DNA of 64,000 nucleotides. Origin: Planctomycetota bacterium. GTDB taxonomy: Bacteria; Planctomycetota; GCA-002687715; DRQF01. The stretch's first letter is position 1. Each line of letters begins with the position of its first letter. The DNA lies in the NCBI GenBank assembly GCA_027001995.1, contig JALTLO010000197.1, forward strand, positions 31,299 through 95,298, in the 5' to 3' direction. The notes under the pieces were generated by a model. The model saw nothing but the letters and a program-made list of their open reading frames with translations, was not told where the DNA came from and ran no database searches. This document shows, piece after piece, positions 1 to 64,000 of this stretch. The position numbers were made by a program, and so were the translations under genes.

Positions 1-724
1 GGAGTATTCTCGCATCGCCATGGTGGACCCACGATATCAAAAGATTCCGACCTATGAGCGTTTTGTAACTGAGACGGCATTGCAATGGGATCCCAACCTG
101 GTTCTCATTAGCCCCTTCGTTGCTCCTGATACGCGATTTCAGTTGGAAAAGTATGGTATTTCTCTTTTGTCCTTAGGTAAACGAGCCAATTGGAAAGACC
201 TCAAGAGCTCGATTCAGAAATTAGGAAAGGTCTTGGGGAAACGTGGTTTGGCGGATTCTCTGATTGCCAAACATGAGGCTCGTTTGGAGTCATTGGACGC
301 CATCGTTGAAGCCCAGGCAAGACCAACGGACGAGAACCGTGTCCTTTCTTACGCTAACTACGGAACGGGAGGTTGGGGTGCTGGTGTCGGGCTGTCGATC
401 GATAGTGTGATCAAGAGAGCTGGATTGAAGAATGCTGCACTTGAATTGAATCGCCCAGGAGCGTTCGCCATGAGTTTTGAAGATCTCATACAGCTCGATC
501 CAGATTATATCATCGTGGTGGAAGGTAAGAATGGCAAGCCAAGTTCAACCGAGCAAACTCTCATAGACCATGAGCAAACGGCGTCTCTACGCGCTGTCAA
601 GAATGGACGCCTGCTTCGTTTGCCTGCGAGTCTTCTTTCGGCGAGTTCTCAAGAGATGATCACGGCAGCTGAAGAGTTGCATCGAATCTGGCGAGCTGCA
701 GAAGCCAAACGAGCACAAAATTGA
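1..724 (+). CDS. Fe-chelate/heme/cobalamin ABC transporter substrate-binding protein (5' truncated by window edge)
   Basis: Frame open from base 2; periplasmic binding protein motifs (SFEDLIQLDPDYII, LRAVKNGR); stop overlaps the FecCD permease start. Confidence 0.8.
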   Translation, partial: EYSRIAMVDPRYQKIPTYERFVTETALQWDPNLVLISPFVAPDTRFQLEKYGISLLSLGKRANWKDLKSSIQKLGKVLGKRGLADSLIAKHEARLESLDAIVEAQARPTDENRVLSYANYGTGGWGAGVGLSIDSVIKRAGLKNAALELNRPGAFAMSFEDLIQLDPDYIIVVEGKNGKPSSTEQTLIDHEQTASLRAVKNGRLLRLPASLLSASSQEMITAAEELHRIWRAAEAKRAQN

Positions 725-1797
725 AGCGCCTTTCTCCTCCCTCGAACCCCATGGCTTTCTTGCCATTCTTTGGGGTCGCATTTGCTGGGCTTGTGGTGGC
801 GTCTATGGCATGGGGGCGGACAGTGAACTATGAGCTTGGCACCGTTCTCTCTGGCATAATGACGACCTTCGGATTTGAACAAGACTTAGCTCGCAAGACT
901 CAGTTTGTCCTCGAACTCCGTTTGTGGCGGGCTCTCACTACAGCGGGGGTGGGGGCGGCTCTGGCCTATTCTGGTGCTCTCTTGCAAGGTGTTTTTCGCA
1001 ATGGACTGGCAGCTCCCTCTGTGATCGGCGTTACGGCTGGGGCGAGCCTTGGGGCTGCCTTGACGATCATGGCATTGGGGGGCTTTCTGCCTTCGATGGC
1101 TTTCGCTTCCGGGTTTGAGTTTTCGACCTTCGGAATCCTCATGGCGTCTTTCTTGGGCTCGTTCTTGAGTGTTTTGGCTGTGGTTTTGTTGGCAAGCGAA
1201 AGGGGGCGGGTGTCGATTTCATCCCTTCTCCTCACAGGCATCGCGGTCAATGCTTGTATTGCTGGATTGTTGTCTGCTGCCCAGGCGTATGCTTTGAAGG
1301 ACTACGAAGTATCTAAAGCTATCTTCGCTTGGACCTTTGGCAACCTTGACGACAAGACAAGCATGCATGGGATCTTGATTTGGTTGGCTGTTGGTTGCGG
1401 GGTGATTGCGATTCCACGCTTAGCGATCGAGTTGGATCTCTTTGCTGGTGGTGAAGATGACGCCCGATCTTTAGGGGTGCCTACCGGGAAGACGAAAATG
1501 TTGGCCATCTCCGTCGCTGCTCTTATGGCCGCGACTGCCGTTGCCGTAGCCGGGCAGATCGCCTTTGTTGGCTTGGTGGTTCCGCACCTAGTGCGTTCTG
1601 TTTTTGGAGCAAGCCATCGCCAACTCTTGCCTCTTTCTATTATGGGAGGGGCCTTGTTTTTGACTGGCGCCGAGTGCCTACAGATTGCGATTCTTAAGGA
1701 CTCAGCTCTCCGACCAGGAGTTTTGATGTCACTTGTTGGGGGGCCATTCTTTCTCTTGCTGCTCAGCAGGCGGAAGGGAGCTATTCAGTCATGGTAG
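721..1797 (+). CDS. FecCD/BtuC-family iron-chelate ABC transporter permease
   Basis: LRLWRAL, GALLQGVFRNGLAAPSVIG, GEDDARSLG (EAA loop), GQIAFVGLVVPH, GGPFF motifs; start TTG 721 (or ATG 751). Confidence 0.9.
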   Translation: MKRLSPPSNPMAFLPFFGVAFAGLVVASMAWGRTVNYELGTVLSGIMTTFGFEQDLARKTQFVLELRLWRALTTAGVGAALAYSGALLQGVFRNGLAAPSVIGVTAGASLGAALTIMALGGFLPSMAFASGFEFSTFGILMASFLGSFLSVLAVVLLASERGRVSISSLLLTGIAVNACIAGLLSAAQAYALKDYEVSKAIFAWTFGNLDDKTSMHGILIWLAVGCGVIAIPRLAIELDLFAGGEDDARSLGVPTGKTKMLAISVAALMAATAVAVAGQIAFVGLVVPHLVRSVFGASHRQLLPLSIMGGALFLTGAECLQIAILKDSALRPGVLMSLVGGPFFLLLLSRRKGAIQSW

Positions 1798-2594
1798 TGC
1801 GTATTCAGGCAACTCATTCTTCCTTCGGATACGGGGAAGGACCCATCGTCCGAGGTGTTTCCTTGGAGGTTCGAGAGGCAGAGCTCCTGACCATCGTTGG
1901 ACCAAACGGAGCTGGCAAAAGTACCCTCATCAAGGGGCTTGCTGGTTTGATTTCTCCCAGCGAAGGGAGGGTTGAGGCCGCAGGAGAATCTCTTTGTGCC
2001 ATGGACTTAGGAAAGCGAGCCAAAATGGTTGCTGTTCTCCCTCAGTCTTTGCGACACCTCCAGGGGATTACCGTTGCTGAGTTTGTGGCGCAAGGTCGAT
2101 ATGTTCATCGACCTTCCTGGCAGCATATGGGAGCAATGGACGAGGAGGTCATTGGACGATCACTTCAGCGATGTGAACTTGGAGGGCTAAAGGACCGTCC
2201 GATGAATCAACTTTCAGGTGGTGAACGTCAACGAGCAGTTTTTGCCAGGGCATTGGCCCAGGAGTCGGATATTCTTTTGGTAGATGAACCCACTGCCGCT
2301 TTGGATGGTCGCCATCAGCTTTGGATTTTCGAACAGTTAGCGTCTTTGGCCGCCAGTTCTACTGCTGTTGTGGCTGTGACCCATGATCTTAACTTAGCAA
2401 GCCAATTCTCCCATCGGGTGGTCTTGATGGAAGATGGTGCTGTCTCGAAGCAAGGCGACCCGAAAGACGTGCTCACACCTGGCTATCTCAAAGGGCTTCT
2501 GGGTGAGAATTTCTTGACAGGCCAAGAGACGTCTTCCATCTGCCAAGAAGAGAGACCCTGGTTTATCCCTTGGCTTCCTCCACCTTCTTCATGA
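1791..2594 (+). CDS. Iron-chelate/cobalamin ABC transporter ATP-binding protein
   Basis: Walker A GPNGAGKST, signature LSGGERQR, Walker B LLVDEPT, H-loop THDLNLA. Confidence 0.92.
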   Translation: MVVRIQATHSSFGYGEGPIVRGVSLEVREAELLTIVGPNGAGKSTLIKGLAGLISPSEGRVEAAGESLCAMDLGKRAKMVAVLPQSLRHLQGITVAEFVAQGRYVHRPSWQHMGAMDEEVIGRSLQRCELGGLKDRPMNQLSGGERQRAVFARALAQESDILLVDEPTAALDGRHQLWIFEQLASLAASSTAVVAVTHDLNLASQFSHRVVLMEDGAVSKQGDPKDVLTPGYLKGLLGENFLTGQETSSICQEERPWFIPWLPPPSS

Positions 2595-3620
2595 TCTTGA
2601 GGCCGTTGAAGTTCGGTGAAGGTCGCGGGCCAAAAGCGCGGCGCCGAGAAGTCCAGAATTGGGACTGCGAATAAGCCAAACTGGGATTTTTTCTAAGAAA
2701 TCGACAAACCGTCCTTTCGCTTCTAGATTCGAGCGAAACCGTTTGGGGTCAAACGCAGACAATAGGCGAGGGACAATTCCTCCGCCCACGTAAATACCCC
2801 CTGTGGCCATGAGAATCAAAGCCAAGTCACCGGCTACGGCGCCGAGGATGTCGAAAAACGTTGTGATCGACTTTTGGCATATGGCATCGTCGCGGTTAAA
2901 TGCACGATCGCTAATCACCCGCGCTGCATCTTGATGATCGCCATTGACGATAGCTTGGAGCTCTTCGTCAACGTCTGATTCTTCTAAGTAGGCGCGAACA
3001 GTGTAGGCGGTGATAGCGGTCAGCCCGGCCCCAGAAAGAAGCCTTTCGTTAGACACGCGTCCGAAGCGCTCTTGCATGAAGCTAAACAACCCCACTTCCC
3101 AATCAGATCGTGGGGCGAAGCTGGCATGGCCACCTTCTGAGTGTTGAATGCGGTAGCCCCCGGCACATCCTGGGTCGGGCAAGAGGTAGGCTACTCCCAA
3201 GCCGGTGCCAGGGCCCAAAAGCAAAACCGGTCCCCATTCTTTTGCCTTCCCATCCTGGATGGCTAATAGGTCATTGGTCTTGAGCGCTGGGACGGCCCTG
3301 GCCATGGCGGTGAAGTCGTTGACTAAACGAAGTTGCTCGATTCCGGTGACGGCCCGCAGTTCTTCTTCGTCAAGGTTCCACGGTAAGTTCGTCCCGCGAC
3401 AAATACCGTCTTGGATTGGCCCTGCTACGCCGATGGCAGCCGCATGAGGGAAGGGGGTTCCGTCCACCTCTGCCTGACGTAGGAAACCGTGGATGGCGAC
3501 GCCGCAGTCGGCGGTGTCTTGAGTCGAAAGGACGATCTCTCGGAGGCAGGAGCCGCCTTCGTCGTCGAAAATCGCTAACCGCAAGTTCGTTCCGCCAATG
3601 TCACCGGCCAAAATACTCAT
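2589..3620 (-). CDS. glk: Glucokinase
   Basis: ILAGDIGGTNLR, LVNDF, GPGTGLG, SEGGH, ERLLSG, GGIYVGGGI motifs; start set at ATG 3620 (AGGAG upstream, ATGA overlap with EAL gene stop). Confidence 0.92.
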   Translation of the reverse strand: MSILAGDIGGTNLRLAIFDDEGGSCLREIVLSTQDTADCGVAIHGFLRQAEVDGTPFPHAAAIGVAGPIQDGICRGTNLPWNLDEEELRAVTGIEQLRLVNDFTAMARAVPALKTNDLLAIQDGKAKEWGPVLLLGPGTGLGVAYLLPDPGCAGGYRIQHSEGGHASFAPRSDWEVGLFSFMQERFGRVSNERLLSGAGLTAITAYTVRAYLEESDVDEELQAIVNGDHQDAARVISDRAFNRDDAICQKSITTFFDILGAVAGDLALILMATGGIYVGGGIVPRLLSAFDPKRFRSNLEAKGRFVDFLEKIPVWLIRSPNSGLLGAALLARDLHRTSTASRS

Positions 3621-4753
3621 GACTGCTCCTGTCTGGAATCTCCCAATGGCAGACCACGGGTGGCCTGATCTGGGAGAGTCGGTTTGCCCCACAAGAAACC
3701 TTGGGCGAAGGATACCCCAAGTTCTTCTAGGATTGTTAATTCCTGCCGTTGCTCAACGCCTTCTGCGATCACCCATGCCCCCAAGGATTCTCCTAATTTG
3801 AGGGCGGACGAGACGATGTCTCGTCGAGATTGATGGCGCGCGATGTTGTTGACGACTCGGCGATCAATCTTAAGCACTTCTGGCTGGAGATCCCTCACTA
3901 ATCCAAAACCTCGGGCCTGAAATCCGATGTCGTCGATGGCCAAGTTAATCCCTATTTTCTTCAAGTGCCTTCTTTCCTGGGTGAATTCCCGGTTTGCTGC
4001 CGACAAATTGGTTTCGCTGAGTTCAAGGCAGCAATGGTCAGGAAAAAGTTCAGCCATGCGATCTAAGCGTGGTCGAACTTCCTTTGTTGCCCAAGTTTCT
4101 GGAAAAAGGTTGAAATGCAAACACCCACAGCAAGAACTGTGCTGAGCCGCTTCCAAGGCAGCATCCAGACAAGCTAAGTCGAATTCTACAAGGCGATCCT
4201 TTTCTTTACCCCAACGAAAGAAACGACTCGGTTGGTAAAGGGGGCCTTTGGGCCCGCGACTGAGGAACTCCCAGCCAAAAGTGGTCATGTCTTGCAATCT
4301 CAGGATGGGATGACAGACCGTCTGAAATGTTTCATCAGAGGCGAAAGACTTGAGGAGTTCGTCTATGTTGGGTTTGCCCCGAGATTTAAGGCGAAGCGTC
4401 TCTTTGGCCAGTTCGGGTATCAGCGCCAGATCGTCAGGGTCGTCATGGATGAAGTCAATGGCGCCACGGGCCACGGCTCCAATACCTAAGTCTTCCGTTG
4501 ACGAATCTACCACGGCGATGGCATCAGGACGGTCGACTTGGGACAGGAACTGGAGCATGCCAGCCAAGTCATCCGGTCGATCAGCAGAGAGCCGAAAGAT
4601 AACGAGGTCGACTCCCATGAGATCTAAGTCACTCAGGGACTGGCACTGTTTGAGGGTGATTGGGGCCTCGGCTTTGGGTGCCATGTGAGGCAGGACACGC
4701 TCTTGAAATGCTGGAGGCCCGACCAAGAGAACTGTTGGCAGGTTTTGGGGCAT
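3617..4753 (-). CDS. Receiver-like + EAL domain protein (putative c-di-GMP phosphodiesterase)
   Basis: EAL motifs WEFLSRGP, FNL, LELSE, AIDDIG, LKIDR, IAEGVE, QGFLWGKP; degenerate N-terminal REC-like region (AVARGAIDFI). Confidence 0.82.
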   Translation of the reverse strand: MPQNLPTVLLVGPPAFQERVLPHMAPKAEAPITLKQCQSLSDLDLMGVDLVIFRLSADRPDDLAGMLQFLSQVDRPDAIAVVDSSTEDLGIGAVARGAIDFIHDDPDDLALIPELAKETLRLKSRGKPNIDELLKSFASDETFQTVCHPILRLQDMTTFGWEFLSRGPKGPLYQPSRFFRWGKEKDRLVEFDLACLDAALEAAQHSSCCGCLHFNLFPETWATKEVRPRLDRMAELFPDHCCLELSETNLSAANREFTQERRHLKKIGINLAIDDIGFQARGFGLVRDLQPEVLKIDRRVVNNIARHQSRRDIVSSALKLGESLGAWVIAEGVEQRQELTILEELGVSFAQGFLWGKPTLPDQATRGLPLGDSRQEQS

Positions 4754-4755
4754 TC

Positions 4756-7700
4756 TTACACCTCGTCCTGTTTTGGAGTTTGTCGGGGCAGGCGAACTTG
4801 TCCGTCGTCGAGGATTCCCCAGCCCTTGGTCAAGATTTCTTCGATGCCCTTGTCCATGGCGGCTTTCACCTTTGAGCCCAAACGTGGAAAGCCTAACATT
4901 CTCGCGGTTTCTTTTGGTAGGTCAGTGAGGGGAAGGGCGATCTGTTCTTCCATGACCCGTTTGCAGGCGTTGGCAATTTCTATGGGATGAATGTCATCGG
5001 CTTGCCGTGGGATCTCACCCAAGGCCGCAGTGCGAAATTTCCGGTAGTTGCTGGGTTCATCATCACCTAAGAAATAGACGCCGTCAAAGATCTTAGGTTT
5101 TTCTCCCTCCGGCAGTTCGGCGATTAAAGTTGTGACACGGTTGCGCACACGGCTGGTGAGTCGGTCAATACCCAAGGTTGTCATCAACCGTCGACACACG
5201 AGATTCAGTGACACAGGCGACTCTTGCACAAGAATTGAAGTGATGACTTGCCGCACCGCGTCTTCTTGATTTTCGTCGTAGAGAGCTTCAGCGCCCAGGT
5301 TGCTCTTGGGGATCACTGTTGGCCGATATATCTCCACGGCCTCCACCAATTTGAGCTTGAGATGCTCTCCTTCCTCATCGTCTGTTATTGAGGCGCTGTT
5401 CTCTTCCGCTTCCAATTCGTTCGCAAGTTCTTGCTCTTCCGTAAGTGGCGGGGGAGAATCACTCTTCTCGACGAGTTTGGCTTCGATCGCTTCTAAGACG
5501 CGCTCTGGATCCTGCAACCAGTCACCGCTCCATACTCGGCAAAGCTCCCACCCCAGCCCTTTCAGAACATTGGGGCGAATACGGTCGCGATCCCGGGCAT
5601 TGGCGGAGTCGCTATAGTTGCTGCCGTCGCATTCAATCCCCAAGATGAAGGTATCGGCATTGTCTGGATCATGAATGGCCAAGTCGATGGGCTGGGAGGA
5701 AGAACCGACATGTAAGGATACCTTGTAACCTCGTTCCCGCAGGCGTTTGGCAATGGCTTCGTTGAGTGGAGATTCGGCTTCCCGCAAACCACGTTGGCCC
5801 AAATTCGAAGGCAGGGCGACGTGACCACGGTCGGCGTATTCCAAGAATGACTTCAGGTGCGCCACGCCTAAGGCCCGACTTCGCGAGAGATCAATTTGTT
5901 CGTGGCGTAAGGTAGAGAAAACTCGCAGTTCTTTTCTTGCCCTGGTGATCGCGACATTGAGACGACGTTCTCCCCCTTCCCGATTCAGTGGCCCAAAGTT
6001 CATGGACACGCGACCGTCGGCATCAGGACCGTAGCAGATTGAGAACAGGATGATGTCTCTTTCGTCACCTTGGACATTTTCTAAGTTCTTAACGAAAACG
6101 GCTTCGGCGACATCTTCGCCGAAGAAAGACTCGATTTCTGGGTGCTCTCTGCGGGCTTCATCCAAGTAGTCTTCAATGCAGTTTTGTTGTGCTTGACTGA
6201 AAGCGACGATGCCGATGGTGTCCTGGCTCAACTGAGGATCGGTCAGGCGGCGAAGAACATCGCTGACAACAGCTTTGGCTTCATTTTTGTTAGTTCTGGT
6301 CTTCGCTCGGTCGTAGTGGGCGTCTTCAACTTGGACGAAGTGGACGCCCATGTGGTTATTCGTATCTCCCGGGGAAGGGAAAGTCATGAGACGGTTATTG
6401 TAGTAGTGATGGTTGCTAAAGGAGATGAGGTCTTCGTGTCGAGATCGGTAGTGCCAAGAGAGGTTGAGGGAGGTGAATCCTCCGGCCTCGCATTCGTCTA
6501 AGATGCTCTCAACTTCTTCTACCATGTCGCTATCTGGGTCATCGTCTTCGTCATCTTGGGTGCGAAAGAAACTGGTCGGGGGAAGTTGTTTCGAGTCGCC
6601 CACAATGACGGCGGATTCCCCCCGGGCCAGGGCGCCGATTGCGTCCCATACCGGGATTTGCGAGGCTTCATCGAAGACTACGATGTCAGCGCGAGGGTAG
6701 TCGGTGCTCAAGTATTGGGCGACGCTTAAGGGGCTCATGAGGAGACAGGGCTTTAGGCGAGGGAGTAGGTCCGGTAGGGATTCAAACAACCGACGAATCG
6801 GCATATGGCGGCGCTTGAGTTTGAGCTGCCGCTGGAGAATACCAACTTCTGACTTGGCCGATGCCTCTTTCGAGAAACCTGGAAGGTTGGCATTGATGCG
6901 TGACTTGATCACCTCTGAACTAAGGGAGATCATCTTTTGGTCCAAGGCAGCAAATGCTGCGATCTTACGCTCATGCTCTAAACTGTTGAAGCGTCGCAAG
7001 AGGAGGGAGTCCTCCAATTGCTGATTGAGCCAGTCTTCCAAGAGGCTTTTCTTGAAGACCTTGAGAGCATTTTCTCCTGCCAATGAACCATCGCCCAAAC
7101 TTTTCCCTAGTTCTTCTAAGCCTTTCTCTTGAGCTCTTGCCATCAAGTGTGACCAATGGCACCAATCTCGCAGATCTCTTCTGCCGTCGAGGAGGTTGTC
7201 GAGAGTTTTCCCCAGACGGTCGAAATATCCCTCGTCGTTTTCTGACCCAAAGGCCGCAAGTTTGTCGAAATGGACAATGTTATCGAGGGCCTCCAAGCGA
7301 TGATCTAATTGGAGGAGATCGTTCAAGAAGGTGTCCATGTCTTGACGCAGAGAAGATGGACCAATAAGTTGGTCACTGTCTTCAACTGCAAGTCTGATTG
7401 CCCGTTCACGAAAACCGCCAGCGACCCAGTCAGCGTTGTGGCTGAGTTGAGCTAATTCCTGACGGAAGGATTCGGCCCAGGCAATGATCTCTTGTAGTTT
7501 CTGCCAGTCGCTCCTGGCCCCTCGCCAATGATGACCGAAGAATCGCTTTTCTTGGTCGCAAATCTCTGCCAGCTGGCGTTCTTCTTCTCTTAGTTTTTGG
7601 ATGCGTCCTAAGTCGAGGACCAGGGTGTCCGTGTCCGCCAGAGAACCTCTTACGAAGGGTTTGAGTGCTCTTTTGGTGAGGAAGACTCGAATCCAGGAGA

Positions 7701-10700
7701 GGGGTGGGAATGAGGAACGGGCCTTCTGCAAAGAAGTGAGCCATGACGTGACATCTGTGGCCAGAAGCTCATCTAAGTATCGTCTCTCCAATTCCATTCG
7801 GAGATCGGCCAGTTGGCGACCTCGATCCAATGAAGGTTTTAGACTCTCTTTGATTCCTTCCCATCCAGGTTCGGTCAGTAGATCGCGGCTACTGCCAGGG
7901 TTTTCTAAGAGCAAGGCGAAAAGACGCCTCAAGCCGTCAAGCTGGCCACGGGAGTCTGTTTCGACGTTCTCTGGTAATCCGAGCTCTTCGCCAATGGCAA
8001 TGCGACTTCGGCTAAGATCCTTTTTTGACTTTTGTGCGGCTCGAACGGCTTGGTCAATATGGTCGGCTAGCTTGGGGCTCCAATCGCTGACTTGAATCGA
8101 ATGCAACAAATGGTCATTCACGGGGGCGACCATCTTGGCAGCTGTTCCTAATGAACCGGCTAACTCTCCTAATTCATCGACTTCGCTCCGGTGGATTTCA
8201 TGAACGTGGGCGAGATTCAATTGGACGCGTGGCAAGTCGCCCATGTTGGCTAGTCTTGAGGTGGCTTGAAAGATGCTGAGGCCCGGGGGTCTTCGAGAAT
8301 GAATCTCTTGGACATAGTCGTTGAGGTCTTTTCTACGGTCCGTGAGTTCTTCTGCTAACTCTTCCCATTCTCCTGTACTTTTGTGGGCTGTGGCGGTCAT
8401 TGCTGTCTGAAGTTGATCTAAGACATGGCGTTTGCTGGTTTTCTTAGAGTGGAGCTCTAAACAACTGGACGCCAGGCCGATCTTGCTTAAGCGATCGTGA
8501 ACCACGTTGAGGGCAGCCATTTTCTCTGCCACGAAAAGGACACGTTTTCCCCTCGATAGGCAATGAGCAATGAGGTTGGTGATCGTTTGAGACTTTCCCG
8601 TTCCTGGGGGGCCTTGCAGTACGAAGGTATGACCTTGGGCCGCCGCTATAACGGCGCTCAGCTGGGATGAGTCAGCGTCCATGGGGCAAAGATTTTCGCC
8701 AGCAGGCAGGATCTTGTCTAGTTCAGAAGCTTGAGGGTAAACAACGTTACCCTCGAATGCCGAGCCTGGGGTTTCGACCAAATGACGTACGACTTTGCTA
8801 TTGAGAAGAGAATCTTGATGGCTCTCCAAGTCTGCCCACATGAGAAACTTATTAAAGGAGAATAACCCCAGGGCACAGTTGTTGACCACGTCCCAGCGTG
8901 GCACATCCATGATGACCTTTCTGAAGTTCTTCAGAGCAAGGTCGATGTCGACGCCGTTTTCATCTTCGGGGAGCGTCTTCAGGTGATCGGTATCCAAGCC
9001 GAAGTCTTGCTTCAACTTCTCCAATAAGGTGGTATTGATGCGCGCATCCTCGTCGCCTCGCTGAAGGCGGAATCCCTCGCGGATGCTCTTGCGCGTCAAG
9101 TGCATGGGCAAGAGAATAATGGGTGCCAATCGTTCCAGGTTGCTGCTTTCGTTTTCTTTCCAGGACAAGAATCCCAAAGCCAAGAAGAGCGTGTTGGAGC
9201 CCGTCTCTTCCAACTCGTTACGGCTGGCTCGATACAGATCCAGCAATTTGCCGTCGAGATTTTTTTCGTCGGTGTCAACATGGACGATGCGGTTGTTCAG
9301 GTCTTCAGCCAGAATCGATACTTTACTGTCTTCATGAAGGCGATCTTTCTGAATAGTCATGTCGCGGGGTGAATTGGCTATTTGCTCGCCAGGGCGCCCG
9401 CGGAGGGTGAAGGAGACGCCACCTTCCACGGCATCTTCGAACCCTCCCAAGTCGGGAATTAAGAGAGGAATATTCTTCTTGGTTGGGCGGAAATTGAGAA
9501 GACGGTTGCGGAGGGACAAGTCCAAGAGTTTTCTTTGCCATCGACGAATGCGGCTGTCTTCCTCAGGCGCTTGTTGTTCGACAGTTGGGGCTTCGATTGC
9601 CTGAAGGGGCACGATGGTGGTGGCATCTTCGACTTCAGCTCCCAGGGTGGCCAAGTCTTCAGGAGATATCCTTGTTGTGGTGACGCCGAAATATTCTCCC
9701 TCGCTTTCGAATTCTTGCGAGGCTTGGGGTAGTGGGCGAATCTTGAGCTTGCGGGCTCTGCGGATGTCAATGACAGCGCAAAAGTCGTCTCCGTTGTCCA
9801 GGTGTTTCCTGCCATCACTTCTGGCAACATGAAAGGGAACTAAAGGTCGATTGGCCAGTAAGGTGGACTCGAAGACAACAATGTCTTCAACGTCGATTCG
9901 CTTGCGCAAAGAAGTCACGTCATCGATTGTTGGTTCTGGGAAACAGTGATCGCTGACCCAAGCTCCACAAAAGGCATGACCTTTGGTCAAGACGATAATG
10001 GGGTTGAGGCCGCATTGTTCCATGACACTGGCAGCGAGGAGGGAAAGGTCCAGGCAATTGCCAACTTTGTCTTGGAGAATCACGTCCGGAAAACGGACCT
10101 TTTGGCCGTCATCTTCAAAGCTGGCTGGCACGCCCACATAACCCAAATCTTCTCGGGCCAGAGTTTCATAAATGGATCGAATCTGTTCGATCACGCCGTT
10201 GGGGTCACCGCTTTGGTAGCCATCCAAGATCGGAATGGACTGACGCTCTTCGTGAGTGCGGACGGTCTTTCCGATGAGTGCATTGACCCCTCGGCTGTTC
10301 GGAAGAACAAAGGCTGCTAAGACTTCCGGGAGAGTGCTAAGACCGGGCCATTCATTAAATGCCAAGACTTCAACGGGGAATCCCTTCACGGAAGGGCTCT
10401 TGCCACGAGCCGAAACAGTTACTTCTAATTCGGTTTCTTGACGTTCGGATTGCTCTTTCAGACGATCGACGTTGAGAGGCAAACTGATGTGCTCGAGGTT
10501 GATTTCTTCTTCTGGGGCGATTCGATCCAGGCGAATGTGAAGTTCTTCTGAGAGGCCGCTACCCAATTGAATGGCGATCGTGACATCGTCCAAGGCCTCT
10601 GAAGAGTTGACCAAGTTGAGGCGCTTCACCACCGGAACATCGTTTTGTTGCATGGCGAAATTGACCAAACGGTCGTAATCCAAATGGAGCTCAACAGTGG

Positions 10701-10836
10701 TAGGGGGCAATTCTGGGGTGGTTTCTTCCCTATTTTCCTCTAAGTCACTTGTTTGATCTGCTTGAATCGAGGAATTCACCCTATCCCCATCTTCATTTGA
10801 GCTATTTTCGCCGATTTTGCTGTCCTGGTCTGCCAT
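4756..10836 (-). CDS. DUF4011 / SF1 (UPF1-like) helicase / Vsr-like nuclease / DUF3320-type large protein (Hhe-like candidate defence protein)
   Basis: WQRKLLDLSLRNRLLNF (DUF4011 start), GPPGTGKSQT, VVFDEASQ, GDSKQLPP, WHYRS, ENVQGDERD, RRLNVAITRAR, IDLAI..GIECDG..RDRDR..LGW; N-terminal transglutaminase-like GNCLD..GHAF. Confidence 0.88.
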   Translation of the reverse strand: MADQDSKIGENSSNEDGDRVNSSIQADQTSDLEENREETTPELPPTTVELHLDYDRLVNFAMQQNDVPVVKRLNLVNSSEALDDVTIAIQLGSGLSEELHIRLDRIAPEEEINLEHISLPLNVDRLKEQSERQETELEVTVSARGKSPSVKGFPVEVLAFNEWPGLSTLPEVLAAFVLPNSRGVNALIGKTVRTHEERQSIPILDGYQSGDPNGVIEQIRSIYETLAREDLGYVGVPASFEDDGQKVRFPDVILQDKVGNCLDLSLLAASVMEQCGLNPIIVLTKGHAFCGAWVSDHCFPEPTIDDVTSLRKRIDVEDIVVFESTLLANRPLVPFHVARSDGRKHLDNGDDFCAVIDIRRARKLKIRPLPQASQEFESEGEYFGVTTTRISPEDLATLGAEVEDATTIVPLQAIEAPTVEQQAPEEDSRIRRWQRKLLDLSLRNRLLNFRPTKKNIPLLIPDLGGFEDAVEGGVSFTLRGRPGEQIANSPRDMTIQKDRLHEDSKVSILAEDLNNRIVHVDTDEKNLDGKLLDLYRASRNELEETGSNTLFLALGFLSWKENESSNLERLAPIILLPMHLTRKSIREGFRLQRGDEDARINTTLLEKLKQDFGLDTDHLKTLPEDENGVDIDLALKNFRKVIMDVPRWDVVNNCALGLFSFNKFLMWADLESHQDSLLNSKVVRHLVETPGSAFEGNVVYPQASELDKILPAGENLCPMDADSSQLSAVIAAAQGHTFVLQGPPGTGKSQTITNLIAHCLSRGKRVLFVAEKMAALNVVHDRLSKIGLASSCLELHSKKTSKRHVLDQLQTAMTATAHKSTGEWEELAEELTDRRKDLNDYVQEIHSRRPPGLSIFQATSRLANMGDLPRVQLNLAHVHEIHRSEVDELGELAGSLGTAAKMVAPVNDHLLHSIQVSDWSPKLADHIDQAVRAAQKSKKDLSRSRIAIGEELGLPENVETDSRGQLDGLRRLFALLLENPGSSRDLLTEPGWEGIKESLKPSLDRGRQLADLRMELERRYLDELLATDVTSWLTSLQKARSSFPPLSWIRVFLTKRALKPFVRGSLADTDTLVLDLGRIQKLREEERQLAEICDQEKRFFGHHWRGARSDWQKLQEIIAWAESFRQELAQLSHNADWVAGGFRERAIRLAVEDSDQLIGPSSLRQDMDTFLNDLLQLDHRLEALDNIVHFDKLAAFGSENDEGYFDRLGKTLDNLLDGRRDLRDWCHWSHLMARAQEKGLEELGKSLGDGSLAGENALKVFKKSLLEDWLNQQLEDSLLLRRFNSLEHERKIAAFAALDQKMISLSSEVIKSRINANLPGFSKEASAKSEVGILQRQLKLKRRHMPIRRLFESLPDLLPRLKPCLLMSPLSVAQYLSTDYPRADIVVFDEASQIPVWDAIGALARGESAVIVGDSKQLPPTSFFRTQDDEDDDPDSDMVEEVESILDECEAGGFTSLNLSWHYRSRHEDLISFSNHHYYNNRLMTFPSPGDTNNHMGVHFVQVEDAHYDRAKTRTNKNEAKAVVSDVLRRLTDPQLSQDTIGIVAFSQAQQNCIEDYLDEARREHPEIESFFGEDVAEAVFVKNLENVQGDERDIILFSICYGPDADGRVSMNFGPLNREGGERRLNVAITRARKELRVFSTLRHEQIDLSRSRALGVAHLKSFLEYADRGHVALPSNLGQRGLREAESPLNEAIAKRLRERGYKVSLHVGSSSQPIDLAIHDPDNADTFILGIECDGSNYSDSANARDRDRIRPNVLKGLGWELCRVWSGDWLQDPERVLEAIEAKLVEKSDSPPPLTEEQELANELEAEENSASITDDEEGEHLKLKLVEAVEIYRPTVIPKSNLGAEALYDENQEDAVRQVITSILVQESPVSLNLVCRRLMTTLGIDRLTSRVRNRVTTLIAELPEGEKPKIFDGVYFLGDDEPSNYRKFRTAALGEIPRQADDIHPIEIANACKRVMEEQIALPLTDLPKETARMLGFPRLGSKVKAAMDKGIEEILTKGWGILDDGQVRLPRQTPKQDEV

Positions 10837-11084
10837 GAGTCAAAAAGCTCTCTCTTATCTCTCGTTTCGCTATGGTTCACGTACCTTGGAGGCATGGATA
10901 CGATTCGCAATTTCTCGCGCCTTTATACTATTTGTCCCCGAATAAGGCCTGGGGGGAGGCGCCCTCTCACTCTACCGTTCTAAAGCCTTTGGCCAAGATG
11001 CCTTAAAGCTTGAGAAAATACCCCGCAATTTCGGCCAGTTTTCTTAGTATAGAGTCCCGTCATCAAACTTTGGAAATACTTGCT

Positions 11085-14000
11085 ATGACCACAGATAAAC
11101 CCAAGAAATCAGCACTCGGCCGCATCATGCGGGCTGTCTTGCTTCTCATTCTTCTCGTCGCCGTTCTCGTGGCCCTGGCTCCCACACTTTTCTCTGGTTT
11201 TATCCAAGGAAAGATCGTTGAAGCCATGGAGGAGAGTCTCGATGCCAAAGTCACCATGGAGGATTTTTCTTTCGGGTGGATGAGCGGCAGCCAAATCGAA
11301 GGATTTACGATGACCCGGCCGGGAGAATCGGAGCCTTGCTTGTCCGTTGGCAAGGTGACGACCGCCCCAAGTTTGAGTGATATCTTGGCGTCCCGCTTTA
11401 TCGTTGAGGACATCGTCGCAGAAAATGTGACTGTGAGAATCAAACGAAACGAAACAGGGGTCGATTGGCAAGACATTGCCAAGGGGCCGAAGAAGAAGGG
11501 AGAGAAGACCGGATCCGAATCTACTGAGATTCCAGATTTCTTGGTCAGAGCTCGCGTCAACAACCTTCGTATCGTCTATTCGGACATCAAATTGGATCGA
11601 GCCCTCGATTTCCCAGGAATGAACGTTTCTTTGGAGGCTTCTCGAGGTGCTGACCTGAAGGTAAAAGTCACGGGACCATCTGGTCTTGACTGTGACCTAA
11701 AGTGCCAGTTGTTTGATGGCGATCGCTTGCTTCCCAATGACAAAATAACAGCCACAGGAACTTTGTCCTGGAGCGATCTGCAACTCTTCGATTACCAACC
11801 ACATCTGGGTCAATACCTGAGTGGTCTTTCCGGCACAGTGAACACCCACTATAACCTGAACTACGGCCCTCAAGGTGCTACTCGGGTAAGCGGTAAGACA
11901 CAGTGGCAAGGCCTCGTGGCAAAAACCTCTGCTGGCGGCGTGGCTTCGACTTCGGGAACGATTGACAACACTGTCCTCATGGCTGAGGGGCAGCCCCCGG
12001 TCGTCGAAGCTCTCATCAATCTCAGCGACGTTGAGATTGTCGGAATGCCCAATCAAAAGAAGGCAGTTCCATGCGGCACAGGGGTGGTGAATGTCAAGAT
12101 GGCGGGGGACCTACTGACTTTGAGCCAATGTGAAGTTGCTGTCCCTGGTGGGAAATTCTCTCTCAGCGGTGACTATGCCATGGGAGATCAACCCAGTCGT
12201 GGCATGCGTTTGGACGCAAACACAGATTTGTCCATTTGGTCAACTTACTTCGAAGGCATCCCAGATTTGGGTGGCAAAGTCCAGGTTGGTGGGCTTATTC
12301 CTGGTGACATGACTCGAAACCCTATTGATCTCAAGGTTTTAGTCGATGCTCTCAAGTTGACCGGTGGCCCCCTGGGAGAGAAATCCTACAATTGCGGCAA
12401 GACCACTTTCGACCTTCAATTGACACAGCCCCAAACCCCCGAAGGTTCTCAAGACATCATTGTCAAGAGTCGAAGCCGCATGTGGCAAGTTGATCTGAAT
12501 TCATCTTTGCGAAGCAAAGCGAGTGCAGCATTCGGAATGCTCGGACAAGCAAAGATCAAGGGTAATTGTGACATGGAGCAATTCTTGGCGCCGTTCACCG
12601 ACTCTCGGGGGCAAGGTCGGGTGAGTTTCGATTTCTTGGCTGGTCTCGAGGAGGACAAAGTCCAAATCCAGAACGCCACGGTTCGAGGACCTGGGGCCAC
12701 GGCTCAGTTCTCTGGGCAAGTTGGCCGTCGGGCTGATGGTTGGGGCTTCATGTTCGATGGCAAGGATGTCACCTACCAACGGGGAGATGGAATCGGGATC
12801 GTTATGCCCAAGCTCTTGGGGCGGGGCACCTGGAATGAGAAATCCCATGCTGTTCAAGGGCGGATCTCTATCGACGATGTTCGCACTGTTGGTGGACAAA
12901 GGGCGACCATGAAGGGCGGAGCAGTCCTGGTTGACTTTGACGGTTCTGTGGATCAGGAGAAGGGACGATACCAGATCAATTTTGGTCGCTTGAACTTGGC
13001 TGGTTTTCAGGGCAAAGGCGGTATTGACTATGCCAAGGACACGGGGCTGGGAAAGCTGAGTATCGTAGGAGAGGCTGACTATGCTGAGCTGAGCTCTCGT
13101 TGGTTAAGGCTCTACGATCCCCAAGCCACAGGGCAGGGTAAAGGCCCGGTTGTTCTTGAAATCGACCCGAAAGGAGGCAACTGGAGCCAAGCTTCTGGGC
13201 GACTTGATCTCCAAGTTCCAGGTTTGAAATCCCAAGGTTTCGATTTGGCCGATCTCGTTATCAAGGGGACTATGAATAATGGCAAAGGCAAGATCACCCA
13301 GGGTGGGGGCCGACTTAATGACGGCACGGTGAAACTCACCGGTGATGTTGACTTCACTGGGGAAAACATGGTGTTCAATACGAATGCCGAAATGAAAGGC
13401 GTGAGGCTGGTGAAAGAGTGGCAACCTGCTATCGCCCGTGTGATTCCTCTTTTTGCAGGTATCGGCGTCACGGCGGAAGGAGTCATCAATATGAATCTGA
13501 CGGCGGATGGTGTTGGCGATACCTGGGACTCAATCAAACCCCGATTGAATGGTGATGGCAGCTTGGGGCTTGGTAACGGCCGCATTGTTGGTTCGCCAAT
13601 TCTCAGGACTTTTGGTTTGGCCTTGGGTTTCGACCCGAACATGTCGATTCGGGATATCAACAGTGCCTTCCAAATCAAGAATGGTGGAGTTCACCAAGAA
13701 GGCTTGTTGGCTGACTTCGGCACATTCCAGATGAAGATGGGTGGAATTACTTACTTGGATGGAAGGTTGGATTATGACGTTGGTTTTAAGCCCGTGTCTC
13801 AGAACCCAAGCAATTGGCAGCGTTTCGCATCTTTGGTTGCCAACGATGGCTTCTTGCCCCTGAAGCTCCGGGGGACTGTTGATTCCCCGAAGCCTGGTCT
13901 TCCGGATCCAGCCAAGCTGATAGAAGCTGGGGCGAGAAAGCTCCTCGGGGATGGCATTGGTAACCTACTTGGGGGTGATAAGAAGAAGAACGGGAAGAGC

Positions 14001-14324
14001 CAGGGGATTGGCGGTATTTTGAAAGGCCTCGGCGGTAATAAGAGTAAGTCAAAAGATGACCCCAAGAAAAAGAATGCTTCGGACCCTCTTCAAGGGCTGC
14101 TGCAGGGATTGGGTGGCAATAAGAAGAAATCCAAGGACGATGCCAAGAAGAAAGCTTCCGACCCCCTTCAAGGACTGCTGCGAGGATTGGGCGGCAAGAA
14201 GAAACAGAAACCAAACGATAAGAAGAACAAGAAGAACAAAGAAAAGAAGCAACGTCCCAAGGGCTTAGGTGGCCTCCTGCAAGGTTTGGGCGGAAGCCGC
14301 AATCAGAACGACGGCCACCGTTGA
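11085..14324 (+). CDS. AsmA-like envelope protein with Lys/Gly-rich repetitive C-terminal tail
   Basis: N-terminal membrane anchor, long beta-rich body, AsmA-like C-terminal segment (G..LDGRLDY..LPLKLRGTVDSPK); start set at ATG 11085. Confidence 0.65.
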   Translation: MTTDKPKKSALGRIMRAVLLLILLVAVLVALAPTLFSGFIQGKIVEAMEESLDAKVTMEDFSFGWMSGSQIEGFTMTRPGESEPCLSVGKVTTAPSLSDILASRFIVEDIVAENVTVRIKRNETGVDWQDIAKGPKKKGEKTGSESTEIPDFLVRARVNNLRIVYSDIKLDRALDFPGMNVSLEASRGADLKVKVTGPSGLDCDLKCQLFDGDRLLPNDKITATGTLSWSDLQLFDYQPHLGQYLSGLSGTVNTHYNLNYGPQGATRVSGKTQWQGLVAKTSAGGVASTSGTIDNTVLMAEGQPPVVEALINLSDVEIVGMPNQKKAVPCGTGVVNVKMAGDLLTLSQCEVAVPGGKFSLSGDYAMGDQPSRGMRLDANTDLSIWSTYFEGIPDLGGKVQVGGLIPGDMTRNPIDLKVLVDALKLTGGPLGEKSYNCGKTTFDLQLTQPQTPEGSQDIIVKSRSRMWQVDLNSSLRSKASAAFGMLGQAKIKGNCDMEQFLAPFTDSRGQGRVSFDFLAGLEEDKVQIQNATVRGPGATAQFSGQVGRRADGWGFMFDGKDVTYQRGDGIGIVMPKLLGRGTWNEKSHAVQGRISIDDVRTVGGQRATMKGGAVLVDFDGSVDQEKGRYQINFGRLNLAGFQGKGGIDYAKDTGLGKLSIVGEADYAELSSRWLRLYDPQATGQGKGPVVLEIDPKGGNWSQASGRLDLQVPGLKSQGFDLADLVIKGTMNNGKGKITQGGGRLNDGTVKLTGDVDFTGENMVFNTNAEMKGVRLVKEWQPAIARVIPLFAGIGVTAEGVINMNLTADGVGDTWDSIKPRLNGDGSLGLGNGRIVGSPILRTFGLALGFDPNMSIRDINSAFQIKNGGVHQEGLLADFGTFQMKMGGITYLDGRLDYDVGFKPVSQNPSNWQRFASLVANDGFLPLKLRGTVDSPKPGLPDPAKLIEAGARKLLGDGIGNLLGGDKKKNGKSQGIGGILKGLGGNKSKSKDDPKKKNASDPLQGLLQGLGGNKKKSKDDAKKKASDPLQGLLRGLGGKKKQKPNDKKNKKNKEKKQRPKGLGGLLQGLGGSRNQNDGHR
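13945..14300 (+). repeat. Imperfect coding repeats (ASDPLQGLLxGLGGxKKK-type) in the AsmA-like tail
   Basis: Two near-identical units starting near 14076 and 14154 plus about three degenerate GLGG units separated by Lys runs. Confidence 0.75.
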
Positions 14325-14333
14325 GGTCCATTC

Positions 14334-15179
14334 TTGAGGCTCACAACCACAAATCATGATCGCGATTTCTCTGGTATGCGCTATGTCTATCCAGTGATAT
14401 CACGGCGCGCGCAAGGTGTGTCCATTGGCATCAACCTGAATCCCAACAAAGCCTGCAATTGGCGCTGTGTCTATTGCCAAGTCGCAGATCTAAAAAGGGG
14501 AGCAGGCCCCACCATCGACTTGGATCTTCTCCAAGACGAACTCTCAAGTCTTCTCGATGCCGTTGTTCGGGGCGATTTCATGGAAACCCATGTCCCAGAA
14601 GAAGCCCGCGTCTTGAAGGACATCGCTTTTTCTGGGGATGGCGAATCAACCAGTTCACCTCAGTTTCTTGAATCATTGGAAAAAGTGGCAAACTTGTTGG
14701 ACCGTTTCGGCCTTAAAGGAAAAATCAATGTTGTGTTGATTACCAATGGCTCCCTGGTTCAGAAACCTGAGGTACAAAAAGGCCTTCGGGTGCTTTCTGA
14801 TCTGGGAGGCGAGGTTTGGTTTAAGCTCGACCGGGGAAGCTCTGAGGCCATAAAGGAAGTCAACGGGGCAGTCATAGATATCGACCGTCACCTCGTCAAT
14901 CTGGAAACCACAGCTCGCCGGGTACCCACCTGGATTCAAACCTGCATGTTTGCCAAAGACGGCCAACCTCCCACCGAAGAAGAGATCGATGACTATCTTT
15001 GTATCCTTGGCAACCTGATTCTTGCTGAGGTGTCGGTGCAAGGTGTTTTGCTCTATGGAATGGCCCGCCCACCTATGCTTCCAGAAGGGACAAGGCTCTC
15101 TCAGTTGGAGAGCAAATGGCTCGAGAATCTGGGAGGGCGCATTCGCGCCCTCGGCTTACAGGTTCGCGTTTCAGCCTGA
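14334..15179 (+). CDS. Radical SAM protein (TYW1-like family), function unknown
   Basis: YVYPVISRR..SIGINL, CNWRCVYC (CxxxCxxC), IAFSGDGE, LITNG; TTG start. Confidence 0.88.
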   Translation: MRLTTTNHDRDFSGMRYVYPVISRRAQGVSIGINLNPNKACNWRCVYCQVADLKRGAGPTIDLDLLQDELSSLLDAVVRGDFMETHVPEEARVLKDIAFSGDGESTSSPQFLESLEKVANLLDRFGLKGKINVVLITNGSLVQKPEVQKGLRVLSDLGGEVWFKLDRGSSEAIKEVNGAVIDIDRHLVNLETTARRVPTWIQTCMFAKDGQPPTEEEIDDYLCILGNLILAEVSVQGVLLYGMARPPMLPEGTRLSQLESKWLENLGGRIRALGLQVRVSA

Positions 15180-15264
15180 TGGCAGGAGTGGGAGTACATA
15201 GGATACACAAGGGCAGCCGCCCCATGCTCTTCCTTCTCACTGAATGACGTTGATCCCAAGGTCT

Positions 15265-16137
15265 TCAGAGTTTGCCTAGTTTTCTCGCGATGATGGGGCT
15301 AAATTTCTTTGCGCCGAAAATGTTCAGGTGGTCAATGTTGAGAAACTCTTTGGAGTTGAGCCTAAGACCTCCGGCGGCAAGGATGGGGACTCCCATTTGG
15401 GAAAGCTCTCCTCGCAGCCCTTTGAATTCCTTGAGGAAATTCTCAGGAATGGCGTTTAGATACCGTCTGCGAACCGGGCTGACGACCAGGACGATCTTCA
15501 CTTTTCTTGCCCGACAGAGCTCGATGATCTTGAATAAGTAGCGCCTCATGACGGCGGAGATCCCGGCGTTCTTGCCTCGGTAGAAGAAATGACCTTCAAT
15601 GGCACGTTTAAGATCACTGGTATCACTTTGTCGAGAGTTGCTGTACTTTCCCATGTAGTGAACGTGGTCCTCTTTGGGTTGCAGACACATTTGGCGCACC
15701 ACTGTGTCAACGTAGGTTCGCCAGTCCACCGCTATGGTCTCTACTGTGAGTGGATTGCCGATGGTGTAGCTTCGTTTGAACATTTCCTCTGCCCACTGAG
15801 GATCAATGAACTTCTCATCGTTGTAGGCCGAGATGTTGTGATGTGCTAACCCAAGCAGCACGGTGGAAACATGGGGGTTTTTGGGCAGCAAGGTTTGTAG
15901 TTTCCAGTAGGTCAGAGCATAGGGCTCTGCCCCTTGACAAATGTTGCGACCGTGTTCGAAGAATTCTGGGTCTAAGGCCCGCATTAAGTATGAGTCACCA
16001 ACAATGAGTGTCTCACAATCACCAAGATCAATTTTTGGATCGGACTTGCTGACCGACAAATTGTAGGAGTAGAGGAACCCCATATAAGTCAAAAGCAAGG
16101 AAGCGAAGAGGACTAACTTGATCAAGAAAGGTTTCAT
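15265..16137 (-). CDS. SGNH-like periplasmic protein, probable O-acyltransferase partner of the MBOAT
   Basis: N-terminal TM helix, IVGDS (block I) and FLNIDHLN (block V-like); 8 bp downstream of the MBOAT gene. Confidence 0.7.
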   Translation of the reverse strand: MKPFLIKLVLFASLLLTYMGFLYSYNLSVSKSDPKIDLGDCETLIVGDSYLMRALDPEFFEHGRNICQGAEPYALTYWKLQTLLPKNPHVSTVLLGLAHHNISAYNDEKFIDPQWAEEMFKRSYTIGNPLTVETIAVDWRTYVDTVVRQMCLQPKEDHVHYMGKYSNSRQSDTSDLKRAIEGHFFYRGKNAGISAVMRRYLFKIIELCRARKVKIVLVVSPVRRRYLNAIPENFLKEFKGLRGELSQMGVPILAAGGLRLNSKEFLNIDHLNIFGAKKFSPIIARKLGKL

Positions 16138-16145
16138 GTCCTGCC

Positions 16146-17582
16146 TTAGAATTGAAAATAAACGAATTCATGTTGGCTTCCTCCACAGAGGAAGATTGCC
16201 ATGATCAAGGCGAAGTAGGCTGGCCACCTGAGCAGGCGATATCGACTCTCATGTCCCCAGTGGAGCCCGTGTTCTCTTAGGCGTTGGCACCATTCAATAA
16301 CAATCAAGACTACAATCGAAATAGTCAGGCTTTGCTCGATCGTTTTCGATGTTTCGAATAAGGAAGCAGAAAAGATCTGGCCCAAGTAGGAAAAGGCATG
16401 CCCGAGATTATCTGCTCTAAAGAAAACCCAGGCAATCAATGTCAAAGCGAACGTTGTCACTATTTGGGCGAGTTCTTTTGGTCTCGGGAATATCTTCCCT
16501 TCAGCGACAACGTTCAGGTTCTTGCGGTTTTTGCTTCTGAGCATCAGAGGTAAGAAGTAAAGGGCATGGAGGGTTCCCCAAACGACGAAAGTCCAATTGG
16601 CCCCGTGCCAGAATCCGCTGACGATGAAGATGATGAAGATGTTTCTGATTGTCTTAGTCGTGCTTCCCCGGCTGCCTCCCAATGGGATATAGACGTAATC
16701 CCGAAACCAGGTCGAAAGGGAAATGTGCCAGCGCCGCCAGAATTCTGCGATGTCTCGGGAGAAATAGGGGAAAGAGAAGTTCTTCATGAGATCGAAACCA
16801 AAGAGACGGGCGGTGCCAATGGCGATGTCGGAATACCCAGAAAAGTCTCCATAGATTTGCAAGGAGAAGAGGAAGACAGCAAGGAGAAGAGTGCTTCCCG
16901 TGTGGTCTGCATAGTGAGGAAAAATTTCGTCGACAAAGGTAGCACAGTTGTCGGCAATCACGATTTTCTTGAACAAACCCCAGAGAATCTGGCGCATACC
17001 GTCAACGGCCTTATGATGGTCGAAAACCCGAGGGCGGTGGAATTGAGGCAAGAGCGCTGATGCCCGTTCGATGGGGCCCGCCACCAATTGGGGGAAGAAA
17101 CTCACAAAGGCGAAGAATGACAGGACATCTTTTGTTGCCTTGATCTTCTGGCGATACACGTCAATTGAGTAACTCAGAGTTTGAAACGTGTAGAAACTGA
17201 TGCCCACCGGCAAGACAATCTCTAAGTTGCGTGGACTCATGGAGAAGCCAAAGAAGCGGAAAGCCTCGACGAAGTTGTCGAGGAAGAAGTTGCAATACTT
17301 GAAGTAGGCCAGTAAGCCCAGATTGACCGTCAGACTTAGGAATAGGAGGAGTCGTCGGTGTCGCTTATTCTCAGTTCCTGCCAGGCCGAGACCTACCCCA
17401 AAGTCAACCATGGAACTCAAAGCGATTAACCACAGAAAGTGCCAATCCCACCAACCATAGAAAATGTAGCTGACTAGCAAGAGGAATGCGTTCTGAACTT
17501 TGAGATTCTTGGGAAAGACAAACCAATAAAGGGCAAAGACAATTGGCAGGAAGATGGCAAAGTCGATCGAATTGAACAGCAT
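16146..17582 (-). CDS. MBOAT family O-acyltransferase (AlgI/DltB-like)
   Basis: MLFNS start, LPVGISFYTFQ, FFPQLVAGPIER, DFSGYSDIAIG, FWRRWHISLS, SGFWHGANWTF, C-terminal FVYFQF. Confidence 0.93.
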   Translation of the reverse strand: MLFNSIDFAIFLPIVFALYWFVFPKNLKVQNAFLLLVSYIFYGWWDWHFLWLIALSSMVDFGVGLGLAGTENKRHRRLLLFLSLTVNLGLLAYFKYCNFFLDNFVEAFRFFGFSMSPRNLEIVLPVGISFYTFQTLSYSIDVYRQKIKATKDVLSFFAFVSFFPQLVAGPIERASALLPQFHRPRVFDHHKAVDGMRQILWGLFKKIVIADNCATFVDEIFPHYADHTGSTLLLAVFLFSLQIYGDFSGYSDIAIGTARLFGFDLMKNFSFPYFSRDIAEFWRRWHISLSTWFRDYVYIPLGGSRGSTTKTIRNIFIIFIVSGFWHGANWTFVVWGTLHALYFLPLMLRSKNRKNLNVVAEGKIFPRPKELAQIVTTFALTLIAWVFFRADNLGHAFSYLGQIFSASLFETSKTIEQSLTISIVVLIVIEWCQRLREHGLHWGHESRYRLLRWPAYFALIMAIFLCGGSQHEFVYFQF

Positions 17583-17818
17583 TCGGAAAACCAACTCACA
17601 CAGACAAGCGACTTAGTAGAGGCACATTCTACTGTGGAGTGGCGCTGATAGCAAAAGGAGACGTTTCCGTCCTGGAGCCGGAAATGGCAATCAGCATGGG
17701 CATAGTGAGTAGAGTGATCGCTGGTTTCTGGTCTGTGGGCAACGAAGCGATGGAAATGGAGTGACCATTCTTGGGTTCTTCATGATGGTCTGGGCTTGGC
17801 CGGGGCCAGAAGACATCC

Positions 17819-20572
17819 CTATTTGTTTGTTCGAACCTCGACGTCAAGGACGATACGGATCTCCTCATTCCCCGCTTTCACTCCGTTGAGGGTTGTCCAT
17901 GCCACGTATTCAGTCTTGCCTTCTCTTTCTTCACCGAATTGAGCTCTGAGTAGATCCTCGGAGATGGCCTTATTCCATTCTCGCTTTTTCGTTGTGTCGG
18001 TGGGCGAGGGTTTTAGCGTGTAAATGACGCGAACCAAGAACACCTGGCCCATGGTGGCATCTTTCAACTCGAAGAAGCCATTCGCATCCGCCAATGCCTC
18101 ACTAACCTGTCGCCTGGGACGAAAGCTCACTTCATTCTTGGGCTGTCTTGAGAGGGAGAGCCGTGCTTGGAACAAGGGTTGATTGGCTCGGTTAACCACA
18201 ACACCACGAATCGTTCCTTTTTCTATCAGAGTGAAGTTCTTTTCAAAGGACTGGGTGTTTCTGATGGTGAATTCTTGTAATCGGCCCCCTTCGACGCCAT
18301 AGTTCTTGCCTTGTCCGCTAATCTCGACACTCACGACTCCAGCGCGTAGCTCTTCAAATGAATAGAAACCATTGGCGTCGGTGAAAGTGCCTCTTTCATT
18401 GTCACCCATGGTCATGATGTCGTCGCGGGGGTTTTGGTCTGTGACAGCGATGGCAACGCCCTCGACTGGGCCGTTGGGGCCTGTGACCGTTCCGTACAAT
18501 TTGATTCCCCGTTGCAGTTTGACGACTATATCTTTCTTGCCGACTTGATGAAGTTCCAAGGTCGTGAGGTTGCCCCCAGCGAACTTCGGATGAAACGCTT
18601 CGATTTCGAGGCCTGAGTCTTGGCGAATTCCTTGAATCTTAAACTTTCCTTGGGCGTCGCTCACGATGGGTTTGCGTTCTTTGGCGTTGAATATCTGAGA
18701 CATTCTGGATCTTGGGCTGTCTTGATTTTCGCTTAGGACGGTCCAGTAGAGGGCAACGCCAGGGAGCGGTTTGCCATCAGGGTCAACTGTGATGCCGGTT
18801 TGGGTCAAGCCCCGTCGGAGCCGGATATCATGGCCAGTGAGAACGCTGCCTTCTTCTACTAAGGGGAGGGACGCTATTGCGGTTTCTATTTTGCTCTTAT
18901 TGTCGCTTCCTGGAATAAAGGTAGAAAAGATTGATCGCTGAACGATTCCTGGTTGTTCTGCATAGTAGCCGACGGCCTTCGCCTCGATCTGAATCCTGCC
19001 GATTCTTACCCCGCTTATCTGGTATTTGCCGTTGGCATCAGCCCTCCCTTGAGATGACAGGCTGTTGCCTAAGATAAATCCATCTTCCTTGGATATGGGC
19101 ACGATCTTCACTTGGGCAAATGGGATGGGCTCTCCGGTATCTGTATCCAAAACTTGTCCGCTGACAGTGCCCCCCAGAGACATAGTGATGTCTTTGGTGA
19201 TCACTGGGCCATCGCCCATCTTGATCTTGACGGCAATCCCGGGCATGAAACCTGGTGAGTCTTTCTGGGTGGGAGGCATCAGCAATTTGAACCTCTTGTG
19301 CTCGACGAGAAGGCTGACTTGGCCCTCTGGTGCTATTCCATCCAAGCTATAGAAGCCTTTCTCATCGCTGCTGCCTTCGATGGCGATGGGGGCTCTGTTG
19401 GAGAAGCAAATGACTTTTGCCCCTACGACTGGATCCTGAGATCCAGAAAGAGTGATCTGGCCTTCGATTTGAACGCCCTTCTTGAGGACGATTTTCAGGG
19501 TGTCGTTCTTCTTTTCTCTTTCTACTTTGACATCGTCACCCTTGGGTGCGTATCCCTTTGCTTTGACCATATAGTTGTATTTGGCTTTGCCCAATTGAGT
19601 GAATTGGAATTTTCCATTCGGATCGCTTCTGGTCTTGAGGGTTTTGAAGACTGTAGGGAAGCCATTGACATCTCTCAGCAAGGCAATGAGAGCGTTGGCT
19701 ATGGGTTGACCATTCTCATTTTCGACGATTCCACTCAAGAGGTGTCCTGGGGCTAAATCGATTAAGATTTCTTCAATGGCTTGCCCTTCTTCCACCATAA
19801 TCCTATCGGAGTGTTTGAATTCTTTAGCCTCAGCAGTGACGGCCACGGCGTATTCTCCCGGAGTGACGTTTTCGAACACGAAATTGCCAGAATCATCAGT
19901 CGTTGTCATTCCCAGGGGATCATCGTCTCGGGTCAATCGCCGGAGGATGGTCACCAAGTCAAAGTTATTCATGTCTATGGAAACATTGGGAAGCAGGGCG
20001 ACATGGGCTCCTTTCAAGTTCTTTCTCTTGAATGTCACCTTGCCTCGAATCTCTGTCGCCGGGGACATCATAATAATACCCAAGTCAAGTTCTTGGTCCG
20101 CAGCTAAGAAGAGGGCTGGTATCGCTGTGGACGCAAATCCCTTGCCAACAATCTTGAGAGAGAGCTCGACGTCAACGGGTAAGCCTCGGACTTTGAAAGT
20201 TCCATCGTCATGAGTTTCGGCGTTGCGAATTGAGTCGCCTAAGATGGTTGTGACTTGCACCTCCATTTTGGCCATGGGGGAGAGATCCCGGGCCTTAATG
20301 GCTCGTCCTAAGAAAGTGCCTAAGCCTGCGACCATACTCTTAGCCTCGGAGGTGTCCTGGGCGTTTCCCTTTCCCGAAAGGTGGGTTGGGTTTCGTCCGG
20401 TTCTTTCAACCTTGGTGCGAAGGGTATTGGCATCGTCCTGAGGCATCCCAGAGCTTGCGTCTTGCTGGACAAGACCTCCGTCGTTCTCGCTTAAGAAGTT
20501 GAGGACAGCGATGCCGCATCCTAAGACGACAACCAAGACGCCAACGGCGAAGATCATTCTATTGCGATTCAT
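17819..20572 (-). CDS. Membrane-anchored protein with tandem carboxypeptidase-regulatory-like (beta-sandwich) repeats
   Basis: N-terminal TM; repeated G.V.D..G.P..GA.V / TD..G.F...G..PG.Y units; paralog of 61842-64000. Confidence 0.8.
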   Translation of the reverse strand: MNRNRMIFAVGVLVVVLGCGIAVLNFLSENDGGLVQQDASSGMPQDDANTLRTKVERTGRNPTHLSGKGNAQDTSEAKSMVAGLGTFLGRAIKARDLSPMAKMEVQVTTILGDSIRNAETHDDGTFKVRGLPVDVELSLKIVGKGFASTAIPALFLAADQELDLGIIMMSPATEIRGKVTFKRKNLKGAHVALLPNVSIDMNNFDLVTILRRLTRDDDPLGMTTTDDSGNFVFENVTPGEYAVAVTAEAKEFKHSDRIMVEEGQAIEEILIDLAPGHLLSGIVENENGQPIANALIALLRDVNGFPTVFKTLKTRSDPNGKFQFTQLGKAKYNYMVKAKGYAPKGDDVKVEREKKNDTLKIVLKKGVQIEGQITLSGSQDPVVGAKVICFSNRAPIAIEGSSDEKGFYSLDGIAPEGQVSLLVEHKRFKLLMPPTQKDSPGFMPGIAVKIKMGDGPVITKDITMSLGGTVSGQVLDTDTGEPIPFAQVKIVPISKEDGFILGNSLSSQGRADANGKYQISGVRIGRIQIEAKAVGYYAEQPGIVQRSIFSTFIPGSDNKSKIETAIASLPLVEEGSVLTGHDIRLRRGLTQTGITVDPDGKPLPGVALYWTVLSENQDSPRSRMSQIFNAKERKPIVSDAQGKFKIQGIRQDSGLEIEAFHPKFAGGNLTTLELHQVGKKDIVVKLQRGIKLYGTVTGPNGPVEGVAIAVTDQNPRDDIMTMGDNERGTFTDANGFYSFEELRAGVVSVEISGQGKNYGVEGGRLQEFTIRNTQSFEKNFTLIEKGTIRGVVVNRANQPLFQARLSLSRQPKNEVSFRPRRQVSEALADANGFFELKDATMGQVFLVRVIYTLKPSPTDTTKKREWNKAISEDLLRAQFGEEREGKTEYVAWTTLNGVKAGNEEIRIVLDVEVRTNK

Positions 20573-20981
20573 TCGAATTCCCTCTTCCCTGCAACAGCCA
20601 ACGATGTTTCCTCATCATAACCAAATTGGAGAACACGATTTGAGCTCATCTATCCTTGAGCTCATCCTCCCCCAATGAAGCCCATTATCAAGTCTGACGA
20701 AGGCCAAAGGAGAATGTTCATGGTTTCCCCCGAGAAGACCCCTAAGAAGGGTGCTTAGACTTCCCCGTGCACCAACCCTTGGATTCAGATTTTGGCCCGT
20801 TTCTCCGCTTTTGGTCGCCCAATTCAGGCAGGAAACCATCAAAAGAGTGATTTGGCCTTTGAAATAGCATTTGTTTACCTTTATGTCTTATTTCGGAACA
20901 TTTCCGGCCGAAGAGGGTTTTATCGACGGTCGCCACGGATAGGAATCTGTGGATTTCTCAGTGCAGATAGCGAGTAACTCG

Positions 20982-23093
20982 ATGACAGTACAGAAACGTC
21001 GCTTGCAAGTGATTCTTTTTTGTTCCCTGGCCCTCATGACTCTTGGGCTCACAATCGGTATGCAGACCATCGACCGTGCTCAGGCTGAGCCTCATTTGGC
21101 CACCAAGATTCAACTCTGGGAGCAAGGTGCCAGAGAGATCGATCGCTTGGTCCAAGTCAATCTGAAACAGAATAAACTGTCCCCCAACAAAATGGCCTCG
21201 GATGCCACTTTTCTGCGGCGGGTCTACTTGGATGTCATTGGCCGAATTCCCGATATCAAAGAAACACGGGCTTTTCTCAAGTCGAAAAATCCGAACAAAC
21301 GCAAAGAGTTGGTGGTGACCCTGATGAATTCGCCGGGGTACGTGAGTCATAATTTCAATTTCTGGGCTGATATCCTGCGAATCAAATCTCGTCCCATCCC
21401 ACAGATCAGTGGTGAACCTTTCATCCATTGGATCAAGCAATCTTTGCAAGAGAACAAACCCTACGATGTCATGGTTCGAGAAATGCTCACCACCAATGGC
21501 GCAGCTAACGAGAAGGGCAATGGGGCCACAGGTTTCTTGCTACGGGACCGGGGGATGCCTCTGGACAGCATGGCCAATACGGTTCGGGTCTTCCTGGGTA
21601 CGCGCATTGAATGTGCTCAATGTCACAATCACCCCTTTGCCGATTGGACGCAGCGACAGTTTTTTGAAATGGCGGCATTCTTCGGTGGTTTGCAATATGT
21701 CAATGAGATGTTCACTAAGCCCGAAGGACGGAAACTCTTGCGCCAATCCAGAACGATCGGCAAGCAACAAGGAGAATTGGCTGCCCGCAATCTTCGGCGC
21801 CAAGTTCGTCGTGTTCTTCAGCCTGGGATCAACAATAGCGGGACCGGAGTAGCTCGATTGCCCAATGACTACGCTTACGACGATGGCAAGCCCAATGACT
21901 TCGTTCTTGCAAAGACTCTTTTCGGCAAACCGGCTGCCATCAATCCGAAGGTTCCCAAGATTCCACGCCGATTCGCGGAGCGCATGAAGAAGGCCAAGAA
22001 TAAGAAAAGGATGATGAGGCGCTCATTTGCCAAAGATATACGGTCGCGAGATGCCTTCGCGGACTGGTTGACTGATGATGAGAATCCACTCTTTACCACG
22101 GTGATCGTCAACCGCATGTGGGCGAAGTTGATGGGGCATCCCTTGGTGCCAGCTATAGACGATATGCGGGAAGATAGTGTCTCGGTTAATCCTGATTTAT
22201 CCGCACACCTAAACAGGTTGATGAAGGACCTGAACTACGACTTGAAGGCCTTTCAAACTGTGATCCTGCTGAGCAAGACCTACCAACGAGAATCGGAAAC
22301 CAGTCTTCCTCAGGCACCAGAACGATTTCGTTTCCCCGGTCCTTTGTCCAGACGGATGAGCGCCGAGCAATTCTGGGATTCCATGCTGACTTTGGTCGTT
22401 CCCAATATCGATAGCACCATCACCGAACCTATGTCCTTGCGAGCCAAGGCTGTTTACGACAACTACGAGCTATTGAGTGGCAAGTCCGCTCAAGAGATCA
22501 TAGCTCAATTCAAAGGGCCGGAAGGTTCGATGATGTCTCAACAAGAGTTGCGCCGTCAGAAACGAATGGAGTTTCGTGAAAAGCTGCGTCCGTTGAGACG
22601 AGCGTTGGTTCAGGCTCGGCGGCGAAAAGACAAACAGGCTGAAGCGGAAGCGCTCGCCAGTCTCAAAGCCCTGGGGATCGATGGCGATAATTTCTTGTCC
22701 CAGCAGCGCTATGGACGAGAATTACTCCGCGCTTCCGAGCTGCCGTCCCCAACCCCTCCAGGGCACTTCTTGCGAGAATTCGGCCAGTCCGATCGGGATC
22801 AGGCTAACGGTGCATCAACAGCACCCACTGTTCCCCAAGTGCTTAACCTGGTGAACGGTTTTGTTGAGAAGAACCTCTTGGCGAAGAGGCAAGGCATGAT
22901 GCTTTCTGCATTGCGCCGCACGCAGAAAACAGATCAGAAAATTCGTTTGGTTTTTCTCTTTGTTTTGAACCGCCAGCCCAGCAGATCGGAGATCGCATCA
23001 TGGCGAGGGGACGCGGCAAAAATCGGTGAGCCAGCGATCTTTGATTTGATTTGGACCTTAGTAAATAGCCATGAGTTTAGGCAGTTGAGCTGA
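20982..23093 (+). CDS. DUF1549/DUF1553 (PSD1) planctomycete protein
   Basis: DATFLRRVYLDVIGRIP, WADILR, NKPYD, FLGTRIECAQCHNHPF, VNRMWAKLMG, RRMSAEQFWD, DLIWTLVNSHEF. Confidence 0.9.
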   Translation: MTVQKRRLQVILFCSLALMTLGLTIGMQTIDRAQAEPHLATKIQLWEQGAREIDRLVQVNLKQNKLSPNKMASDATFLRRVYLDVIGRIPDIKETRAFLKSKNPNKRKELVVTLMNSPGYVSHNFNFWADILRIKSRPIPQISGEPFIHWIKQSLQENKPYDVMVREMLTTNGAANEKGNGATGFLLRDRGMPLDSMANTVRVFLGTRIECAQCHNHPFADWTQRQFFEMAAFFGGLQYVNEMFTKPEGRKLLRQSRTIGKQQGELAARNLRRQVRRVLQPGINNSGTGVARLPNDYAYDDGKPNDFVLAKTLFGKPAAINPKVPKIPRRFAERMKKAKNKKRMMRRSFAKDIRSRDAFADWLTDDENPLFTTVIVNRMWAKLMGHPLVPAIDDMREDSVSVNPDLSAHLNRLMKDLNYDLKAFQTVILLSKTYQRESETSLPQAPERFRFPGPLSRRMSAEQFWDSMLTLVVPNIDSTITEPMSLRAKAVYDNYELLSGKSAQEIIAQFKGPEGSMMSQQELRRQKRMEFREKLRPLRRALVQARRRKDKQAEAEALASLKALGIDGDNFLSQQRYGRELLRASELPSPTPPGHFLREFGQSDRDQANGASTAPTVPQVLNLVNGFVEKNLLAKRQGMMLSALRRTQKTDQKIRLVFLFVLNRQPSRSEIASWRGDAAKIGEPAIFDLIWTLVNSHEFRQLS

Positions 23094-23106
23094 GAGGATT
23101 GCAGCC

Positions 23107-24420
23107 ATGAATATCAACGACGTTAAGAGTGAATCTGATCCTCGTAGCCGCCGAGACTTCTTAGGGGGGGCCGCAAGGGGACTTTTGGGCGTTAGTCTTT
23201 TGCCTTCCTTGGGAGGCATGGGAGGGCTCTTTTCCAACTTAGAGGAGAAGAAGGTTGTTTTGGGCCCGGCGACGGCCAAGAACGTTATTTACCTCTTCAT
23301 GAGTGGGGGCATGTCTCACTTGGACACCTTTGATCTGAAGCCCGGATCTCCTTCTCAGGGACCGACGAAGTCGATCGCCAGTAATGTTGATGGCATCCTG
23401 CTTTCAGAGCACATGCCTTCCTTGGCTAAGCAGATGGATAAAGTAGCGGTCATTAACTCCATGTTCTCGAATCAAGGGGCACATGTGACCGGGCGTTACT
23501 TGATGCACACCAGCTACGTTGCACGGGGTACGATCAAGCATCCTAGCATGGGGGCTTGGTTGGGGCATATGGCTGGGCGGACAAACAAAACCCTTCCTGG
23601 ACATGTCACGATTGGTCCCGATAGCACTCTCGCTACCAACGGTTTCTTGTCTTCAGAATATGCGCCTTTACCAATTGGTGATCCGTCGACTGGGCTGGCC
23701 AATGGTAAGCGGCATAAGAACGTGGACGCAGCAACATTGGAACGGCGTCTCACACGACTGCAACGAATGAATGAAGCATTCAACCGCAAGCATAAATCGC
23801 GCAGTACGCAAGATTACGAAAAGATCTATCAAGAGGCCGTTAAGCTGATGAGTTCGAAAGACCTAGCGGCCTTTGATATCAGCCAAGAGGACGAACTGAT
23901 TCGCAATGCCTATGGTTCAGATTCCTTTGCCCAAGGTTGCTTGCTGGCTCGGCGTTTGGTGGAGCACGATGTGCGCTACGTTGAAGTCGTTATGGGTGGA
24001 TGGGATACTCACAACGAAAACTTTGATGCCATGGAGACGCAAGTGCCGAAGTTGGATCGGGCACTCGCCTGCCTTTTGGCCGACTTAGAGATTCGCGGTT
24101 TGCTCGAAGAAACCCTGGTGGTTTTGGCCACTGAATTCGGTCGGTCACCAGAAATCAACCCAGACCGCAATGGCCGCGACCATCATCCAAAGGCCTTTAG
24201 CTGCTTGCTTGCAGGGGGCGGCATCAAGGGTGGCGTTAAATGGGGGCAAACGGATGAGTTCGGGGCCCAAGTGGTGGAGAACCAGGTTCACGTTCAAGAC
24301 TTGAATGCCACGATTGCCCATGCCTTGGGTCTTCCTTTAGACCACCGCGTGTTCTCGCCTTCGGGTCGCCCTTTCCAAGTGGCGGACAAGGGAAAACCCG
24401 TCTTGCAGTTGTTTGCCTAA
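23107..24420 (+). CDS. DUF1501 family protein (Tat-exported)
   Basis: SRRDFL Tat motif, AKNVIYLFMSGGMSHLDTFD, CLLARRLVE, GGWDTH, TEFGRSP, GRDHH. Confidence 0.92.
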   Translation: MNINDVKSESDPRSRRDFLGGAARGLLGVSLLPSLGGMGGLFSNLEEKKVVLGPATAKNVIYLFMSGGMSHLDTFDLKPGSPSQGPTKSIASNVDGILLSEHMPSLAKQMDKVAVINSMFSNQGAHVTGRYLMHTSYVARGTIKHPSMGAWLGHMAGRTNKTLPGHVTIGPDSTLATNGFLSSEYAPLPIGDPSTGLANGKRHKNVDAATLERRLTRLQRMNEAFNRKHKSRSTQDYEKIYQEAVKLMSSKDLAAFDISQEDELIRNAYGSDSFAQGCLLARRLVEHDVRYVEVVMGGWDTHNENFDAMETQVPKLDRALACLLADLEIRGLLEETLVVLATEFGRSPEINPDRNGRDHHPKAFSCLLAGGGIKGGVKWGQTDEFGAQVVENQVHVQDLNATIAHALGLPLDHRVFSPSGRPFQVADKGKPVLQLFA

Positions 24421-24421
24421 A

Positions 24422-25456
24422 ATGAGAAATGCAATGAAACGAAACAAACGATCATCGTTACTACTGGCAGTTGTGGCCCTCATGTTGGGGACGGTCGGGC
24501 TGAATGCCCAGACCCCAGACTTCGAAAAAGACGTTCTGCCGATTCTGAAGAAACGTTGCTTTGAATGTCATGGGGCCCCCAGGAAAGACAAGCGTGGGCG
24601 GATGAAGTTCGCCAAGGCTGGCCTTCGCTTGGACGGCAAGGATCATATTATTGCTGGGTCTGTGATTGTTCCCAGGTCACCTCAGACGAGCATGTTAGTT
24701 GAGTACATCTCCCTACCCGCCGGTGATCCTGATATCATGCCTCCCAAGGGATCTCCTCTTACGGCCAAGGAAGTACAGACGATCTACAGCTGGGTCAATG
24801 ATGGCGCTTCCTATGGTTCTTGGGTGGGTGCGTCTCGCACCCAAGTGAAGAATACGACAGCGAAAAAAGTGTCGCCTGTTTCCAAGAGTATTCAAGTACT
24901 CAAACAACTGGGAGCCAACTTAAGCCCCTTGCAAGAATCGACCATGGCGGGGATTTTGCCAGGCTTGGCTCAAGTGGAGGCGGTCTATCCGGGTAGCGGC
25001 CTTTTGCGCGTGTCCTTTGCCCGTACGTCAAAGGTGGTTGATGATGATGTCCTGCGGAAGCTAGCAGCCTTTGCTCCTCGGATTGCTCGTTTGAACTTGT
25101 CAGGAACGAAAGTGACAGACAAGGGATTGTTGTATCTGACGAAGATGAAACGTTTGGTTCATTTGGATCTCCATAAGACAGGGGTTACAGACGCTGGCTT
25201 GGCATATCTCAAGGGGCTGAAGGAGTTACGCTCTCTGAACCTCTATGGCACCCAAGTGACGGATCAGGGTTTGCCGCAGATCTCGATGCTGAAGAGACTC
25301 AACTCTCTCTATCTGTGGCGCAGTCAAGTCACCGCCGCTGGAGCTAAGCGTCTACGGCAGGTTCTGCCCGCGGCCAAAATTAGCTTTGAGTTGGTTCTCC
25401 CAGATCCGGCTCCCCCAGAGGAAACCCCCCGGCGTCGACGCAGAGGGAAGAAGTAA
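24422..25456 (+). CDS. Planctomycete cytochrome c domain + leucine-rich repeat protein
   Basis: Signal peptide, DFEKDVLPILKKRCFECH, MPP, then LRR units (LNLSGTKVTDKGL); start could be 24413, 24422 or 24434. Confidence 0.87.
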   Translation: MRNAMKRNKRSSLLLAVVALMLGTVGLNAQTPDFEKDVLPILKKRCFECHGAPRKDKRGRMKFAKAGLRLDGKDHIIAGSVIVPRSPQTSMLVEYISLPAGDPDIMPPKGSPLTAKEVQTIYSWVNDGASYGSWVGASRTQVKNTTAKKVSPVSKSIQVLKQLGANLSPLQESTMAGILPGLAQVEAVYPGSGLLRVSFARTSKVVDDDVLRKLAAFAPRIARLNLSGTKVTDKGLLYLTKMKRLVHLDLHKTGVTDAGLAYLKGLKELRSLNLYGTQVTDQGLPQISMLKRLNSLYLWRSQVTAAGAKRLRQVLPAAKISFELVLPDPAPPEETPRRRRRGKK

Positions 25457-25562
25457 GACCCACTGGACAAATCGAATCCATTACGCATGATAGGCCTGTC
25501 TACGGGACTCTTCCAGGGGCACTGGAGGTTTAAAGCCTGTGGGGGAGCGTTTCGAGGGACGG

Positions 25563-26039
25563 ATGGAAGTTCGAATCGAGTGTATTGAGGGCGTCACCAA
25601 GGGCCATGTCTATCGTTCAAAGGAACGGCAGATCCTCATGGGCCGTAGTTCGTCCTGCGACTTGATCTTGGATGGTGACAAAGACTTGGGTGTCAGTGGT
25701 CGGCATTGTGTCATCAAGGTTCATGGCAATCGAGCCACCTTGGAAGACTGCGGCAGCACCAATGGAACTCTCTTGGCTGGTAAGCCAATCAAGAAGCCTA
25801 TGACTCTCAAAGACGGCGCAACATTTCGCTTGGGGCGTCAAGGGCCCATCTTTCGCTTTTCCACAGTGAGAGAGAACCCGCCGACTGCGGCTGAGCCTAT
25901 CCAAGAAATCTCTGGGAACAAGACGAGCTCAGCGAGCCCCACAAGCTCCGATAGAGCTTGGAAGTTCCTATTCTTTGTCGCTCTCTTAGTCGTTTTGCTG
26001 GGTTCAAGCGTTCTGGTCTACCGACACTACATCAGCTAG
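25563..26039 (+). CDS. FHA domain protein with C-terminal TM helix
   Basis: GR, VSGRH, DCGSTNGT FHA motifs; hydrophobic C-terminus; GAGGGA RBS before ATG 25563. Confidence 0.88.
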   Translation: MEVRIECIEGVTKGHVYRSKERQILMGRSSSCDLILDGDKDLGVSGRHCVIKVHGNRATLEDCGSTNGTLLAGKPIKKPMTLKDGATFRLGRQGPIFRFSTVRENPPTAAEPIQEISGNKTSSASPTSSDRAWKFLFFVALLVVLLGSSVLVYRHYIS

Positions 26040-26075
26040 AGAAAACGGACTTTGTTGTTCTGTCCTATGTCCATC

Positions 26076-27263
26076 TCATTCCTTGATCTCTGCAACCAGA
26101 GCACTTGCCAACTTCTTGTAGTCATCTAAACAGTTATGAGCTTGGGCCGAAATTCGAAGGCACACGTTGGGTGCTTGGGGGAAGTGATGGAGAGGCACTT
26201 GAATTCCGTACTTGGCGAAAAGCGTTTCTTGGAGGGGGAGAGTGGCGAAGTGATCTTCCATTAGGTCTGAAGGGCCAGAGCCAAGGGGGATGGTGGCGAT
26301 GGAGCCGATCATGGAATCGGGGCAGGGCGCTTTTCTTTGAATGGCATCGAGAATGATTTCTCGCCCCGCCAAGACCAAGTTGCGATTGTGAGTTCTCAGT
26401 TCATCCCATCCTCCTGGGAAAAGTCTCGCCATAAAACCGAGGGCCTCCGGAATGCAAAGCCAAGGGGTGGGGTCACAGGTTCCTTGCCAATCGAATTCCC
26501 AACGAAAGCGGCTGCGGTGGGCGGTGGGAGCATTGGCACCATGGCTTATGACTGCTGGTCGGATGACTTCTCGGTATTCTGCTGCCACCCAGAGAAAGGC
26601 GGCCCCCTTAGGTGTGCACAACCATTTGTGGGCATTGGAAGTGTAGAAATCAGCTCCGATGCGGCCCATGGAGATGTCAAGCATGCCTAAGGCGTGGGCA
26701 CCGTCCACCAACACCATGGAGCCCGCCTTCTTAAGGCGAGAAACGAGCTCTTCGATTGGCAGGACCAGAGCTGTTGCACTGGTGACATGATCCAGGAGTG
26801 TCAATTTGGTCTTTGGGCCCACTTCCTTCATGACGGCGTCGACCACTTCCTTAGGGTCGTTGAGCGGGAAGGGCACCTGAGCCACACGGACGATGGCCCC
26901 CGATCTCTCTGCCACATAGTTCAGGATGTTTCGGCAGGCATTGTATTCATGATTAGTACAGAGGAGCTCGTCCCCTGGTTCAAACTCCAGCGATCGCAAG
27001 ACGGCGTTGACGCCAGTCGTGGCATTGGTCACGAAAGCCAAGCCTTCCACGTCGCCGTCGATAAATGAAGCAAGAGCCTCCAAGGCCGGGTTCCACAGGT
27101 CAGGTAGTTTTTGCACCATGAAGTGGACCGGTTCCGACTCCAGTTGGGCCCGGAGTTCAGTTTGCTTGGCCAAAATCTCGATGGGACAAGCGCCAAAAGA
27201 TCCATGGTTGAGAAAGGTAATTGAAGGATCAAGCTGCCAGAGGTGTTTGTGTGGACTTTGCAT
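26076..27263 (-). CDS. Class V PLP-dependent enzyme (isopenicillin N epimerase / EgtE-Egt2 / cysteine desulfhydrase-like)
   Basis: FLNHGSFGACP, NATTG, DHVTS, VDGAH, NAHKWLCTPKG (PLP Lys), RISAQ. Confidence 0.88.
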   Translation of the reverse strand: MQSPHKHLWQLDPSITFLNHGSFGACPIEILAKQTELRAQLESEPVHFMVQKLPDLWNPALEALASFIDGDVEGLAFVTNATTGVNAVLRSLEFEPGDELLCTNHEYNACRNILNYVAERSGAIVRVAQVPFPLNDPKEVVDAVMKEVGPKTKLTLLDHVTSATALVLPIEELVSRLKKAGSMVLVDGAHALGMLDISMGRIGADFYTSNAHKWLCTPKGAAFLWVAAEYREVIRPAVISHGANAPTAHRSRFRWEFDWQGTCDPTPWLCIPEALGFMARLFPGGWDELRTHNRNLVLAGREIILDAIQRKAPCPDSMIGSIATIPLGSGPSDLMEDHFATLPLQETLFAKYGIQVPLHHFPQAPNVCLRISAQAHNCLDDYKKLASALVAEIKE

Positions 27264-27405
27264 GGCAGGAGGGTACCTTATTCTTGAAGATTTCTGCCAG
27301 AGGTGTTCTTGGCTGGAAATGAGGAAAGGTGTTTTCTGGGGCAAGGGACGTTATGATGAGAGTGAGCGCAAGATGGAAGTCTCTATGCAAGTCCAGGAAA
27401 ACCCC

Positions 27406-29571
27406 ATGGCCCGTTTTCTCTCACTTATTCTCCTTTGTATCGTCTTTGTCGGTTGCAACCAAGAAGAAGCGCCTGCTCCCCAGGAAGAAACACAAGTCGT
27501 CAGTGCCTCTCCTCAGTCTTCCCAGCCTCCCCAAGTCAATGAGACGATTGGCCAGCAACCGTCACCATTGCCAAGACGGTCCCTTGCTATCCGCACTGAG
27601 GATGCTGACGGCAAGTCTCTTGGGGGCGTGAACATTTATTTGATCGAGGAGCTGGTGCAAACGGATGCTGAGGCTTTCTTGGGGGTTGGAGGTGTTCTCC
27701 GCTGGGTGAGTCGCCTTAATAGCGAAAGCCTGCGAGGGAAGAGCAATCAGGATGGGCATTTCGATTTGCCACTTCCGCGCCGGGGCGAAGTCTGGATTGT
27801 GGCTCAGCAGGGCGAGGCCTTGGCGGATGCTGTGGTTGATGTGTCCTGCACTGATGTGCTGTTGCTGGTGCCCAAGAACGACAAACGACTCCGTTTTCAA
27901 GTGGTGGACTCACTGGGGAAGCCGAGATCCGGCGTCCATGTGGGTGTCTGCGCCACCAAGAAAGATCGTCGTCTACTTGGCGTTCGTCCCAGTGACGAAA
28001 ATGGTTGGGTGACTTTTGATCATCCCAAACGCTGGCTCGAGCCAGCGAGTCGGTCGAGATTTGACAACATTGTTGTGGGCGTCGCTGAGGTGTTCGAAAA
28101 TCCCATTCGTCACTTAGTCATCGGATTTGACCATCCTCAAGCAGTTCCTTTGCCTCCTTATTGCTCAGTTGCCGTTTCTCTCCAGAAATCTGACCAGCGG
28201 TCGATTCTTCATTTGGCCACGGTGAGCAAGGAGAAAAAGAAGCGCCTTCTGATCCCGAATCGACCAGACTTCCTGCGGCGGAGCCAGCGCGCCCTAGCGC
28301 CTGGGCAAACCACGGTGATCTTTCCCTATGTTGGCCTGGACTTGGATCTGGAATTGCAGCGGCAGGATGGTCCACAGGAATACTGTCCATCGCAATTCTT
28401 ACGGGGGGCTGGTTTGGCTCAAGGCCAGGTGTCCTTCAAGCTGAAGGCAGAGGGGCGATTCGCCCAGATCCCAGTGCGTCTCGTAGATGTGAGGGGTGAG
28501 CCTTTGGCCCACTGCAATTTTGCTGTGGAGGGGAAGGATCAGAGGTCTCAGCGATACGTCCTCAATGCTAAAACAGATGAAGAAGGCCGTTGCCGCCTAA
28601 CCTTTCCTTTTCTCTTAGCCAAGGATACCCAGCCCGGGAAACCTTTGGCCTTACCTTTGGGATTGGTCATGTCCTTTGACGCTCCAGAAAGGACCTTGGA
28701 CTTGGCGGCCAACTTGGCTCTTACTTGGCGGAAGAGTGAATACATCATCACCATGAAGGACATGGTGACTGCCGCCAGTGGTATGGTGAAGGATGGTCAA
28801 GGCCAGCCCCTGGAATATGCCCATGTGACTTTGGAGTTGCTACGCAAGTCTGGCTATTGGCCTTTGCCCTCTAAGAGGCCAACTCTCACCAATGCTCAAG
28901 GCCGATTTCGCCTGAGTGCGCTTCCTCTTCGGGGGATCTTTCGCTTGAAGGCCGAGCGTTTCGACCATGAAACCTCCTATACTTCAAACATCCAGGTCGG
29001 CATGACGGGCATTCAAATCCGGCAAGAAAAAAAGAGTGAGGTTGTTGGTGATGTCTTGGTCGATGAGATCTTTCAATCGGAACATTTGGTCGCTCTTTTT
29101 CGCGAACGGGGGAAATCTCAGGAGTTAGCATTTCCTCTGCACCGCAAAGAGGGTGGGAAGCGCGTGCTCGACAGTGGCTTCTTGATTCCCGGTATCTATG
29201 ACCTTGTCATTATGCAGAACAACGTCGTTGGGCGCCTGCACCGCTTGGAGGCCGTGAGAATCCCCTTTCGAGGCCGTCAGAAGCCCCGAGAACTTGATCC
29301 TCTCGACCTGAAGGGCAAGTTTCGTTCTCTGACTCTCACCGTCCTTGACAAGTCAGGGAAGGCAATTCCTCATGTTCTGGTCGAGTTGTCGACCCCCGCT
29401 GGCGCTGATCTCTCCTATCGCCAAATAAAGGGAACTTCCGAAGCCGGTATCGTTCGTTTCCTTGCTCCTAGAGGGCCTCTTTCTGCCGAAGTAACCCTAA
29501 ATTTGAAAAAGAGCTTCGCGGCCACAGTAGATTCAGAAGTCGCCAAATACACGATTCAAGCCACTGAATAA
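27406..29571 (+). CDS. Putative lipoprotein with carboxypeptidase-regulatory-like repeats
   Basis: MARFLSLILLCIVFVG-C lipobox-like signal; repeated V.D..G.P / TD..G units; upstream in-frame extension to 27007 overlaps the divergent gene and is rejected. Confidence 0.68.
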   Translation: MARFLSLILLCIVFVGCNQEEAPAPQEETQVVSASPQSSQPPQVNETIGQQPSPLPRRSLAIRTEDADGKSLGGVNIYLIEELVQTDAEAFLGVGGVLRWVSRLNSESLRGKSNQDGHFDLPLPRRGEVWIVAQQGEALADAVVDVSCTDVLLLVPKNDKRLRFQVVDSLGKPRSGVHVGVCATKKDRRLLGVRPSDENGWVTFDHPKRWLEPASRSRFDNIVVGVAEVFENPIRHLVIGFDHPQAVPLPPYCSVAVSLQKSDQRSILHLATVSKEKKKRLLIPNRPDFLRRSQRALAPGQTTVIFPYVGLDLDLELQRQDGPQEYCPSQFLRGAGLAQGQVSFKLKAEGRFAQIPVRLVDVRGEPLAHCNFAVEGKDQRSQRYVLNAKTDEEGRCRLTFPFLLAKDTQPGKPLALPLGLVMSFDAPERTLDLAANLALTWRKSEYIITMKDMVTAASGMVKDGQGQPLEYAHVTLELLRKSGYWPLPSKRPTLTNAQGRFRLSALPLRGIFRLKAERFDHETSYTSNIQVGMTGIQIRQEKKSEVVGDVLVDEIFQSEHLVALFRERGKSQELAFPLHRKEGGKRVLDSGFLIPGIYDLVIMQNNVVGRLHRLEAVRIPFRGRQKPRELDPLDLKGKFRSLTLTVLDKSGKAIPHVLVELSTPAGADLSYRQIKGTSEAGIVRFLAPRGPLSAEVTLNLKKSFAATVDSEVAKYTIQATE

Positions 29572-29670
29572 GATGTTTCCCGGGTTCCCATAACATTCGC
29601 TTGTTGCTGACCCCCTTTGTCCATATTTTGAGGGCGTTGCCGATATTGGCCTCTGGGACAAAAGAAACCT

Positions 29671-31146
29671 ATGTGCGGATTCATTGGTATTTACGGCCCC
29701 GACGGGGTGGACGTTGCTCCTGAGATTTATGAAGGGCTGCTGGCAGTTCAGCACCGGGGGCAGGACGCAGCCGGCATTATCACCTTCACAGATGCTTTTC
29801 ATCTGCGAAAAGATGAGGGGCTTGTCATTGAGGTCTTTGGCAAGAAACACATGCAAAGGCTTCGGGGCAACCTGGGACTGGGGCATGTGCGTTATCCGAC
29901 GATCGGGGCTTCCGGTGGCGAAAACGCTCAGCCCTTTCATCATACTTACCCTTTGGGTGTTGCCATGGCTCACAATGGCAATGTCACCAATGTCGATGAG
30001 TTGATGGCCGATTTTGTTGACCGCAAGCGCACCCGCCTTAACTCAACTTGCGATGTTGAGATTATCCTCTGGGTTTTTCAGGATGTCTTGGCCAATAGGC
30101 TGCGGGCTAGTGGCGAGCTTGGTCCTGAAGATGTTTTCGCTGCGGTTGAAGCCGTGCACCAAAAGGTGAAAGGCGCTTACTCTGTGGTGGCGACGGTGGC
30201 AGACTTAGGCATGGTCGCCTTCCGTGATCCTTATGGCATCAAGCCAATCATCTTTGGCAAACGAGAAGACGAACTCGGAACATCATTCGCTTGCGCTTCT
30301 GAAAGTGTCGTGCTGGATGTCAACGGCTACACGAAGACTCAGGATATCGGCCCAGGTGAAGCCCTTTTCATCGACGAAAACCGTGACATTCACCACAAGA
30401 AGTTGGGCAAGGAAGAGCACACACCTTGCATTTTCGAGTGGGTCTATTTCTCACGTCCAGATTCTTTCTTGGATGACGTCTCGGTTTACAAGACTCGACG
30501 ACGCTTTGGCGAGGCTTTGGCAACACAATGGAAAAACAGTGGGGCACCCTGGCCAGATGTTGTCATTCCGATTCCTGATTCCTCCCGGGATGCAGCCTTG
30601 GCAATGGCTCATGATTTGGGAGTACCCTATCGGGAAGGTCTGGTGAAGAATCGTTACATCGGTCGTACATTCATCATGCCAGATCAACAATCTCGCCAGA
30701 AGAGTGTGCGTCGCAAGCTGAATCCCATCCCTCTGGAATTCGAAGGCAAAAACGTTCTTCTCGTGGACGACTCTATCGTACGGGGCAATACCTCGAAAAG
30801 AATCGTCGAAACAGCAAGGGCTTCCGGCGCACAGAATGTTTATTTTGCAGTGACAAGTCCGCCCTTGGTTGCTCCGTGTCCTTATGGCATTGACATGGCT
30901 AGCAAGCGAGAATTTATCGCTGAAGGTAAGACGGTGGAGGAGATTACCACTTCCTTGGGGGTCGATCATCTGGTCTATCTCGACCGCGGCGCCATGAACA
31001 AAGCCGCTCAGGTTGGCAATCCCAAGATTAAGTCGTTTTGCAATGCCTGCTTTACTGGGGTTTACCCCACAGGTGATATCACCGTTGAGCGCCTTCGGGC
31101 CTTAGAATCCGAACGCGCTACCCGGCGAGATAACATTCCGACTTAA
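29671..31146 (+). CDS. purF: Amidophosphoribosyltransferase
   Basis: N-terminal MCG (Ntn Cys), QHRGQDAAGI, GHVRY, AHNGN, CIFEWVYFSRPDS, VDDSIVRGNT, YGID. Confidence 0.97.
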   Translation: MCGFIGIYGPDGVDVAPEIYEGLLAVQHRGQDAAGIITFTDAFHLRKDEGLVIEVFGKKHMQRLRGNLGLGHVRYPTIGASGGENAQPFHHTYPLGVAMAHNGNVTNVDELMADFVDRKRTRLNSTCDVEIILWVFQDVLANRLRASGELGPEDVFAAVEAVHQKVKGAYSVVATVADLGMVAFRDPYGIKPIIFGKREDELGTSFACASESVVLDVNGYTKTQDIGPGEALFIDENRDIHHKKLGKEEHTPCIFEWVYFSRPDSFLDDVSVYKTRRRFGEALATQWKNSGAPWPDVVIPIPDSSRDAALAMAHDLGVPYREGLVKNRYIGRTFIMPDQQSRQKSVRRKLNPIPLEFEGKNVLLVDDSIVRGNTSKRIVETARASGAQNVYFAVTSPPLVAPCPYGIDMASKREFIAEGKTVEEITTSLGVDHLVYLDRGAMNKAAQVGNPKIKSFCNACFTGVYPTGDITVERLRALESERATRRDNIPT

Positions 31147-31171
31147 CTTGAGGGCTGCGGCCTCACTCCAG

Positions 31172-33889
31172 TTAGCGCTCCTCAATTATTTCCAATCGCA
31201 CAGGACAAACCTTGAGTTCTGCAGTTTGGGTGATGGGATCGTAGCCGGAGCCCGTAAGGATATTGACGGGTGTTTCGTTAAACGAGAATGAGCAGAAGAC
31301 AGTCCCACGGGGTGAGCGCTTGTTGGCCTCCACCACGATCTCAACCGAGCCCCGAGCAGACGTCATGCGACAGAGCTTCCCATCGGTAAGGCCCCATTTT
31401 TCGACGTCGTCAGGATGAATTTCTAAGGTCTCTTGGGGCAGTAAATAGTCGATGCCAAAGGAACGTCCCGTCTGGGTACGGGAATGATAAGACTCAAGTC
31501 TTCGTCCAGTGGTGAGCCATACGGGATAGGATTCGCTGATCACTTCTGCCGGGTCACGCAGATTGACAATCTTGAGTTTGCCCTTACCGCTGGGGAATTC
31601 ATCGATATGCAGAATCGGCGTCCCTGTGTGTTCCTTATTGGGAACGGGCCATTGATATTCCCCTTGATCAATGCGATCCCAATCCAAGCCAGCATAAATA
31701 GGGGAGAGTGAGCAGAGCTCATTGAAGACATCTTTGGCAGATTCATAGTCGAAACCCGAGAAACCAAGACGTTTCCCAAGCTCCGAGATGATCCACCAGT
31801 CAGGTTTCGCATCTCCTGGAGGTGGCACGGCCGCCCGAAGGCGCTGAACGCGACGCTCGGTGTTGGTACACACACCATCGGTCTCTCCCCAACTTGATGC
31901 TGGCAAGACCACATCGGCTAGGACGGCGGTCTCTGTCATGAAAAGATCGATGACGACCAAGTGGTCCAATGACTTGAGAGCATGTTCGCAGTGGTCGCGG
32001 TCGGGATCCGTCACCACGGTGTTCTCGCCACCGATGATCATGGCTCTGATTCGGTCGCCACACTGATCTAATGCGGTGACTTTCGTGATGCCTCGTTCTA
32101 AGGACACAGGGGTGCCCCAAGCGGCTTCGAACTTGGCCTGGTTCTTGGGATCATCCACAGGTTGAAAACCAGGATAGTTGTTTGGAAGAGCTCCAACATC
32201 TCCAGCACCTTGAATATTGTTTTGGCCCCGCATGGGGTTGATGCCCGTTCCTTCTTTGCCGATATGCCCAGTGAGAAGGGCAAGATTGCTCAAGCTTTGG
32301 ACGTTGTCAACACCACAAATGTGCTCGGTGATTCCCAAGGTGTAGTAGATGGCGGCCTTCTCAGCTTCACCGTACCAATGGGCGGCCTTCTCGATATCTT
32401 CCGCCGGCACTTGGCAAATGGCCGAAGCCCAACTGGGTGTGAATTCTTTGAGGTGCTGTCTGAGCTCCTGAATCCCTTCCGTTCTTTCGGCGACAAATTC
32501 TTCGTTGACTAAGCCGTCACGGTCGATGACATGGGCCATCGCTAAGAGTAGGGCAACATCGGTTCCGACTTTTAGCGGCAAGTAGAGATCGGCGATTTCG
32601 GCTAATTGAATTTTTCTCGGGTCGGCCACGATGAGGCGGCCGCCATTGGCCAGCCCACGCTTGATGCGAGTCGCCGCCACTGGATGGCATTCCGTCATGT
32701 TGGTGCCGATGCAAAAATAGACGTCGGGCTTTTCCATGTCTTCCAATGGGTTTGACATGGCTCCTCGTCCGATGGTAGCCGCCAGACCGGCGACAGTTGG
32801 AGCATGTCAGGCACGGCTGCAATTATCGATTTGATTGAGTCCCCAACCCGCTCTCATCAATTTTTGCAGGGCGTAAGAAGCTTCATGGGGGGCGCGGCCG
32901 GAGGCGATGGCATAGATGGCCTCGTTGCCATGATCGCGGGAGACCTTTTCGAAACCTTTGGCCGCTACGTCGATGGCTTCTGTCCAACTGACTGGTTCGA
33001 GTTTGCCATTCTTGCGGACGAGGGGAGTTGTGAGCCGATCATCGTGTTGAACAAAGTCGTATGCGAATTGCCCTTTGACGCAAAGAGCGCCCAAGTTGGC
33101 TGGTCCATCCATGGCCGGTTGGATGCCGACAATCTTGTCTTCTTTGGACATAATGTCGACGGAACAACCCACGCCGCAGTAGGTGCAAATGGTTCGTGTT
33201 TTCTTAATGTCGCCAACAGTCTTCCGGTCTCGAAGTGCCTTCTTGTCAGCCAAAGCACCGGTGGGACAGGTCTGGACGCATTGCCCACAGAAGGTACATT
33301 CTGATTCTCTGAGGTCACTGTTGAACTCGGTTGTGATCTGAGTGGCGAACCCTCGGTTCATCACATTGATGGCGTAGTCCCCTTCACGTTCTGCGCAGAC
33401 GCGAACACAGCGGTAACAAGAGATGCACTGGTCGTAGTCTCGCAAAATGAAGGGATTGAGGTCTTCCGTTCGACTGGTTCCAGACTTGGCTCCAGCGAAT
33501 CGCCCGGTGATCGCGTCATAGCGGTTGGCGAGTTGTGTGAGTTCCTGAGAAGCGAAACCGGAGAGCTCGGGGGTTTCAACTTGACGATTCTCAGAAACAA
33601 CCAGCTCCAAGAGTGTCTTACGATCCTTCTCTAATTTGGCGGTGTGGGTATGCACAACCATACCCGGGCTGGCTTTTGTTGTGCAAGAGGCCACAGGGTT
33701 GCGAAATCCTTCGACTTCGACCATACACATGCGGCAACCTCCGAATGCGTCCAGTCGCTTGTCGTAGCAAAGTGTTGGCACTTCTTTCTTGTGGCGCTCG
33801 CTGATTTCGAAGAGAGATTCCCCATGGGAGAATGCGACGACTTCGCCATCGAGAGTCAGTTCATAAGTGTTCTTGGTCTTATCAATCAT
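31172..33889 (-). CDS. fdhA: Selenocysteine-containing formate dehydrogenase alpha subunit (905 aa; Sec361 encoded by TGA at 32809-32807)
   Basis: ORFs 32807-33889 and 31172-32758 are in the same frame; read-through gives DNCSRA-U-HAPTVAGL (active-site C/U-H); 2Fe-2S and 4Fe-4S motifs, CTYCGVGC, LCVKG, RGQNNIQG; SECIS hairpin follows. Confidence 0.93.
32778..32809 (-). promoter_or_regulatory. Sec UGA codon and bacterial SECIS element
   Basis: mRNA UGA-CAUGCUCCAACU-GUCGCC-GGUCU-GGCGGC: stem GUCGCC/GGCGGC with apical GGUCU at the same distance from UGA as the E. coli fdhF SECIS. Confidence 0.85.
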
Positions 33890-35562
33890 GAGTTTGCTTT
33901 CTTGATGGTTGAGGCCAAGTCGTCTGGGAACAGGCGTAATAGGCTTTCAGTGATAAGGGGAGCTGCCATCCCCAAGCCACAAGCGGAGGATGACTTCATC
34001 ACTTGCCCCATATCTTCAACTTCTTCTCGCCAAGCGGCAAATGTATCAGGGCCTGCGCTGCCAGCTAATCGTTCGGTCAATCTTTGGGTCCCGATGCGGC
34101 AAGGGAAACACTTGCCGCAAGATTCATGGGCAAAGAACGCCATGGCCTGTCGTCCCAAATCGACCATGTCTCGTGTTTCGTCGAATATCATGATGCCCCC
34201 AGCACCTAAGAAGGAGCCCTTGGCTCGAACGCTCGGTTCGTCCAGGGTAACCGCGTAGGCATCTTCCGCCCCCAAGAACCCTCCCGACAGTCCCGCCATG
34301 GTGACTGCCTGAAGTTTCTTGCCCCCTGGGATGCCGCCGGCCCATTCTTCGATCAAAGTCTTCAGCGGTAGTCCTAAGGGCACTTCGTAGTTTCCAGGCT
34401 TTTCAATGTCACCGGACAGACTGATGAGCTTCGTCCCTTTGTGATCTCCAAGTCCCAAGGCCGCATAGCGTGCAGCACCATTCATGACGATCCATGGGAC
34501 GCTGGCCAATGTTTCAACATTGTTAACGGCAGTGGGCAGATCATTGAAGCCATGAGTCACCGGATATGGGGGACGATTGCGGGGGAAGGGGTGTTTTCCT
34601 TCTAAACTATTGAGCAAGGAAGTCTCTTCACCGCAAATGTAGGCACCAGCACCTCGGCGCAGGTGGATTTGGAATTCGTAGCCTGACCCCAGAATGTCTT
34701 TTCCTAAAAGGCCAGCGTCGCGAGCTTCCTGAAGAGCCTGCCCTAGTGTTTTCAATGTTTCTGGGTATTCGTAGCGTAAGTAAATGAAACCTTCGCTGGC
34801 CCCACAGCAAAAAGCGGCGAGGATCATACCCTCAATAACGAGGTGGGGGTCGTGGTCTAAAAGGGTGCGGTCCTTAAAACATCCGGGTTCTCCCTCGTCA
34901 GCGTTGCAGACCACATACTTAGGAGACCCCTGGGCATCGGCAACGGCCTGCCACTTTTCTCCCGTAGGAAAACCTGCTCCCCCTCGGCCAGCCAAACCAC
35001 TGGCCTTCACTTCTGCCAGAGTTCTCTCTCGCCCCAGATCGTTGAGGGCTTTTTCTGCTGCCAAATACCCCCCACTTGCCTGGTAACCAGCCAGTGATTT
35101 TCTGTCCGGATCGCGAATCTCGGCGAAAACACATTCTTCCAGACCACCAGGATTTGGGATGGGGCGTGGTGTTTCCGGGGTGGGAACGATGGCATCGGGA
35201 GCAATCTGGTAGGTGCGATTGCCTCGAAGTGCTGGGATTGGCACATCGCAGCGTCCACTGCAAGGCATCGATCTTGCCCCATCACCTTGCATGGCCTTCA
35301 AGATTTCTTGAGATCCTTTGAGGCTACAAATCGGACCTGTGCAGATGCGCAAATCATCGTGGCTCCCGCTTTCCATACTCAGATGGTCGTAGAAAGTCAC
35401 GGTCCCGAATAGCTCCGCTTTTGGGATGCGGAGTGCCTTGGCTATGGCCAAGATGGCCTCTTCCGTAATCTTCAAGTCGCGTTCGTGAAATGCGTGCAAC
35501 ATACCCAACAAAGGAGCTGGTTGGGTCCGCCACTCTTCAATGATCTTCTCAGTGGATTCCAT
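33886..35562 (-). CDS. NuoE-NuoF fused NAD(H)-binding diaphorase subunit of formate dehydrogenase
   Basis: NuoE-like CTGPIC..CSGRC; NuoF GRGGAGFPTG, NADEGEPG, GAYICGEETSL, ESCGKCFPCR..CGLG; ATGA overlap with fdhA. Confidence 0.92.
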   Translation of the reverse strand: MESTEKIIEEWRTQPAPLLGMLHAFHERDLKITEEAILAIAKALRIPKAELFGTVTFYDHLSMESGSHDDLRICTGPICSLKGSQEILKAMQGDGARSMPCSGRCDVPIPALRGNRTYQIAPDAIVPTPETPRPIPNPGGLEECVFAEIRDPDRKSLAGYQASGGYLAAEKALNDLGRERTLAEVKASGLAGRGGAGFPTGEKWQAVADAQGSPKYVVCNADEGEPGCFKDRTLLDHDPHLVIEGMILAAFCCGASEGFIYLRYEYPETLKTLGQALQEARDAGLLGKDILGSGYEFQIHLRRGAGAYICGEETSLLNSLEGKHPFPRNRPPYPVTHGFNDLPTAVNNVETLASVPWIVMNGAARYAALGLGDHKGTKLISLSGDIEKPGNYEVPLGLPLKTLIEEWAGGIPGGKKLQAVTMAGLSGGFLGAEDAYAVTLDEPSVRAKGSFLGAGGIMIFDETRDMVDLGRQAMAFFAHESCGKCFPCRIGTQRLTERLAGSAGPDTFAAWREEVEDMGQVMKSSSACGLGMAAPLITESLLRLFPDDLASTIKKANS

Positions 35563-35581
35563 GGGTCGTCTCTAGGGGAAC

Positions 35582-36235
35582 TTAGTAGTCGAGGCCCAAC
35601 TTCTTGAGCTTGGGAGTGATAGTGTAGCGGCAATAGGGATTCGCGTTTTTCTTCCGTCGGTAGTAGTCCTGGTGTTCTGCCTTTGCCTTCCAGAAGTGGC
35701 TGGCCTCGGTGATCTCCGTTACGATGGGGTCTGCGAATGCCCCAGACTTTCCTACTTTCATCTTGGAGTCTTCAGCGATTTCTCTCTGCTCAGGGCTGTG
35801 ATAGAAAATCACTGAGCGATATTGAGTCCCTACGTCGTTGCCTTGACGGTTGAGAGTTGTAGGGTCGTGGAGTTTCCAGAACCATCCCAGGAGCTCACGG
35901 TATTTGATCTTGCTTGGATCGAAGTGCACTTGGACCACTTCCGCATGACCGGTGGTGCCCCGGCAAATGTCCTCGTAGCTTGGATCGTTCAGGTGCCCAC
36001 CCATGAATCCGGATTCAATCTTGGTGACACCTTCTACTTGTTGCAAAACAGCTTCGATGCACCAATAGCATCCGGCACCAAGTGTGGCGATTTCGTCGTG
36101 GGAAGTTTGTGGACTCATTTTCTTGGTTTCCTTGGGCCGAGGATTGTTGTTGGTGGCAGTGTCTTCTGGCTTGGAGCCGCAAGCAAAGAGAAAGCAACTA
36201 ACGAAGGTGAGGGTGACAACGAATATTCTGAACAT
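35582..36235 (-). CDS. msrA: Peptide-methionine (S)-S-oxide reductase with predicted lipoprotein signal
   Basis: GAGCYWC, TGHAEV, HDPTTLNRQGNDVGTQYRS, EHQDYY, PYC; N-terminal MFRIFVVTLTFVSCFLFA-C; alternative cytoplasmic start at 36118. Confidence 0.93.
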   Translation of the reverse strand: MFRIFVVTLTFVSCFLFACGSKPEDTATNNNPRPKETKKMSPQTSHDEIATLGAGCYWCIEAVLQQVEGVTKIESGFMGGHLNDPSYEDICRGTTGHAEVVQVHFDPSKIKYRELLGWFWKLHDPTTLNRQGNDVGTQYRSVIFYHSPEQREIAEDSKMKVGKSGAFADPIVTEITEASHFWKAKAEHQDYYRRKKNANPYCRYTITPKLKKLGLDY

Positions 36236-36350
36236 AACATTCCTTACTGGGCGCGATGACTTGAAGCCTATGATAGCTGATACACCCAAGATCGCCATAT
36301 TGTTGCATGTTCGATGAGGATGGGAGGCGGTTTTTTTGACCGCAGAGGTT

Positions 36351-39347
36351 TCAGCCCTCAAGTGCTGCTAATGTCTGCCAGAAATTGAGCCAGCGTTGTC
36401 GCTCCTCAGAGGGCAAAAATACTGGGAAATTTGGCCCATGGCATTCGGTCAAACGGGGGTCGGCGAGCCAAAGGCTTCGCTCTCTTTGAATGACAAATGG
36501 GGTTGATCCGCTTAAGCCAGCTTCATTGGCATCCAAAAATCGAGAAGCGGCAGAAAGGGCTCGTTCCCAGAGTTTGGCCTGCATGTCTGAATTGATGTTC
36601 TCTTGTCGTGCCAACCATAGAAGACTTGCTAACGCATCTCTTTCGATTCCTCTGGGTTGAGGCCCAAGGGTGCCACGGGGGGGAAGGCTGCCTTGACGTC
36701 CTGGGCCACGGCGTCGTCCCCGGGCAATGGCATCCAGCCAAGCGTTGCTCGCTTCGTTGGCCAGTTTGTTCCAGGTGAGAGTGCGGGCTCGGTCAATGGA
36801 GCCCCGCAGGGAAGGGGTGTCAAGAGGTCGGCCCATTTTCCTGAGAACTTGCAAATCTTGAATTCTTTTCCTGAGGCGGCTGAGCCTGATGGATTTCTTG
36901 TGGCCATCAATAACCTTCAAGGCGCCTTCTAAATTGCCTTGATCTGCTAAGGCTCTGGCCCATGTTGCCGGGAGTCCTTCATGGAGTCCCCCTAAGTCGA
37001 TTCCAGCTTTTGCCGCTTTGATGGAAGCTGCGAAATCCCCAGCCGCCAAGTTCGCCATGGCCAACCGTGGCCACAACTCGTCGTGTTCCGGATGAATCCG
37101 AGCTGCAGTTCGCAAGAACTCCAATTCGGTTTTTGCCGAAACCTGAAAGTAAATGTCGCTCAGGGTACGGTCTAAATTTTCTCTCTTGACGCGGTTCCCT
37201 CCGTACATCACTTCCACGGCGTTCTTGGTTTCCCCCGATCGCAAAAGAGCAATGACCAAGTGCTTTCTGGCGAAAACGCTTCCAGGTTGGAGTGAAAGGG
37301 CAATCCAGGCGTGTCTCGTCGCCATATCGATGTCCGCTTGTGATCGTTGATCGGCAAGGGGAACACCCAATGGGCGATTGCGGCTGGCTAACATGGCGAT
37401 GTGGTGGTTGATCCAAAAGTCATCCGGGTGGGCCACGAAACCTAACCACAAAACATGGAGAGCTTCTTGACGTTCGTTTTCCCGAACCAAGCTGATGGCC
37501 AAAAGGAGGATGCTTTGGGTGTTTCGTTTCTCTAAACCTTTCTCCCTGGCCAATTCCAAGAGAGCTTTTCGATCGTTCTCCAAAGCCACAGAGCGCAGGC
37601 GACGGCGCCAAGGATCTGTGTCCAAGAGTTGGCTGGTGCTGACGAGCTTGGACCAGAGTGATTCAGGCCCTTGGGCTTTCATGTTTCTCGTCGAGGCGGA
37701 TCGCCCTCCGGCTTGCCGTTCTCGGGCGGCCCAGTCGTCTAAAGCTGCCAATATTTTTCTTCGCAAATAGGGCGGTTGGGGGTCAAGTCTTCGAAAAGCA
37801 GATTCTGGGGAGTGCTTTTCCATGTCGATCCCGAATGTGGTGAATGCGGCGGCGTACTCCTTGCGGCCAACATTCGGGTCGTCAATGGGTAACTGACGGA
37901 TGTGGTCGATTTCCTTGGCGAAAGTTTCCTGAGCCAGGGATGCCTTTTCTTTGGCTAACGCCGCCTTCTTGTGGGAGGACAATTGCTCGCGGGTGAGGGC
38001 AAGCTTGGTATGGAGGTCTTTCGGTCCATTGTCTCGCAGCAGAATAAGATCGGCCCGCCTGAGTGCTTCTTCCATGGCATCCCAGGATTTCTCCTGTGAT
38101 CTCAAGTTCGCCGTTCGGAGAGCCCCTTCAAAATTCGTTCGCATTTCGATGAGGTCTTCGTTGCGGGCAGTGATCCAATTCCACCATAAACCACCGCTCA
38201 CCAGCAGAACCAAGATGACCAAGGCACCCAAAGCCATTGTGAGTCGCCTTGCTTTGCGCTCTTCGATGAGTTTGTGGTGGGCGGCTTGGGTTTCTATTTT
38301 CGCCCCTTGGAGGTCTTCTTCTAATTTGTCGATATAGCTGGCAACCACATCAGCGACGATAAAAGCGTTTCTTGGGCGCGATGCAACCACCGGCTCCAAA
38401 CACCAAATGGACAGTTCTTTGATTTCCCTTGGCCCGTCAGCCGCGGAAATCCGTGTCACGGCGTCTTTCATATCCCCTTTGGCCGCAATTGTCGCTGCAT
38501 GTACGCCACTCTCTGGGAGGTGAGGTGGGGCTCCCGTGAGTATTTCGCAGAGGATGCCCCCTAAGGCGAAGACATCGCAGCGTTCGTCGATTTCATCGAT
38601 TTCGCCCCGGGCTTGCTCCGGGGACATGTAGCCAGGAGTGCCCAAGACGGAACCACTCATGGATTCAGAGCTTCCACTGCTGCTGCGGATGGTCCTCAGT
38701 GAATTCTGGTTTCTTGGTTGTTTGTTGGGTGTGCTCTGATTCGGGTTCTTGATGAGCTTGGCAAAGCCCCAGTCCAAGACCTGCACTTCGCCGAATGCTC
38801 CGATCATGATGTTTGATGGTTTGAGGTCGCGATGAATGACACCACGGGCGTGAGCGAAGGAGATTGTCTGACACAAAGAACTGAATATTTGGATCAGATG
38901 GCCAAGATTCTCTTCGACGGTTCTTCGTCTTTTCAAAACATCGGTGAGGGTTTCGCCCTTGACCAGCTTCATGACAAAGAAAGGGCGGTCCCGTTCGTCT
39001 AAACCAGTTTCATAAATGGGCACGATGCCTGGGTGCTGGAGTTGGCCGGCAATCTGGGCTTCTTCAAGAAAACGAGCCATGGCCGAGTTTTCGTCGATCC
39101 GGTCGCGACGGATAACCTTGATGGCGACGTCTCTTTCTAAGCGATCATCTCGGGCGCGATAGACAATGCCCATACCACCTCGGGCAATCTCGTCCAGCAA
39201 ACGAAATCGACCGCACCAACCGTTGTGCTCCGTCTCTTCTTCCTCATCGTCGTTTTGGGAAAAGACTTCCCCCAATCCCAAGTCCCAGACAGATTCCACG
39301 TCTTCTTCTTCGAAGGCTGACTCGTCTTTGTCTTCTTCGTGACTCAT
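36351..39347 (-). CDS. Membrane Ser/Thr protein kinase with TPR-like C-terminus
   Basis: [42 protein letters not shown]; one TM helix; helical repeats. Confidence 0.93.
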
Positions 39348-40028
39348 CTAGCGCAGGAGATCCAGAAGCTTCAGACATTCTTCGTCGACCGAAGCCAAGG
39401 ATTGAGGATTGTGATATAGCACTTCTTCTCGCAGGGCTCGTTTGAATTCAGCTCTCGCCTTGCGGTATTCCACATGGGCAACATCGGCATCCATGCCAAG
39501 GTCGGCGGCAATCTTTCGAATTGGTAATCCTGAGCCAAATCGCAATTTGAGAATCTCCACCCGGCGCAGGCTATCTTCGCCTTCTAAGGCAGCTTGGGTT
39601 TGGTGCCTTTCACCGGCTCTGGACAACATGGTTTTTGCCCATGCTTTGTCGAATGCTGTGGCGATGCTCTCGTTCTCGGCTTCAACAACGTTGAGAACGG
39701 AATCACCCTGACTTTTTTCGGCAGGGGACTCTCGCCGCTCTTCATAACGTCGCGCGATGTTACGAACGACGGCGAAAAGAAAGCTGCGAAATCGCCCTTG
39801 GCCATTGGCTTCGACCCGAGCCAAGGGGCCTTCTGGTCGGAGGCATTCCAAGAAGACGTCTTGCACGGCGTCGTCATACCATTTCCACATGGGGCCTTGT
39901 CGCCATCGAGCGCTCAAATAGGCGCGAACGATGGATAGGTACTGCCTGGCAAATTCTGAGCGTGCTTCTTCGTCGCCACCCGCGGCTTTCGCGACCATGG
40001 TCCAGCATGTGACATCGCTTTTTGGCAC
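39348..40028 (-). CDS. ECF sigma-70 factor (planctomycete kinase-associated type)
   Basis: TCWTMV, DDAVQDVF, GRFRSFLFAVVRN, FDKAWA, region 4 LPIRKIA; GTG start; stop directly abuts kinase start. Confidence 0.87.
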   Translation of the reverse strand: MPKSDVTCWTMVAKAAGGDEEARSEFARQYLSIVRAYLSARWRQGPMWKWYDDAVQDVFLECLRPEGPLARVEANGQGRFRSFLFAVVRNIARRYEERRESPAEKSQGDSVLNVVEAENESIATAFDKAWAKTMLSRAGERHQTQAALEGEDSLRRVEILKLRFGSGLPIRKIAADLGMDADVAHVEYRKARAEFKRALREEVLYHNPQSLASVDEECLKLLDLLR

Positions 40029-40413
40029 CGGAGTCTCCGAAAGTTACGTTCTTTGTCTTTTGCCTCAACTCGGATGGGATCTGTGAACCTCATGGGACCG
40101 GAAATCCGCCCTGAATTCGGCAACTCTCATAAGTTTAGCTTGCCATGCGGACGACAGCGAGCCATGGGAAAGAACTTTTTCTTTCGGTCTTTTCTCCGTG
40201 AGATCGAGCCCAATTCAAGAAAAATTAGAATTCCATTTCGAAAACGCAATCAGAGCGGATGAGTCTTTGTTGTTGGAGTTTGCACCATTCTTCGGCCCTC
40301 CAGCCGACTTTTGGCCTTTGCCAGGGTGGAAACAGCCCGTTTGTCGTCGATAAGCCGAGACCTCCCAGGCACGGGGTGGTCAAGGGCGCACTTATCTGGG
40401 AAATGGGCATAGG

Positions 40414-40455
40414 AGCCCAGTGATACCTCGATGGAGGTTTCACTGGGCTTTTTTT
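40414..40455 (+). terminator. Intrinsic terminator-like hairpin with no annotated upstream + strand gene
   Basis: AGCCCAGTGA-T-ACCTC-GATG-GAGGT-T-TCACTGGGCT followed by a T run. Confidence 0.7.
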
Positions 40456-40666
40456 CGCTCTTTCCCACTGCAAAAACCCCCCAATGACCCAGAATGGATT
40501 AGGTCAGGGCTTGTTCCTGAGATGGTGGCATTCCAAAGATATTTCTTGACAGGGCATGGAGTCAAAGATGGGGAAGACGGCCCCGGCGGGGGCGAGAAAG
40601 TGAATAATTCGTTTCGGTGGGATTCTTCTATGGACATGGGCGTGGTGGGTCCTCGATAATTGGGCC

Positions 40667-43537
40667 ATGAATGAGGAATCACAACACGAGAATCTGGTGC
40701 GCCAGACAGTCCGTCAGTTGAGAAATCTCTCTCTTAGAGCTGAAAGACGGGAGGTTTTGGACGTACTCCGCTTGGCAGACGAGGCGGCCTATTCTGAGGT
40801 TATGGAACTCATGCGTTTGGACCCCACTCTTCAGTTGGGCTCAGCCCACTCCCATGCTGACAATCTGAGTGATTTGACCTTTGTTGGCGAAAAGGTAGAG
40901 GATGATGGGGGCGTCGGGGTCCTTCCTGCAGCGATGCCTCAGACTCAGGTGGGGGAGTTTCGCATCATCAGGCAGATTGGTACCGGTGGCATGGGGCTGG
41001 TCTATGAAGCAGAGCAAGAAAATCCGAATCGCCGGGTTGCCCTGAAAGTGATGCGTGCGGATTTGATGAGCGAGGGTCTCCGAGAGCGATTTCAGTTCGA
41101 GGCGGAGATCTTGGGGCGCTTAGATCATCCAAATATTGCCAGAATCTTCGCCAGTGGATGGCAGGAAACAGCCGTCGGTAAGCAGCCTTGGTTCGCTATG
41201 GAATTAGTCGCAGGTTTGAGCATTCTGGCCTATGTCCAGGAAGAGAATCTGAGCTTGGAAGAGAAGGTTGCCCTATTTTTGGGGGTGATTGAAGGGGTTC
41301 ATGGGGCTCATCAAAGAGGCGTTATACATCGAGATTTGAAACCAGCGAATGTGATGGTCAATGACGAAGGCCGGGTAAAGGTCTTGGATTTCGGACTTGC
41401 CAAGCTGGCAGATTCCACGATGGATGCCATGAAGACCCAGACCGGGCAATTGGTGGGCACTCTCAACTATATGAGCCCAGAGCAGGCCGGAGGGGATTCT
41501 GATGAACTCGATGTTCGAACCGATGTCTACTCTCTCGGTTGTGTACTCTATGAACTTCTGAGTGGTGAAGTCCCGGTGGACACCCGGGGCCAAAACCTGA
41601 CCAGGTCGATTGTCGAGATTCAAGAGAAGACTCCAGTTGAACTCGGTATCATCAACCCGGCATGTCGCGGCGATCTGGCACTCATTGTGAGCAAGGCCAT
41701 CGCTAAGGACAAAGAAATGCGCTACGGATCGGCCGCCGCCTTGGGAGATGATCTCCGTCGATTCTTGGCCAATGAAGCGATCGTCGCTAGGCCTCCTTCC
41801 GCGTGGTATCAGCTCAGGAAACTGGGGCAAAGAAATCGCGTGGCGTTTCTTGCGGTTGCGGGCGTGTTAGTTGCGATCATTGTTGGGGGTGTCGTATCGT
41901 TGAAGTTTGCTGTGGAGGCGGAAGAACACGCCCGGATCGCCGAGAGCGAAAAACAGCGGGCGGAGATGGAGTCAAGGAAGCGACTCCGCTTGGCAGAAGA
42001 GGCGAGGCGAGAATCAGAAAGAGCGGAGGCTGAGGCGAAGGCTCGACTTAAGGCAACAGAAAGATCGAATCGATACTCCCAATTCATCATCGAGACGTTT
42101 GCCAATATCGATCCCAATATTGCCAGGGGAAAGGAGATTTCTCTGCGTCAGGCCATGCAGGAAGTGGAGGCAAAATTCGAAAAGAGTCTGGGCGATGATC
42201 CTGAGAGTCTAGCGCGCTTACATGGTTTTTTTGCCACTATGAGTGAAAGTCTTGGTGATCCAGAGGGGGCTCTTGATCACGCGAAGAAAGCGGCCGGCCT
42301 TCTGGAGCGTTTTCCCCAAGAGACAAGAATTCTTGCCCAAGTGGAGAAAATCTGGGCTTTGAGTTTGGCGAGGCTGGGGCATGTTGAAGAGGCGGAGTTT
42401 CATTTGAATCGGGTTGAAGAAATCCTGAAGGCTGATGGCCTGGAAGAGGGGACGATGGCAGCTACCCTCTTGGCGGACAAGGCGGAACTCTATGAGCGAA
42501 TGGGGCGCTACAAAGACGGCCTTTCTCTTGCGGATAGAGCCCTTGCTCTCCGCTTGAAGATTTTCGGGCCCGATCATGAAGATGTCATCATGAGTCGATT
42601 TATCCGAGCGTCGATCTTAACGGCTATGGAGAACTTCGACTTGGCTAAGGAAGAGGCGACTCGTTGTCTTGAATATCGTGCAGCAAACTTGCCGAGGAAT
42701 CATCCCTTGGTGGCCGAGGCGCACAATCTCATGGCCCGTATTGCGGTGGGGCGGGGAGAAATTCAGTCTTCGATTGAGCACACTCAAGCAGCCATTGCCA
42801 TCCAGAAGATTGTCTTTCCTGAAGGTGGCAGACCACTCCGAGCGAATCTCATGAACTTGGGGTTTCTTTATATGCAAGAGGGGAAGCTCGAGCTCGCCAG
42901 GGAAACTTTGAAAGCGGCATTGCACGCTTACGAGACCTCTGATGGTCAACAAGATCCAGTGGGGTTTTCCGTCTGTTACATCACTCTCTCGGATATCTAT
43001 GACCAGCAAGGGGAATTGGGATTGGCTTTGGATGCCATTTCTCAGGCGGTGGCCTTGCTTCAGTCTCACCCTGGAGTGGCCCCCATCAATTTGGCTCACG
43101 CGCTTAGTCGCAAAGGATCATACTTGTCCGCTAAGGAGTCGGAACCGCTCTACCGACAGGCTCGGGACTTGTTCAGGAAGTCGGAATCGAGGACATCGCC
43201 CAATGCCTTGACAGCGTCTCGTCACCTCACGGCTGCTCTCATGAAGCAGGAGAAGTTCATAGAATGCCGCGACCTCTTAGAGGAGTTGCGAACTGAAATT
43301 GACAGTGCCAAGAACATCCCATTTCGGGAACGCATGGCAATTCATGTCAATCTTGGACTTACCTATGACAAACTGAAAATGTTTGCCAAGGCCGAAGAGT
43401 CTCTCCTCTATATTTACCGGCTTTGCCAAGAAGCTGGCCCACCCGCAGCCAGATCTTTGGCCGCGGTGAAGAAGAACCTCTTCGATTTCTACAGACGCTT
43501 GGGCAAGAAAGAAAAAGCAGCCAATTTCAAACCCTGA
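40667..43537 (+). CDS. Membrane Ser/Thr protein kinase with TPR repeats
   Basis: IGTGGMGLVY, VALK, HRDLKPAN, DFGLAK, GTLNYMSPE, DVYSLG; TM, coiled coil, TPR units (IFGPDHED, RNHPLVA). Confidence 0.94.
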   Translation: MNEESQHENLVRQTVRQLRNLSLRAERREVLDVLRLADEAAYSEVMELMRLDPTLQLGSAHSHADNLSDLTFVGEKVEDDGGVGVLPAAMPQTQVGEFRIIRQIGTGGMGLVYEAEQENPNRRVALKVMRADLMSEGLRERFQFEAEILGRLDHPNIARIFASGWQETAVGKQPWFAMELVAGLSILAYVQEENLSLEEKVALFLGVIEGVHGAHQRGVIHRDLKPANVMVNDEGRVKVLDFGLAKLADSTMDAMKTQTGQLVGTLNYMSPEQAGGDSDELDVRTDVYSLGCVLYELLSGEVPVDTRGQNLTRSIVEIQEKTPVELGIINPACRGDLALIVSKAIAKDKEMRYGSAAALGDDLRRFLANEAIVARPPSAWYQLRKLGQRNRVAFLAVAGVLVAIIVGGVVSLKFAVEAEEHARIAESEKQRAEMESRKRLRLAEEARRESERAEAEAKARLKATERSNRYSQFIIETFANIDPNIARGKEISLRQAMQEVEAKFEKSLGDDPESLARLHGFFATMSESLGDPEGALDHAKKAAGLLERFPQETRILAQVEKIWALSLARLGHVEEAEFHLNRVEEILKADGLEEGTMAATLLADKAELYERMGRYKDGLSLADRALALRLKIFGPDHEDVIMSRFIRASILTAMENFDLAKEEATRCLEYRAANLPRNHPLVAEAHNLMARIAVGRGEIQSSIEHTQAAIAIQKIVFPEGGRPLRANLMNLGFLYMQEGKLELARETLKAALHAYETSDGQQDPVGFSVCYITLSDIYDQQGELGLALDAISQAVALLQSHPGVAPINLAHALSRKGSYLSAKESEPLYRQARDLFRKSESRTSPNALTASRHLTAALMKQEKFIECRDLLEELRTEIDSAKNIPFRERMAIHVNLGLTYDKLKMFAKAEESLLYIYRLCQEAGPPAARSLAAVKKNLFDFYRRLGKKEKAANFKP

Positions 43538-43597
43538 TCCGACGGCTTCATAAGGTTGCGGTTCCCAGTTAGCGAATTTTCTGGGCAAGATCACAGC

Positions 43598-46024
43598 TCA
43601 TATCGTTTTTTCCCGTTGGGGCAAGGTGCGGATCATGAGGAAGGGAATGATGAGGATGACTGCGCCTACCACATAGGGGCTTGCATAGCTGAATCGCCAA
43701 TAGAGGAGTCCCCCCAGGACAGGACCAACAGTTCGCCCCAAAGCACCGATAGAGCGATAGACACCGATGATCCGACCTTGCTCGTGTTCCGGAGCATAGA
43801 AGGAAACCAAGGACGTGAGACAAGGGATGACCATGGCAGAACCGGTGGCCATGAGGCTAAGCCCGACATAGAGCAAAAAGACGCTTCCCAAGTTGCCGGC
43901 CATGGCAATCAAAATGAGCCCAGGGATGAGAATCTTGAGCCCCTTTTGGGTGACGACTGATTCACCGATCAATGCTGCCTTTCGTCTGACGTAACCTCCT
44001 TGTACCATCGATAGGACGACACCAATGAACACGAAAAGCATGCCGTTTTCTGCCGCGCTGTAGTCCAGCTTTTCGAACGTCAAGAAGGTCAGCATGTTTT
44101 CGGCGGCACCAAAAGCCGAAAGGAAAATGAAATTGACCCAAACGACGGCAGATACCCCAGGATAGCTTTCCATGTGGAAGAGCTTGATGGGGTTGATGGT
44201 GCGATAGAGTTTACCTTTGCCTCGTTTCTCGGGAGGAAGAGTCTCTGGGAATTTTCTCAGGACGAAAACAAAGTTCCAGACGCAAAGGAGAAAAGCGATC
44301 AGAGCCGGAGCAGAGAAGGGGTTGATACCCCAATCGGAGCCTCCACTGAGCCACTGGTGAAGAGGAATAAATGCGGCGCTAAGTCCGCCAATTGCCGGCC
44401 CCAAGATGAATCCGAGACCAAAGGCAATGCCAATGATGGCCATACCTTTGGAGCGAGTTTGCTCGGTGGTGGTATCAGAAACCGCTGCAGTGGCTGTTGT
44501 GATATTGCTGCCCATGAGACCGGAGAGCAAACGTGAAATGACGAGCAGCAAGAAGCTGCCAGAAAACACCCAAATCAAATAGGCCACAGCATTGCCGAGA
44601 ATCGAGAAGAGCAAGATGGGGCGGCGACCGACGCGGTCGGACACAGCTCCAAAGACTGGAGCCATGGCGAATTGAAGAAAGGAGTAGAGGAAGACTAAGA
44701 GTCCGCCGAATAGGGCCATAGTGGCTTTTGGGTTGTCTGAACCTCCGGTGATGCCCCGAATTCCTTCCATGAGGGCACCGAACAGACCGGTCTCACCTTC
44801 TATGGCATTGTAGTAGTTGAGCATCTCTGGGAAGAGGGGAAACATGATGGAGAAACCGATGAGATCGATGAACAAAGTCAGGAACATCGTTTTCAGAACA
44901 CTTCGGTCTTTGGGTGAAAGGGCTCCGTCAGGATACTTGTCTAACCCAAGGTAGGGGCATGTCTCGCATTGCTTGGGGGCGTGGCAACACCCCTGTTCGG
45001 GAACTTCAATGGGACAAGCACGGGGAATCGGGAGTTCTGGGGAAGTAGGTGTTGCTGAAGTAGACTCATCCTGAGGTAACATGACATCTTTGGCAAAGTC
45101 CTGTGCCCAATCCTCATCGTCATTGAGGCATCTCACCACATGGAACTCGCTCCCACCATGTCTCAAGAATATCTCTCTCAGGCCGATACCTACCTCTTCT
45201 TGGGTTTCTAAATTGTCGACCACGAATGCTGGGCAAACCACGGTGATTTTCTTGACCCCATTTTGGGCCATCTGGATGATTGTCTCTTCCGTACTTGGTG
45301 CTAACCAAGGTTCCCGACCGAATCTTGACTGGAAGGTGAGGTGAGTGTGTTTCGGATTGTGCTTGGTTCCCTGTGCTAAGAGGGTGGCGGTTTCGACGCA
45401 TTGATCGAAGTAGGGGTCGCCTCCTCGGATGCGGCGGATGGGATAGCCATGAAAAGAGAAGAGCAATTCTTCAGGAGGATCCGCTTCGAGGCTCTCGTTG
45501 ATCTTCTGGACTGTGTTGTTGATATAGGCCGGACTCTTGTGGAAGTTCTCGACAAAGGTGATCTCCATTGGCCCTATTTCTCTCAGCGCCTTGTCGAGGG
45601 CATCTCTGCAAGAAAGTGTGGTGGCTTCGCAAAACTGAGGAAACATGGGAATCACCCGGACATGCTCGCAACCCCTGTCCTTTAGTTCTCTCAGTTGTGA
45701 GGTGACGGAAGGGGGGCTGAGAATGTAGGAGAAGGCTAGTTCTATTTGCGTTCCATCAATGTGGGTTTGAAGCTTCTCAACAAATGATTCCGTAAACTGA
45801 AACAGCGGAAAGGTGGAGCCAGTCCAAATGCTTCTGTAGGCCGCGGCCGATTTGGGGGAGCGAGAAGGGAGGATGAAGAGGTTCAGCACCAGTTTCCACA
45901 CCAAATCTTGTTTGTCGACCACACGGGGGTCGCCAAGAAATTCTCGGAGGTATTCCTTCACATCGCTGACTTGGGGGCTTTTGGGAGAGCCCAATTGAAT
46001 CAAGAGAATACCGAGTTTCTTCAT
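43598..46024 (-). CDS. hemH: Ferrochelatase fused to DHA1/TetA-like MFS transporter
   Basis: N-half LGSPKSP, FLGDPRVV, FSFHGYP, FQSRFGREPWL, DNLETQEE; Cys-rich linker; C-half MFS motif A GAVSDRVGRRP and motif C GFILGPAIGG, about 12 TM; one uninterrupted 808-aa frame. Confidence 0.88.
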   Translation of the reverse strand: MKKLGILLIQLGSPKSPQVSDVKEYLREFLGDPRVVDKQDLVWKLVLNLFILPSRSPKSAAAYRSIWTGSTFPLFQFTESFVEKLQTHIDGTQIELAFSYILSPPSVTSQLRELKDRGCEHVRVIPMFPQFCEATTLSCRDALDKALREIGPMEITFVENFHKSPAYINNTVQKINESLEADPPEELLFSFHGYPIRRIRGGDPYFDQCVETATLLAQGTKHNPKHTHLTFQSRFGREPWLAPSTEETIIQMAQNGVKKITVVCPAFVVDNLETQEEVGIGLREIFLRHGGSEFHVVRCLNDDEDWAQDFAKDVMLPQDESTSATPTSPELPIPRACPIEVPEQGCCHAPKQCETCPYLGLDKYPDGALSPKDRSVLKTMFLTLFIDLIGFSIMFPLFPEMLNYYNAIEGETGLFGALMEGIRGITGGSDNPKATMALFGGLLVFLYSFLQFAMAPVFGAVSDRVGRRPILLFSILGNAVAYLIWVFSGSFLLLVISRLLSGLMGSNITTATAAVSDTTTEQTRSKGMAIIGIAFGLGFILGPAIGGLSAAFIPLHQWLSGGSDWGINPFSAPALIAFLLCVWNFVFVLRKFPETLPPEKRGKGKLYRTINPIKLFHMESYPGVSAVVWVNFIFLSAFGAAENMLTFLTFEKLDYSAAENGMLFVFIGVVLSMVQGGYVRRKAALIGESVVTQKGLKILIPGLILIAMAGNLGSVFLLYVGLSLMATGSAMVIPCLTSLVSFYAPEHEQGRIIGVYRSIGALGRTVGPVLGGLLYWRFSYASPYVVGAVILIIPFLMIRTLPQREKTI

Positions 46025-46105
46025 GTCGCACTCTTATGGTTGTATCTAGTCGCGGGATCTCTTGAAAGGAATCGCTTCCCAGGAATTGAAGAGACATGGG
46101 CACTA

Positions 46106-46525
46106 TCACTTAGAATCACAGGACTTGTTGGTGAGTCCATCCAAGCGCGCATTTGTTAAATGGCCTTTTATCAACTCTTGAAGTTGAACGAAGACCTGTG
46201 TCACCGCACAACCCCCACTGGCAGGACAATTGCCTTCGACTTGAGTCTCACAGACGTTCATGGCCAGAGGACCTTCGAGAGCTTCAAGAATTTGGAGGAG
46301 GTCAATTTCCTTGGCTGGACGTCCCAGAGAATAACCACGCTTGGCTCCTCGATGGGCTTGAACAATACCAAAGCGGGTCAGGGACTGAAGGATGTTTGAT
46401 AAGTAGTTGGCTGGGGCCCCAATTCCTTCAGCGATATCCACCAGAACGACGGGGCAATGCTCACTTTGCTCCGCTAAGAAGACAGTGGCACGAATGGCGT
46501 ATTCCGTGCCGCGATTGATCTGCAT
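46106..46525 (-). CDS. Rrf2 family Fe-S transcriptional regulator (NsrR/IscR-like)
   Basis: TEYAIRA, YLSNILQSL, RGAKRGYSL, ILEALEG, three Cys (C..C.....C) in the C-terminal part. Confidence 0.92.
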   Translation of the reverse strand: MQINRGTEYAIRATVFLAEQSEHCPVVLVDIAEGIGAPANYLSNILQSLTRFGIVQAHRGAKRGYSLGRPAKEIDLLQILEALEGPLAMNVCETQVEGNCPASGGCAVTQVFVQLQELIKGHLTNARLDGLTNKSCDSK

Positions 46526-46604
46526 GGGTAATTCCTTTCAGTCCCAACCTGACCCTGAGGTCTTCTCATTCATTTTGTTGGCAAATCTCTGACTTTCAAG
46601 ATAT

Positions 46605-46633
46605 AGTCACTCAACTCACTCACTTGAGTGACT
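46605..46633. promoter_or_regulatory. Perfect inverted repeat, probable Rrf2 operator in the divergent promoter
   Basis: AGTCACTCAA-N9-TTGAGTGACT between the divergent rrf2 and nod-like starts. Confidence 0.65.
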
Positions 46634-46672
46634 TTGACAACTTGATCCTTCCTAAACCCTCGGAGTTAGCTC

Positions 46673-49060
46673 ATGAACCTCATGTCGTGGATAGACAAAC
46701 GTCAGCAATGGTGGAAGGTCTTTGTCATCATCTTCACCATCAGCATCAGTGTCGTGGGATATATTGGTTATCAGACTTACGAATATGCTCCCCCTCTCGC
46801 TGATTTCCGCTCCGACACCGGTGAGCTTGTTTTTTCTGGCAAAGCCATCACGGATGGTCAACAAATCTTTCTGCGTTATGGGCTTATGGACTATGGAACT
46901 TTCTTAGGCGACGGAGCACTTCGGGGCCCAGATTTCACGGCGGAGGCTCTTAATCGCGCAGCCAAGGCGATGAACAAGTTTCATGAGGCTGAGTGGTTGG
47001 AGAAGATGCCTGACGAGGAGAATCGAAAGGTCATTGTTCAATCACTTGTGCAGGCTGAGATCAAAGAAAACCGCTACGACGAAGTCAGCAACACAGTGAC
47101 TCTGACGAAGGCTCAGGTTGCGGCCTGGGAGGACTTGCTTCAATTTAATACTGAGAGGTTTGCCGAGGGCGGTCCTTTGGCGGGCAAGGAAGCCTTTAAG
47201 CCGGAAAACTACATCACTGACCCACAAGAAATCGCGGATCTCACGGCTTTCTTCTTTTGGGGTGGGTGGCTCTGCGGGGCGGAGCGGCCAGGCTTTGACT
47301 ACAGCTATACCCAGAATTGGCCTTTTGATCCTCTTGCTGGCAACGCTCCCGCTGCGGGGGTGATGTTCTGGAGCGTGATTGGCGGGTTGGTATTGATTCT
47401 ATCCATGGGGCTTGTGTTCTACTTGTACGGCAAGCTCGATCGGGAATCTGTTTTTGAAGCTCAAGAATCCAAGACGCCACCGATGACAACAATCGAGGAC
47501 ATCGATCGGGCGCGCCCGACGCAGACACAACGAGCATGCTACAAATTTATGGCCGTAGCTTCGCTCTTGTTCTTGGTGCAAATTCTCGCGGGACTCATGG
47601 CCATCTCAGATTTCGTCGGGCTCTTCGACAACATCGGTATTGATCTGACGGCCATTTTTCCTGTGACAGTGACCCGGGCATGGCATTCTCAAATTTCTGT
47701 TCTTTGGATTGCTGTTTGTTGGTTTGCTGCTTCTATTTGGGTGTTGCCCCTCATTTGCCGGCCTGAACCCAAGAATCAGTTGGCATGGATTAACGGCTTG
47801 TTTTGGATGCTTGTGATTGTGGCTTTGGGAACTGCCATTGGGATTCCCTTGGGTGTTCACGGCTTTTTCGGTGACATGTGGCGTTGGTTCGGGAATCAAG
47901 GCTGGGAGTTCATGCAGTTGGGTAGAGTGTTTCAATACTTGCTCTACGCCGCTTTTGTCGTCTGGTTTGTCATTGTCTATCGCGGACTGTGGCCAGTGCT
48001 ACGAAGACGAGAAAGTTGGTCTTTGCCGAATTGGATGATCTACTCCATTGCGGGTATCATCTTCATGTTTACTGCTGGCTTCGTGGCGAATACGGATACG
48101 AATTTTGTCATCGCCGATTTTTGGCGTTGGTGCACAATCCACATGTGGGTGGAAGCATTCTTTGAGCTATTTACCACCGTCCTTTTGGCTTACTTCCTCT
48201 ACATCATGGGCTTCGTCAGTCACATGGTGGCGGCACGGGTCGTGTATCTCTCAGCGATCCTCTTCCTTGGTTCGGGTCTCATTGGTATTAGCCACAACTT
48301 CTACTGGAATGCGAAATCTGTTGAGACATTGGCCTTGGGTGGTGTGCTCTCGACCTTGCAAATTACTCCACTTGTGTTGTTGACTGTGGAAGCGTGGAAG
48401 TTCAGGCACATGCCTCAAAGTCGTATCGCGCAAATGAAGAAGAAGAGCGGCAAGGATGCGATCTTTGGGCTTGGGGACGCATTTCTTTTCTTGGTTGGTG
48501 TGAACTTCTGGAATTTCATGGGTGCCGGTGTCCTTGGGTTCATGATCAATTTGCCAATCGTAAATTACTACCAACATGCTACCTACCTCACGGTCAATCA
48601 TGGGCATGCAGCACTCTTTGGTGTTTATGGCAACTTGGCGATTGCATCCATGTTGTTTTGTGGCAGATGGGTCATCAAGCCAGAGAAATGGAATGGACGT
48701 CTGGTGAGGCGCGCATTCTGGTGGCTCAATCTCGGTTTGGTTCTGATGCTTATTATGGACTTGTTCCCAGTTGGCGTTCATCAACTTTGGACTGTGATGG
48801 ATGAAGGCTATGCTTTCGCCCGATCCCAAGATTACATTCATGGCGAGATGTTTCAGCGGTTCACATGGCTGAGAGGTTTTGGCGTGGCCGCCTTTACCTT
48901 TGGCGGAGTCTTGCCCTTGGTGTGGTTCATGGTGACACGGTGGTTCCATTTGAAACCAAGAAGCGAAATCGAAGTGGAACCCTTTGTGGTACCGCCCACT
49001 GTCTTGGCTGTTATGCCTGGGACCAAAGGGGACAAGAATGGGGAGGAACCGGGAGTTTAG
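46673..49060 (+). CDS. nod: qNOR-family nitric oxide reductase homolog with NO dismutase (Nod)-type substitutions
   Basis: qNOR motifs GDGALRGPDFTA, YTQNWPFD, RAWH338, H490MWVE494, NH643GH645; but SH541N542 instead of HH, STLQ563 instead of SALE, quinol-site His/Asp absent. Confidence 0.85.
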   Translation: MNLMSWIDKRQQWWKVFVIIFTISISVVGYIGYQTYEYAPPLADFRSDTGELVFSGKAITDGQQIFLRYGLMDYGTFLGDGALRGPDFTAEALNRAAKAMNKFHEAEWLEKMPDEENRKVIVQSLVQAEIKENRYDEVSNTVTLTKAQVAAWEDLLQFNTERFAEGGPLAGKEAFKPENYITDPQEIADLTAFFFWGGWLCGAERPGFDYSYTQNWPFDPLAGNAPAAGVMFWSVIGGLVLILSMGLVFYLYGKLDRESVFEAQESKTPPMTTIEDIDRARPTQTQRACYKFMAVASLLFLVQILAGLMAISDFVGLFDNIGIDLTAIFPVTVTRAWHSQISVLWIAVCWFAASIWVLPLICRPEPKNQLAWINGLFWMLVIVALGTAIGIPLGVHGFFGDMWRWFGNQGWEFMQLGRVFQYLLYAAFVVWFVIVYRGLWPVLRRRESWSLPNWMIYSIAGIIFMFTAGFVANTDTNFVIADFWRWCTIHMWVEAFFELFTTVLLAYFLYIMGFVSHMVAARVVYLSAILFLGSGLIGISHNFYWNAKSVETLALGGVLSTLQITPLVLLTVEAWKFRHMPQSRIAQMKKKSGKDAIFGLGDAFLFLVGVNFWNFMGAGVLGFMINLPIVNYYQHATYLTVNHGHAALFGVYGNLAIASMLFCGRWVIKPEKWNGRLVRRAFWWLNLGLVLMLIMDLFPVGVHQLWTVMDEGYAFARSQDYIHGEMFQRFTWLRGFGVAAFTFGGVLPLVWFMVTRWFHLKPRSEIEVEPFVVPPTVLAVMPGTKGDKNGEEPGV

Positions 49061-49345
49061 CCCGACTCACCTCAGAGACTTTGGTGCCCCAGCCATGTGG
49101 CCAGGAATTCGGATTGGATGTGGTAAGTGCAAAATACTGCCATGATGTGTCTACTTTTGGATACTCTTGATCTCCGAATTAGGCCACTCGATTGTGCCTG
49201 ACTTTTTACTATTTGTGTCGTTAACCTGTTAAATATCAGTATGTTATGGGTTGTGTTTGATGTTGGCATGGCGTGTGCGAAGGGAAAGGGGATGACAAAA
49301 AGCTGTCGTCGCAATAGTTCCGTTTCTCTCGAAAGGAGACGTTCC

Positions 49346-49729
49346 ATGACGATCAAGACATTCCTCAGCACCGCAGCCTTCGCATTACTTCTCACGGCGC
49401 TTTCCACTCCAGCCAGCGCCCAGAGCTTTGGTGCCAGTTTTGGAGGTCATGACGGTGGATTCAGTATCAGCATCGGGGGCCACGGAGGAGGCTACTACAA
49501 TAGCTACGGTGGGAACTACGGCGGAAGTCATGGCTATTCCTGGAACCGAGGTCACAATTCCTATTCCGGCGGCCACAATTCCTACTATCGCCCCAGCTAC
49601 AACCGCCACTATTCGAGTCGTCCAAGCCACCGCAGGAGTTATCGTTCGCGAAGTCACAGTCGTTCAACGTATCGGCCTCGCCACGGATCCTACCGATCGT
49701 CGTACAATCGTCACGGTCGCAGACACTGA
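49346..49729 (+). CDS. Small secreted Gly/His/Tyr/Arg-rich low-complexity protein
   Basis: AGGAG RBS, signal peptide ending ASA-Q, GHNSY repeats, Arg/Ser/His-rich tail. Confidence 0.78.
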   Translation: MTIKTFLSTAAFALLLTALSTPASAQSFGASFGGHDGGFSISIGGHGGGYYNSYGGNYGGSHGYSWNRGHNSYSGGHNSYYRPSYNRHYSSRPSHRRSYRSRSHSRSTYRPRHGSYRSSYNRHGRRH

Positions 49730-49784
49730 TCTGACCTCAGCCGACTTTCTCTCATTGTAGATTTGGTCCGTGCGCTCAGAAACC

Positions 49785-49827
49785 AAAGCCTCCTTGCACC
49801 TATAATCTTAGGTCAAGGAGGCTTTTC
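49785..49827 (+). terminator. Intrinsic terminator
   Basis: AAAGCCTCCTTG..ACCTA-taatct-TAGGT..CAAGGAGGCTTT-T downstream of 49729. Confidence 0.75.
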
Positions 49828-49956
49828 TCGTGCCAAAGTGGATGAGCCCATTGCGCCTACCGAACATGTCGAGTCTTCTTTTTTCCTAGGGCCAATAAAC
49901 TTGAGAATAGGTGTATCATTCATCTGGTCTGTGACTTCGTTGAGATTGGAGACGAG

Positions 49957-51276
49957 ATGTTTGATGAAACACGGAGGCGATTCGTTGCCGCTTTAGGAAT
50001 GTTTGGGGTGGCCTCTGCGAGTTCCGGAAATCCTCTTTCAGGAGTATCCGGCTCAACCCAAGAAGAGCAGGAAGAAAAACGCAAGAAGAAACAGAAAATG
50101 AAGGGGATGAAGAGTGGCCAGGAACATGGCAAGTCCATGGACACCATGATGAATCCTCTCGAAGATCGTTTTCCGCGCAATGATCCAACAATTGCTCTTT
50201 CGAAGCCGCCCAAGCTTATGGGGCGTCAAATGGGCCGGATCGAGACTCCCGGGATTGAACCACTTGGATTCGAGATGGATGGTTCGGTGAAGGTATTTCA
50301 TCTTATTGCACAACCGGTGGAGAAAGTGATTTCGAGTGGGATGTCTATGTCTCAGGTCGATCAGCGGATGAACATCCCCAAGCCGTTTCAGCGTTTTCGC
50401 CCAAGACCAAGCCAACCGAAGAAAATGGTTTGCTGGGGTTACAACGGAACCACTTGCGGGCCAACTTTGGAGGCGACGGAAGGCGAGCGCGTTCGTATTG
50501 TGTTCAAGAACGAATTGCCAGAACCAACATCGATTCACTGGCACGGGTTTGAAATTCCATTCTCTGAAGATGGTGCCTCGGGATATTTCCCCTTTGAGGC
50601 CCGACGTCCGGTCTTGCCTGGGGAGACAGATGTCTATGAGTTTGACCTCATCCAATCGGGAACGCTCATGTATCACACTGGCTTCAATGTCATGAAGCAG
50701 GAGGGGATGGGAGTCTCTGGCATGTTCGTGATTCACCCGAAGAAGGAAGAGCAACCCCCTGACCATGATTTTGCCATCATGTTGCAGCAGTGGAGCTTTC
50801 GTCCAGGAAATCCGAATCCCGATGTTGTTCCCATGGAGCCGACCTTTGCCACTTTCAATGGTCTCACCGCACCTGATATCCCCATGCTGGAAGTTAAGCA
50901 AGGGGATCGGGTTCGCATTCGATTCGGAAACCTCAGCCTCCTGTATCACCCGATCCACATTCACGGTCACATTTTTGAAATCGTTGGGACCATTGGCGGT
51001 TCGATTCCAAGAGCAGCCCGAATGAGAGAAGCGACGGTCACCATTGGACCAGGAGAGACTCGGGATATCGAATTCGTCGCCTGGAATCCTGGGACCTGGA
51101 GAATGCACTGTCATGTCTTGCATCATCTGATGAACCAGATGGCCGATCAACCTATGGGAATCGCTCCTCCCGAAGGCATGTTCACTCACATGAATGTGCG
51201 TCCCAAAGACCCTGGCTATGATCCAAAAGACCGAAAAGCCAACTGGAGCTATCCACCAAAGGAAGAGAGGATCTAA
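49957..51276 (+). CDS. Two-domain multicopper oxidase-family protein (Tat-exported)
   Basis: TRRRF Tat motif, Met-rich N-terminus, IHWHG, MYHTG, HPIHIHGH, WRMHCHVLHH..M. Confidence 0.9.
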   Translation: MFDETRRRFVAALGMFGVASASSGNPLSGVSGSTQEEQEEKRKKKQKMKGMKSGQEHGKSMDTMMNPLEDRFPRNDPTIALSKPPKLMGRQMGRIETPGIEPLGFEMDGSVKVFHLIAQPVEKVISSGMSMSQVDQRMNIPKPFQRFRPRPSQPKKMVCWGYNGTTCGPTLEATEGERVRIVFKNELPEPTSIHWHGFEIPFSEDGASGYFPFEARRPVLPGETDVYEFDLIQSGTLMYHTGFNVMKQEGMGVSGMFVIHPKKEEQPPDHDFAIMLQQWSFRPGNPNPDVVPMEPTFATFNGLTAPDIPMLEVKQGDRVRIRFGNLSLLYHPIHIHGHIFEIVGTIGGSIPRAARMREATVTIGPGETRDIEFVAWNPGTWRMHCHVLHHLMNQMADQPMGIAPPEGMFTHMNVRPKDPGYDPKDRKANWSYPPKEERI

Positions 51277-51278
51277 CA

Positions 51279-52637
51279 GTGAAGAATCTCAGTTGTTTGA
51301 TTTTGCTCGTCCTGTCCGGGTGCGTGGCCGTCGATCCCGCGCCATCATGGCGTCGTGTTCATGAGCTAAGCGAAGAGCGTATTGACGCCGACACTGTTTG
51401 GATTCGCTCGGACGATGAAGCTCAATTGGTTGAGCAAACCGTTGAGGCGATGTTGAAGGATGGTCTGACCCGGGACGAGAGTCTACGAATAGCAGTCCTT
51501 AAGAACCTTCGACTGCAAGCTCGCTTTAACGATCTCGGCGTGGCCACGGCGGCTGTTGTTGAAGCATCGTTACCAACGAACCCAACACTTGATGGTTGGT
51601 TAGGTCTTCCCGGGCGGTCCGGTGCGAGTTCTTTAGGGTTGGTCGCTTGGCTATCCGACCTTTGGATCATTCCTCAACGAAGCGCCGTTGCTGAACTCAT
51701 GGCACAACGTACAGAATACGTTGTCACGATTGACATCATGAACACGGCGATCCGTGGAGCCTCCTCGTGGGATCGTCTTGTGGCAGCGCAACAAGCATTA
51801 GGCATGACTCAGGAGCTGCTACAGGTGCGTCGAGATCATGCTCAACGGGTTGCCATACGTTTTGCTCATGGGCTTGATGATTCTGCTACCTTAGATGAGG
51901 CTAAAGCTATGGTGGCGGAAGAACAGGTTGCCTTGCAAAAGGCGAAGCAGGATCTGACCCAGGCCCGGACCAATATGTCGGCGATCCTGGCAACTCCTGA
52001 AGTTTGGCGACATGTCCCTTCAAACGCCTCCCTCTCTCCAACTCCGTCTCCAAAAATGCAAGTGAGCGATTCGATCGAATTCGGCATGTCCAACAGGTTG
52101 GACTTGCTTGCTGGGCGGGTAGAGGTCGAGCAAGCGACGCGAGCCGTCGGTTTGGAAGATGCCCTTATCTGGCGATCTGTTTCTCTTGGTACTAACAAGG
52201 AAGGGCAATTCTCTCGGGTCTACGACTCGAATGTTGAGGCTGACGAGTCATTTGGGCCGACGATTTCTATTGAGATACCCATTTTCAATCAGAATCAGGC
52301 TGGGCGAGCTGCTGCATCATTCGAGCTTCAACGGGCAATCAAACTGCTTGATGCGGCTCGGGTGCGGGCAACAAAGGAAATTGTAGATTCTTTTCAGCGC
52401 TATGAAAACTCGAATGAGAGTTTGCGAAATCTGGAAGAAATTGCTCGACCTGCCATTGTGTCTCGGCTCAAGTACATGGAAGAGTGGAACCTGAAAATGC
52501 AGGTGCCATTTCTGGAGGTGCTCGCCGCCCGCGAAAAACTCATAGCTGTAGATATGGAAATCAATATGGTGCGCGAAGAAAGAAACAACAGTTGGCGGGA
52601 GCTTGAGTTCGCAACCAAGGGCGGTGAAAAGCGGTAG
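51279..52637 (+). CDS. TolC-family outer membrane lipoprotein (copper-resistance associated)
   Basis: GTG start, LSG-C lipobox, AVLKNLRLQA, LPTNPTL, IEIPIFNQNQ. Confidence 0.85.
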   Translation: MKNLSCLILLVLSGCVAVDPAPSWRRVHELSEERIDADTVWIRSDDEAQLVEQTVEAMLKDGLTRDESLRIAVLKNLRLQARFNDLGVATAAVVEASLPTNPTLDGWLGLPGRSGASSLGLVAWLSDLWIIPQRSAVAELMAQRTEYVVTIDIMNTAIRGASSWDRLVAAQQALGMTQELLQVRRDHAQRVAIRFAHGLDDSATLDEAKAMVAEEQVALQKAKQDLTQARTNMSAILATPEVWRHVPSNASLSPTPSPKMQVSDSIEFGMSNRLDLLAGRVEVEQATRAVGLEDALIWRSVSLGTNKEGQFSRVYDSNVEADESFGPTISIEIPIFNQNQAGRAAASFELQRAIKLLDAARVRATKEIVDSFQRYENSNESLRNLEEIARPAIVSRLKYMEEWNLKMQVPFLEVLAAREKLIAVDMEINMVREERNNSWRELEFATKGGEKR

Positions 52638-52809
52638 CCAAGGAAAGGCCACCTTCCCCTCCCCGCAGGGCTTCAACTCTATTATTTTCGAGTTGTTCCC
52701 CCGTGGAGATTCACTTCTCTCAATAAGATGCGAATATTTTACCGCCCTCTGTCGTTGGAGTGATGAAGGCAATGCCCTTACAAGTTCTGAAACTCTCAAG
52801 GAAGTTCTG

Positions 52810-53709
<900 letters not shown>

Positions 53710-53714
53710 TCCCC

Positions 53715-55487
53715 ATGTCGAACCGCGTCGCACTCGTCTGTGGTTTTCTGTTCATGCTCGTCGTCACGTCTTCTTGTTTTGGACAAGTGAGTCCAGAGGA
53801 GCATAAGAAGCATCACCCGAAGCAAAATGCTCAAAATGCTGATAGCTCTGAATCTCCGACCAAATCCGGGGGTATGATGGGCGGAGGCGGCATGGGTGGC
53901 ATGATGAAGAAAATGGGGGTGCCACCCCCTAAGGATCTCTATCCTTCGTTGATGGCCATTCGCCATCTGAGCGAAAAGGAACGCAAGAGCTTGGAGTCTG
54001 AAGCTCACGAGCGCATGCGGACCGGTGCTAATCTCTTAGGTCTTGGTTTGAGCGATTTGTCCCGCCTAGCGGCAAGCGATGATTTTCAGAGTATGGAAAA
54101 GGCCGTGGGCGTCATGAAGGAAGGCGTAGCTGAATTCGAAAGTGGCTTGGCAACTCACCGGGCTCTGGTGGAAGGGAAAGTTCCCTCCAAGGTCGCCCTG
54201 CGCTGGTTCAAGGATGAGATGAACTTGGCTACAGTCTCTTCTTCTCCTGATTCGGACGGCCTCTTCGGGTTGAGTTATTTTCATCTGTTTATGATGTCCC
54301 TTCTTACGCTTTTTGCCGTGGCGATGATCGGCATGTACTTCTCTAAGATGAAGAGAGCGAACGAACTTCTATCGCGGTTGTCCAAGGTCCCGGTTCCTCC
54401 TGCTCGAACAGATTCGGAAGAAGGGATGAAGCCGAAATCTCAATCGAGTCAGCCAGTCGCTTGGCCAGAAGAACTCACTGTTGTTGAGAAATTCGACGAA
54501 ACGAAATCGGTGTCAACCTTTCGCCTGGCGGACCACCGCAACTCTTGTCTTGTGTTGCCATTTCTCGCAGGGCAGTTCTTGACTATCGAAGTTGAGATCG
54601 ACGGCAAGAAAGTGCGTCGGAGCTATACCATCTCTTCTTCTCCATCGCGGCCCTATGTAGAGTTGACAGTCAAAAGGGAAGAGCATGGATTGGTCTCCGC
54701 CTATCTCCATAAGACATGGAAGCCGGGGGAGAAAATTCGCGTTTTGCCAGCGAGTGGGCAGTTTACATTCGATAGCGAAAAACATGACAGTATCGTTCTT
54801 GTGTCTGGAGGAGTTGGCGCAACGCCGATGATGAGTGTGGCTCGAGACCTCACAGAGAGATCGTGGACCGGAGAAATCTTTTATGTTCATTGCGCCAAAA
54901 ATCTGGATGACTTGATTTTTCGAGATGAGCTAGAGCAGATGGCTGCACGATTCTCGAATTTTCACTTAATCATCACTTTGACCGGCGAAACTCGTAAGAA
55001 GTGGAAGGGGCGGAAAGGTCGGTTCTCGGCTGAGATGTTCACCGAAGCGATTCCCGACCTTGTCAGTCGACAGGTGCACATCTGCGGGCCGAATCCGATG
55101 ATGGACGCGGTCTCTCAGCTACTCGATGATCTCAAGGTTCCGAAGGATCAGGTCCACAAAGAAGCATTTGGCGCTCCTAAGAAGAAGCAAGAAAAAGAAC
55201 CGAAGGTTTCTGGAAAAGCGAGTGCCGATCCCCGCGTTGAATTTGCTGCCTCGAAAAAGAGCGGCACGATGAAAGGGCATGAAACGGTTTTGGATCTTGC
55301 CGACGCCATTGGCGTTGAGATCGAGAATTCTTGCCGAACTGGAATTTGTGGCGCTTGCAGTGTGAAACTTGTCGCCGGTGAAGTCACCATGGAAGTTGAT
55401 GATGCTTTGTCTGAGGAAGACAAAACTGCTGGCATCATTCTCGCTTGCCAATCTCAACCTAGAACGGATCTGAAAGTCGATGCCTAA
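53715..55487 (+). CDS. Membrane-anchored FAD/NAD(P)H ferredoxin reductase + 2Fe-2S ferredoxin, with His/Met-rich exported N-terminal domain
   Basis: Signal peptide, EEHKKHHP, GGMMGG, one TM, RRSYTISS, GLVSAYL, GGVGATP, CGP, CRTGICGAC..LAC. Confidence 0.88.
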   Translation: MSNRVALVCGFLFMLVVTSSCFGQVSPEEHKKHHPKQNAQNADSSESPTKSGGMMGGGGMGGMMKKMGVPPPKDLYPSLMAIRHLSEKERKSLESEAHERMRTGANLLGLGLSDLSRLAASDDFQSMEKAVGVMKEGVAEFESGLATHRALVEGKVPSKVALRWFKDEMNLATVSSSPDSDGLFGLSYFHLFMMSLLTLFAVAMIGMYFSKMKRANELLSRLSKVPVPPARTDSEEGMKPKSQSSQPVAWPEELTVVEKFDETKSVSTFRLADHRNSCLVLPFLAGQFLTIEVEIDGKKVRRSYTISSSPSRPYVELTVKREEHGLVSAYLHKTWKPGEKIRVLPASGQFTFDSEKHDSIVLVSGGVGATPMMSVARDLTERSWTGEIFYVHCAKNLDDLIFRDELEQMAARFSNFHLIITLTGETRKKWKGRKGRFSAEMFTEAIPDLVSRQVHICGPNPMMDAVSQLLDDLKVPKDQVHKEAFGAPKKKQEKEPKVSGKASADPRVEFAASKKSGTMKGHETVLDLADAIGVEIENSCRTGICGACSVKLVAGEVTMEVDDALSEEDKTAGIILACQSQPRTDLKVDA

Positions 55488-56253
55488 GGATCTAAAGGAA
55501 AGAGAGCGCCTCGTTGTTACCGGCCTCACCGTCATTTTTCTCATCTTGTGGTTGGGTTTCGTTTTTCACCAATCACCGAGATTCGCTGGGAGCCTCCTGG
55601 GGAGTCTCATCGGCATAGTTGGATCCTTGTTGATGCTTGTGCCTCTTGCGTATGTGGCCATCAAGAGAATCAAACGCTTGAAAAAGTTCGTCACTGCCAA
55701 ATTCTCGATGCGTACACTTCTGGCATGGCACATCTATAGTGGGATCTTAGGACCTATTCTGGTCTTGATTCACACGGGGCACAAATTCGAGAGTACTCTT
55801 GGTAGCCTTCTGACTCTGATGACAATTGTTGTGGTGGTGAGTGGTTTCGTTGGGCGCTATCTGATGCGGCAATTGAGCCAAGGTATCAAAGAGAAGAAAA
55901 GCAAACGGAGTGAACTCGAGGCCGCATATGCTGCCAAGGCTCAAACTCTCAGTGCAAGAGGGAGCAGCTCAGGTCGCAGTATTGCGGGGATCTCTAAGTT
56001 TCGCTTTCGGCTAGTGAGTTGGTTCTTTGACAAGGACGATGTTTTGGATCCTGAATTGAGAGCCACTGTTGAGGCCGTTCAAATCTCGGATGCTCTGGCT
56101 GACGTTGAGTATGCTCTGAAGAGTCATGAGATCATCAAAGCCTTCTTTTCTCGGTGGTTGAAGTTTCACATCGCCTTAAGTTTGCTTCTCTATGGATTGT
56201 TAGCTCTTCATGTGGCCAGTGGTTTCTATTTTGGGATGAGGTGGTTGCAATGA
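55480..56253 (+). CDS. Ferric-reductase-like integral membrane protein (putative di-heme b)
   Basis: Several TM helices; two His pairs spaced 14 apart (HIYSGILGPILVLIH, HIALSLLLYGLLALH); overlaps both neighbours. Confidence 0.72.
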   Translation: MPKDLKERERLVVTGLTVIFLILWLGFVFHQSPRFAGSLLGSLIGIVGSLLMLVPLAYVAIKRIKRLKKFVTAKFSMRTLLAWHIYSGILGPILVLIHTGHKFESTLGSLLTLMTIVVVVSGFVGRYLMRQLSQGIKEKKSKRSELEAAYAAKAQTLSARGSSSGRSIAGISKFRFRLVSWFFDKDDVLDPELRATVEAVQISDALADVEYALKSHEIIKAFFSRWLKFHIALSLLLYGLLALHVASGFYFGMRWLQ

Positions 56254-57041
56254 ATTGGACGGCATCCAAACTATTCTTCTTGTCGACAATCAGTGTTGCC
56301 GTCTTTTGGATTGCTGTGCCAAGCGACTCCAAGAGTGAGTTCTTCTTCTCGGTCACCGACCCCGGTCCTATTTCGCCAGCACATCATAGCTTCGCGGATG
56401 ATTGCAACGCTTGCCATGAAGCCTGGCGCGGCGTTGATTCCACAAAGTGTATTCTATGTCACGCGAATGACCGCGATCTATTACAGCGTCAGTCAACGTC
56501 CTTTCATGCTGACATCGGAAACTGCCAAAGTTGTCATCCGCAACATCTATCAGTGAATGGATCATCTTCAGCGATGGATCATGAGGTGCTCGCCCGTGTT
56601 GGCAAGGAACAACTCACTCATATGGTTCACGATGAAACCGCTAAGAGAATGAGCCAGACACTTGATTCTTGGATCACGAGTCCATCGGCGGAATCGCCGT
56701 CATTAGAGGTGGCCGCCGGGGTAACGCCTGTGGAAGCAACTTTGGAATGCTCCGCATGTCATCTGAACGAAGATGTTCATTTCGGTTTGATGGGCAAGAA
56801 CTGTGTTGCCTGCCATAGGACGGAAAAGTGGAGCGTTGATTCTTTCAAACATCCATCTGCCAGTTCGAGAAGTTGTTCTCAGTGCCATCAGGCTCCTCCT
56901 AGTCACTATATGGGGCATTTCAAAATGATCTCAGCAAAGGTAGCTGGCAAGCCTAAGGCAAAGGTACGTCAATGCTTTGCCTGTCATCAGACAAATTCTT
57001 GGATCGACATAAAGGGTGTTGGTCTTTACAAGCATCATTGA
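56250..57041 (+). CDS. Multiheme cytochrome c (7 CxxCH)
   Basis: CNACH, CILCH, CQSCH, CSACH, CVACH, CSQCH, CFACH; N-terminal signal/anchor, PGPISPAH; ATGA overlap. Confidence 0.9.
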   Translation: MNWTASKLFFLSTISVAVFWIAVPSDSKSEFFFSVTDPGPISPAHHSFADDCNACHEAWRGVDSTKCILCHANDRDLLQRQSTSFHADIGNCQSCHPQHLSVNGSSSAMDHEVLARVGKEQLTHMVHDETAKRMSQTLDSWITSPSAESPSLEVAAGVTPVEATLECSACHLNEDVHFGLMGKNCVACHRTEKWSVDSFKHPSASSRSCSQCHQAPPSHYMGHFKMISAKVAGKPKAKVRQCFACHQTNSWIDIKGVGLYKHH

Positions 57042-57150
57042 ATGGACCACATGCTTCGGGGCTGAAGGCAAAAAGCTTGGCGTCTCGAATATAAGATGGG
57101 CACCTGTGCAGGTCTGTTCCTTCAGAATCGTTTCATTAAGGGCTTGAGCT

Positions 57151-59460
57151 ATGACATCAAGTGATCAAGTAAAAGATCCTGTTTGTGGTATGGAGTTTCC
57201 TCTATCTCAAGCATTCTCCTCTTCTGAGTTTGGTGGGCAGAGCTATCACTTTTGCTCTCAATCTTGTGAGGCTCGATTCACAGATAACCCCGAGGCTTTT
57301 CTTGGAGAAAAAGTCGCTGCCCCTTCCCATGGTGGGGGAAAGAACGTGGAGTACACTTGTCCCATGCATCCGGAGGTTCTTCAGATCGGTCCGGGGACTT
57401 GTCCTAAATGTGGCATGTCACTTGATCCAGTGGACCCCCTGGAGGAAGGAGACGACCAAGAATTAGAGGAAATGACCCGGCGGTTCTGGGTCAGTGCGGT
57501 TCTGACGATTCCCGTCTTCGTTGTTGCCATGGCCGAATCTCTCCCATTCGCTTGGCTCCGAACTTGGTCAACTTCTGCAACATCTCTGTGGGGCCAGGCC
57601 CTCTTAGCAACGCCTGTGATTTTTTGGGGTGCTTTCCCCTTTCTTCAGCGTGGCATTGCCTCGGTGAAGAGCCGCTCTTTGAATATGTTCACTCTGGTAA
57701 GTTTGGGTGTGTTAGTGGCTTGGCTTTATAGCATCGTTGCTCTTATTGCACCGAACATCTTCCCCGAGACGATTCGTAACACTCACGGTCGCGTGCCGGT
57801 CTATTTCGAATCTGCCGCCGTGATCGTGGTTCTTGTCTTGTTGGGACAAATCATGGAGCTGCGGGCCCGCGGGCAGACTGGGGCCGCCATTCGAGAGCTT
57901 CTTGATCTTGCCCCTAAGTTTGCCATTTTGGTGGGCGAGGATGGGGTGGAGGCTGAAGTCGCGGTGAGCGAAATCGTCATTGGCCAGAATTTGCGAGTTC
58001 GGCCAGGGGAAGCAATTCCTGTAGACGGTTTGGTGGTCGATGGCGAGAGCACGGTCAATGAGGCGAGCATAACCGGGGAGTCTCGTCCGGTGAAGAAGCG
58101 CCCAGGGGATCAAGTGATCGGATCCACCATAAACGGTTCGGGGGCGTTCGTCGTGAAGGCGGAGCGCGTTGGTTCTGAAACCCTGCTAAGTCAGATTGTT
58201 CGCATGGTAGCGCAAGCTCAGAGGAGCGAGGCGCCGATCCAGAGGATTTCAGACAAAGTGGCTGGTTGGTTTGTGCCAGCGGTTCTACTGATCGCGGCGA
58301 TAACAGCAGTCGCTTGGTATTCTCTTGGAGGTGAGGCCGCTTTGGCTATGGCCATTGCCAACTCTGTTGCTGTGTTGATCATTGCTTGTCCCTGCGCACT
58401 GGGATTGGCAACTCCGATGTCGATTATGGTGGCCAGCGGGAAGGCTGCCAAAAACGGTGTTCTTTTTCGCGATGCTAAGTCGATTGAAGCGATGCAAACA
58501 GTTACGACTCTTGCCATCGACAAGACAGGAACTCTCACTGTGGGTGAACCCCAAGTGACGACAATCTCTCTTGCTGATGGTCACGATGAAGATCTGACTT
58601 TGGCTCTTGTGGCCAGTGTGGAACGTTCAAGTGAACATCCTTTGGCTGCCGCAATTGTGGACATGGCCAATGAGCGGGGATTGAATCTTGAGACTCCGGA
58701 GTCATTTGAGGCCGTGGCAGGGAAGGGCGTCCGTGGCACCGTCCAAGGCAAGAAAGTTGTCGTGGGCAATACCAAGATGATTTTCGATTCTGGTATTCGT
58801 CCAGACGACGTGAATGCGCTGATTGAACCTTTGCTAACGGACGGTTTGTCCCTGGTTTGTGTGGCGATTGATGATGTCTTTGCCGGTGCTTTTGGCATCA
58901 CCGATCCCGTGAGAGAGTCGGCAGCGGGGATGTTGTCGCAAATGAAGGCTGAGGGCATTCGTGTGGTTGTTCTGACCGGTGACCATGAGGCCAGTGCGAC
59001 TCGGGTGGCAAAGCATCTTGGGATTGACGAAGTCCACGCTGGTCTATTGCCCGGTGACAAAGCGGAAAAGGTGGCCGAGTTTCGCAATCGTGGCGAAATC
59101 GTCGCCGTGGCTGGAGATGGAGTGAACGATTCCCCGGCTTTGGCCCGGGCAAATGTGGGGATCGCCATGGGGTCAGGTTCCGATGTGGCTATTGAAAGTG
59201 CGGGGGTGACGATTCTTCGAGGAGACCTTATTGGTATCTATCGGGCTCTTACAATCAGCCGACAAACCATGCGGAACGTCCGAGAGAATCTGTTCTTCGC
59301 CTTCATTTATAACGTCTTGAGCATTCCTGTGGCTGCGGGAATTCTCTATCCAATTTTCGGCATCCTGTTGAGTCCTATGGTCGCCGCTGCAGCTATGAGT
59401 TTGAGTTCCGTCTCGGTTATCTTAAATGCTCTCAGATTGCGTCGCATGAAGCTTGAATAG
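57151..59460 (+). CDS. copA: Cu(I)/Ag(I)-translocating P1B-1 ATPase with YHS and heavy-metal-binding domains
   Basis: KDPVCGM..FCS, YTCPMHP..CPKCGM, TGES, CPCALGLATP, DKTGTLT, SEHP, GDGVND, YN, MSLSS. Confidence 0.95.
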   Translation: MTSSDQVKDPVCGMEFPLSQAFSSSEFGGQSYHFCSQSCEARFTDNPEAFLGEKVAAPSHGGGKNVEYTCPMHPEVLQIGPGTCPKCGMSLDPVDPLEEGDDQELEEMTRRFWVSAVLTIPVFVVAMAESLPFAWLRTWSTSATSLWGQALLATPVIFWGAFPFLQRGIASVKSRSLNMFTLVSLGVLVAWLYSIVALIAPNIFPETIRNTHGRVPVYFESAAVIVVLVLLGQIMELRARGQTGAAIRELLDLAPKFAILVGEDGVEAEVAVSEIVIGQNLRVRPGEAIPVDGLVVDGESTVNEASITGESRPVKKRPGDQVIGSTINGSGAFVVKAERVGSETLLSQIVRMVAQAQRSEAPIQRISDKVAGWFVPAVLLIAAITAVAWYSLGGEAALAMAIANSVAVLIIACPCALGLATPMSIMVASGKAAKNGVLFRDAKSIEAMQTVTTLAIDKTGTLTVGEPQVTTISLADGHDEDLTLALVASVERSSEHPLAAAIVDMANERGLNLETPESFEAVAGKGVRGTVQGKKVVVGNTKMIFDSGIRPDDVNALIEPLLTDGLSLVCVAIDDVFAGAFGITDPVRESAAGMLSQMKAEGIRVVVLTGDHEASATRVAKHLGIDEVHAGLLPGDKAEKVAEFRNRGEIVAVAGDGVNDSPALARANVGIAMGSGSDVAIESAGVTILRGDLIGIYRALTISRQTMRNVRENLFFAFIYNVLSIPVAAGILYPIFGILLSPMVAAAAMSLSSVSVILNALRLRRMKLE

Positions 59461-59599
59461 CCTGCTGGGGCGTCCATGTAAGTTGGGCACAAACAAACAG
59501 TATTCTGTGCTGTCTATGTTAGATTCGCTGGAAGCAGAGGTCGCGCCAGTTGGACGGGACAAGCAGGTTCTGATGGATGAGTGAGGACGACAATTGACC

Positions 59600-61786
59600 A
59601 TGACAGAAAAATCAATTCTTGAACTGCGTATAGAAGGACTCGATTGCGCCGACGAGGCCGAGATATTGCGCCGCGCTCTCAAGACATTGGAAATCGGTGA
59701 AGAGTCTATTGGCATTGACATCTTGCAAGCCAAGTTGACTGTAGTCTTGGGGAATCATTCTTCTGACGACGTGGTCACGGCCATCGACAAGAGTGGGCTC
59801 AAGGCCCATTTGTGGGAAGAAGGAAGTCAAGGAGGTGACCACGTAGGTCTTTCCAAGTGGAGAACCGGCAGTACTCTTGTCTGTGGTTCGTTTACGGCCC
59901 TCGGATTTCTCTTGCATGCCATGGAGGCTGGTGGCGCTTCCTCTGCTCTTGGCGGGGCAGAAGAAGGTGGCGGACCTTCGTTTTTGAGCTGTCTCAGCTA
60001 TTCCATTGCCATCTTGGCTGGTGGCTCTATGGTTGCACCGAAAGCATGGGTGGCGGCTCGCAATCTACGTCCTGATATGAATCTCTTGATGACCGTTGCC
60101 GTTGTTGGTGCTGTTTCCATCGGCGAGTGGTTTGAAGCGGCCATGGTGACTTTCTTGTTTGCCATCTCTCTTTGGCTTGAGAAATGGAGTGTCGGTCGAG
60201 CTCAAAAAGCTATTGGGAGTCTGATGGACATGACCCCTGCTCGTGCTCGTGTGGTTGGAGAGGATGGTGAACTGAGAAAGGTGGAGGTGGACACTGTCCA
60301 GGTGGGGACGAAGTTCACGGTTTTGCCTGGGGAGAAAATTGCTCTTGATGGAGTCATTCAAGGCGGCAGGAGCGAAGTGGACCAAGCGCCAATCACGGGA
60401 GAGAGCAAACCCGTCAAGAAGGAACCCGGGGATGACGTCTTCGCCGGAACCCTCAACGGCGATGGCGCCCTGGACGTCTTGTCAACTAAACTGGCGTCCA
60501 ATACGACTATCGCTAACATCGCGAAACTCGTGAGTGCAGCAAGAAGTAGTCGTTCACCTTCCGAACGTTGGGTCGATCGGTTTGCCCAGATCTACACACC
60601 AATTGTTCTTCTTCTTGCCCTCTTAACCTTTCTTCTACCCCCGATGCTCGGTAGTTCTTGGGGCGTTTGGTTCTACCGGTCTTTGGTCTTGTTGGTGATT
60701 GCTTGTCCCTGTGCCTTGGTTATTTCCACGCCGGTCACCATCGTGGCTTCTTTGGCAAGAGCAGCGCGCCGGGGCGTTCTGATCAAGGGCGGGGAGCATA
60801 TCGAAACGCCAGCTCGGTTGAGGGCGATTGCCTTTGACAAGACAGGGACGCTGACAAAGGGTGACGTGCAGGTGAGTCAGGTGATACCCTTGGATGGTCA
60901 TGATGTTGAAGGAATTCTTGGCCGTGCTGCTGGGTTAGAATCCCGAAGTGACCATCCTTTGGCCCGTGCTATTGTGTCTTATGGCAGAGAATTAGGAGTT
61001 GAACCTCTTCCAGCGTCCAAGGTTGTTGCCATTAAAGGGAAAGGTCTGCGGGGGGAGGTGGATGGCCGCATGTTCTGGCTGGGGTCTCACCGTTATCTTG
61101 AAGAGAGAGACCAGGAAACGGCAGAGGTTCATGAGAAGCTCGAAGAACTTTCGGCAGCGGGACAATCCGTTGTCGTCTTGGGGGACGACAACCATGTCTG
61201 CGGTTTTATCGCTCTTGGGGATGCCATTCGGCCTGAGGCCAAAGAAGTTACTCAACGCCTGAGAGCGGATGGGATCGATCGCTTGGTCATGCTCACCGGT
61301 GACAATCATGGAACAGCCAAAGCCATCGGTGGACAGCTCGATTTGCATGAAATTCACGGCGAGATGCTTCCTGAAGAGAAAATTGCGAAGGTGGCAGAGT
61401 TAGAAGGTGAGTTTTCTCCTGTTGCCATGGTGGGGGATGGGGTCAACGACGCGCCGGCTCTGGCCCGTGCTTCATTGGGTATTGCCATGGGAGCGGCTGG
61501 TAGTGATGTGGCTATCGAAACAGCCGATATTGCCCTCATGTCTGACGACATCACTGCCATTCCATGGTTAATCGAACATTCTCGCCATACCTTGAGGATC
61601 GTCCGTCAGAATGTGGTTTTCGCTTTGGGCCTTAAGATCCTCGTTTTCCTACTTGCGTTGATCGGGATTGCCTCTCTTTGGATGGCGATCTTGGCGGATG
61701 CCGGGGCGTCTCTGTTGGTGATTGCTAATGGCTTAAGAATCTTGAGATCCCCTGGGGGAATGCCCCCGCACATGGATCGGGGATAG
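59600..61786 (+). CDS. cadA: Zn/Cd/Pb-translocating P1B-2 ATPase
   Basis: GLDCADE metal-binding domain, TGES, CPCALVISTP, DKTGTLT, GDGVNDAP, TM Lys (GLK) and ADAGAS. Confidence 0.92.
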   Translation: MTEKSILELRIEGLDCADEAEILRRALKTLEIGEESIGIDILQAKLTVVLGNHSSDDVVTAIDKSGLKAHLWEEGSQGGDHVGLSKWRTGSTLVCGSFTALGFLLHAMEAGGASSALGGAEEGGGPSFLSCLSYSIAILAGGSMVAPKAWVAARNLRPDMNLLMTVAVVGAVSIGEWFEAAMVTFLFAISLWLEKWSVGRAQKAIGSLMDMTPARARVVGEDGELRKVEVDTVQVGTKFTVLPGEKIALDGVIQGGRSEVDQAPITGESKPVKKEPGDDVFAGTLNGDGALDVLSTKLASNTTIANIAKLVSAARSSRSPSERWVDRFAQIYTPIVLLLALLTFLLPPMLGSSWGVWFYRSLVLLVIACPCALVISTPVTIVASLARAARRGVLIKGGEHIETPARLRAIAFDKTGTLTKGDVQVSQVIPLDGHDVEGILGRAAGLESRSDHPLARAIVSYGRELGVEPLPASKVVAIKGKGLRGEVDGRMFWLGSHRYLEERDQETAEVHEKLEELSAAGQSVVVLGDDNHVCGFIALGDAIRPEAKEVTQRLRADGIDRLVMLTGDNHGTAKAIGGQLDLHEIHGEMLPEEKIAKVAELEGEFSPVAMVGDGVNDAPALARASLGIAMGAAGSDVAIETADIALMSDDITAIPWLIEHSRHTLRIVRQNVVFALGLKILVFLLALIGIASLWMAILADAGASLLVIANGLRILRSPGGMPPHMDRG

Positions 61787-61841
61787 GGATCCGCTCGAGC
61801 AGAAACGGGGTTCTTCGGCCGAAATTCCGAAGAGTCTTGGT

Positions 61842-64000
61842 TTATTTCTTCTCAAAAATTCTGGTGTCTATGACAACTCTGAGGTCGCGACTTTCAGCGC
61901 TGAGCCCCGTCATGGTGACCCAAGCGGAATTCGCTGAATAGCCATCACGTACGTCGTTGTCGTAGGAATCTTCAGCAATTGACTTGGCGACTCTTTCTAT
62001 CTGAGCCTCGTCGAGATCCCTGGGATAGTAAGTGGCCCGTAGTTCGTATGTCTCACCTTTGGAAACTCGCCGGAGTTTGAAAGTTCCATCGTCTGCTGAG
62101 GACGCCCAAGACTCCTGTTTGCCTGTTTTCTCATCAGCCTGGGTACGGAGCAGTTGCAACTGGACGCGGGATAGACTCTTGCCGTTGTGATCGACCACGA
62201 TACCGTTCACTGTGCTGACTCGGCGAATAGTGAAATCTAACATCTTGTCCGTATCCGTTTTGATCGTTGTCGATTGCCATTCGCCACCGACCACAGCGAA
62301 TTCGTCACTGACGTCGAAACTCAGCCTGACTTTTCCGGCGGGGAGCCCGTCGATTGAATAGTCTCCGGATTTGTCGCTGATGGCGGTGAACTCTTTGCCT
62401 TGTCCTAAGATGACAGCCACCATACCCCCGGTATCTTGGGGTTGAGCGTGAACTGTTAGGCCGGCGAACGGTCCATTGGGCCCGGTGACATGGCCATGGA
62501 GTTTGGCCCCAGCCGTCAGTCGAAGGGTCAGCTTCTCTTGGCCAATGTCTTCGAATGGGACTGTCGTACTCGCACCTCCAGGGAAATCTGGATGGTATGC
62601 CGTGAACTCTATGGGGATACCCTTCTTTAGTCCTTTGACGGTAAAGCGCCCGTTCTTGTCGGTTATTGTTGGGTCGGTTGCTGTCTGGGAGAGCATGTTG
62701 GCAAGAATGGAGCGCTTTTTCTCAAGTTTGCCTTCCATCCAACGAATGGTCGCCCCAGCAACGGGCTTACCAGCAGGTCCTCGGGTCTGTCCCTCCTGAC
62801 TGAGGCCAGGAATGAGCATGATGTCTTGGCCAACGAGAAGCCCTCCATCCTCCAGGTTTGGCAAACCTGCAAAAGGATCTAAGGCATTCTCACCGCTGCT
62901 ACTGGTGTTTCTTGCTCGGCCCAAAAGCATTCTCAAGGCGTTCATGTCTTTCTTTTCTGAATAGAAACCTTCTGCTTTCGCAGACAGGGAGACACGCCCT
63001 GGAGGGGCTCCTTCGATGAGGAAGACTCCTTGGTCGTTTGTGGTGACAGTTTTGCCGTCACTTGCTCCAAAAGGCGACCCATTCATGCTTTCAGCGGACT
63101 GAACTTTGACGGTGGCTCTTGCGATACCTTCCCCTGTATCTTGGTTGATGACCCTGCCTTTGATGGTGCCGCCTCCGGTCATCTGAATATCATGATGGAA
63201 GATCGGCCCTTCGTCCCCTTTCAACTCGAATTTCATGCCCAGGCCAGGGAGTTCCGGACTTTTTTGATTTTCGGGAATGACCAATTTGTAGTGTTCGTGT
63301 TTCACGATCAAGTTGACTTGCCCTTTGGCCTTCATGTCTTGCAGCTCATAGTAGCCATCTGCGTTGGACAAAGCTTCAACGGCAATGGGGGCACGACCAC
63401 CGAACCCGAGAATCGTCACACCTTCGATTGGCTCATCATCATTTCGCCGAGTGATGCGCCCAGAAACGGTGATCCCTTTGGATAAAACGAAATCGGCGTC
63501 ATCATTCTTGGCCGAAACACCGATGCGCTTACTTGTCGAGGCAAAGCCCTTGGCTCGGACCATGAACTGATATCTTGATTGCCCCAATTGAGAAAAAGAG
63601 AATTTCCCCTGGGCGTCGCTTCTTGTCTTCAGGGTCTTGAAGACAGTTGGTATGCCTCCTCGGGTGTCGCGCATGGCAGCAATAAGAGCATTCTCGATTC
63701 CTTGGCCATTCACATCTTTGACTGTTCCACTCAACATGGCTCCACTTTGTAGATCGATCCTGACCTTTGCTGTCGCTGCTCCGATGCGAATCACGATCTT
63801 CTTAGAATGCTTGAACTCGCAGCCTTCTGCAGTGACGGCAGCGGCGTATTCTCCAGGGACGATGTTCTCAAAGATAAAGTTGCCTGATTCGTCGGTGGTC
63901 GTCATCCCCAGAGGGTCGTCATCTCGAATCATCGCACGAAGCAAAGCGATGAGATCAAGGTTTCTGAAGTCGAAGGATACATTGGGAAGCAGGGCGACAT
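61842..64000 (-). CDS. Carboxypeptidase-regulatory-like repeat protein (5' truncated by window edge), paralog of 17819-20572
   Basis: Frame open to the window end; shares VALLPNVS, DDDPLGMTTTD.SGNF.FEN..PGEYA, PTVFKTLKTRSD with the paralog. Confidence 0.82.
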   Translation of the reverse strand, partial: VALLPNVSFDFRNLDLIALLRAMIRDDDPLGMTTTDESGNFIFENIVPGEYAAAVTAEGCEFKHSKKIVIRIGAATAKVRIDLQSGAMLSGTVKDVNGQGIENALIAAMRDTRGGIPTVFKTLKTRSDAQGKFSFSQLGQSRYQFMVRAKGFASTSKRIGVSAKNDDADFVLSKGITVSGRITRRNDDEPIEGVTILGFGGRAPIAVEALSNADGYYELQDMKAKGQVNLIVKHEHYKLVIPENQKSPELPGLGMKFELKGDEGPIFHHDIQMTGGGTIKGRVINQDTGEGIARATVKVQSAESMNGSPFGASDGKTVTTNDQGVFLIEGAPPGRVSLSAKAEGFYSEKKDMNALRMLLGRARNTSSSGENALDPFAGLPNLEDGGLLVGQDIMLIPGLSQEGQTRGPAGKPVAGATIRWMEGKLEKKRSILANMLSQTATDPTITDKNGRFTVKGLKKGIPIEFTAYHPDFPGGASTTVPFEDIGQEKLTLRLTAGAKLHGHVTGPNGPFAGLTVHAQPQDTGGMVAVILGQGKEFTAISDKSGDYSIDGLPAGKVRLSFDVSDEFAVVGGEWQSTTIKTDTDKMLDFTIRRVSTVNGIVVDHNGKSLSRVQLQLLRTQADEKTGKQESWASSADDGTFKLRRVSKGETYELRATYYPRDLDEAQIERVAKSIAEDSYDNDVRDGYSANSAWVTMTGLSAESRDLRVVIDTRIFEKK

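Follow-up and report, generated by a model that had tools for sequence, protein, structure and literature searches.

An Rrf2/Nod-type gene pair, likely NO-responsive, next to a ferrochelatase-MFS fusion in a Planctomycetota genome

Repressors of the NsrR type are Rrf2 proteins that adjoin NO-detoxifying genes (norB, hmp), and NsrR and IscR share the cysteine spacing C-X5-C-X5-C. Nod-type enzymes require two b hemes, and some ferrochelatases carry a 2Fe-2S cluster held by a C-terminal cysteine cluster. Oxygen-poor waters and sediments are rich in Nod-type genes. The published proposal for Nod is the dismutation of NO to N2 and O2, and N2O formation is also argued in the pertinent passages of PMC5723336. 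As described in Ettwig 2012 (PMC3413370) and bioRxiv 10.1101/2023.11.21.568154, the 'Planctomycetia-type Nod' and the Nod of Ca. Methylomirabilis oxyfera fold like a qNOR, with an N-terminal domain that lacks heme c, no quinol site, Asn in place of one FeB histidine, Gln in place of a catalytic-site Glu and intact heme ligands; the protein studied here is alike in all of these points. The passages on gene neighbourhoods in the same preprint place the Planctomycetia-type Nod in oxygen-deficient zones and report Rrf2-type regulators next to the Alpha-type and Bacteroidota nod genes. For the Planctomycetia-type they describe a patchy distribution and no fixed neighbourhood, which agrees with our observations, and no related neighbours, whereas an rrf2 gene adjoins the Nod-type gene in the window and in one sister genome. 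Published surveys have given no meaningful neighbours for planctomycete-type nod, and the present locus pairs one with a predicted repressor and operator.

We analysed a stretch of 64,000 nucleotides (the window) from a 5.2-Mb planctomycete assembly that is 92% complete (G000). Two sister genomes, G001 from the same genus and G002, served for comparison. Table 1 gives the features of the locus. The open reading frames, their strands, the 147-bp spacer and the perfect palindrome described in the first-pass annotation were all confirmed at their coordinates. The annotation had combined the three genes into a self-contained NO-inducible module. We prefer a different reading, with a probability of roughly 0.6: a two-gene Rrf2/Nod cassette in which Rrf2 likely sits on the palindrome and would be released by NO, and an adjoining fusion that is probably an ordinary, laterally acquired ferrochelatase.

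Table 1. Coordinates of genes, domains and predicted control elements at the Rrf2/Nod locus (positions in the window)
Feature	Position	Strand	Details
hemH-MFS (ferrochelatase-MFS fusion)	43598..46024	(-)	808 aa; TIGR00109 hemH + Pfam
MFS domain aa 380-763, MFSD10/TETRAN-like	43736..44887	(-)	Pfam MFS_1; 6S4M
Cys-rich linker (Cys337, 346, 347, 353, 356)	44954..45016	(-)	C346, C347, C353 and C356 invariant in the 15 closest fusions
Ferrochelatase domain aa 3-311	45092..46018	(-)	catalytic His192, Glu273
Gap, rrf2 stop to hemH-MFS start	46025..46105	(-)	81 bp
rrf2 (Rrf2-family regulator)	46106..46525	(-)	139 aa; Pfam Rrf2; Cys92, Cys100, Cys106, Glu8
Divergent control region rrf2/Nod	46526..46672	.	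147 bp; central block 46570-46635 conserved versus G001
Predicted rrf2 promoter TTGAAA-16-CAAAAT	46572..46599	(-)	9/12 consensus matches; conserved in G001
Predicted sigma-70-like Nod promoter TTGGCA-18-TATAGT	46578..46607	(+)	10/12 consensus matches; conserved in G001
Perfect 10-9-10 palindrome AGTCACTCAA-N9-TTGAGTGACT, predicted Rrf2 operator	46605..46633	.	29 bp, inverted-repeat search
Nod-type (putative NO dismutase-type) qNOR homologue	46673..49060	(+)	795 aa; Pfam NorB_cytochrome_c-like + COX1

Residue signature of the Nod-type protein

The Nod-type protein consists of a NorB cytochrome c-like domain (PF22085, aa 45-217, E 2e-45) and a COX1 domain (PF00115, aa 289-737, E 7e-45), and its closest solved relative is the qNOR of G. 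stearothermophilus (3AYF, E 3e-143). It has the same length and domains as 3AYF and the genome's own qNOR on contig C22 and shares ∼31-36% identity with the canonical copies in the phylum; unlike in these, substitutions affect the quinol-binding residues and two residues of the catalytic site. In the numbering of the G. stearothermophilus enzyme, H328, E332, F336 and D746 read S, G, N and V. The FeB ligand H560 is replaced by N (SHNFYW compared to GHHYYY in qNOR), and Q563 of the Nod-type protein aligns with E581 of 3AYF, which amounts to a Glu to Gln exchange near the catalytic centre (the passage in the source paper numbers no residue for this exchange and the mapping to E581 is ours). H508, E512, E516 and H559 as well as the HGH heme ligands are retained. 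The translation contains no CXXCH motif, so the N-terminal cytochrome c-like domain is without heme c. Neither the quinol site nor the FeB site of three His and one Glu that mark a qNOR was found in the window protein, and the true qNOR of this genome is the copy on C22.

The same pattern was observed across the family. The window protein and 27/27 homologues checked (43-86% identity) all have H560N and E581Q and lack E332 and D746. Position 560 is N in all 28 Nod-type sequences, the window's own included, versus H in 3/3 canonical qNORs, and every qNOR residue is kept in the three homologues of 31-36% identity, among them the second copy on C22. By the published residue signature of putative NO dismutases, for which we took the criteria from the relevant passages of Ettwig 2012 (PMC3413370) and PMC10286720, the window protein is Nod-type. 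The Nod-like identity given in the first-pass annotation is borne out by H560N, the Glu to Gln exchange and the lost quinol site. The reference Nod of M. oxyfera was absent from the best 120 matches of our homologue search. Nod-type proteins make up 1688 clusters.

The protein could also be an NO reductase with another electron donor that forms N2O, its adjacency to the other two genes having no regulatory meaning. Fuchsman 2017 (PMC5723336) argues that many nod-like qnorB genes follow N2O and are found in bacteria that do not dismutate NO, and in 2/20 loci a 92-aa 4Fe-4S ferredoxin is encoded directly 3' of the Nod-type gene. We consider this very unlikely, as all 27 homologues lack the quinol site and carry a substitution of one FeB histidine, and no donor gene is linked to the Nod-type gene in the window. 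The next ORF after it encodes 162 aa of low complexity; we rejected it as a Nod partner on account of this composition and since it has no homologue in the fetched loci or the rest of the genome.

We also looked for a source of NO. The multicopper oxidase at 49957-51276 was rejected as NirK, since it scored 42.5 bits for the ORF itself and 25 bits when the whole genome was searched, compared to a cut-off of 296.3, and our searches detected neither NirK or NirS nor another recognised NO source. NO would therefore come from outside and detoxification would be the role of the cassette, with the Nod-type enzyme presumably removing the NO. No Rfam family was detected in 43000-50000 at E values of up to 0.1.

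The Rrf2 regulator and the divergent control region

The 139-aa ORF matches Pfam Rrf2 with an E value of 2.2e-28. In NCBIfam the rrf2_super model passes its cut-off, and the IscR, RirA and NsrR equivalogs all stay far below theirs, with scores of 69.9 for IscR, 61.9 for RirA and 47.6 for NsrR (NF008240, cut-off 182). The protein is about equally far from the RsrR, IscR and NsrR structures, RsrR and IscR being its best solved relatives. The cysteines C92, C100 and C106 are present with the spacing C-X7-C-X5-C, and Glu8 and Cys92 align with the ligands Glu8 and Cys90 of RsrR. The protein is a three-cysteine regulator with a predicted iron-sulfur cluster, and it is likely NO-responsive. It resembles the NsrR-type repressors as a small Rrf2 protein with three C-terminal cysteines, encoded divergently with a palindrome over the predicted -10 of its target. 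It differs from them in the cysteine spacing and in its score on the NsrR equivalog, it appears to be local and single-site, and its predicted 10-9-10 operator is unlike the NsrR box. In the reading of the first-pass annotation, the divergent pairing of the Nod-type gene with a three-cysteine Rrf2 over the palindrome is supported.

The two arms of the palindrome, AGTCACTCAA and TTGAGTGACT, are 10 nt long, 100% complementary and 9 nt apart. At up to 3 mismatches we found one site in the window compared to no match in 100 shuffles, and with up to 4 mismatches there is no further site in the 5.2-Mb assembly. The predicted -10 of the Nod promoter overlaps the palindrome, and the predicted rrf2 promoter lies face to face with the Nod promoter. 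These promoter positions are putative, as the scan total was not above chance with 3 found and 3.9 expected. The spacer block 46570-46635, in which the palindrome and the two predicted promoters lie, hardly differs between the window and G001, whereas its flanks have diverged; the palindrome itself is retained in G001 with a single right-arm change. Related loci totalling 450 kb contain five palindrome-like sites with up to 4 mismatches, all with the 9-nt spacing, versus ∼0.2 expected by chance at this spacing by our estimate. Genome G073 has one such site 90 nt upstream of its Nod-type gene and another one directly upstream of its Rrf2 orthologue.

The gene pair recurs in G001, where the Rrf2 orthologue (76% identical) is again divergent from a Nod-type gene (86% identical). 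The homology between the two genomes ends at the two gene ends, and the context of the cassette in G001 is different: hemH-MFS is missing, and what follows rrf2 is an ORF of 361 aa in convergent orientation and a gene for an ECF sigma factor. The kinase flank, the Rrf2/Nod cassette and the copper block are each found in different contexts in G001 and G002. We also located six Rrf2 orthologues in other planctomycetes (47-67% identity), none of which adjoins a Nod-type gene, so that the pairing occurs in a single genus within the set of genomes searched. Taken from the sequences, rrf2 and the Nod-type gene are likely a two-gene, NO-responsive cassette.

The scores below the NsrR cut-off and the comparable closeness to RsrR and IscR mean that the signal could be redox or iron instead of NO. 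The regulator would then sense Fe-S status, iron or redox in the manner of IscR, RirA or RsrR and tune the Nod-type and ferrochelatase genes to the cofactor supply. The higher scores on the IscR and RirA models (all below cut-off), the solved relatives and the aligned Glu8 and Cys92 would fit such a sensor. However, in the sister genome rrf2 is accompanied by the NO enzyme gene and by no other, the operator occurs once in the genome, a poor fit to a global iron regulon, and the Rrf2-type regulators beside the nod genes of other lineages are read as NsrR-like in the passages of bioRxiv 10.1101/2023.11.21.568154 devoted to them. Overall we regard an iron or redox signal as unlikely.

For the NO-responsive cassette we propose the following course. 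Without NO, Rrf2 would likely bind the palindrome over the predicted -10 of the Nod promoter and keep the gene off. NO would then meet the predicted iron-sulfur cluster of Rrf2, the palindrome would be released and the Nod-type gene would be switched on. Both the repression by Rrf2 and the role of NO as the signal are what we infer from this arrangement. Palindrome and Rrf2 together offer a handle on the inducing signal of a Nod-type enzyme that is independent of the host.

The adjoining ferrochelatase-MFS fusion

The first-pass annotation had described the third gene as a ferrochelatase-MFS fusion, and we found both domains in one frame: Ferrochelatase at aa 3-311 (E 9.7e-88) and MFS_1 at aa 380-763 (E 2.6e-47), with TIGR00109 hemH at 251.9 bits compared to a cut-off of 124.6. 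This architecture is widespread and occurs in 1128 protein clusters; the closest homologues of the window's fusion are 69-74% identical to it. As in protoporphyrin ferrochelatases (PpfC/HemH) the canonical motifs SFHG and DNLET and the catalytic His and Glu are present, and 26 fusion proteins all have His192 and Glu273. The ferrochelatase half matches the human protoporphyrin ferrochelatase with E 3e-19 over aa 3-293, and the B. subtilis-type enzymes are more distant (E 3e-15, aa 69-274). Unlike PpfC/HemH, the enzyme is fused to a 12-helix MFS protein whose closest solved relative is human MFSD10 (6S4M, E 3e-57). The cysteine cluster between the two halves resembles the C-terminal one of 2Fe-2S ferrochelatases, and this linker, which is missing from the Bacteriovoracia branch of fusions, may bind a 2Fe-2S cluster. 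Our full-text literature search did not return the ferrochelatase-MFS architecture. In the 2026 heme review (PMC13564367) the only ferrochelatase fusion named is HemH-HemQ of C. acnes, and the term 'major facilitator' does not appear.

The position of the fusion behind rrf2 is not likely to be an artefact. A second assembly made from the probable source run has a contig that spans 45204-46516 and bridges the hemH-MFS/rrf2 junction, which argues against a join made at binning or scaffolding. Near-identical pieces of all three genes were also present in a run from a second study, and the arrangement is therefore stable in that population. In the 81-bp gap at 46025-46105 we detected no promoter-like or terminator-like site, and a comparison with the upstream regions of two orthologues of 65-67% identity gave no shared motif and nothing conserved. 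As the two genes are co-oriented, 81 bp apart and without a predicted terminator between them, read-through from rrf2 into hemH-MFS and thus shared control are possible.

This arrangement speaks for the three-gene module, in which NO would free Rrf2 and thereby induce the Nod-type gene and, by way of the rrf2 transcript, a dedicated ferrochelatase-transporter for the supply or handling of the heme b used in assembling the enzyme. The real junction, the need of a Nod-type enzyme for two b hemes, whose ligands are kept, and a linker that could hold an NO-sensitive 2Fe-2S cluster are consistent with it. The comparative data speak against it. We found no Rrf2 or Nod/qNOR gene near the fusion in any of 67 other fused loci within the flanks fetched (59 loci, one further locus (L013), two more and five Lentisphaeraceae loci of 67-68% identity), and no hemH or MFS gene near the Nod-type gene in 27 other loci. 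In the same genus the cassette exists without hemH-MFS. A metagenome scan with the fusion (P0001) alone gave no relative, and a scan with an alignment of 15 sequences gave only two close loci, both cut by contig ends. The three genes were thus not found together elsewhere. From the module as originally proposed, the Rrf2/Nod pair and its operator block recur in G001, and hemH-MFS probably does not belong to this unit.

Another indication that the fusion is no dedicated component is its probable role in the cell. No other ferrochelatase in the 92% complete assembly has the catalytic histidine, and in 4/4 other genomes tested the fusion is the sole PF00762 match. The heme operon of G000 does encode a HemH-like protein, with LAPD in place of SFHG, and the same was observed in 5/5 orthologues in relatives; this histidine-less protein might be active by another route. 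For the standalone canonical hemH of G001 and G002 we found no counterpart in G000 besides the fusion, though with 92% completeness such a gene could sit in the missing part. An only canonical ferrochelatase must serve all heme proteins of the cell and cannot be off whenever NO is absent. The fusion probably serves as the housekeeping ferrochelatase. Two of three findings that the first-pass annotation had itself named beforehand as speaking against its module were made here: the trio was not found elsewhere, and the assembly has no canonical ferrochelatase besides this hemH. A three-gene system is not supported, likely there is none, and we judge a common NO-inducible module of all three genes to be quite unlikely. 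This negative result matters, as it shows the idea of a dedicated heme supply to rest on adjacency without conservation.

The origin of the fusion was studied with a quick tree. A 7-row clade with an SH-aLRT of 99 unites the window protein with a Lentisphaeraceae cluster and Lentisphaera profundi, and the three other Planctomycetota fusions in the tree fall elsewhere. We rejected the notion that the fusion occupies the ancestral hemH site, as G001 and G002 have their standalone hemH genes in loci without flanks in common with the window. Judging by the tree, the fusion was probably acquired laterally, and hemH-MFS is probably an ordinary heme-forming enzyme and no dedicated part of the cassette. 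There is a slim chance that this sole canonical ferrochelatase, a lateral MFSD10-like fusion with possibly an Fe-S linker, has been captured behind the Fe-S-sensing rrf2, such that NO would tune heme b formation or porphyrin traffic; if so, this would be a newly assembled regulatory link from NO defence to heme supply.

Two by-products of the analysis are of interest beyond this locus. One is the widespread fusion of ferrochelatase and MFS, on which several lineages depend as their sole ferrochelatase, and the other is the HemH-like protein without the catalytic histidine that is encoded in planctomycete heme operons.

The divergent gene pair and its control region

The first-pass annotation had placed three open reading frames, a spacer and a palindrome in this part of the window, and ORF calling, Pfam and an inverted-repeat search returned all of them at exactly the same coordinates. 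G000, the window's own assembly, has a size of 5.2 Mb and a completeness of 92%, and the runs containing the window's DNA are labelled hydrothermal vent metagenome. The probable source run has a second assembly, in which a single contig covers 45204-46516 and bridges the hemH-MFS/rrf2 junction, which argues against a join made at binning or scaffolding.

Features of the window and of related loci (C, contigs of G000; L, fetched loci; others, window positions)
Feature	Position	Strand	Details
hemH-MFS fusion ORF (P0001)	43598-46024	-	808 aa; ferrochelatase aa 3-311 and MFS_1 aa 380-763, both full, one frame (Pfam)
rrf2 (P0002)	46106-46525	-	139 aa; Rrf2 domain (Pfam)
Predicted sigma-70-like promoter, rrf2	TTGAAA 46599-46594, 16 nt, CAAAAT 46577-46572	-	consensus scan
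Predicted sigma-70-like promoter, Nod-type gene	TTGGCA 46578-46583, 18 nt, TATAGT 46602-46607	+	consensus scan
Perfect 10-nt inverted repeat, 9-nt gap	46605-46633		inverted-repeat search of spacer
Nod-type gene (P0003)	46673-49060	+	795 aa; NorB cytochrome c-like and COX1 domains (Pfam)
162-aa ORF	49241-49729		low-complexity body
Metal island	49957-61786		probably copper
Second, canonical qNOR	C22:19578-21776
HemH-like operon protein	C193, L016:8001-8969	-	orthologues in L190-L194
XRE-type HTH regulators, 144 aa	L006:10483-10917; L007:10453-10887		G003, G007
Sigma-54 activator	L163:8428-10065		G326

The palindrome lies in the 147-bp spacer between rrf2 and the Nod-type gene. No such site occurred in 100 shuffles of the window, and the 5.2-Mb assembly holds no second one at up to 4 mismatches. 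In G001, a genome of the same genus, the block at ~46570-46635 is nearly identical and the palindrome differs at a single position, in its right arm; the spacer flanks have diverged on both sides. A variant strain from a second study shows 10 listed differences at 46496-46557; this comparison adds little because two more differences in its contig have no located position. Repressor sites are usually placed over the -10 element, and the palindrome starts within the -10 element of the predicted Nod promoter. As the promoter scan found 3 sites and 3.9 were expected by chance, both promoter predictions are to be taken as leads only.

The regulator exceeded the cut-off for the Rrf2 superfamily model only; the IscR, RirA, SUF-regulator and NsrR equivalogs scored far below theirs. 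Its three cysteines (Cys92, Cys100 and Cys106) and its Rrf2 structural relatives make an Fe-S cluster plausible. The protein is roughly equidistant from the structures of RsrR, IscR and NsrR, so that iron or redox might be sensed instead of NO. Only gene context suggests NO as the signal, and we consider the iron or redox alternative unlikely.

Residue signature of the Nod-type enzyme

The best solved relative of P0003 is the qNOR of G. stearothermophilus (3AYF, E 3e-143), which we used for residue numbering. Putative NO dismutases (Nod) are defined, in the part of the source available, by loss of the quinol site, one FeB His replaced by Asn and a catalytic-site Glu replaced by Gln (Ettwig 2012, PMC3413370), and the signature positions given in excerpts of a later paper are H328, E332, F336, H508, E512, H559 and H560 (PMC10286720). 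Aligned to 3AYF, P0003 carries S, G, N and V at H328, E332, F336 and D746, respectively, and retains H508, E512, E516, H559 and the HGH heme ligands. H560 is replaced by N and a Q is aligned with E581, where equating the unnumbered Glu of the literature with E581 is our own mapping. The Nod-like identity proposed in the first-pass annotation was thus borne out, and by its sequence the qNOR-like gene of the window is Nod-type.

The same residue pattern was present in 27/27 homologues of 43-86% identity from 24 other Planctomycetota genomes; all qNOR residues were retained in 3/3 homologues of 31-36% identity, including a second copy in G000. This canonical qNOR has complete quinol-site and FeB residues and is 31-32% identical to P0003. 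Nod-type genes were found in 25 of the 401 sampled Planctomycetota genomes. Of 1688 database relatives, the best 120 share 61-99% identity with P0003, and those among them that are named belong to Planctomycetes, Verrucomicrobia and Ca. Scalindua.

A "Planctomycetia-type Nod" has already been published in a preprint, whose available portions describe the neighbourhood of these genes as lacking conservation and nod genes as moving laterally (bioRxiv 10.1101/2023.11.21.568154). The chemistry of the family, NO dismutation or N2O formation, is described as disputed in the accessible text of PMC5723336. One could therefore argue that the Nod-type protein is not a dismutase and that its adjacency to rrf2 has no regulatory meaning; given the residue signature we regard this as very unlikely.

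Downstream of the gene lies a 162-aa ORF, signal-like at its start and rich in Gly, Ser, Tyr, His and Arg over its low-complexity body, for which no homologue was found in any fetched locus or in the rest of the genome. It is followed by the metal island, which encodes a two-domain multicopper oxidase, an outer-membrane efflux protein, an LTXXQ/metal-resistance protein, two P-type ATPases, an MtrC-like multiheme cytochrome and a FAD/NAD/2Fe-2S reductase whose 250-aa N-terminus is unassigned.

The cassette and its parts in other genomes

In G001 a Nod-type gene (86%) and an Rrf2 gene (76%) diverge as in the window, and the DNA homology between the two genomes comprises exactly these two genes and their spacer. 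Where the window has hemH-MFS, G001 has a convergent 361-aa ORF and then an ECF sigma gene after rrf2. On the side of the Nod-type gene away from the spacer, the G001 sequence matches another G000 contig (C115). In G001 and in G002, also of the same genus, the window's ECF-sigma (and kinase) flank runs on into genes found on G000 contig C106, and the copper block again has other neighbours in G001. Because these flanking blocks have differing contexts in the two genomes, we consider 43.5-50 kb of the window a patchwork.

Outside G000 the sampled genomes gave 28 Nod-type places, of which 27 were fetched; the one left out is a 1.8-kb contig fragment of G270. Using tblastn (E ≤1e-5 for 7 loci, ≤1e-2 for 20) we found neither a ferrochelatase nor a related MFS gene within the fetched flanks of any of the 27. 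Only the G001 locus had a divergent Rrf2 gene; at L172 an Rrf2 gene lies 2 kb from the Nod-type gene with an alginate-export gene between them. Orthologues of the regulator in other planctomycetes (47-67% identity) had unrelated neighbours in 6/6 cases, and in G021 and G073 the Rrf2 orthologue and the Nod-type gene are both present at separate places. The three genes had been proposed as one self-contained NO-inducible module coupling heme synthesis to the Nod-like enzyme. With a cassette in G001 that lacks hemH-MFS, such a three-gene system is not supported and we rate it as quite unlikely.

Palindrome-like sites with up to 4 mismatches occurred 5 times in 450 kb of related loci, all with the 9-nt spacing, for which we estimated a chance expectation of ~0.2. 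One is the predicted operator of G001 itself. Two are in G073, 90 nt upstream of the Nod-type gene (L162:5930) and directly upstream of the unlinked Rrf2 orthologue (L185:5514). In G021, AGTCAC-N8-GTGACT is found upstream of the Nod-type gene, ~180 nt from its start (L003). These sites hint at a regulon that may be kept in trans where the two genes are unlinked.

As an overall reading we favour an NO-responsive Rrf2/Nod cassette next to a housekeeping fusion, with a probability of roughly 60%. Holo-Rrf2 would bind the palindrome and block the Nod promoter, NO would harm the cluster and lift repression, and the derepressed Nod-type enzyme would then remove NO. The NO is probably external because neither NirK nor NirS was found in G000. 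The fusion would be expressed for general heme synthesis, either by read-through from the rrf2 promoter or through a start within the 81-bp gap that went unrecognised. That NsrR controls norB and hmp is textbook knowledge. Rrf2-type regulators beside nod have been described, in the preprint text available, for alphaproteobacterial and Bacteroidota nod (bioRxiv 10.1101/2023.11.21.568154), and the window shares this pairing. New here are a defined predicted operator and a planctomycete-type Nod gene as the target.

Other neighbours were surveyed with Pfam on 35 chosen ORFs at the first 7 Nod-type loci and on 48/78 ORFs at the other 20. They include an XRE-type HTH regulator in two genomes and, in a third, a GAF-domain sigma-54 activator of NorR-like architecture. 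DUF1800 and/or DUF1501 genes lie directly upstream and co-oriented at 8/20 planctomycete loci (L164, L165, L166, L169, L170, L171, L172 and L174), with both genes in 5, and in L165 and L166 a gene for a 92-aa 4Fe-4S ferredoxin closely follows the Nod-type gene. It is possible that these are real partners of Nod-type enzymes.

The ferrochelatase-MFS fusion and heme synthesis

Seen from the fusion, the trio was likewise not found together elsewhere. Neither Rrf2 nor a Nod/qNOR relative lay beside the fusion at any of the 59 out of 80 genome loci that carry it, at the locus of planctomycete G027 (0/1), at two metagenome loci of 65-67% identity (0/2) or at five Lentisphaeraceae loci of 67-68% identity (0/5).

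A second PF00762 match in G000, within an operon hemE - hemH-like - hemY - ccsB-like - hemA - hemC - hemD, raised the possibility that the fusion is an accessory ferrochelatase. We no longer favour this, as the operon protein lacks the catalytic histidine: in an alignment with human ferrochelatase and the fusion, LAPD replaces SFHG and D replaces the catalytic Glu. It scored 111 against the hemH equivalog cut-off of 124.6, and the histidine is also missing in 5/5 orthologues from related planctomycetes. Relatives with the histidine-less protein, including G001 and G002, additionally own a standalone canonical hemH, which has no counterpart in G000 besides the fusion. The fusion is therefore the only ferrochelatase with the catalytic histidine in G000, where neither ChdC nor HemF was found, and it is the only ferrochelatase match in 4/4 other genomes tested (a Halobacteriovorax, a Bacteriovoracaceae chromosome, a Lentisphaera MAG and G027). 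On the simplest reading it is the working ferrochelatase of the cell, with 8% of the genome missing and some activity conceivable for the histidine-less protein. For the latter, a role as pseudo-enzyme or porphyrin carrier is possible, as is chelatase activity at a relocated active site.

The ferrochelatase half matches human FECH over aa 3-293 (E 3e-19) and B. subtilis-type ferrochelatases over aa 69-274 only (E 3e-15), and so resembles the protoporphyrin type. Among solved structures, human MFSD10 is nearest to the MFS half (E 3e-57). The linker has four cysteines that are invariant in the Lentisphaera-like branch, and it is missing from the Bacteriovoracia branch. The family comprises 1128 clusters, with both domains in all of the best 120. 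A full-text literature search did not find this architecture; in its available text, a 2026 review of heme biosynthesis names no fusion other than HemH-HemQ and does not contain the term "major facilitator" (PMC13564367).

Of the named matches listed, those closest to the fusion come from a Lentisphaeraceae cluster (68%) and from Lentisphaera profundi (66%), and 8/8 Lentisphaeraceae genomes carry the fusion. A quick maximum-likelihood tree placed P0001 in a 7-row clade with Lentisphaeraceae relatives (SH-aLRT 99) and three other Planctomycetota fusions far from it. We infer that the fusion was acquired laterally and displaced a standalone hemH. Besides the window gene, loci L017-L096 and L205-L209 were surveyed for this family, and in Opitutia and Hydrogenedentota genes related to the MFS half also stand alone.

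Follow-up and report, generated by a model that had tools for sequence, protein, structure and literature searches.

The gene at 46673..49060 (+ strand) of the window, the 64,000-nucleotide stretch of planctomycete DNA analysed here, encodes a protein that is, by its sequence, an intact NOD-type (nitric oxide dismutase) member of the qNOR family. We tentatively predict, with a probability of roughly 40%, that this protein consumes NO without quinol and acts as an NO-stress enzyme under the control of an adjacent Rrf2-family regulator. The putative NOD family within qNOR has been described before (Ettwig 2012; Murali et al.; Ruff et al. 2024). Its planctomycete members are also published, and the protein adds no new kind of enzyme.

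Domain layout and active-site residues

The gene is an intact open reading frame of 795 codons, with GGAG 7 nt upstream of the ATG, and its product has 795 amino acids. An N-terminal transmembrane helix is followed by a haem-less cytochrome-c-like domain (PF22085, NorB cytochrome-c-like, residues 45-217, 155.6 bits) and then by the haem-copper-oxidase core (PF00115, COX1, residues 289-737, 154.1 bits). No CxxCH motif was found in the protein, periplasmic domain included, and an NCBIfam profile search gave no model matching it. Among solved structures, Geobacillus qNOR (3ayf_A, E 3.2e-143) is the best match; it aligns with the protein end to end (residues 18-767 against 25-774 of the chain). 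Canonical qNORs (EC 1.7.5.2), with structures from Geobacillus stearothermophilus (3AYF), Neisseria and Alcaligenes, have the same two-domain architecture, but several of their key residues are missing from the protein.

Residues were mapped by counting along the 3ayf_A alignment. In this alignment, both haem-ligand sets (b and b3), two FeB histidines and Glu494 are retained: Geobacillus H355, H508, E512, H559, H651 and H653 correspond to H338, H490, E494, H541, H643 and H645. The third FeB histidine, the catalytic Glu and the quinol-site His and Asp are lost, with H560 replaced by N542, E581 by Q563, H328 by S312, E332 by G316 and D746 by V738. Thus, the canonical His-His pair (Geobacillus H559 H560) becomes His541-Asn542, encoded by CAC AAC at 48293..48298 (+ strand; the AAC codon of Asn542 at 48296-48298). 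Gln563, where canonical enzymes have Glu, is encoded by CAA at 48359..48361 (+ strand). The A-H-Y-x-x-E segment of the quinol site is replaced by I311-S312-D-F-V-G316 (codons at 47603..47620, + strand), so that ISDFVG stands here against AHYTVE in the canonical qNOR paralogue of the same genome. Val738 (codon at 48884..48886, + strand) is aligned with the quinol-site Asp.

Invariance was counted in 121 sequences, namely the protein and its 120 best homologues (at least 61% identity). N542 and Q563 are each present in 121/121, and because of this invariance the Asn/Gln signature cannot be put down to chance. H338, H490, E494 and H541 are likewise found in all 121, and H643 and H645 in 120, with one gap. 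His never occurs at 312, Glu never at 316 and Asp never at 738, where the residues are V86/I19/A8/T7/S1. Such variability at 312, 316 and 738 is to be expected of an abandoned quinol site. Glu412, which is aligned with a Ca-site residue of Geobacillus, is invariant too. The 18 full-length canonical representatives all have HH at 541/542 and E at 563.

The retention of the low-spin haem b ligands is unexplained under an NO-stress reading if no electrons pass through the protein.

An unbiased scan looked for positions at which 17 canonical qNORs agree to at least 88% but the query's clade has a different, fixed residue. It yields only five: 542 H>N, 563 E>Q, 547 G>A, 487 W>C and 237 S>G. Of these, the changes at 542, 563 and 547 occur in all 45 Asn/Gln proteins of the tree described below. 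The protein retains 77 of 89 canonical-conserved positions, and the 12 that are missing include A311, H312, D738, H542 and E563.

The gene is under purifying selection and strongly constrained. Against the same-genus orthologue dN is 0.109; synonymous sites are saturated against this sole close orthologue, so only dN is reported. The GC content of the gene, 0.50, lies within the range of the window (0.48-0.54), and composition therefore gives no sign of horizontal transfer. No RNA run was listed as carrying positions 46000-49800. The window's DNA is present in hydrothermal-vent metagenome runs.

Position within the NOD family

The family was analysed with a 62-row IQ-TREE quick tree of 45 Asn/Gln proteins and 17 canonical qNORs. 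The 45 form one clade apart from the 17 (SH-aLRT 100, branch 0.82). The protein belongs to this clade and is 31-33% identical to canonical qNORs, the paralogue in its own genome included. The anchors of the tree are proteins with source-given names (Allomuricauda, a Magnetovibrio MAG and two JGI 'nitric oxide dismutase' entries) rather than M. oxyfera itself. The Methylomirabilis/HdN1 clade was placed by such names and by the identities stated in Elbon et al.; no protein or locus named for M. oxyfera or HdN1 was among the matches listed.

Within the Asn/Gln clade, the protein falls in a planctomycete/verrucomicrobial subclade. In the tree, the clade that contains it is sister to the Methylomirabilis/HdN1/Alpha-Gamma-type Nod subclade (SH-aLRT 99). 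When the query clade was joined to this subclade, a group named after the tree had been seen, the union was not rejected by an AU test (p 0.164). Identity between the protein and the proteobacterial Nod group, which is grouped with Methylomirabilis in the literature, is about 43% (range 40-44%).

Two planctomycete groups can be distinguished in the data: the query's clade, at 61% identity or more and including a protein named Scalindua, and a second one (L036, L079, L092 and P0122) at 48-50%. MAGs of Planctomycetota UBA1135 and of Scalinduaceae are reported to carry Nod as well (PMC11828985). The name 'Planctomycetia-type Nod' was given to OTU I of Fuchsman et al. 2017 by Elbon, Stewart and Glass (10.1101/2023.11.21.568154); it was matched here by description and may cover either planctomycete group. 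In the available text of that preprint, this type has inconsistent gene neighbourhoods, as does the query's clade. The same text gives it no functionally related neighbours, whereas in the present data an Rrf2 gene, a NorR-type activator and a RIC-type gene lie beside three members.

According to the accessible part of Ruff et al. 2024 (PMC11549561), NODs form four subclades in 16 phyla, and those of Bacteroidota make up more than half of the total. The latter are the 'unknown Nor-related' group in the portion of Ettwig 2012 at hand, which includes Muricauda ruestringensis. They have the same signature as the protein and belong to the same larger clade (29 rows, SH-aLRT 99), but come from another phylum and a separate, well-supported subclade. 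The 74 Bacteroidota-type Nod-like loci, which include a few Planctomycetota, Chromatiales and Acidobacteriota records, are 46-52% identical to the protein. Elbon et al., in the text available, place Bacteroidota NOD in operons with other nor genes; the gene studied here is not so arranged.

Putative NO dismutases were described from strain HdN1 and, as DAMO_2434 and DAMO_2437, from 'Ca. Methylomirabilis oxyfera' (Ettwig et al. 2012). All the defining features listed for them in the accessible text of PMC3413370 are also found in the protein: a qNOR fold with no haem c, every His kept except one, which is changed to Asn, Glu changed to Gln, and no proper quinol site. To the clade assigned to DAMO_2434 and DAMO_2437 on source names and literature, identity is about 43%. 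Unlike in Methylomirabilis and HdN1, no methane or alkane physiology is indicated for the genome.

The original prediction, made from the DNA letters, was of a Nod-type, non-canonical qNOR in a planctomycete, and signature, invariance and phylogeny agree with it. The assignment to this phylum is in line with the source names of the closest homologues. Every residue it named proved correct against the 3ayf_A alignment and the codon positions, and the protein clusters with the Asn/Gln clade and not with canonical qNOR, as it had proposed to check. It had also likened the residue pattern to that of the Nod of Methylomirabilis and related NOR-like clades. The signature bears this out; the tree puts the protein in the subclade sister to that of Methylomirabilis, although the AU test does not reject their union.

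Distribution is patchy. The phylum survey found a NOD-type gene in 25 of 401 sampled genomes, and within the genus itself one genome (G002) has the canonical type only.

Regulator, neighbourhood and genome

A gene for an Rrf2-family regulator of 139 amino acids lies at 46106..46525 (- strand; PF02082, 99.5 bits), divergent from the NOD-type gene. Its product has a winged-helix domain and three cysteines (Cys92, Cys101 and Cys107) able to hold an Fe-S cluster. The divergent pair is also kept in a same-genus genome (L140). The regulator scores 94.8 bits with the NCBIfam model rrf2_super and falls under the cut-off of each named equivalog; the NsrR model NF008240, whose cut-off is 182, gives it 47.6 bits. 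Its matches in the PDB are all weak, and RsrR and IscR rank ahead of NsrR among them. On these scores, the regulator is not assignable to NsrR. The next gene after it, on its own strand, encodes a ferrochelatase-MFS fusion, and a role in the regulation of haem or iron is therefore also conceivable for it.

NsrR-type regulation has been inferred for Alpha-type and Bacteroidota nod genes in the available text of Elbon et al. (bioRxiv 10.1101/2023.11.21.568154). In the sister group of the present tree, which is mostly Bacteroidota, 42 of 80 loci have an Rrf2 homologue no more than 4 kb away.

The predicted Rrf2 operator is a perfect inverted repeat, AGTCACTCAA-N9-TTGAGTGACT (10-9-10, 29 bp), at 46605..46633, with no strand assigned. 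It lies within a block that is near-identical to the same-genus relative and has diverged flanks, a footprint drawn from two sequences of one genus. A promoter-like TTGGCA-18-TATAGT (46578..46607, + strand), a consensus match only (10/12), has its -10 hexamer overlapping the repeat. Sigma-70-type sites are no more numerous in this region than in shuffles.

Neighbourhoods were compared across ten loci of the query's clade, with 72 of the 73 picked ORFs scanned. Beyond the same-genus Rrf2, no neighbour gene is shared by them. Neighbourhoods are not conserved among the nine more distant members, six of which have no NO-related neighbour. One of the nine (L133) has a GAF and sigma-54 activator of NorR-type architecture directly upstream, and another (L134) a ScdA_N and hemerythrin (RIC/YtfE-type) gene in the same position. 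No electron-donor gene was found beside the gene studied here. The multicopper oxidase at 49957-51276 was considered as a NirK and rejected; it scores 42.5 bits with TIGR02376 against a cut-off of 296.3, and it sits in a copper-export cluster. The variable neighbourhoods of distant members, together with a regulator that is not assignable to NsrR, count against an NO-stress reading.

The genome is 92% complete. It encodes NarG (1485 bits), a Nap-like enzyme adjoining a Hao-type multihaem ORF, and oxidases of the cbb3-like, A and bd types. It also holds a canonical qNOR paralogue (L002:1405-3795) with the quinol-site H, E and D, a co-resident that an NO-stress role for the NOD-type protein leaves unexplained.

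The original prediction had proposed a search of the genome for nirS and nirK. In the 92%-complete genome, neither was found (nirK had no match over the cut-off, the best being 25 bits), nor was nrfA. No pmoA (PF02461) was matched in the genome; the search is weak, since it was also without a match in any control genome. The blank with the nosZ model PF18764 carries little weight for the same reason, and TIGR04246 gave 25-34-bit matches only.

Possible roles of the enzyme

The original prediction had offered two roles, O2 production inside the cell and quinol-independent detoxification of NO. The context favours the second. With an Rrf2 gene next door and no nirK, nirS or pmoA found, NO detoxification is preferred to the supply of O2 for oxygenases. 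The NorR-like activator and the RIC-type gene beside two homologues point the same way, as do the canonical qNOR, NarG, the Nap-like and Hao-type genes and the high-affinity oxidases of the genome. The original prediction had rightly treated dismutation itself as a hypothesis.

In the mechanism proposed here, the Rrf2 protein, presumably with an Fe-S cluster on Cys92/101/107, would occupy the 10-9-10 repeat over the -10/+1 region. NO would damage the cluster and so release the protein from the repeat. Two NO would bind at the haem b3/non-haem-metal centre of the enzyme, which may rearrange them without outside electrons to N2 and O2 or to N2O and O2. An electron-free rearrangement is suggested by the missing quinol entry and by a proton path blunted through the change of Glu to Gln. 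The oxidases of the cell itself, whether cbb3-like, bd or A-type, would consume any O2 made. The NO itself may come from the cell's own nitrate and nitrite turnover, through NarG and the Nap-like and Hao-type multihaem proteins, or from neighbouring denitrifiers.

Dismutation is a proposal here as elsewhere, since the accessible text of the 2024 review (PMC11549561) reports neither biochemistry nor a structure for any NOD-type enzyme. None had been purified as of that review, and its authors want one member per subclade to be characterised.

Alternatively, the protein may still reduce NO to N2O, in a detoxifying or respiratory role, with electrons that come not from quinol but from a soluble or membrane cytochrome or some other carrier. 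We consider this possible, if on the whole unlikely. The low-spin haem b ligands are retained in 121/121 and 120/121 sequences, which suggests that electron transfer still matters, and Glu494 and the Ca-site-aligned Glu412 are invariant. Fuchsman 2017, in the portion available, argues from N2O profiles in an oxygen-deficient zone, where canonical nor was scarce, that N2O is still the product of qnorB-like genes. In the text of Elbon et al. at hand, the Gamma-type nod has genes for ferredoxin and cytochrome b561 beside it. However, no donor gene is adjacent here, the periplasmic domain is without CxxCH, and a canonical qNOR is already present in the genome. The accessible text of Ettwig 2012 (PMC3413370) argues that the NOD signature compromises NO reductase function, and cites mutant work that implicates the Glu replaced here by Gln in cNOR catalysis.

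A respiratory O2 generator in the style of Methylomirabilis, in which nitrite-derived NO is dismutated to feed O2-dependent metabolism under anoxia, would have the same active-site signature, and the genome has nitrate reductases and high-affinity oxidases able to use the O2. The occurrence of the DNA in hydrothermal-vent metagenome runs would fit as well. This role is nevertheless highly improbable: nirK and nirS were not found in the 92%-complete genome, nor was pmoA in its weak search, the adjacent regulator comes from a stress-sensor family and is not part of a respiratory operon, and distribution is patchy both within the genus (G002) and in the phylum (25/401). That the protein turns over no NO at all, being a haem-binding relic, an NO or O2 sensor or a gas-binding buffer, would account for the joint loss of metal ligand, catalytic Glu and electron entry site, but is barely credible given that Asn and Gln are themselves invariant (121/121), that dN is 0.109 with saturated synonymous sites, that 77/89 canonical-conserved positions are kept, and that, in the available text of Ettwig 2012 (PMC3413370), the most abundant proteins of M. 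oxyfera include members of the family.

The preferred role in NO stress can be extended into a chain, which we regard as very doubtful. In a vent planctomycete, NO from Nar and Nap/Hao might act on Rrf2 and so induce an NO dismutase, whose O2 would be respired by the cbb3-like and bd oxidases. If true, this would be stress-triggered micro-aerobic respiration without methane or alkane oxidation, a first for the planctomycete NOD subclade.

Dark oxygen, and N2 made without N2O, have been proposed to come from NOD-type enzymes. The protein is useful for testing such proposals, with the canonical qNOR paralogue in the same genome as a built-in comparison, and the Rrf2 gene and the 29-bp repeat form a compact candidate regulatory unit beside its gene. 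If the Rrf2 protein senses NO, the idea that NOD genes other than those of Methylomirabilis mostly serve in NO stress would gain support. Such a role, if true, would affect the interpretation of metagenomic nod counts.

Active site and constraint of the NOD-type protein

The gene for the NO dismutase-type (NOD-type) protein lies at 46673-49060 (+) as a single open frame of 795 codons, and a GGAG stands 7 nt 5' of its ATG. Pfam places a NorB cytochrome-c-like domain at residues 45-217 of the product (P0001) and a haem-copper-oxidase subunit I domain at residues 289-737; NCBIfam has no model for it. The top match among solved structures is the quinol NO reductase (qNOR) of Geobacillus stearothermophilus (3ayf_A, E 3.2e-143, residues 18-767 aligned). 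The qNORs of Alcaligenes and Neisseria come next, and NorB of cNOR is far weaker (~1e-23).

In the alignment with 3ayf_A, P0001 retains the haem b ligands H338 and H645, the haem b3 ligand H643, and Glu494 with two of the three non-haem-metal histidines, H490 and H541. Asn542 takes the place of Geobacillus H560, and Gln563 that of E581. At the quinol site, Ser312 aligns to H328, Gly316 to E332 and Val738 to D746. The original prediction had named the same retained ligands, the same asparagine and glutamine, and the same losses at the quinol site. The codons are also where it had placed them, CAC AAC at 48293-48298 and CAA at 48359-48361.

Conservation was assessed in an alignment of P0001 and the 120 database homologues that match it best, none of them below 61% identity (121 rows). 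Asn542 and Gln563 are each present in 121/121 rows, as are H338, H490, E494 and H541. H643 and H645 are found in 120/121 rows, the remaining row having a gap. Position 312 can be S, A, G, I, T, L, V, D, N or M but never His, position 316 is Glu in none of the 121 rows, and position 738 is V, I, A, T or S and never Asp. Since Asn542 and Gln563 are invariant while the quinol-site positions vary, the substituted active-site residues are under selection and the former quinol site is drifting.

In an unbiased comparison of columns, five positions with at least 88% conservation among canonical qNORs are fixed for another residue in the clade of the query: H542N, E563Q, G547A, W487C and S237G. Of these, H542N, E563Q and G547A recur in every row with the Asn/Gln signature. 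P0001 retains 77/89 canonical-conserved positions. Relative to the orthologue in a same-genus genome, it shows 86% amino-acid identity over 616 codons, with a dN of 0.109 and saturated synonymous sites. The gene is not in decay.

Position within the family

In the available text of Ettwig et al. 2012 (PMC3413370), putative NODs are defined by exactly the features seen in P0001, and the first cluster consists of DAMO_2434, DAMO_2437, HdN1 and Muricauda ruestringensis. Ruff et al. 2024 (PMC11549561), in the portion available, report NOD from 16 phyla and 162 genera, describe four subclades with a mutual similarity of no more than 40-50%, and state that NOD lacks biochemical or structural characterisation. 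No purified or heterologously expressed NOD was found in the limited literature collection searched. Within Planctomycetota, an extract of a cold-seep study (PMC11828985) reports Nod in UBA1135 and Scalinduaceae. The available text of Elbon et al. (10.1101/2023.11.21.568154) describes a 'Planctomycetia-type Nod', ~40% identical to Alpha-type Nod, with low-level transcription and no informative neighbours.

A homologue search among 1.84 billion cluster representatives gave 3367 matches at E <= 0.001. Among the matched representatives, 20 have 680 residues or more; two of these, P0122 (49% identical) and P0123 (42%), show the His-Asn/Gln signature. The remaining 18 are His-His/Glu and at most 38% identical to P0001. 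Source names among P0123 relatives include Pseudomonadales, Magnetovibrio, Shimia, Rhodobacteraceae, Myxococcota, Acidobacteriota and Nitrospinae, and two relatives are labelled 'nitric oxide dismutase' by JGI. In the part of Elbon et al. available, the Nods of Magnetovibrio, HdN1 and Methylomirabilota are 66-75% identical to Alpha-type Nod. Because of these identities and the relatives' names, the P0123 supercluster probably holds the original Nods. With the Magnetovibrio-named and JGI-NOD-named proteins P0001 shares 43-44% identity, with Allomuricauda 48% and with canonical forms 31-33%.

A scan that took a single genome from each species yielded at least 80 loci, mostly from Bacteroidota (Saprospiraceae, Allomuricauda, Arenibacter, Mariniradius and others). 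A length filter was passed by 75 of the 80 loci listed, and 74 of these are 46-52% identical to P0001. The exception, L040, is 38.5% identical and groups with P0123.

A tree was computed with IQ-TREE 'quick' (LG+C20, 782 columns) from 62 rows picked by hand. Of these, 13 come from the 121 close homologues, 16 from the 75 loci and 15 from the P0123 group; P0122, 16 canonical representatives and the canonical paralogue of the same genome make up the rest. All 45 Asn/Gln rows lie opposite all 17 canonical rows across a branch of length 0.82 (SH-aLRT 100). The query thus falls outside canonical qNOR, and the signature, its invariance and the tree all support its original classification as a Nod-type relative of qNOR.

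Within the Asn/Gln clade, the P0123 group and L040 (16 rows, support 100) stand opposite a 29-row clade (support 99). The latter takes in the Bacteroidota group, another planctomycete group (L036, L079, Scalindua-named L092, and P0122) and the clade of the query itself (13 rows, support 100). A union of the query's clade with the P0123 group was not rejected by an AU test (p 0.164; the group was named after the tree had been seen), and the deeper branching order inside the Asn/Gln clade is not firm.

Regulator and gene neighbourhoods

Divergently upstream lies a gene for an Rrf2-family regulator of 139 aa (46106-46525, -) with Cys92, Cys101 and Cys107; by score it is not assignable to NsrR, IscR or RsrR. 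The 147-nt intergenic region contains a perfect 10-9-10 inverted repeat (46605-46633). The sole good promoter-like match (46578-46607) overlaps this repeat with its -10 hexamer. In an alignment of two sequences, a block of about 45 nt including the repeat is almost identical in the same-genus genome, while the flanks have diverged. An Rrf2 homologue lies at most 4 kb away in 42 of the 80 loci listed from the Bacteroidota-rich scan, which are kin and not independent; this agrees with the available text of Elbon et al.

An 808-aa ferrochelatase-MFS fusion (43598-46024, -; 12-TM MFS part) immediately follows the Rrf2 gene on its strand, after an 81-nt gap; its hemH score of 251.9 bits exceeds the equivalog cut-off. 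It is possibly co-regulated with the Rrf2 gene. The same-genus genome has the divergent nod-Rrf2 pair and lacks the ferrochelatase gene there.

Downstream, a low-complexity ORF of 162 aa (49241-49729, +) is hydrophobic over an N-terminal stretch, and its body is rich in Gly/Ser/Tyr/Arg/His; it matches no family and has no homologue in any locus fetched. A copper-type cluster follows (49957-61786, +). It encodes a two-domain multicopper oxidase, which is not NirK, an outer-membrane efflux factor, an MtrC/MtrF-like ORF, a pair of P-type ATPases, of which one carries YHS and HMBD domains, and a 590-aa FAD/NAD/2Fe-2S reductase whose 250-aa N-terminal part is without a family. ORFs of 368 aa and 257 aa in the cluster gave no family match.

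At 36351-43537, an ECF sigma factor gene (39348-40028) has two large Ser/Thr protein kinases around it, one of 998 aa and one of 956 aa with TPR repeats. Ser/Thr kinases also occur close to the NOD-type gene in four further members of the clade (L132, L135, L136, L139). Two adjacent ORFs at 31172-33889 (-) form one 905-aa FdhA-like molybdopterin enzyme, with N-terminal 2Fe-2S and 4Fe-4S motifs, if their single in-frame TGA is selenocysteine (U361 in the motif CSRAUH).

Nine clade members more distant from the query differ in their 14-kb surroundings. Directly upstream of the NOD-type gene, locus L133 has a GAF and sigma-54 activator of NorR-type architecture, and L134 a ScdA_N and hemerythrin (RIC/YtfE-type) gene. 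The surroundings in L131 include a nitroreductase as well as a kinase and a sigma-54 response regulator. Nothing related was found in the surroundings of the other six. In L132, from a genome of the same taxonomic order (G021), three large ORFs with PF18582, the hydrazine-synthase-alpha middle domain, flank the gene (L132:226-5377 and L132:10626-14327).

Genome context and proposed role

The genome (5.22 Mb, 204 contigs, 92% complete) encodes a canonical qNOR elsewhere with all three features intact, NarG (1485 bits), and a Nap-like molybdoenzyme next to a Hao-type multihaem ORF, of which the genome has two. The original prediction had called for a check for nirS and nirK; in this 92%-complete assembly no nirS, no nrfA and no nirK over the cut-off were found. 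Searches for nosZ and pmoA were blank or weak, and control genomes gave no match either. The oxidases are A-type, cbb3-like and cytochrome bd. At L008:686-2883 (contig C193), a dihaem cytochrome c gene precedes, with a 4-nt overlap, the gene for a fifth haem-copper-superfamily protein; this protein (477 aa, COX1 55 bits) is very divergent and has no PDB relative at E <= 0.001.

The NOD-type gene is patchy within the genus: one of two other genomes carries it, and the second has the canonical type only. A Nod-like match (E <= 1e-180) occurs in 25 of 401 sampled genomes of the phylum, which is Planctomycetota to judge from how the homologues' sources are named, and in 10 of the 24 besides this one the match is at least 66% identical. 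Four genomes of one family (f56: G183, G215, G245, G356) have two NOD-type paralogues each (L117-L120, L127-L130), 52% and 45-46% identical to P0001.

The sequence shows P0001 to be an intact, constrained NOD-type enzyme with an altered metal site; it has lost the catalytic Glu and cannot bind quinol as qNOR does. An electron-neutral rearrangement of two NO would be the simplest chemistry, because there is no electron entry and the proton path is blunted. If O2 arises in this way, the oxidases of the cell itself would respire it. The main rival is that the enzyme forms N2O as a reductase with some donor. This is supported by the full conservation of the low-spin haem b ligands and by Fuchsman et al. 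2017, who, in the text available, report qnorB-like genes as dominant in an oxygen-deficient zone and argue that they possibly still make N2O.

An accessory NO-scavenging role fits better, we infer, than a core respiratory one: stress-type regulators and a protein of Fe-S repair recur beside such genes, no dedicated nitrite reductase that would form NO was found in this assembly, and the gene is patchily distributed. The Rrf2 regulator would sit on the inverted repeat and be released once NO attacks its presumed Fe-S cluster.

The gene is a further member of an already known, biochemically uncharacterised family. The additions made here are small: a unit of Rrf2 regulator and candidate operator in this genus, and NO-stress neighbours in two other planctomycete members.
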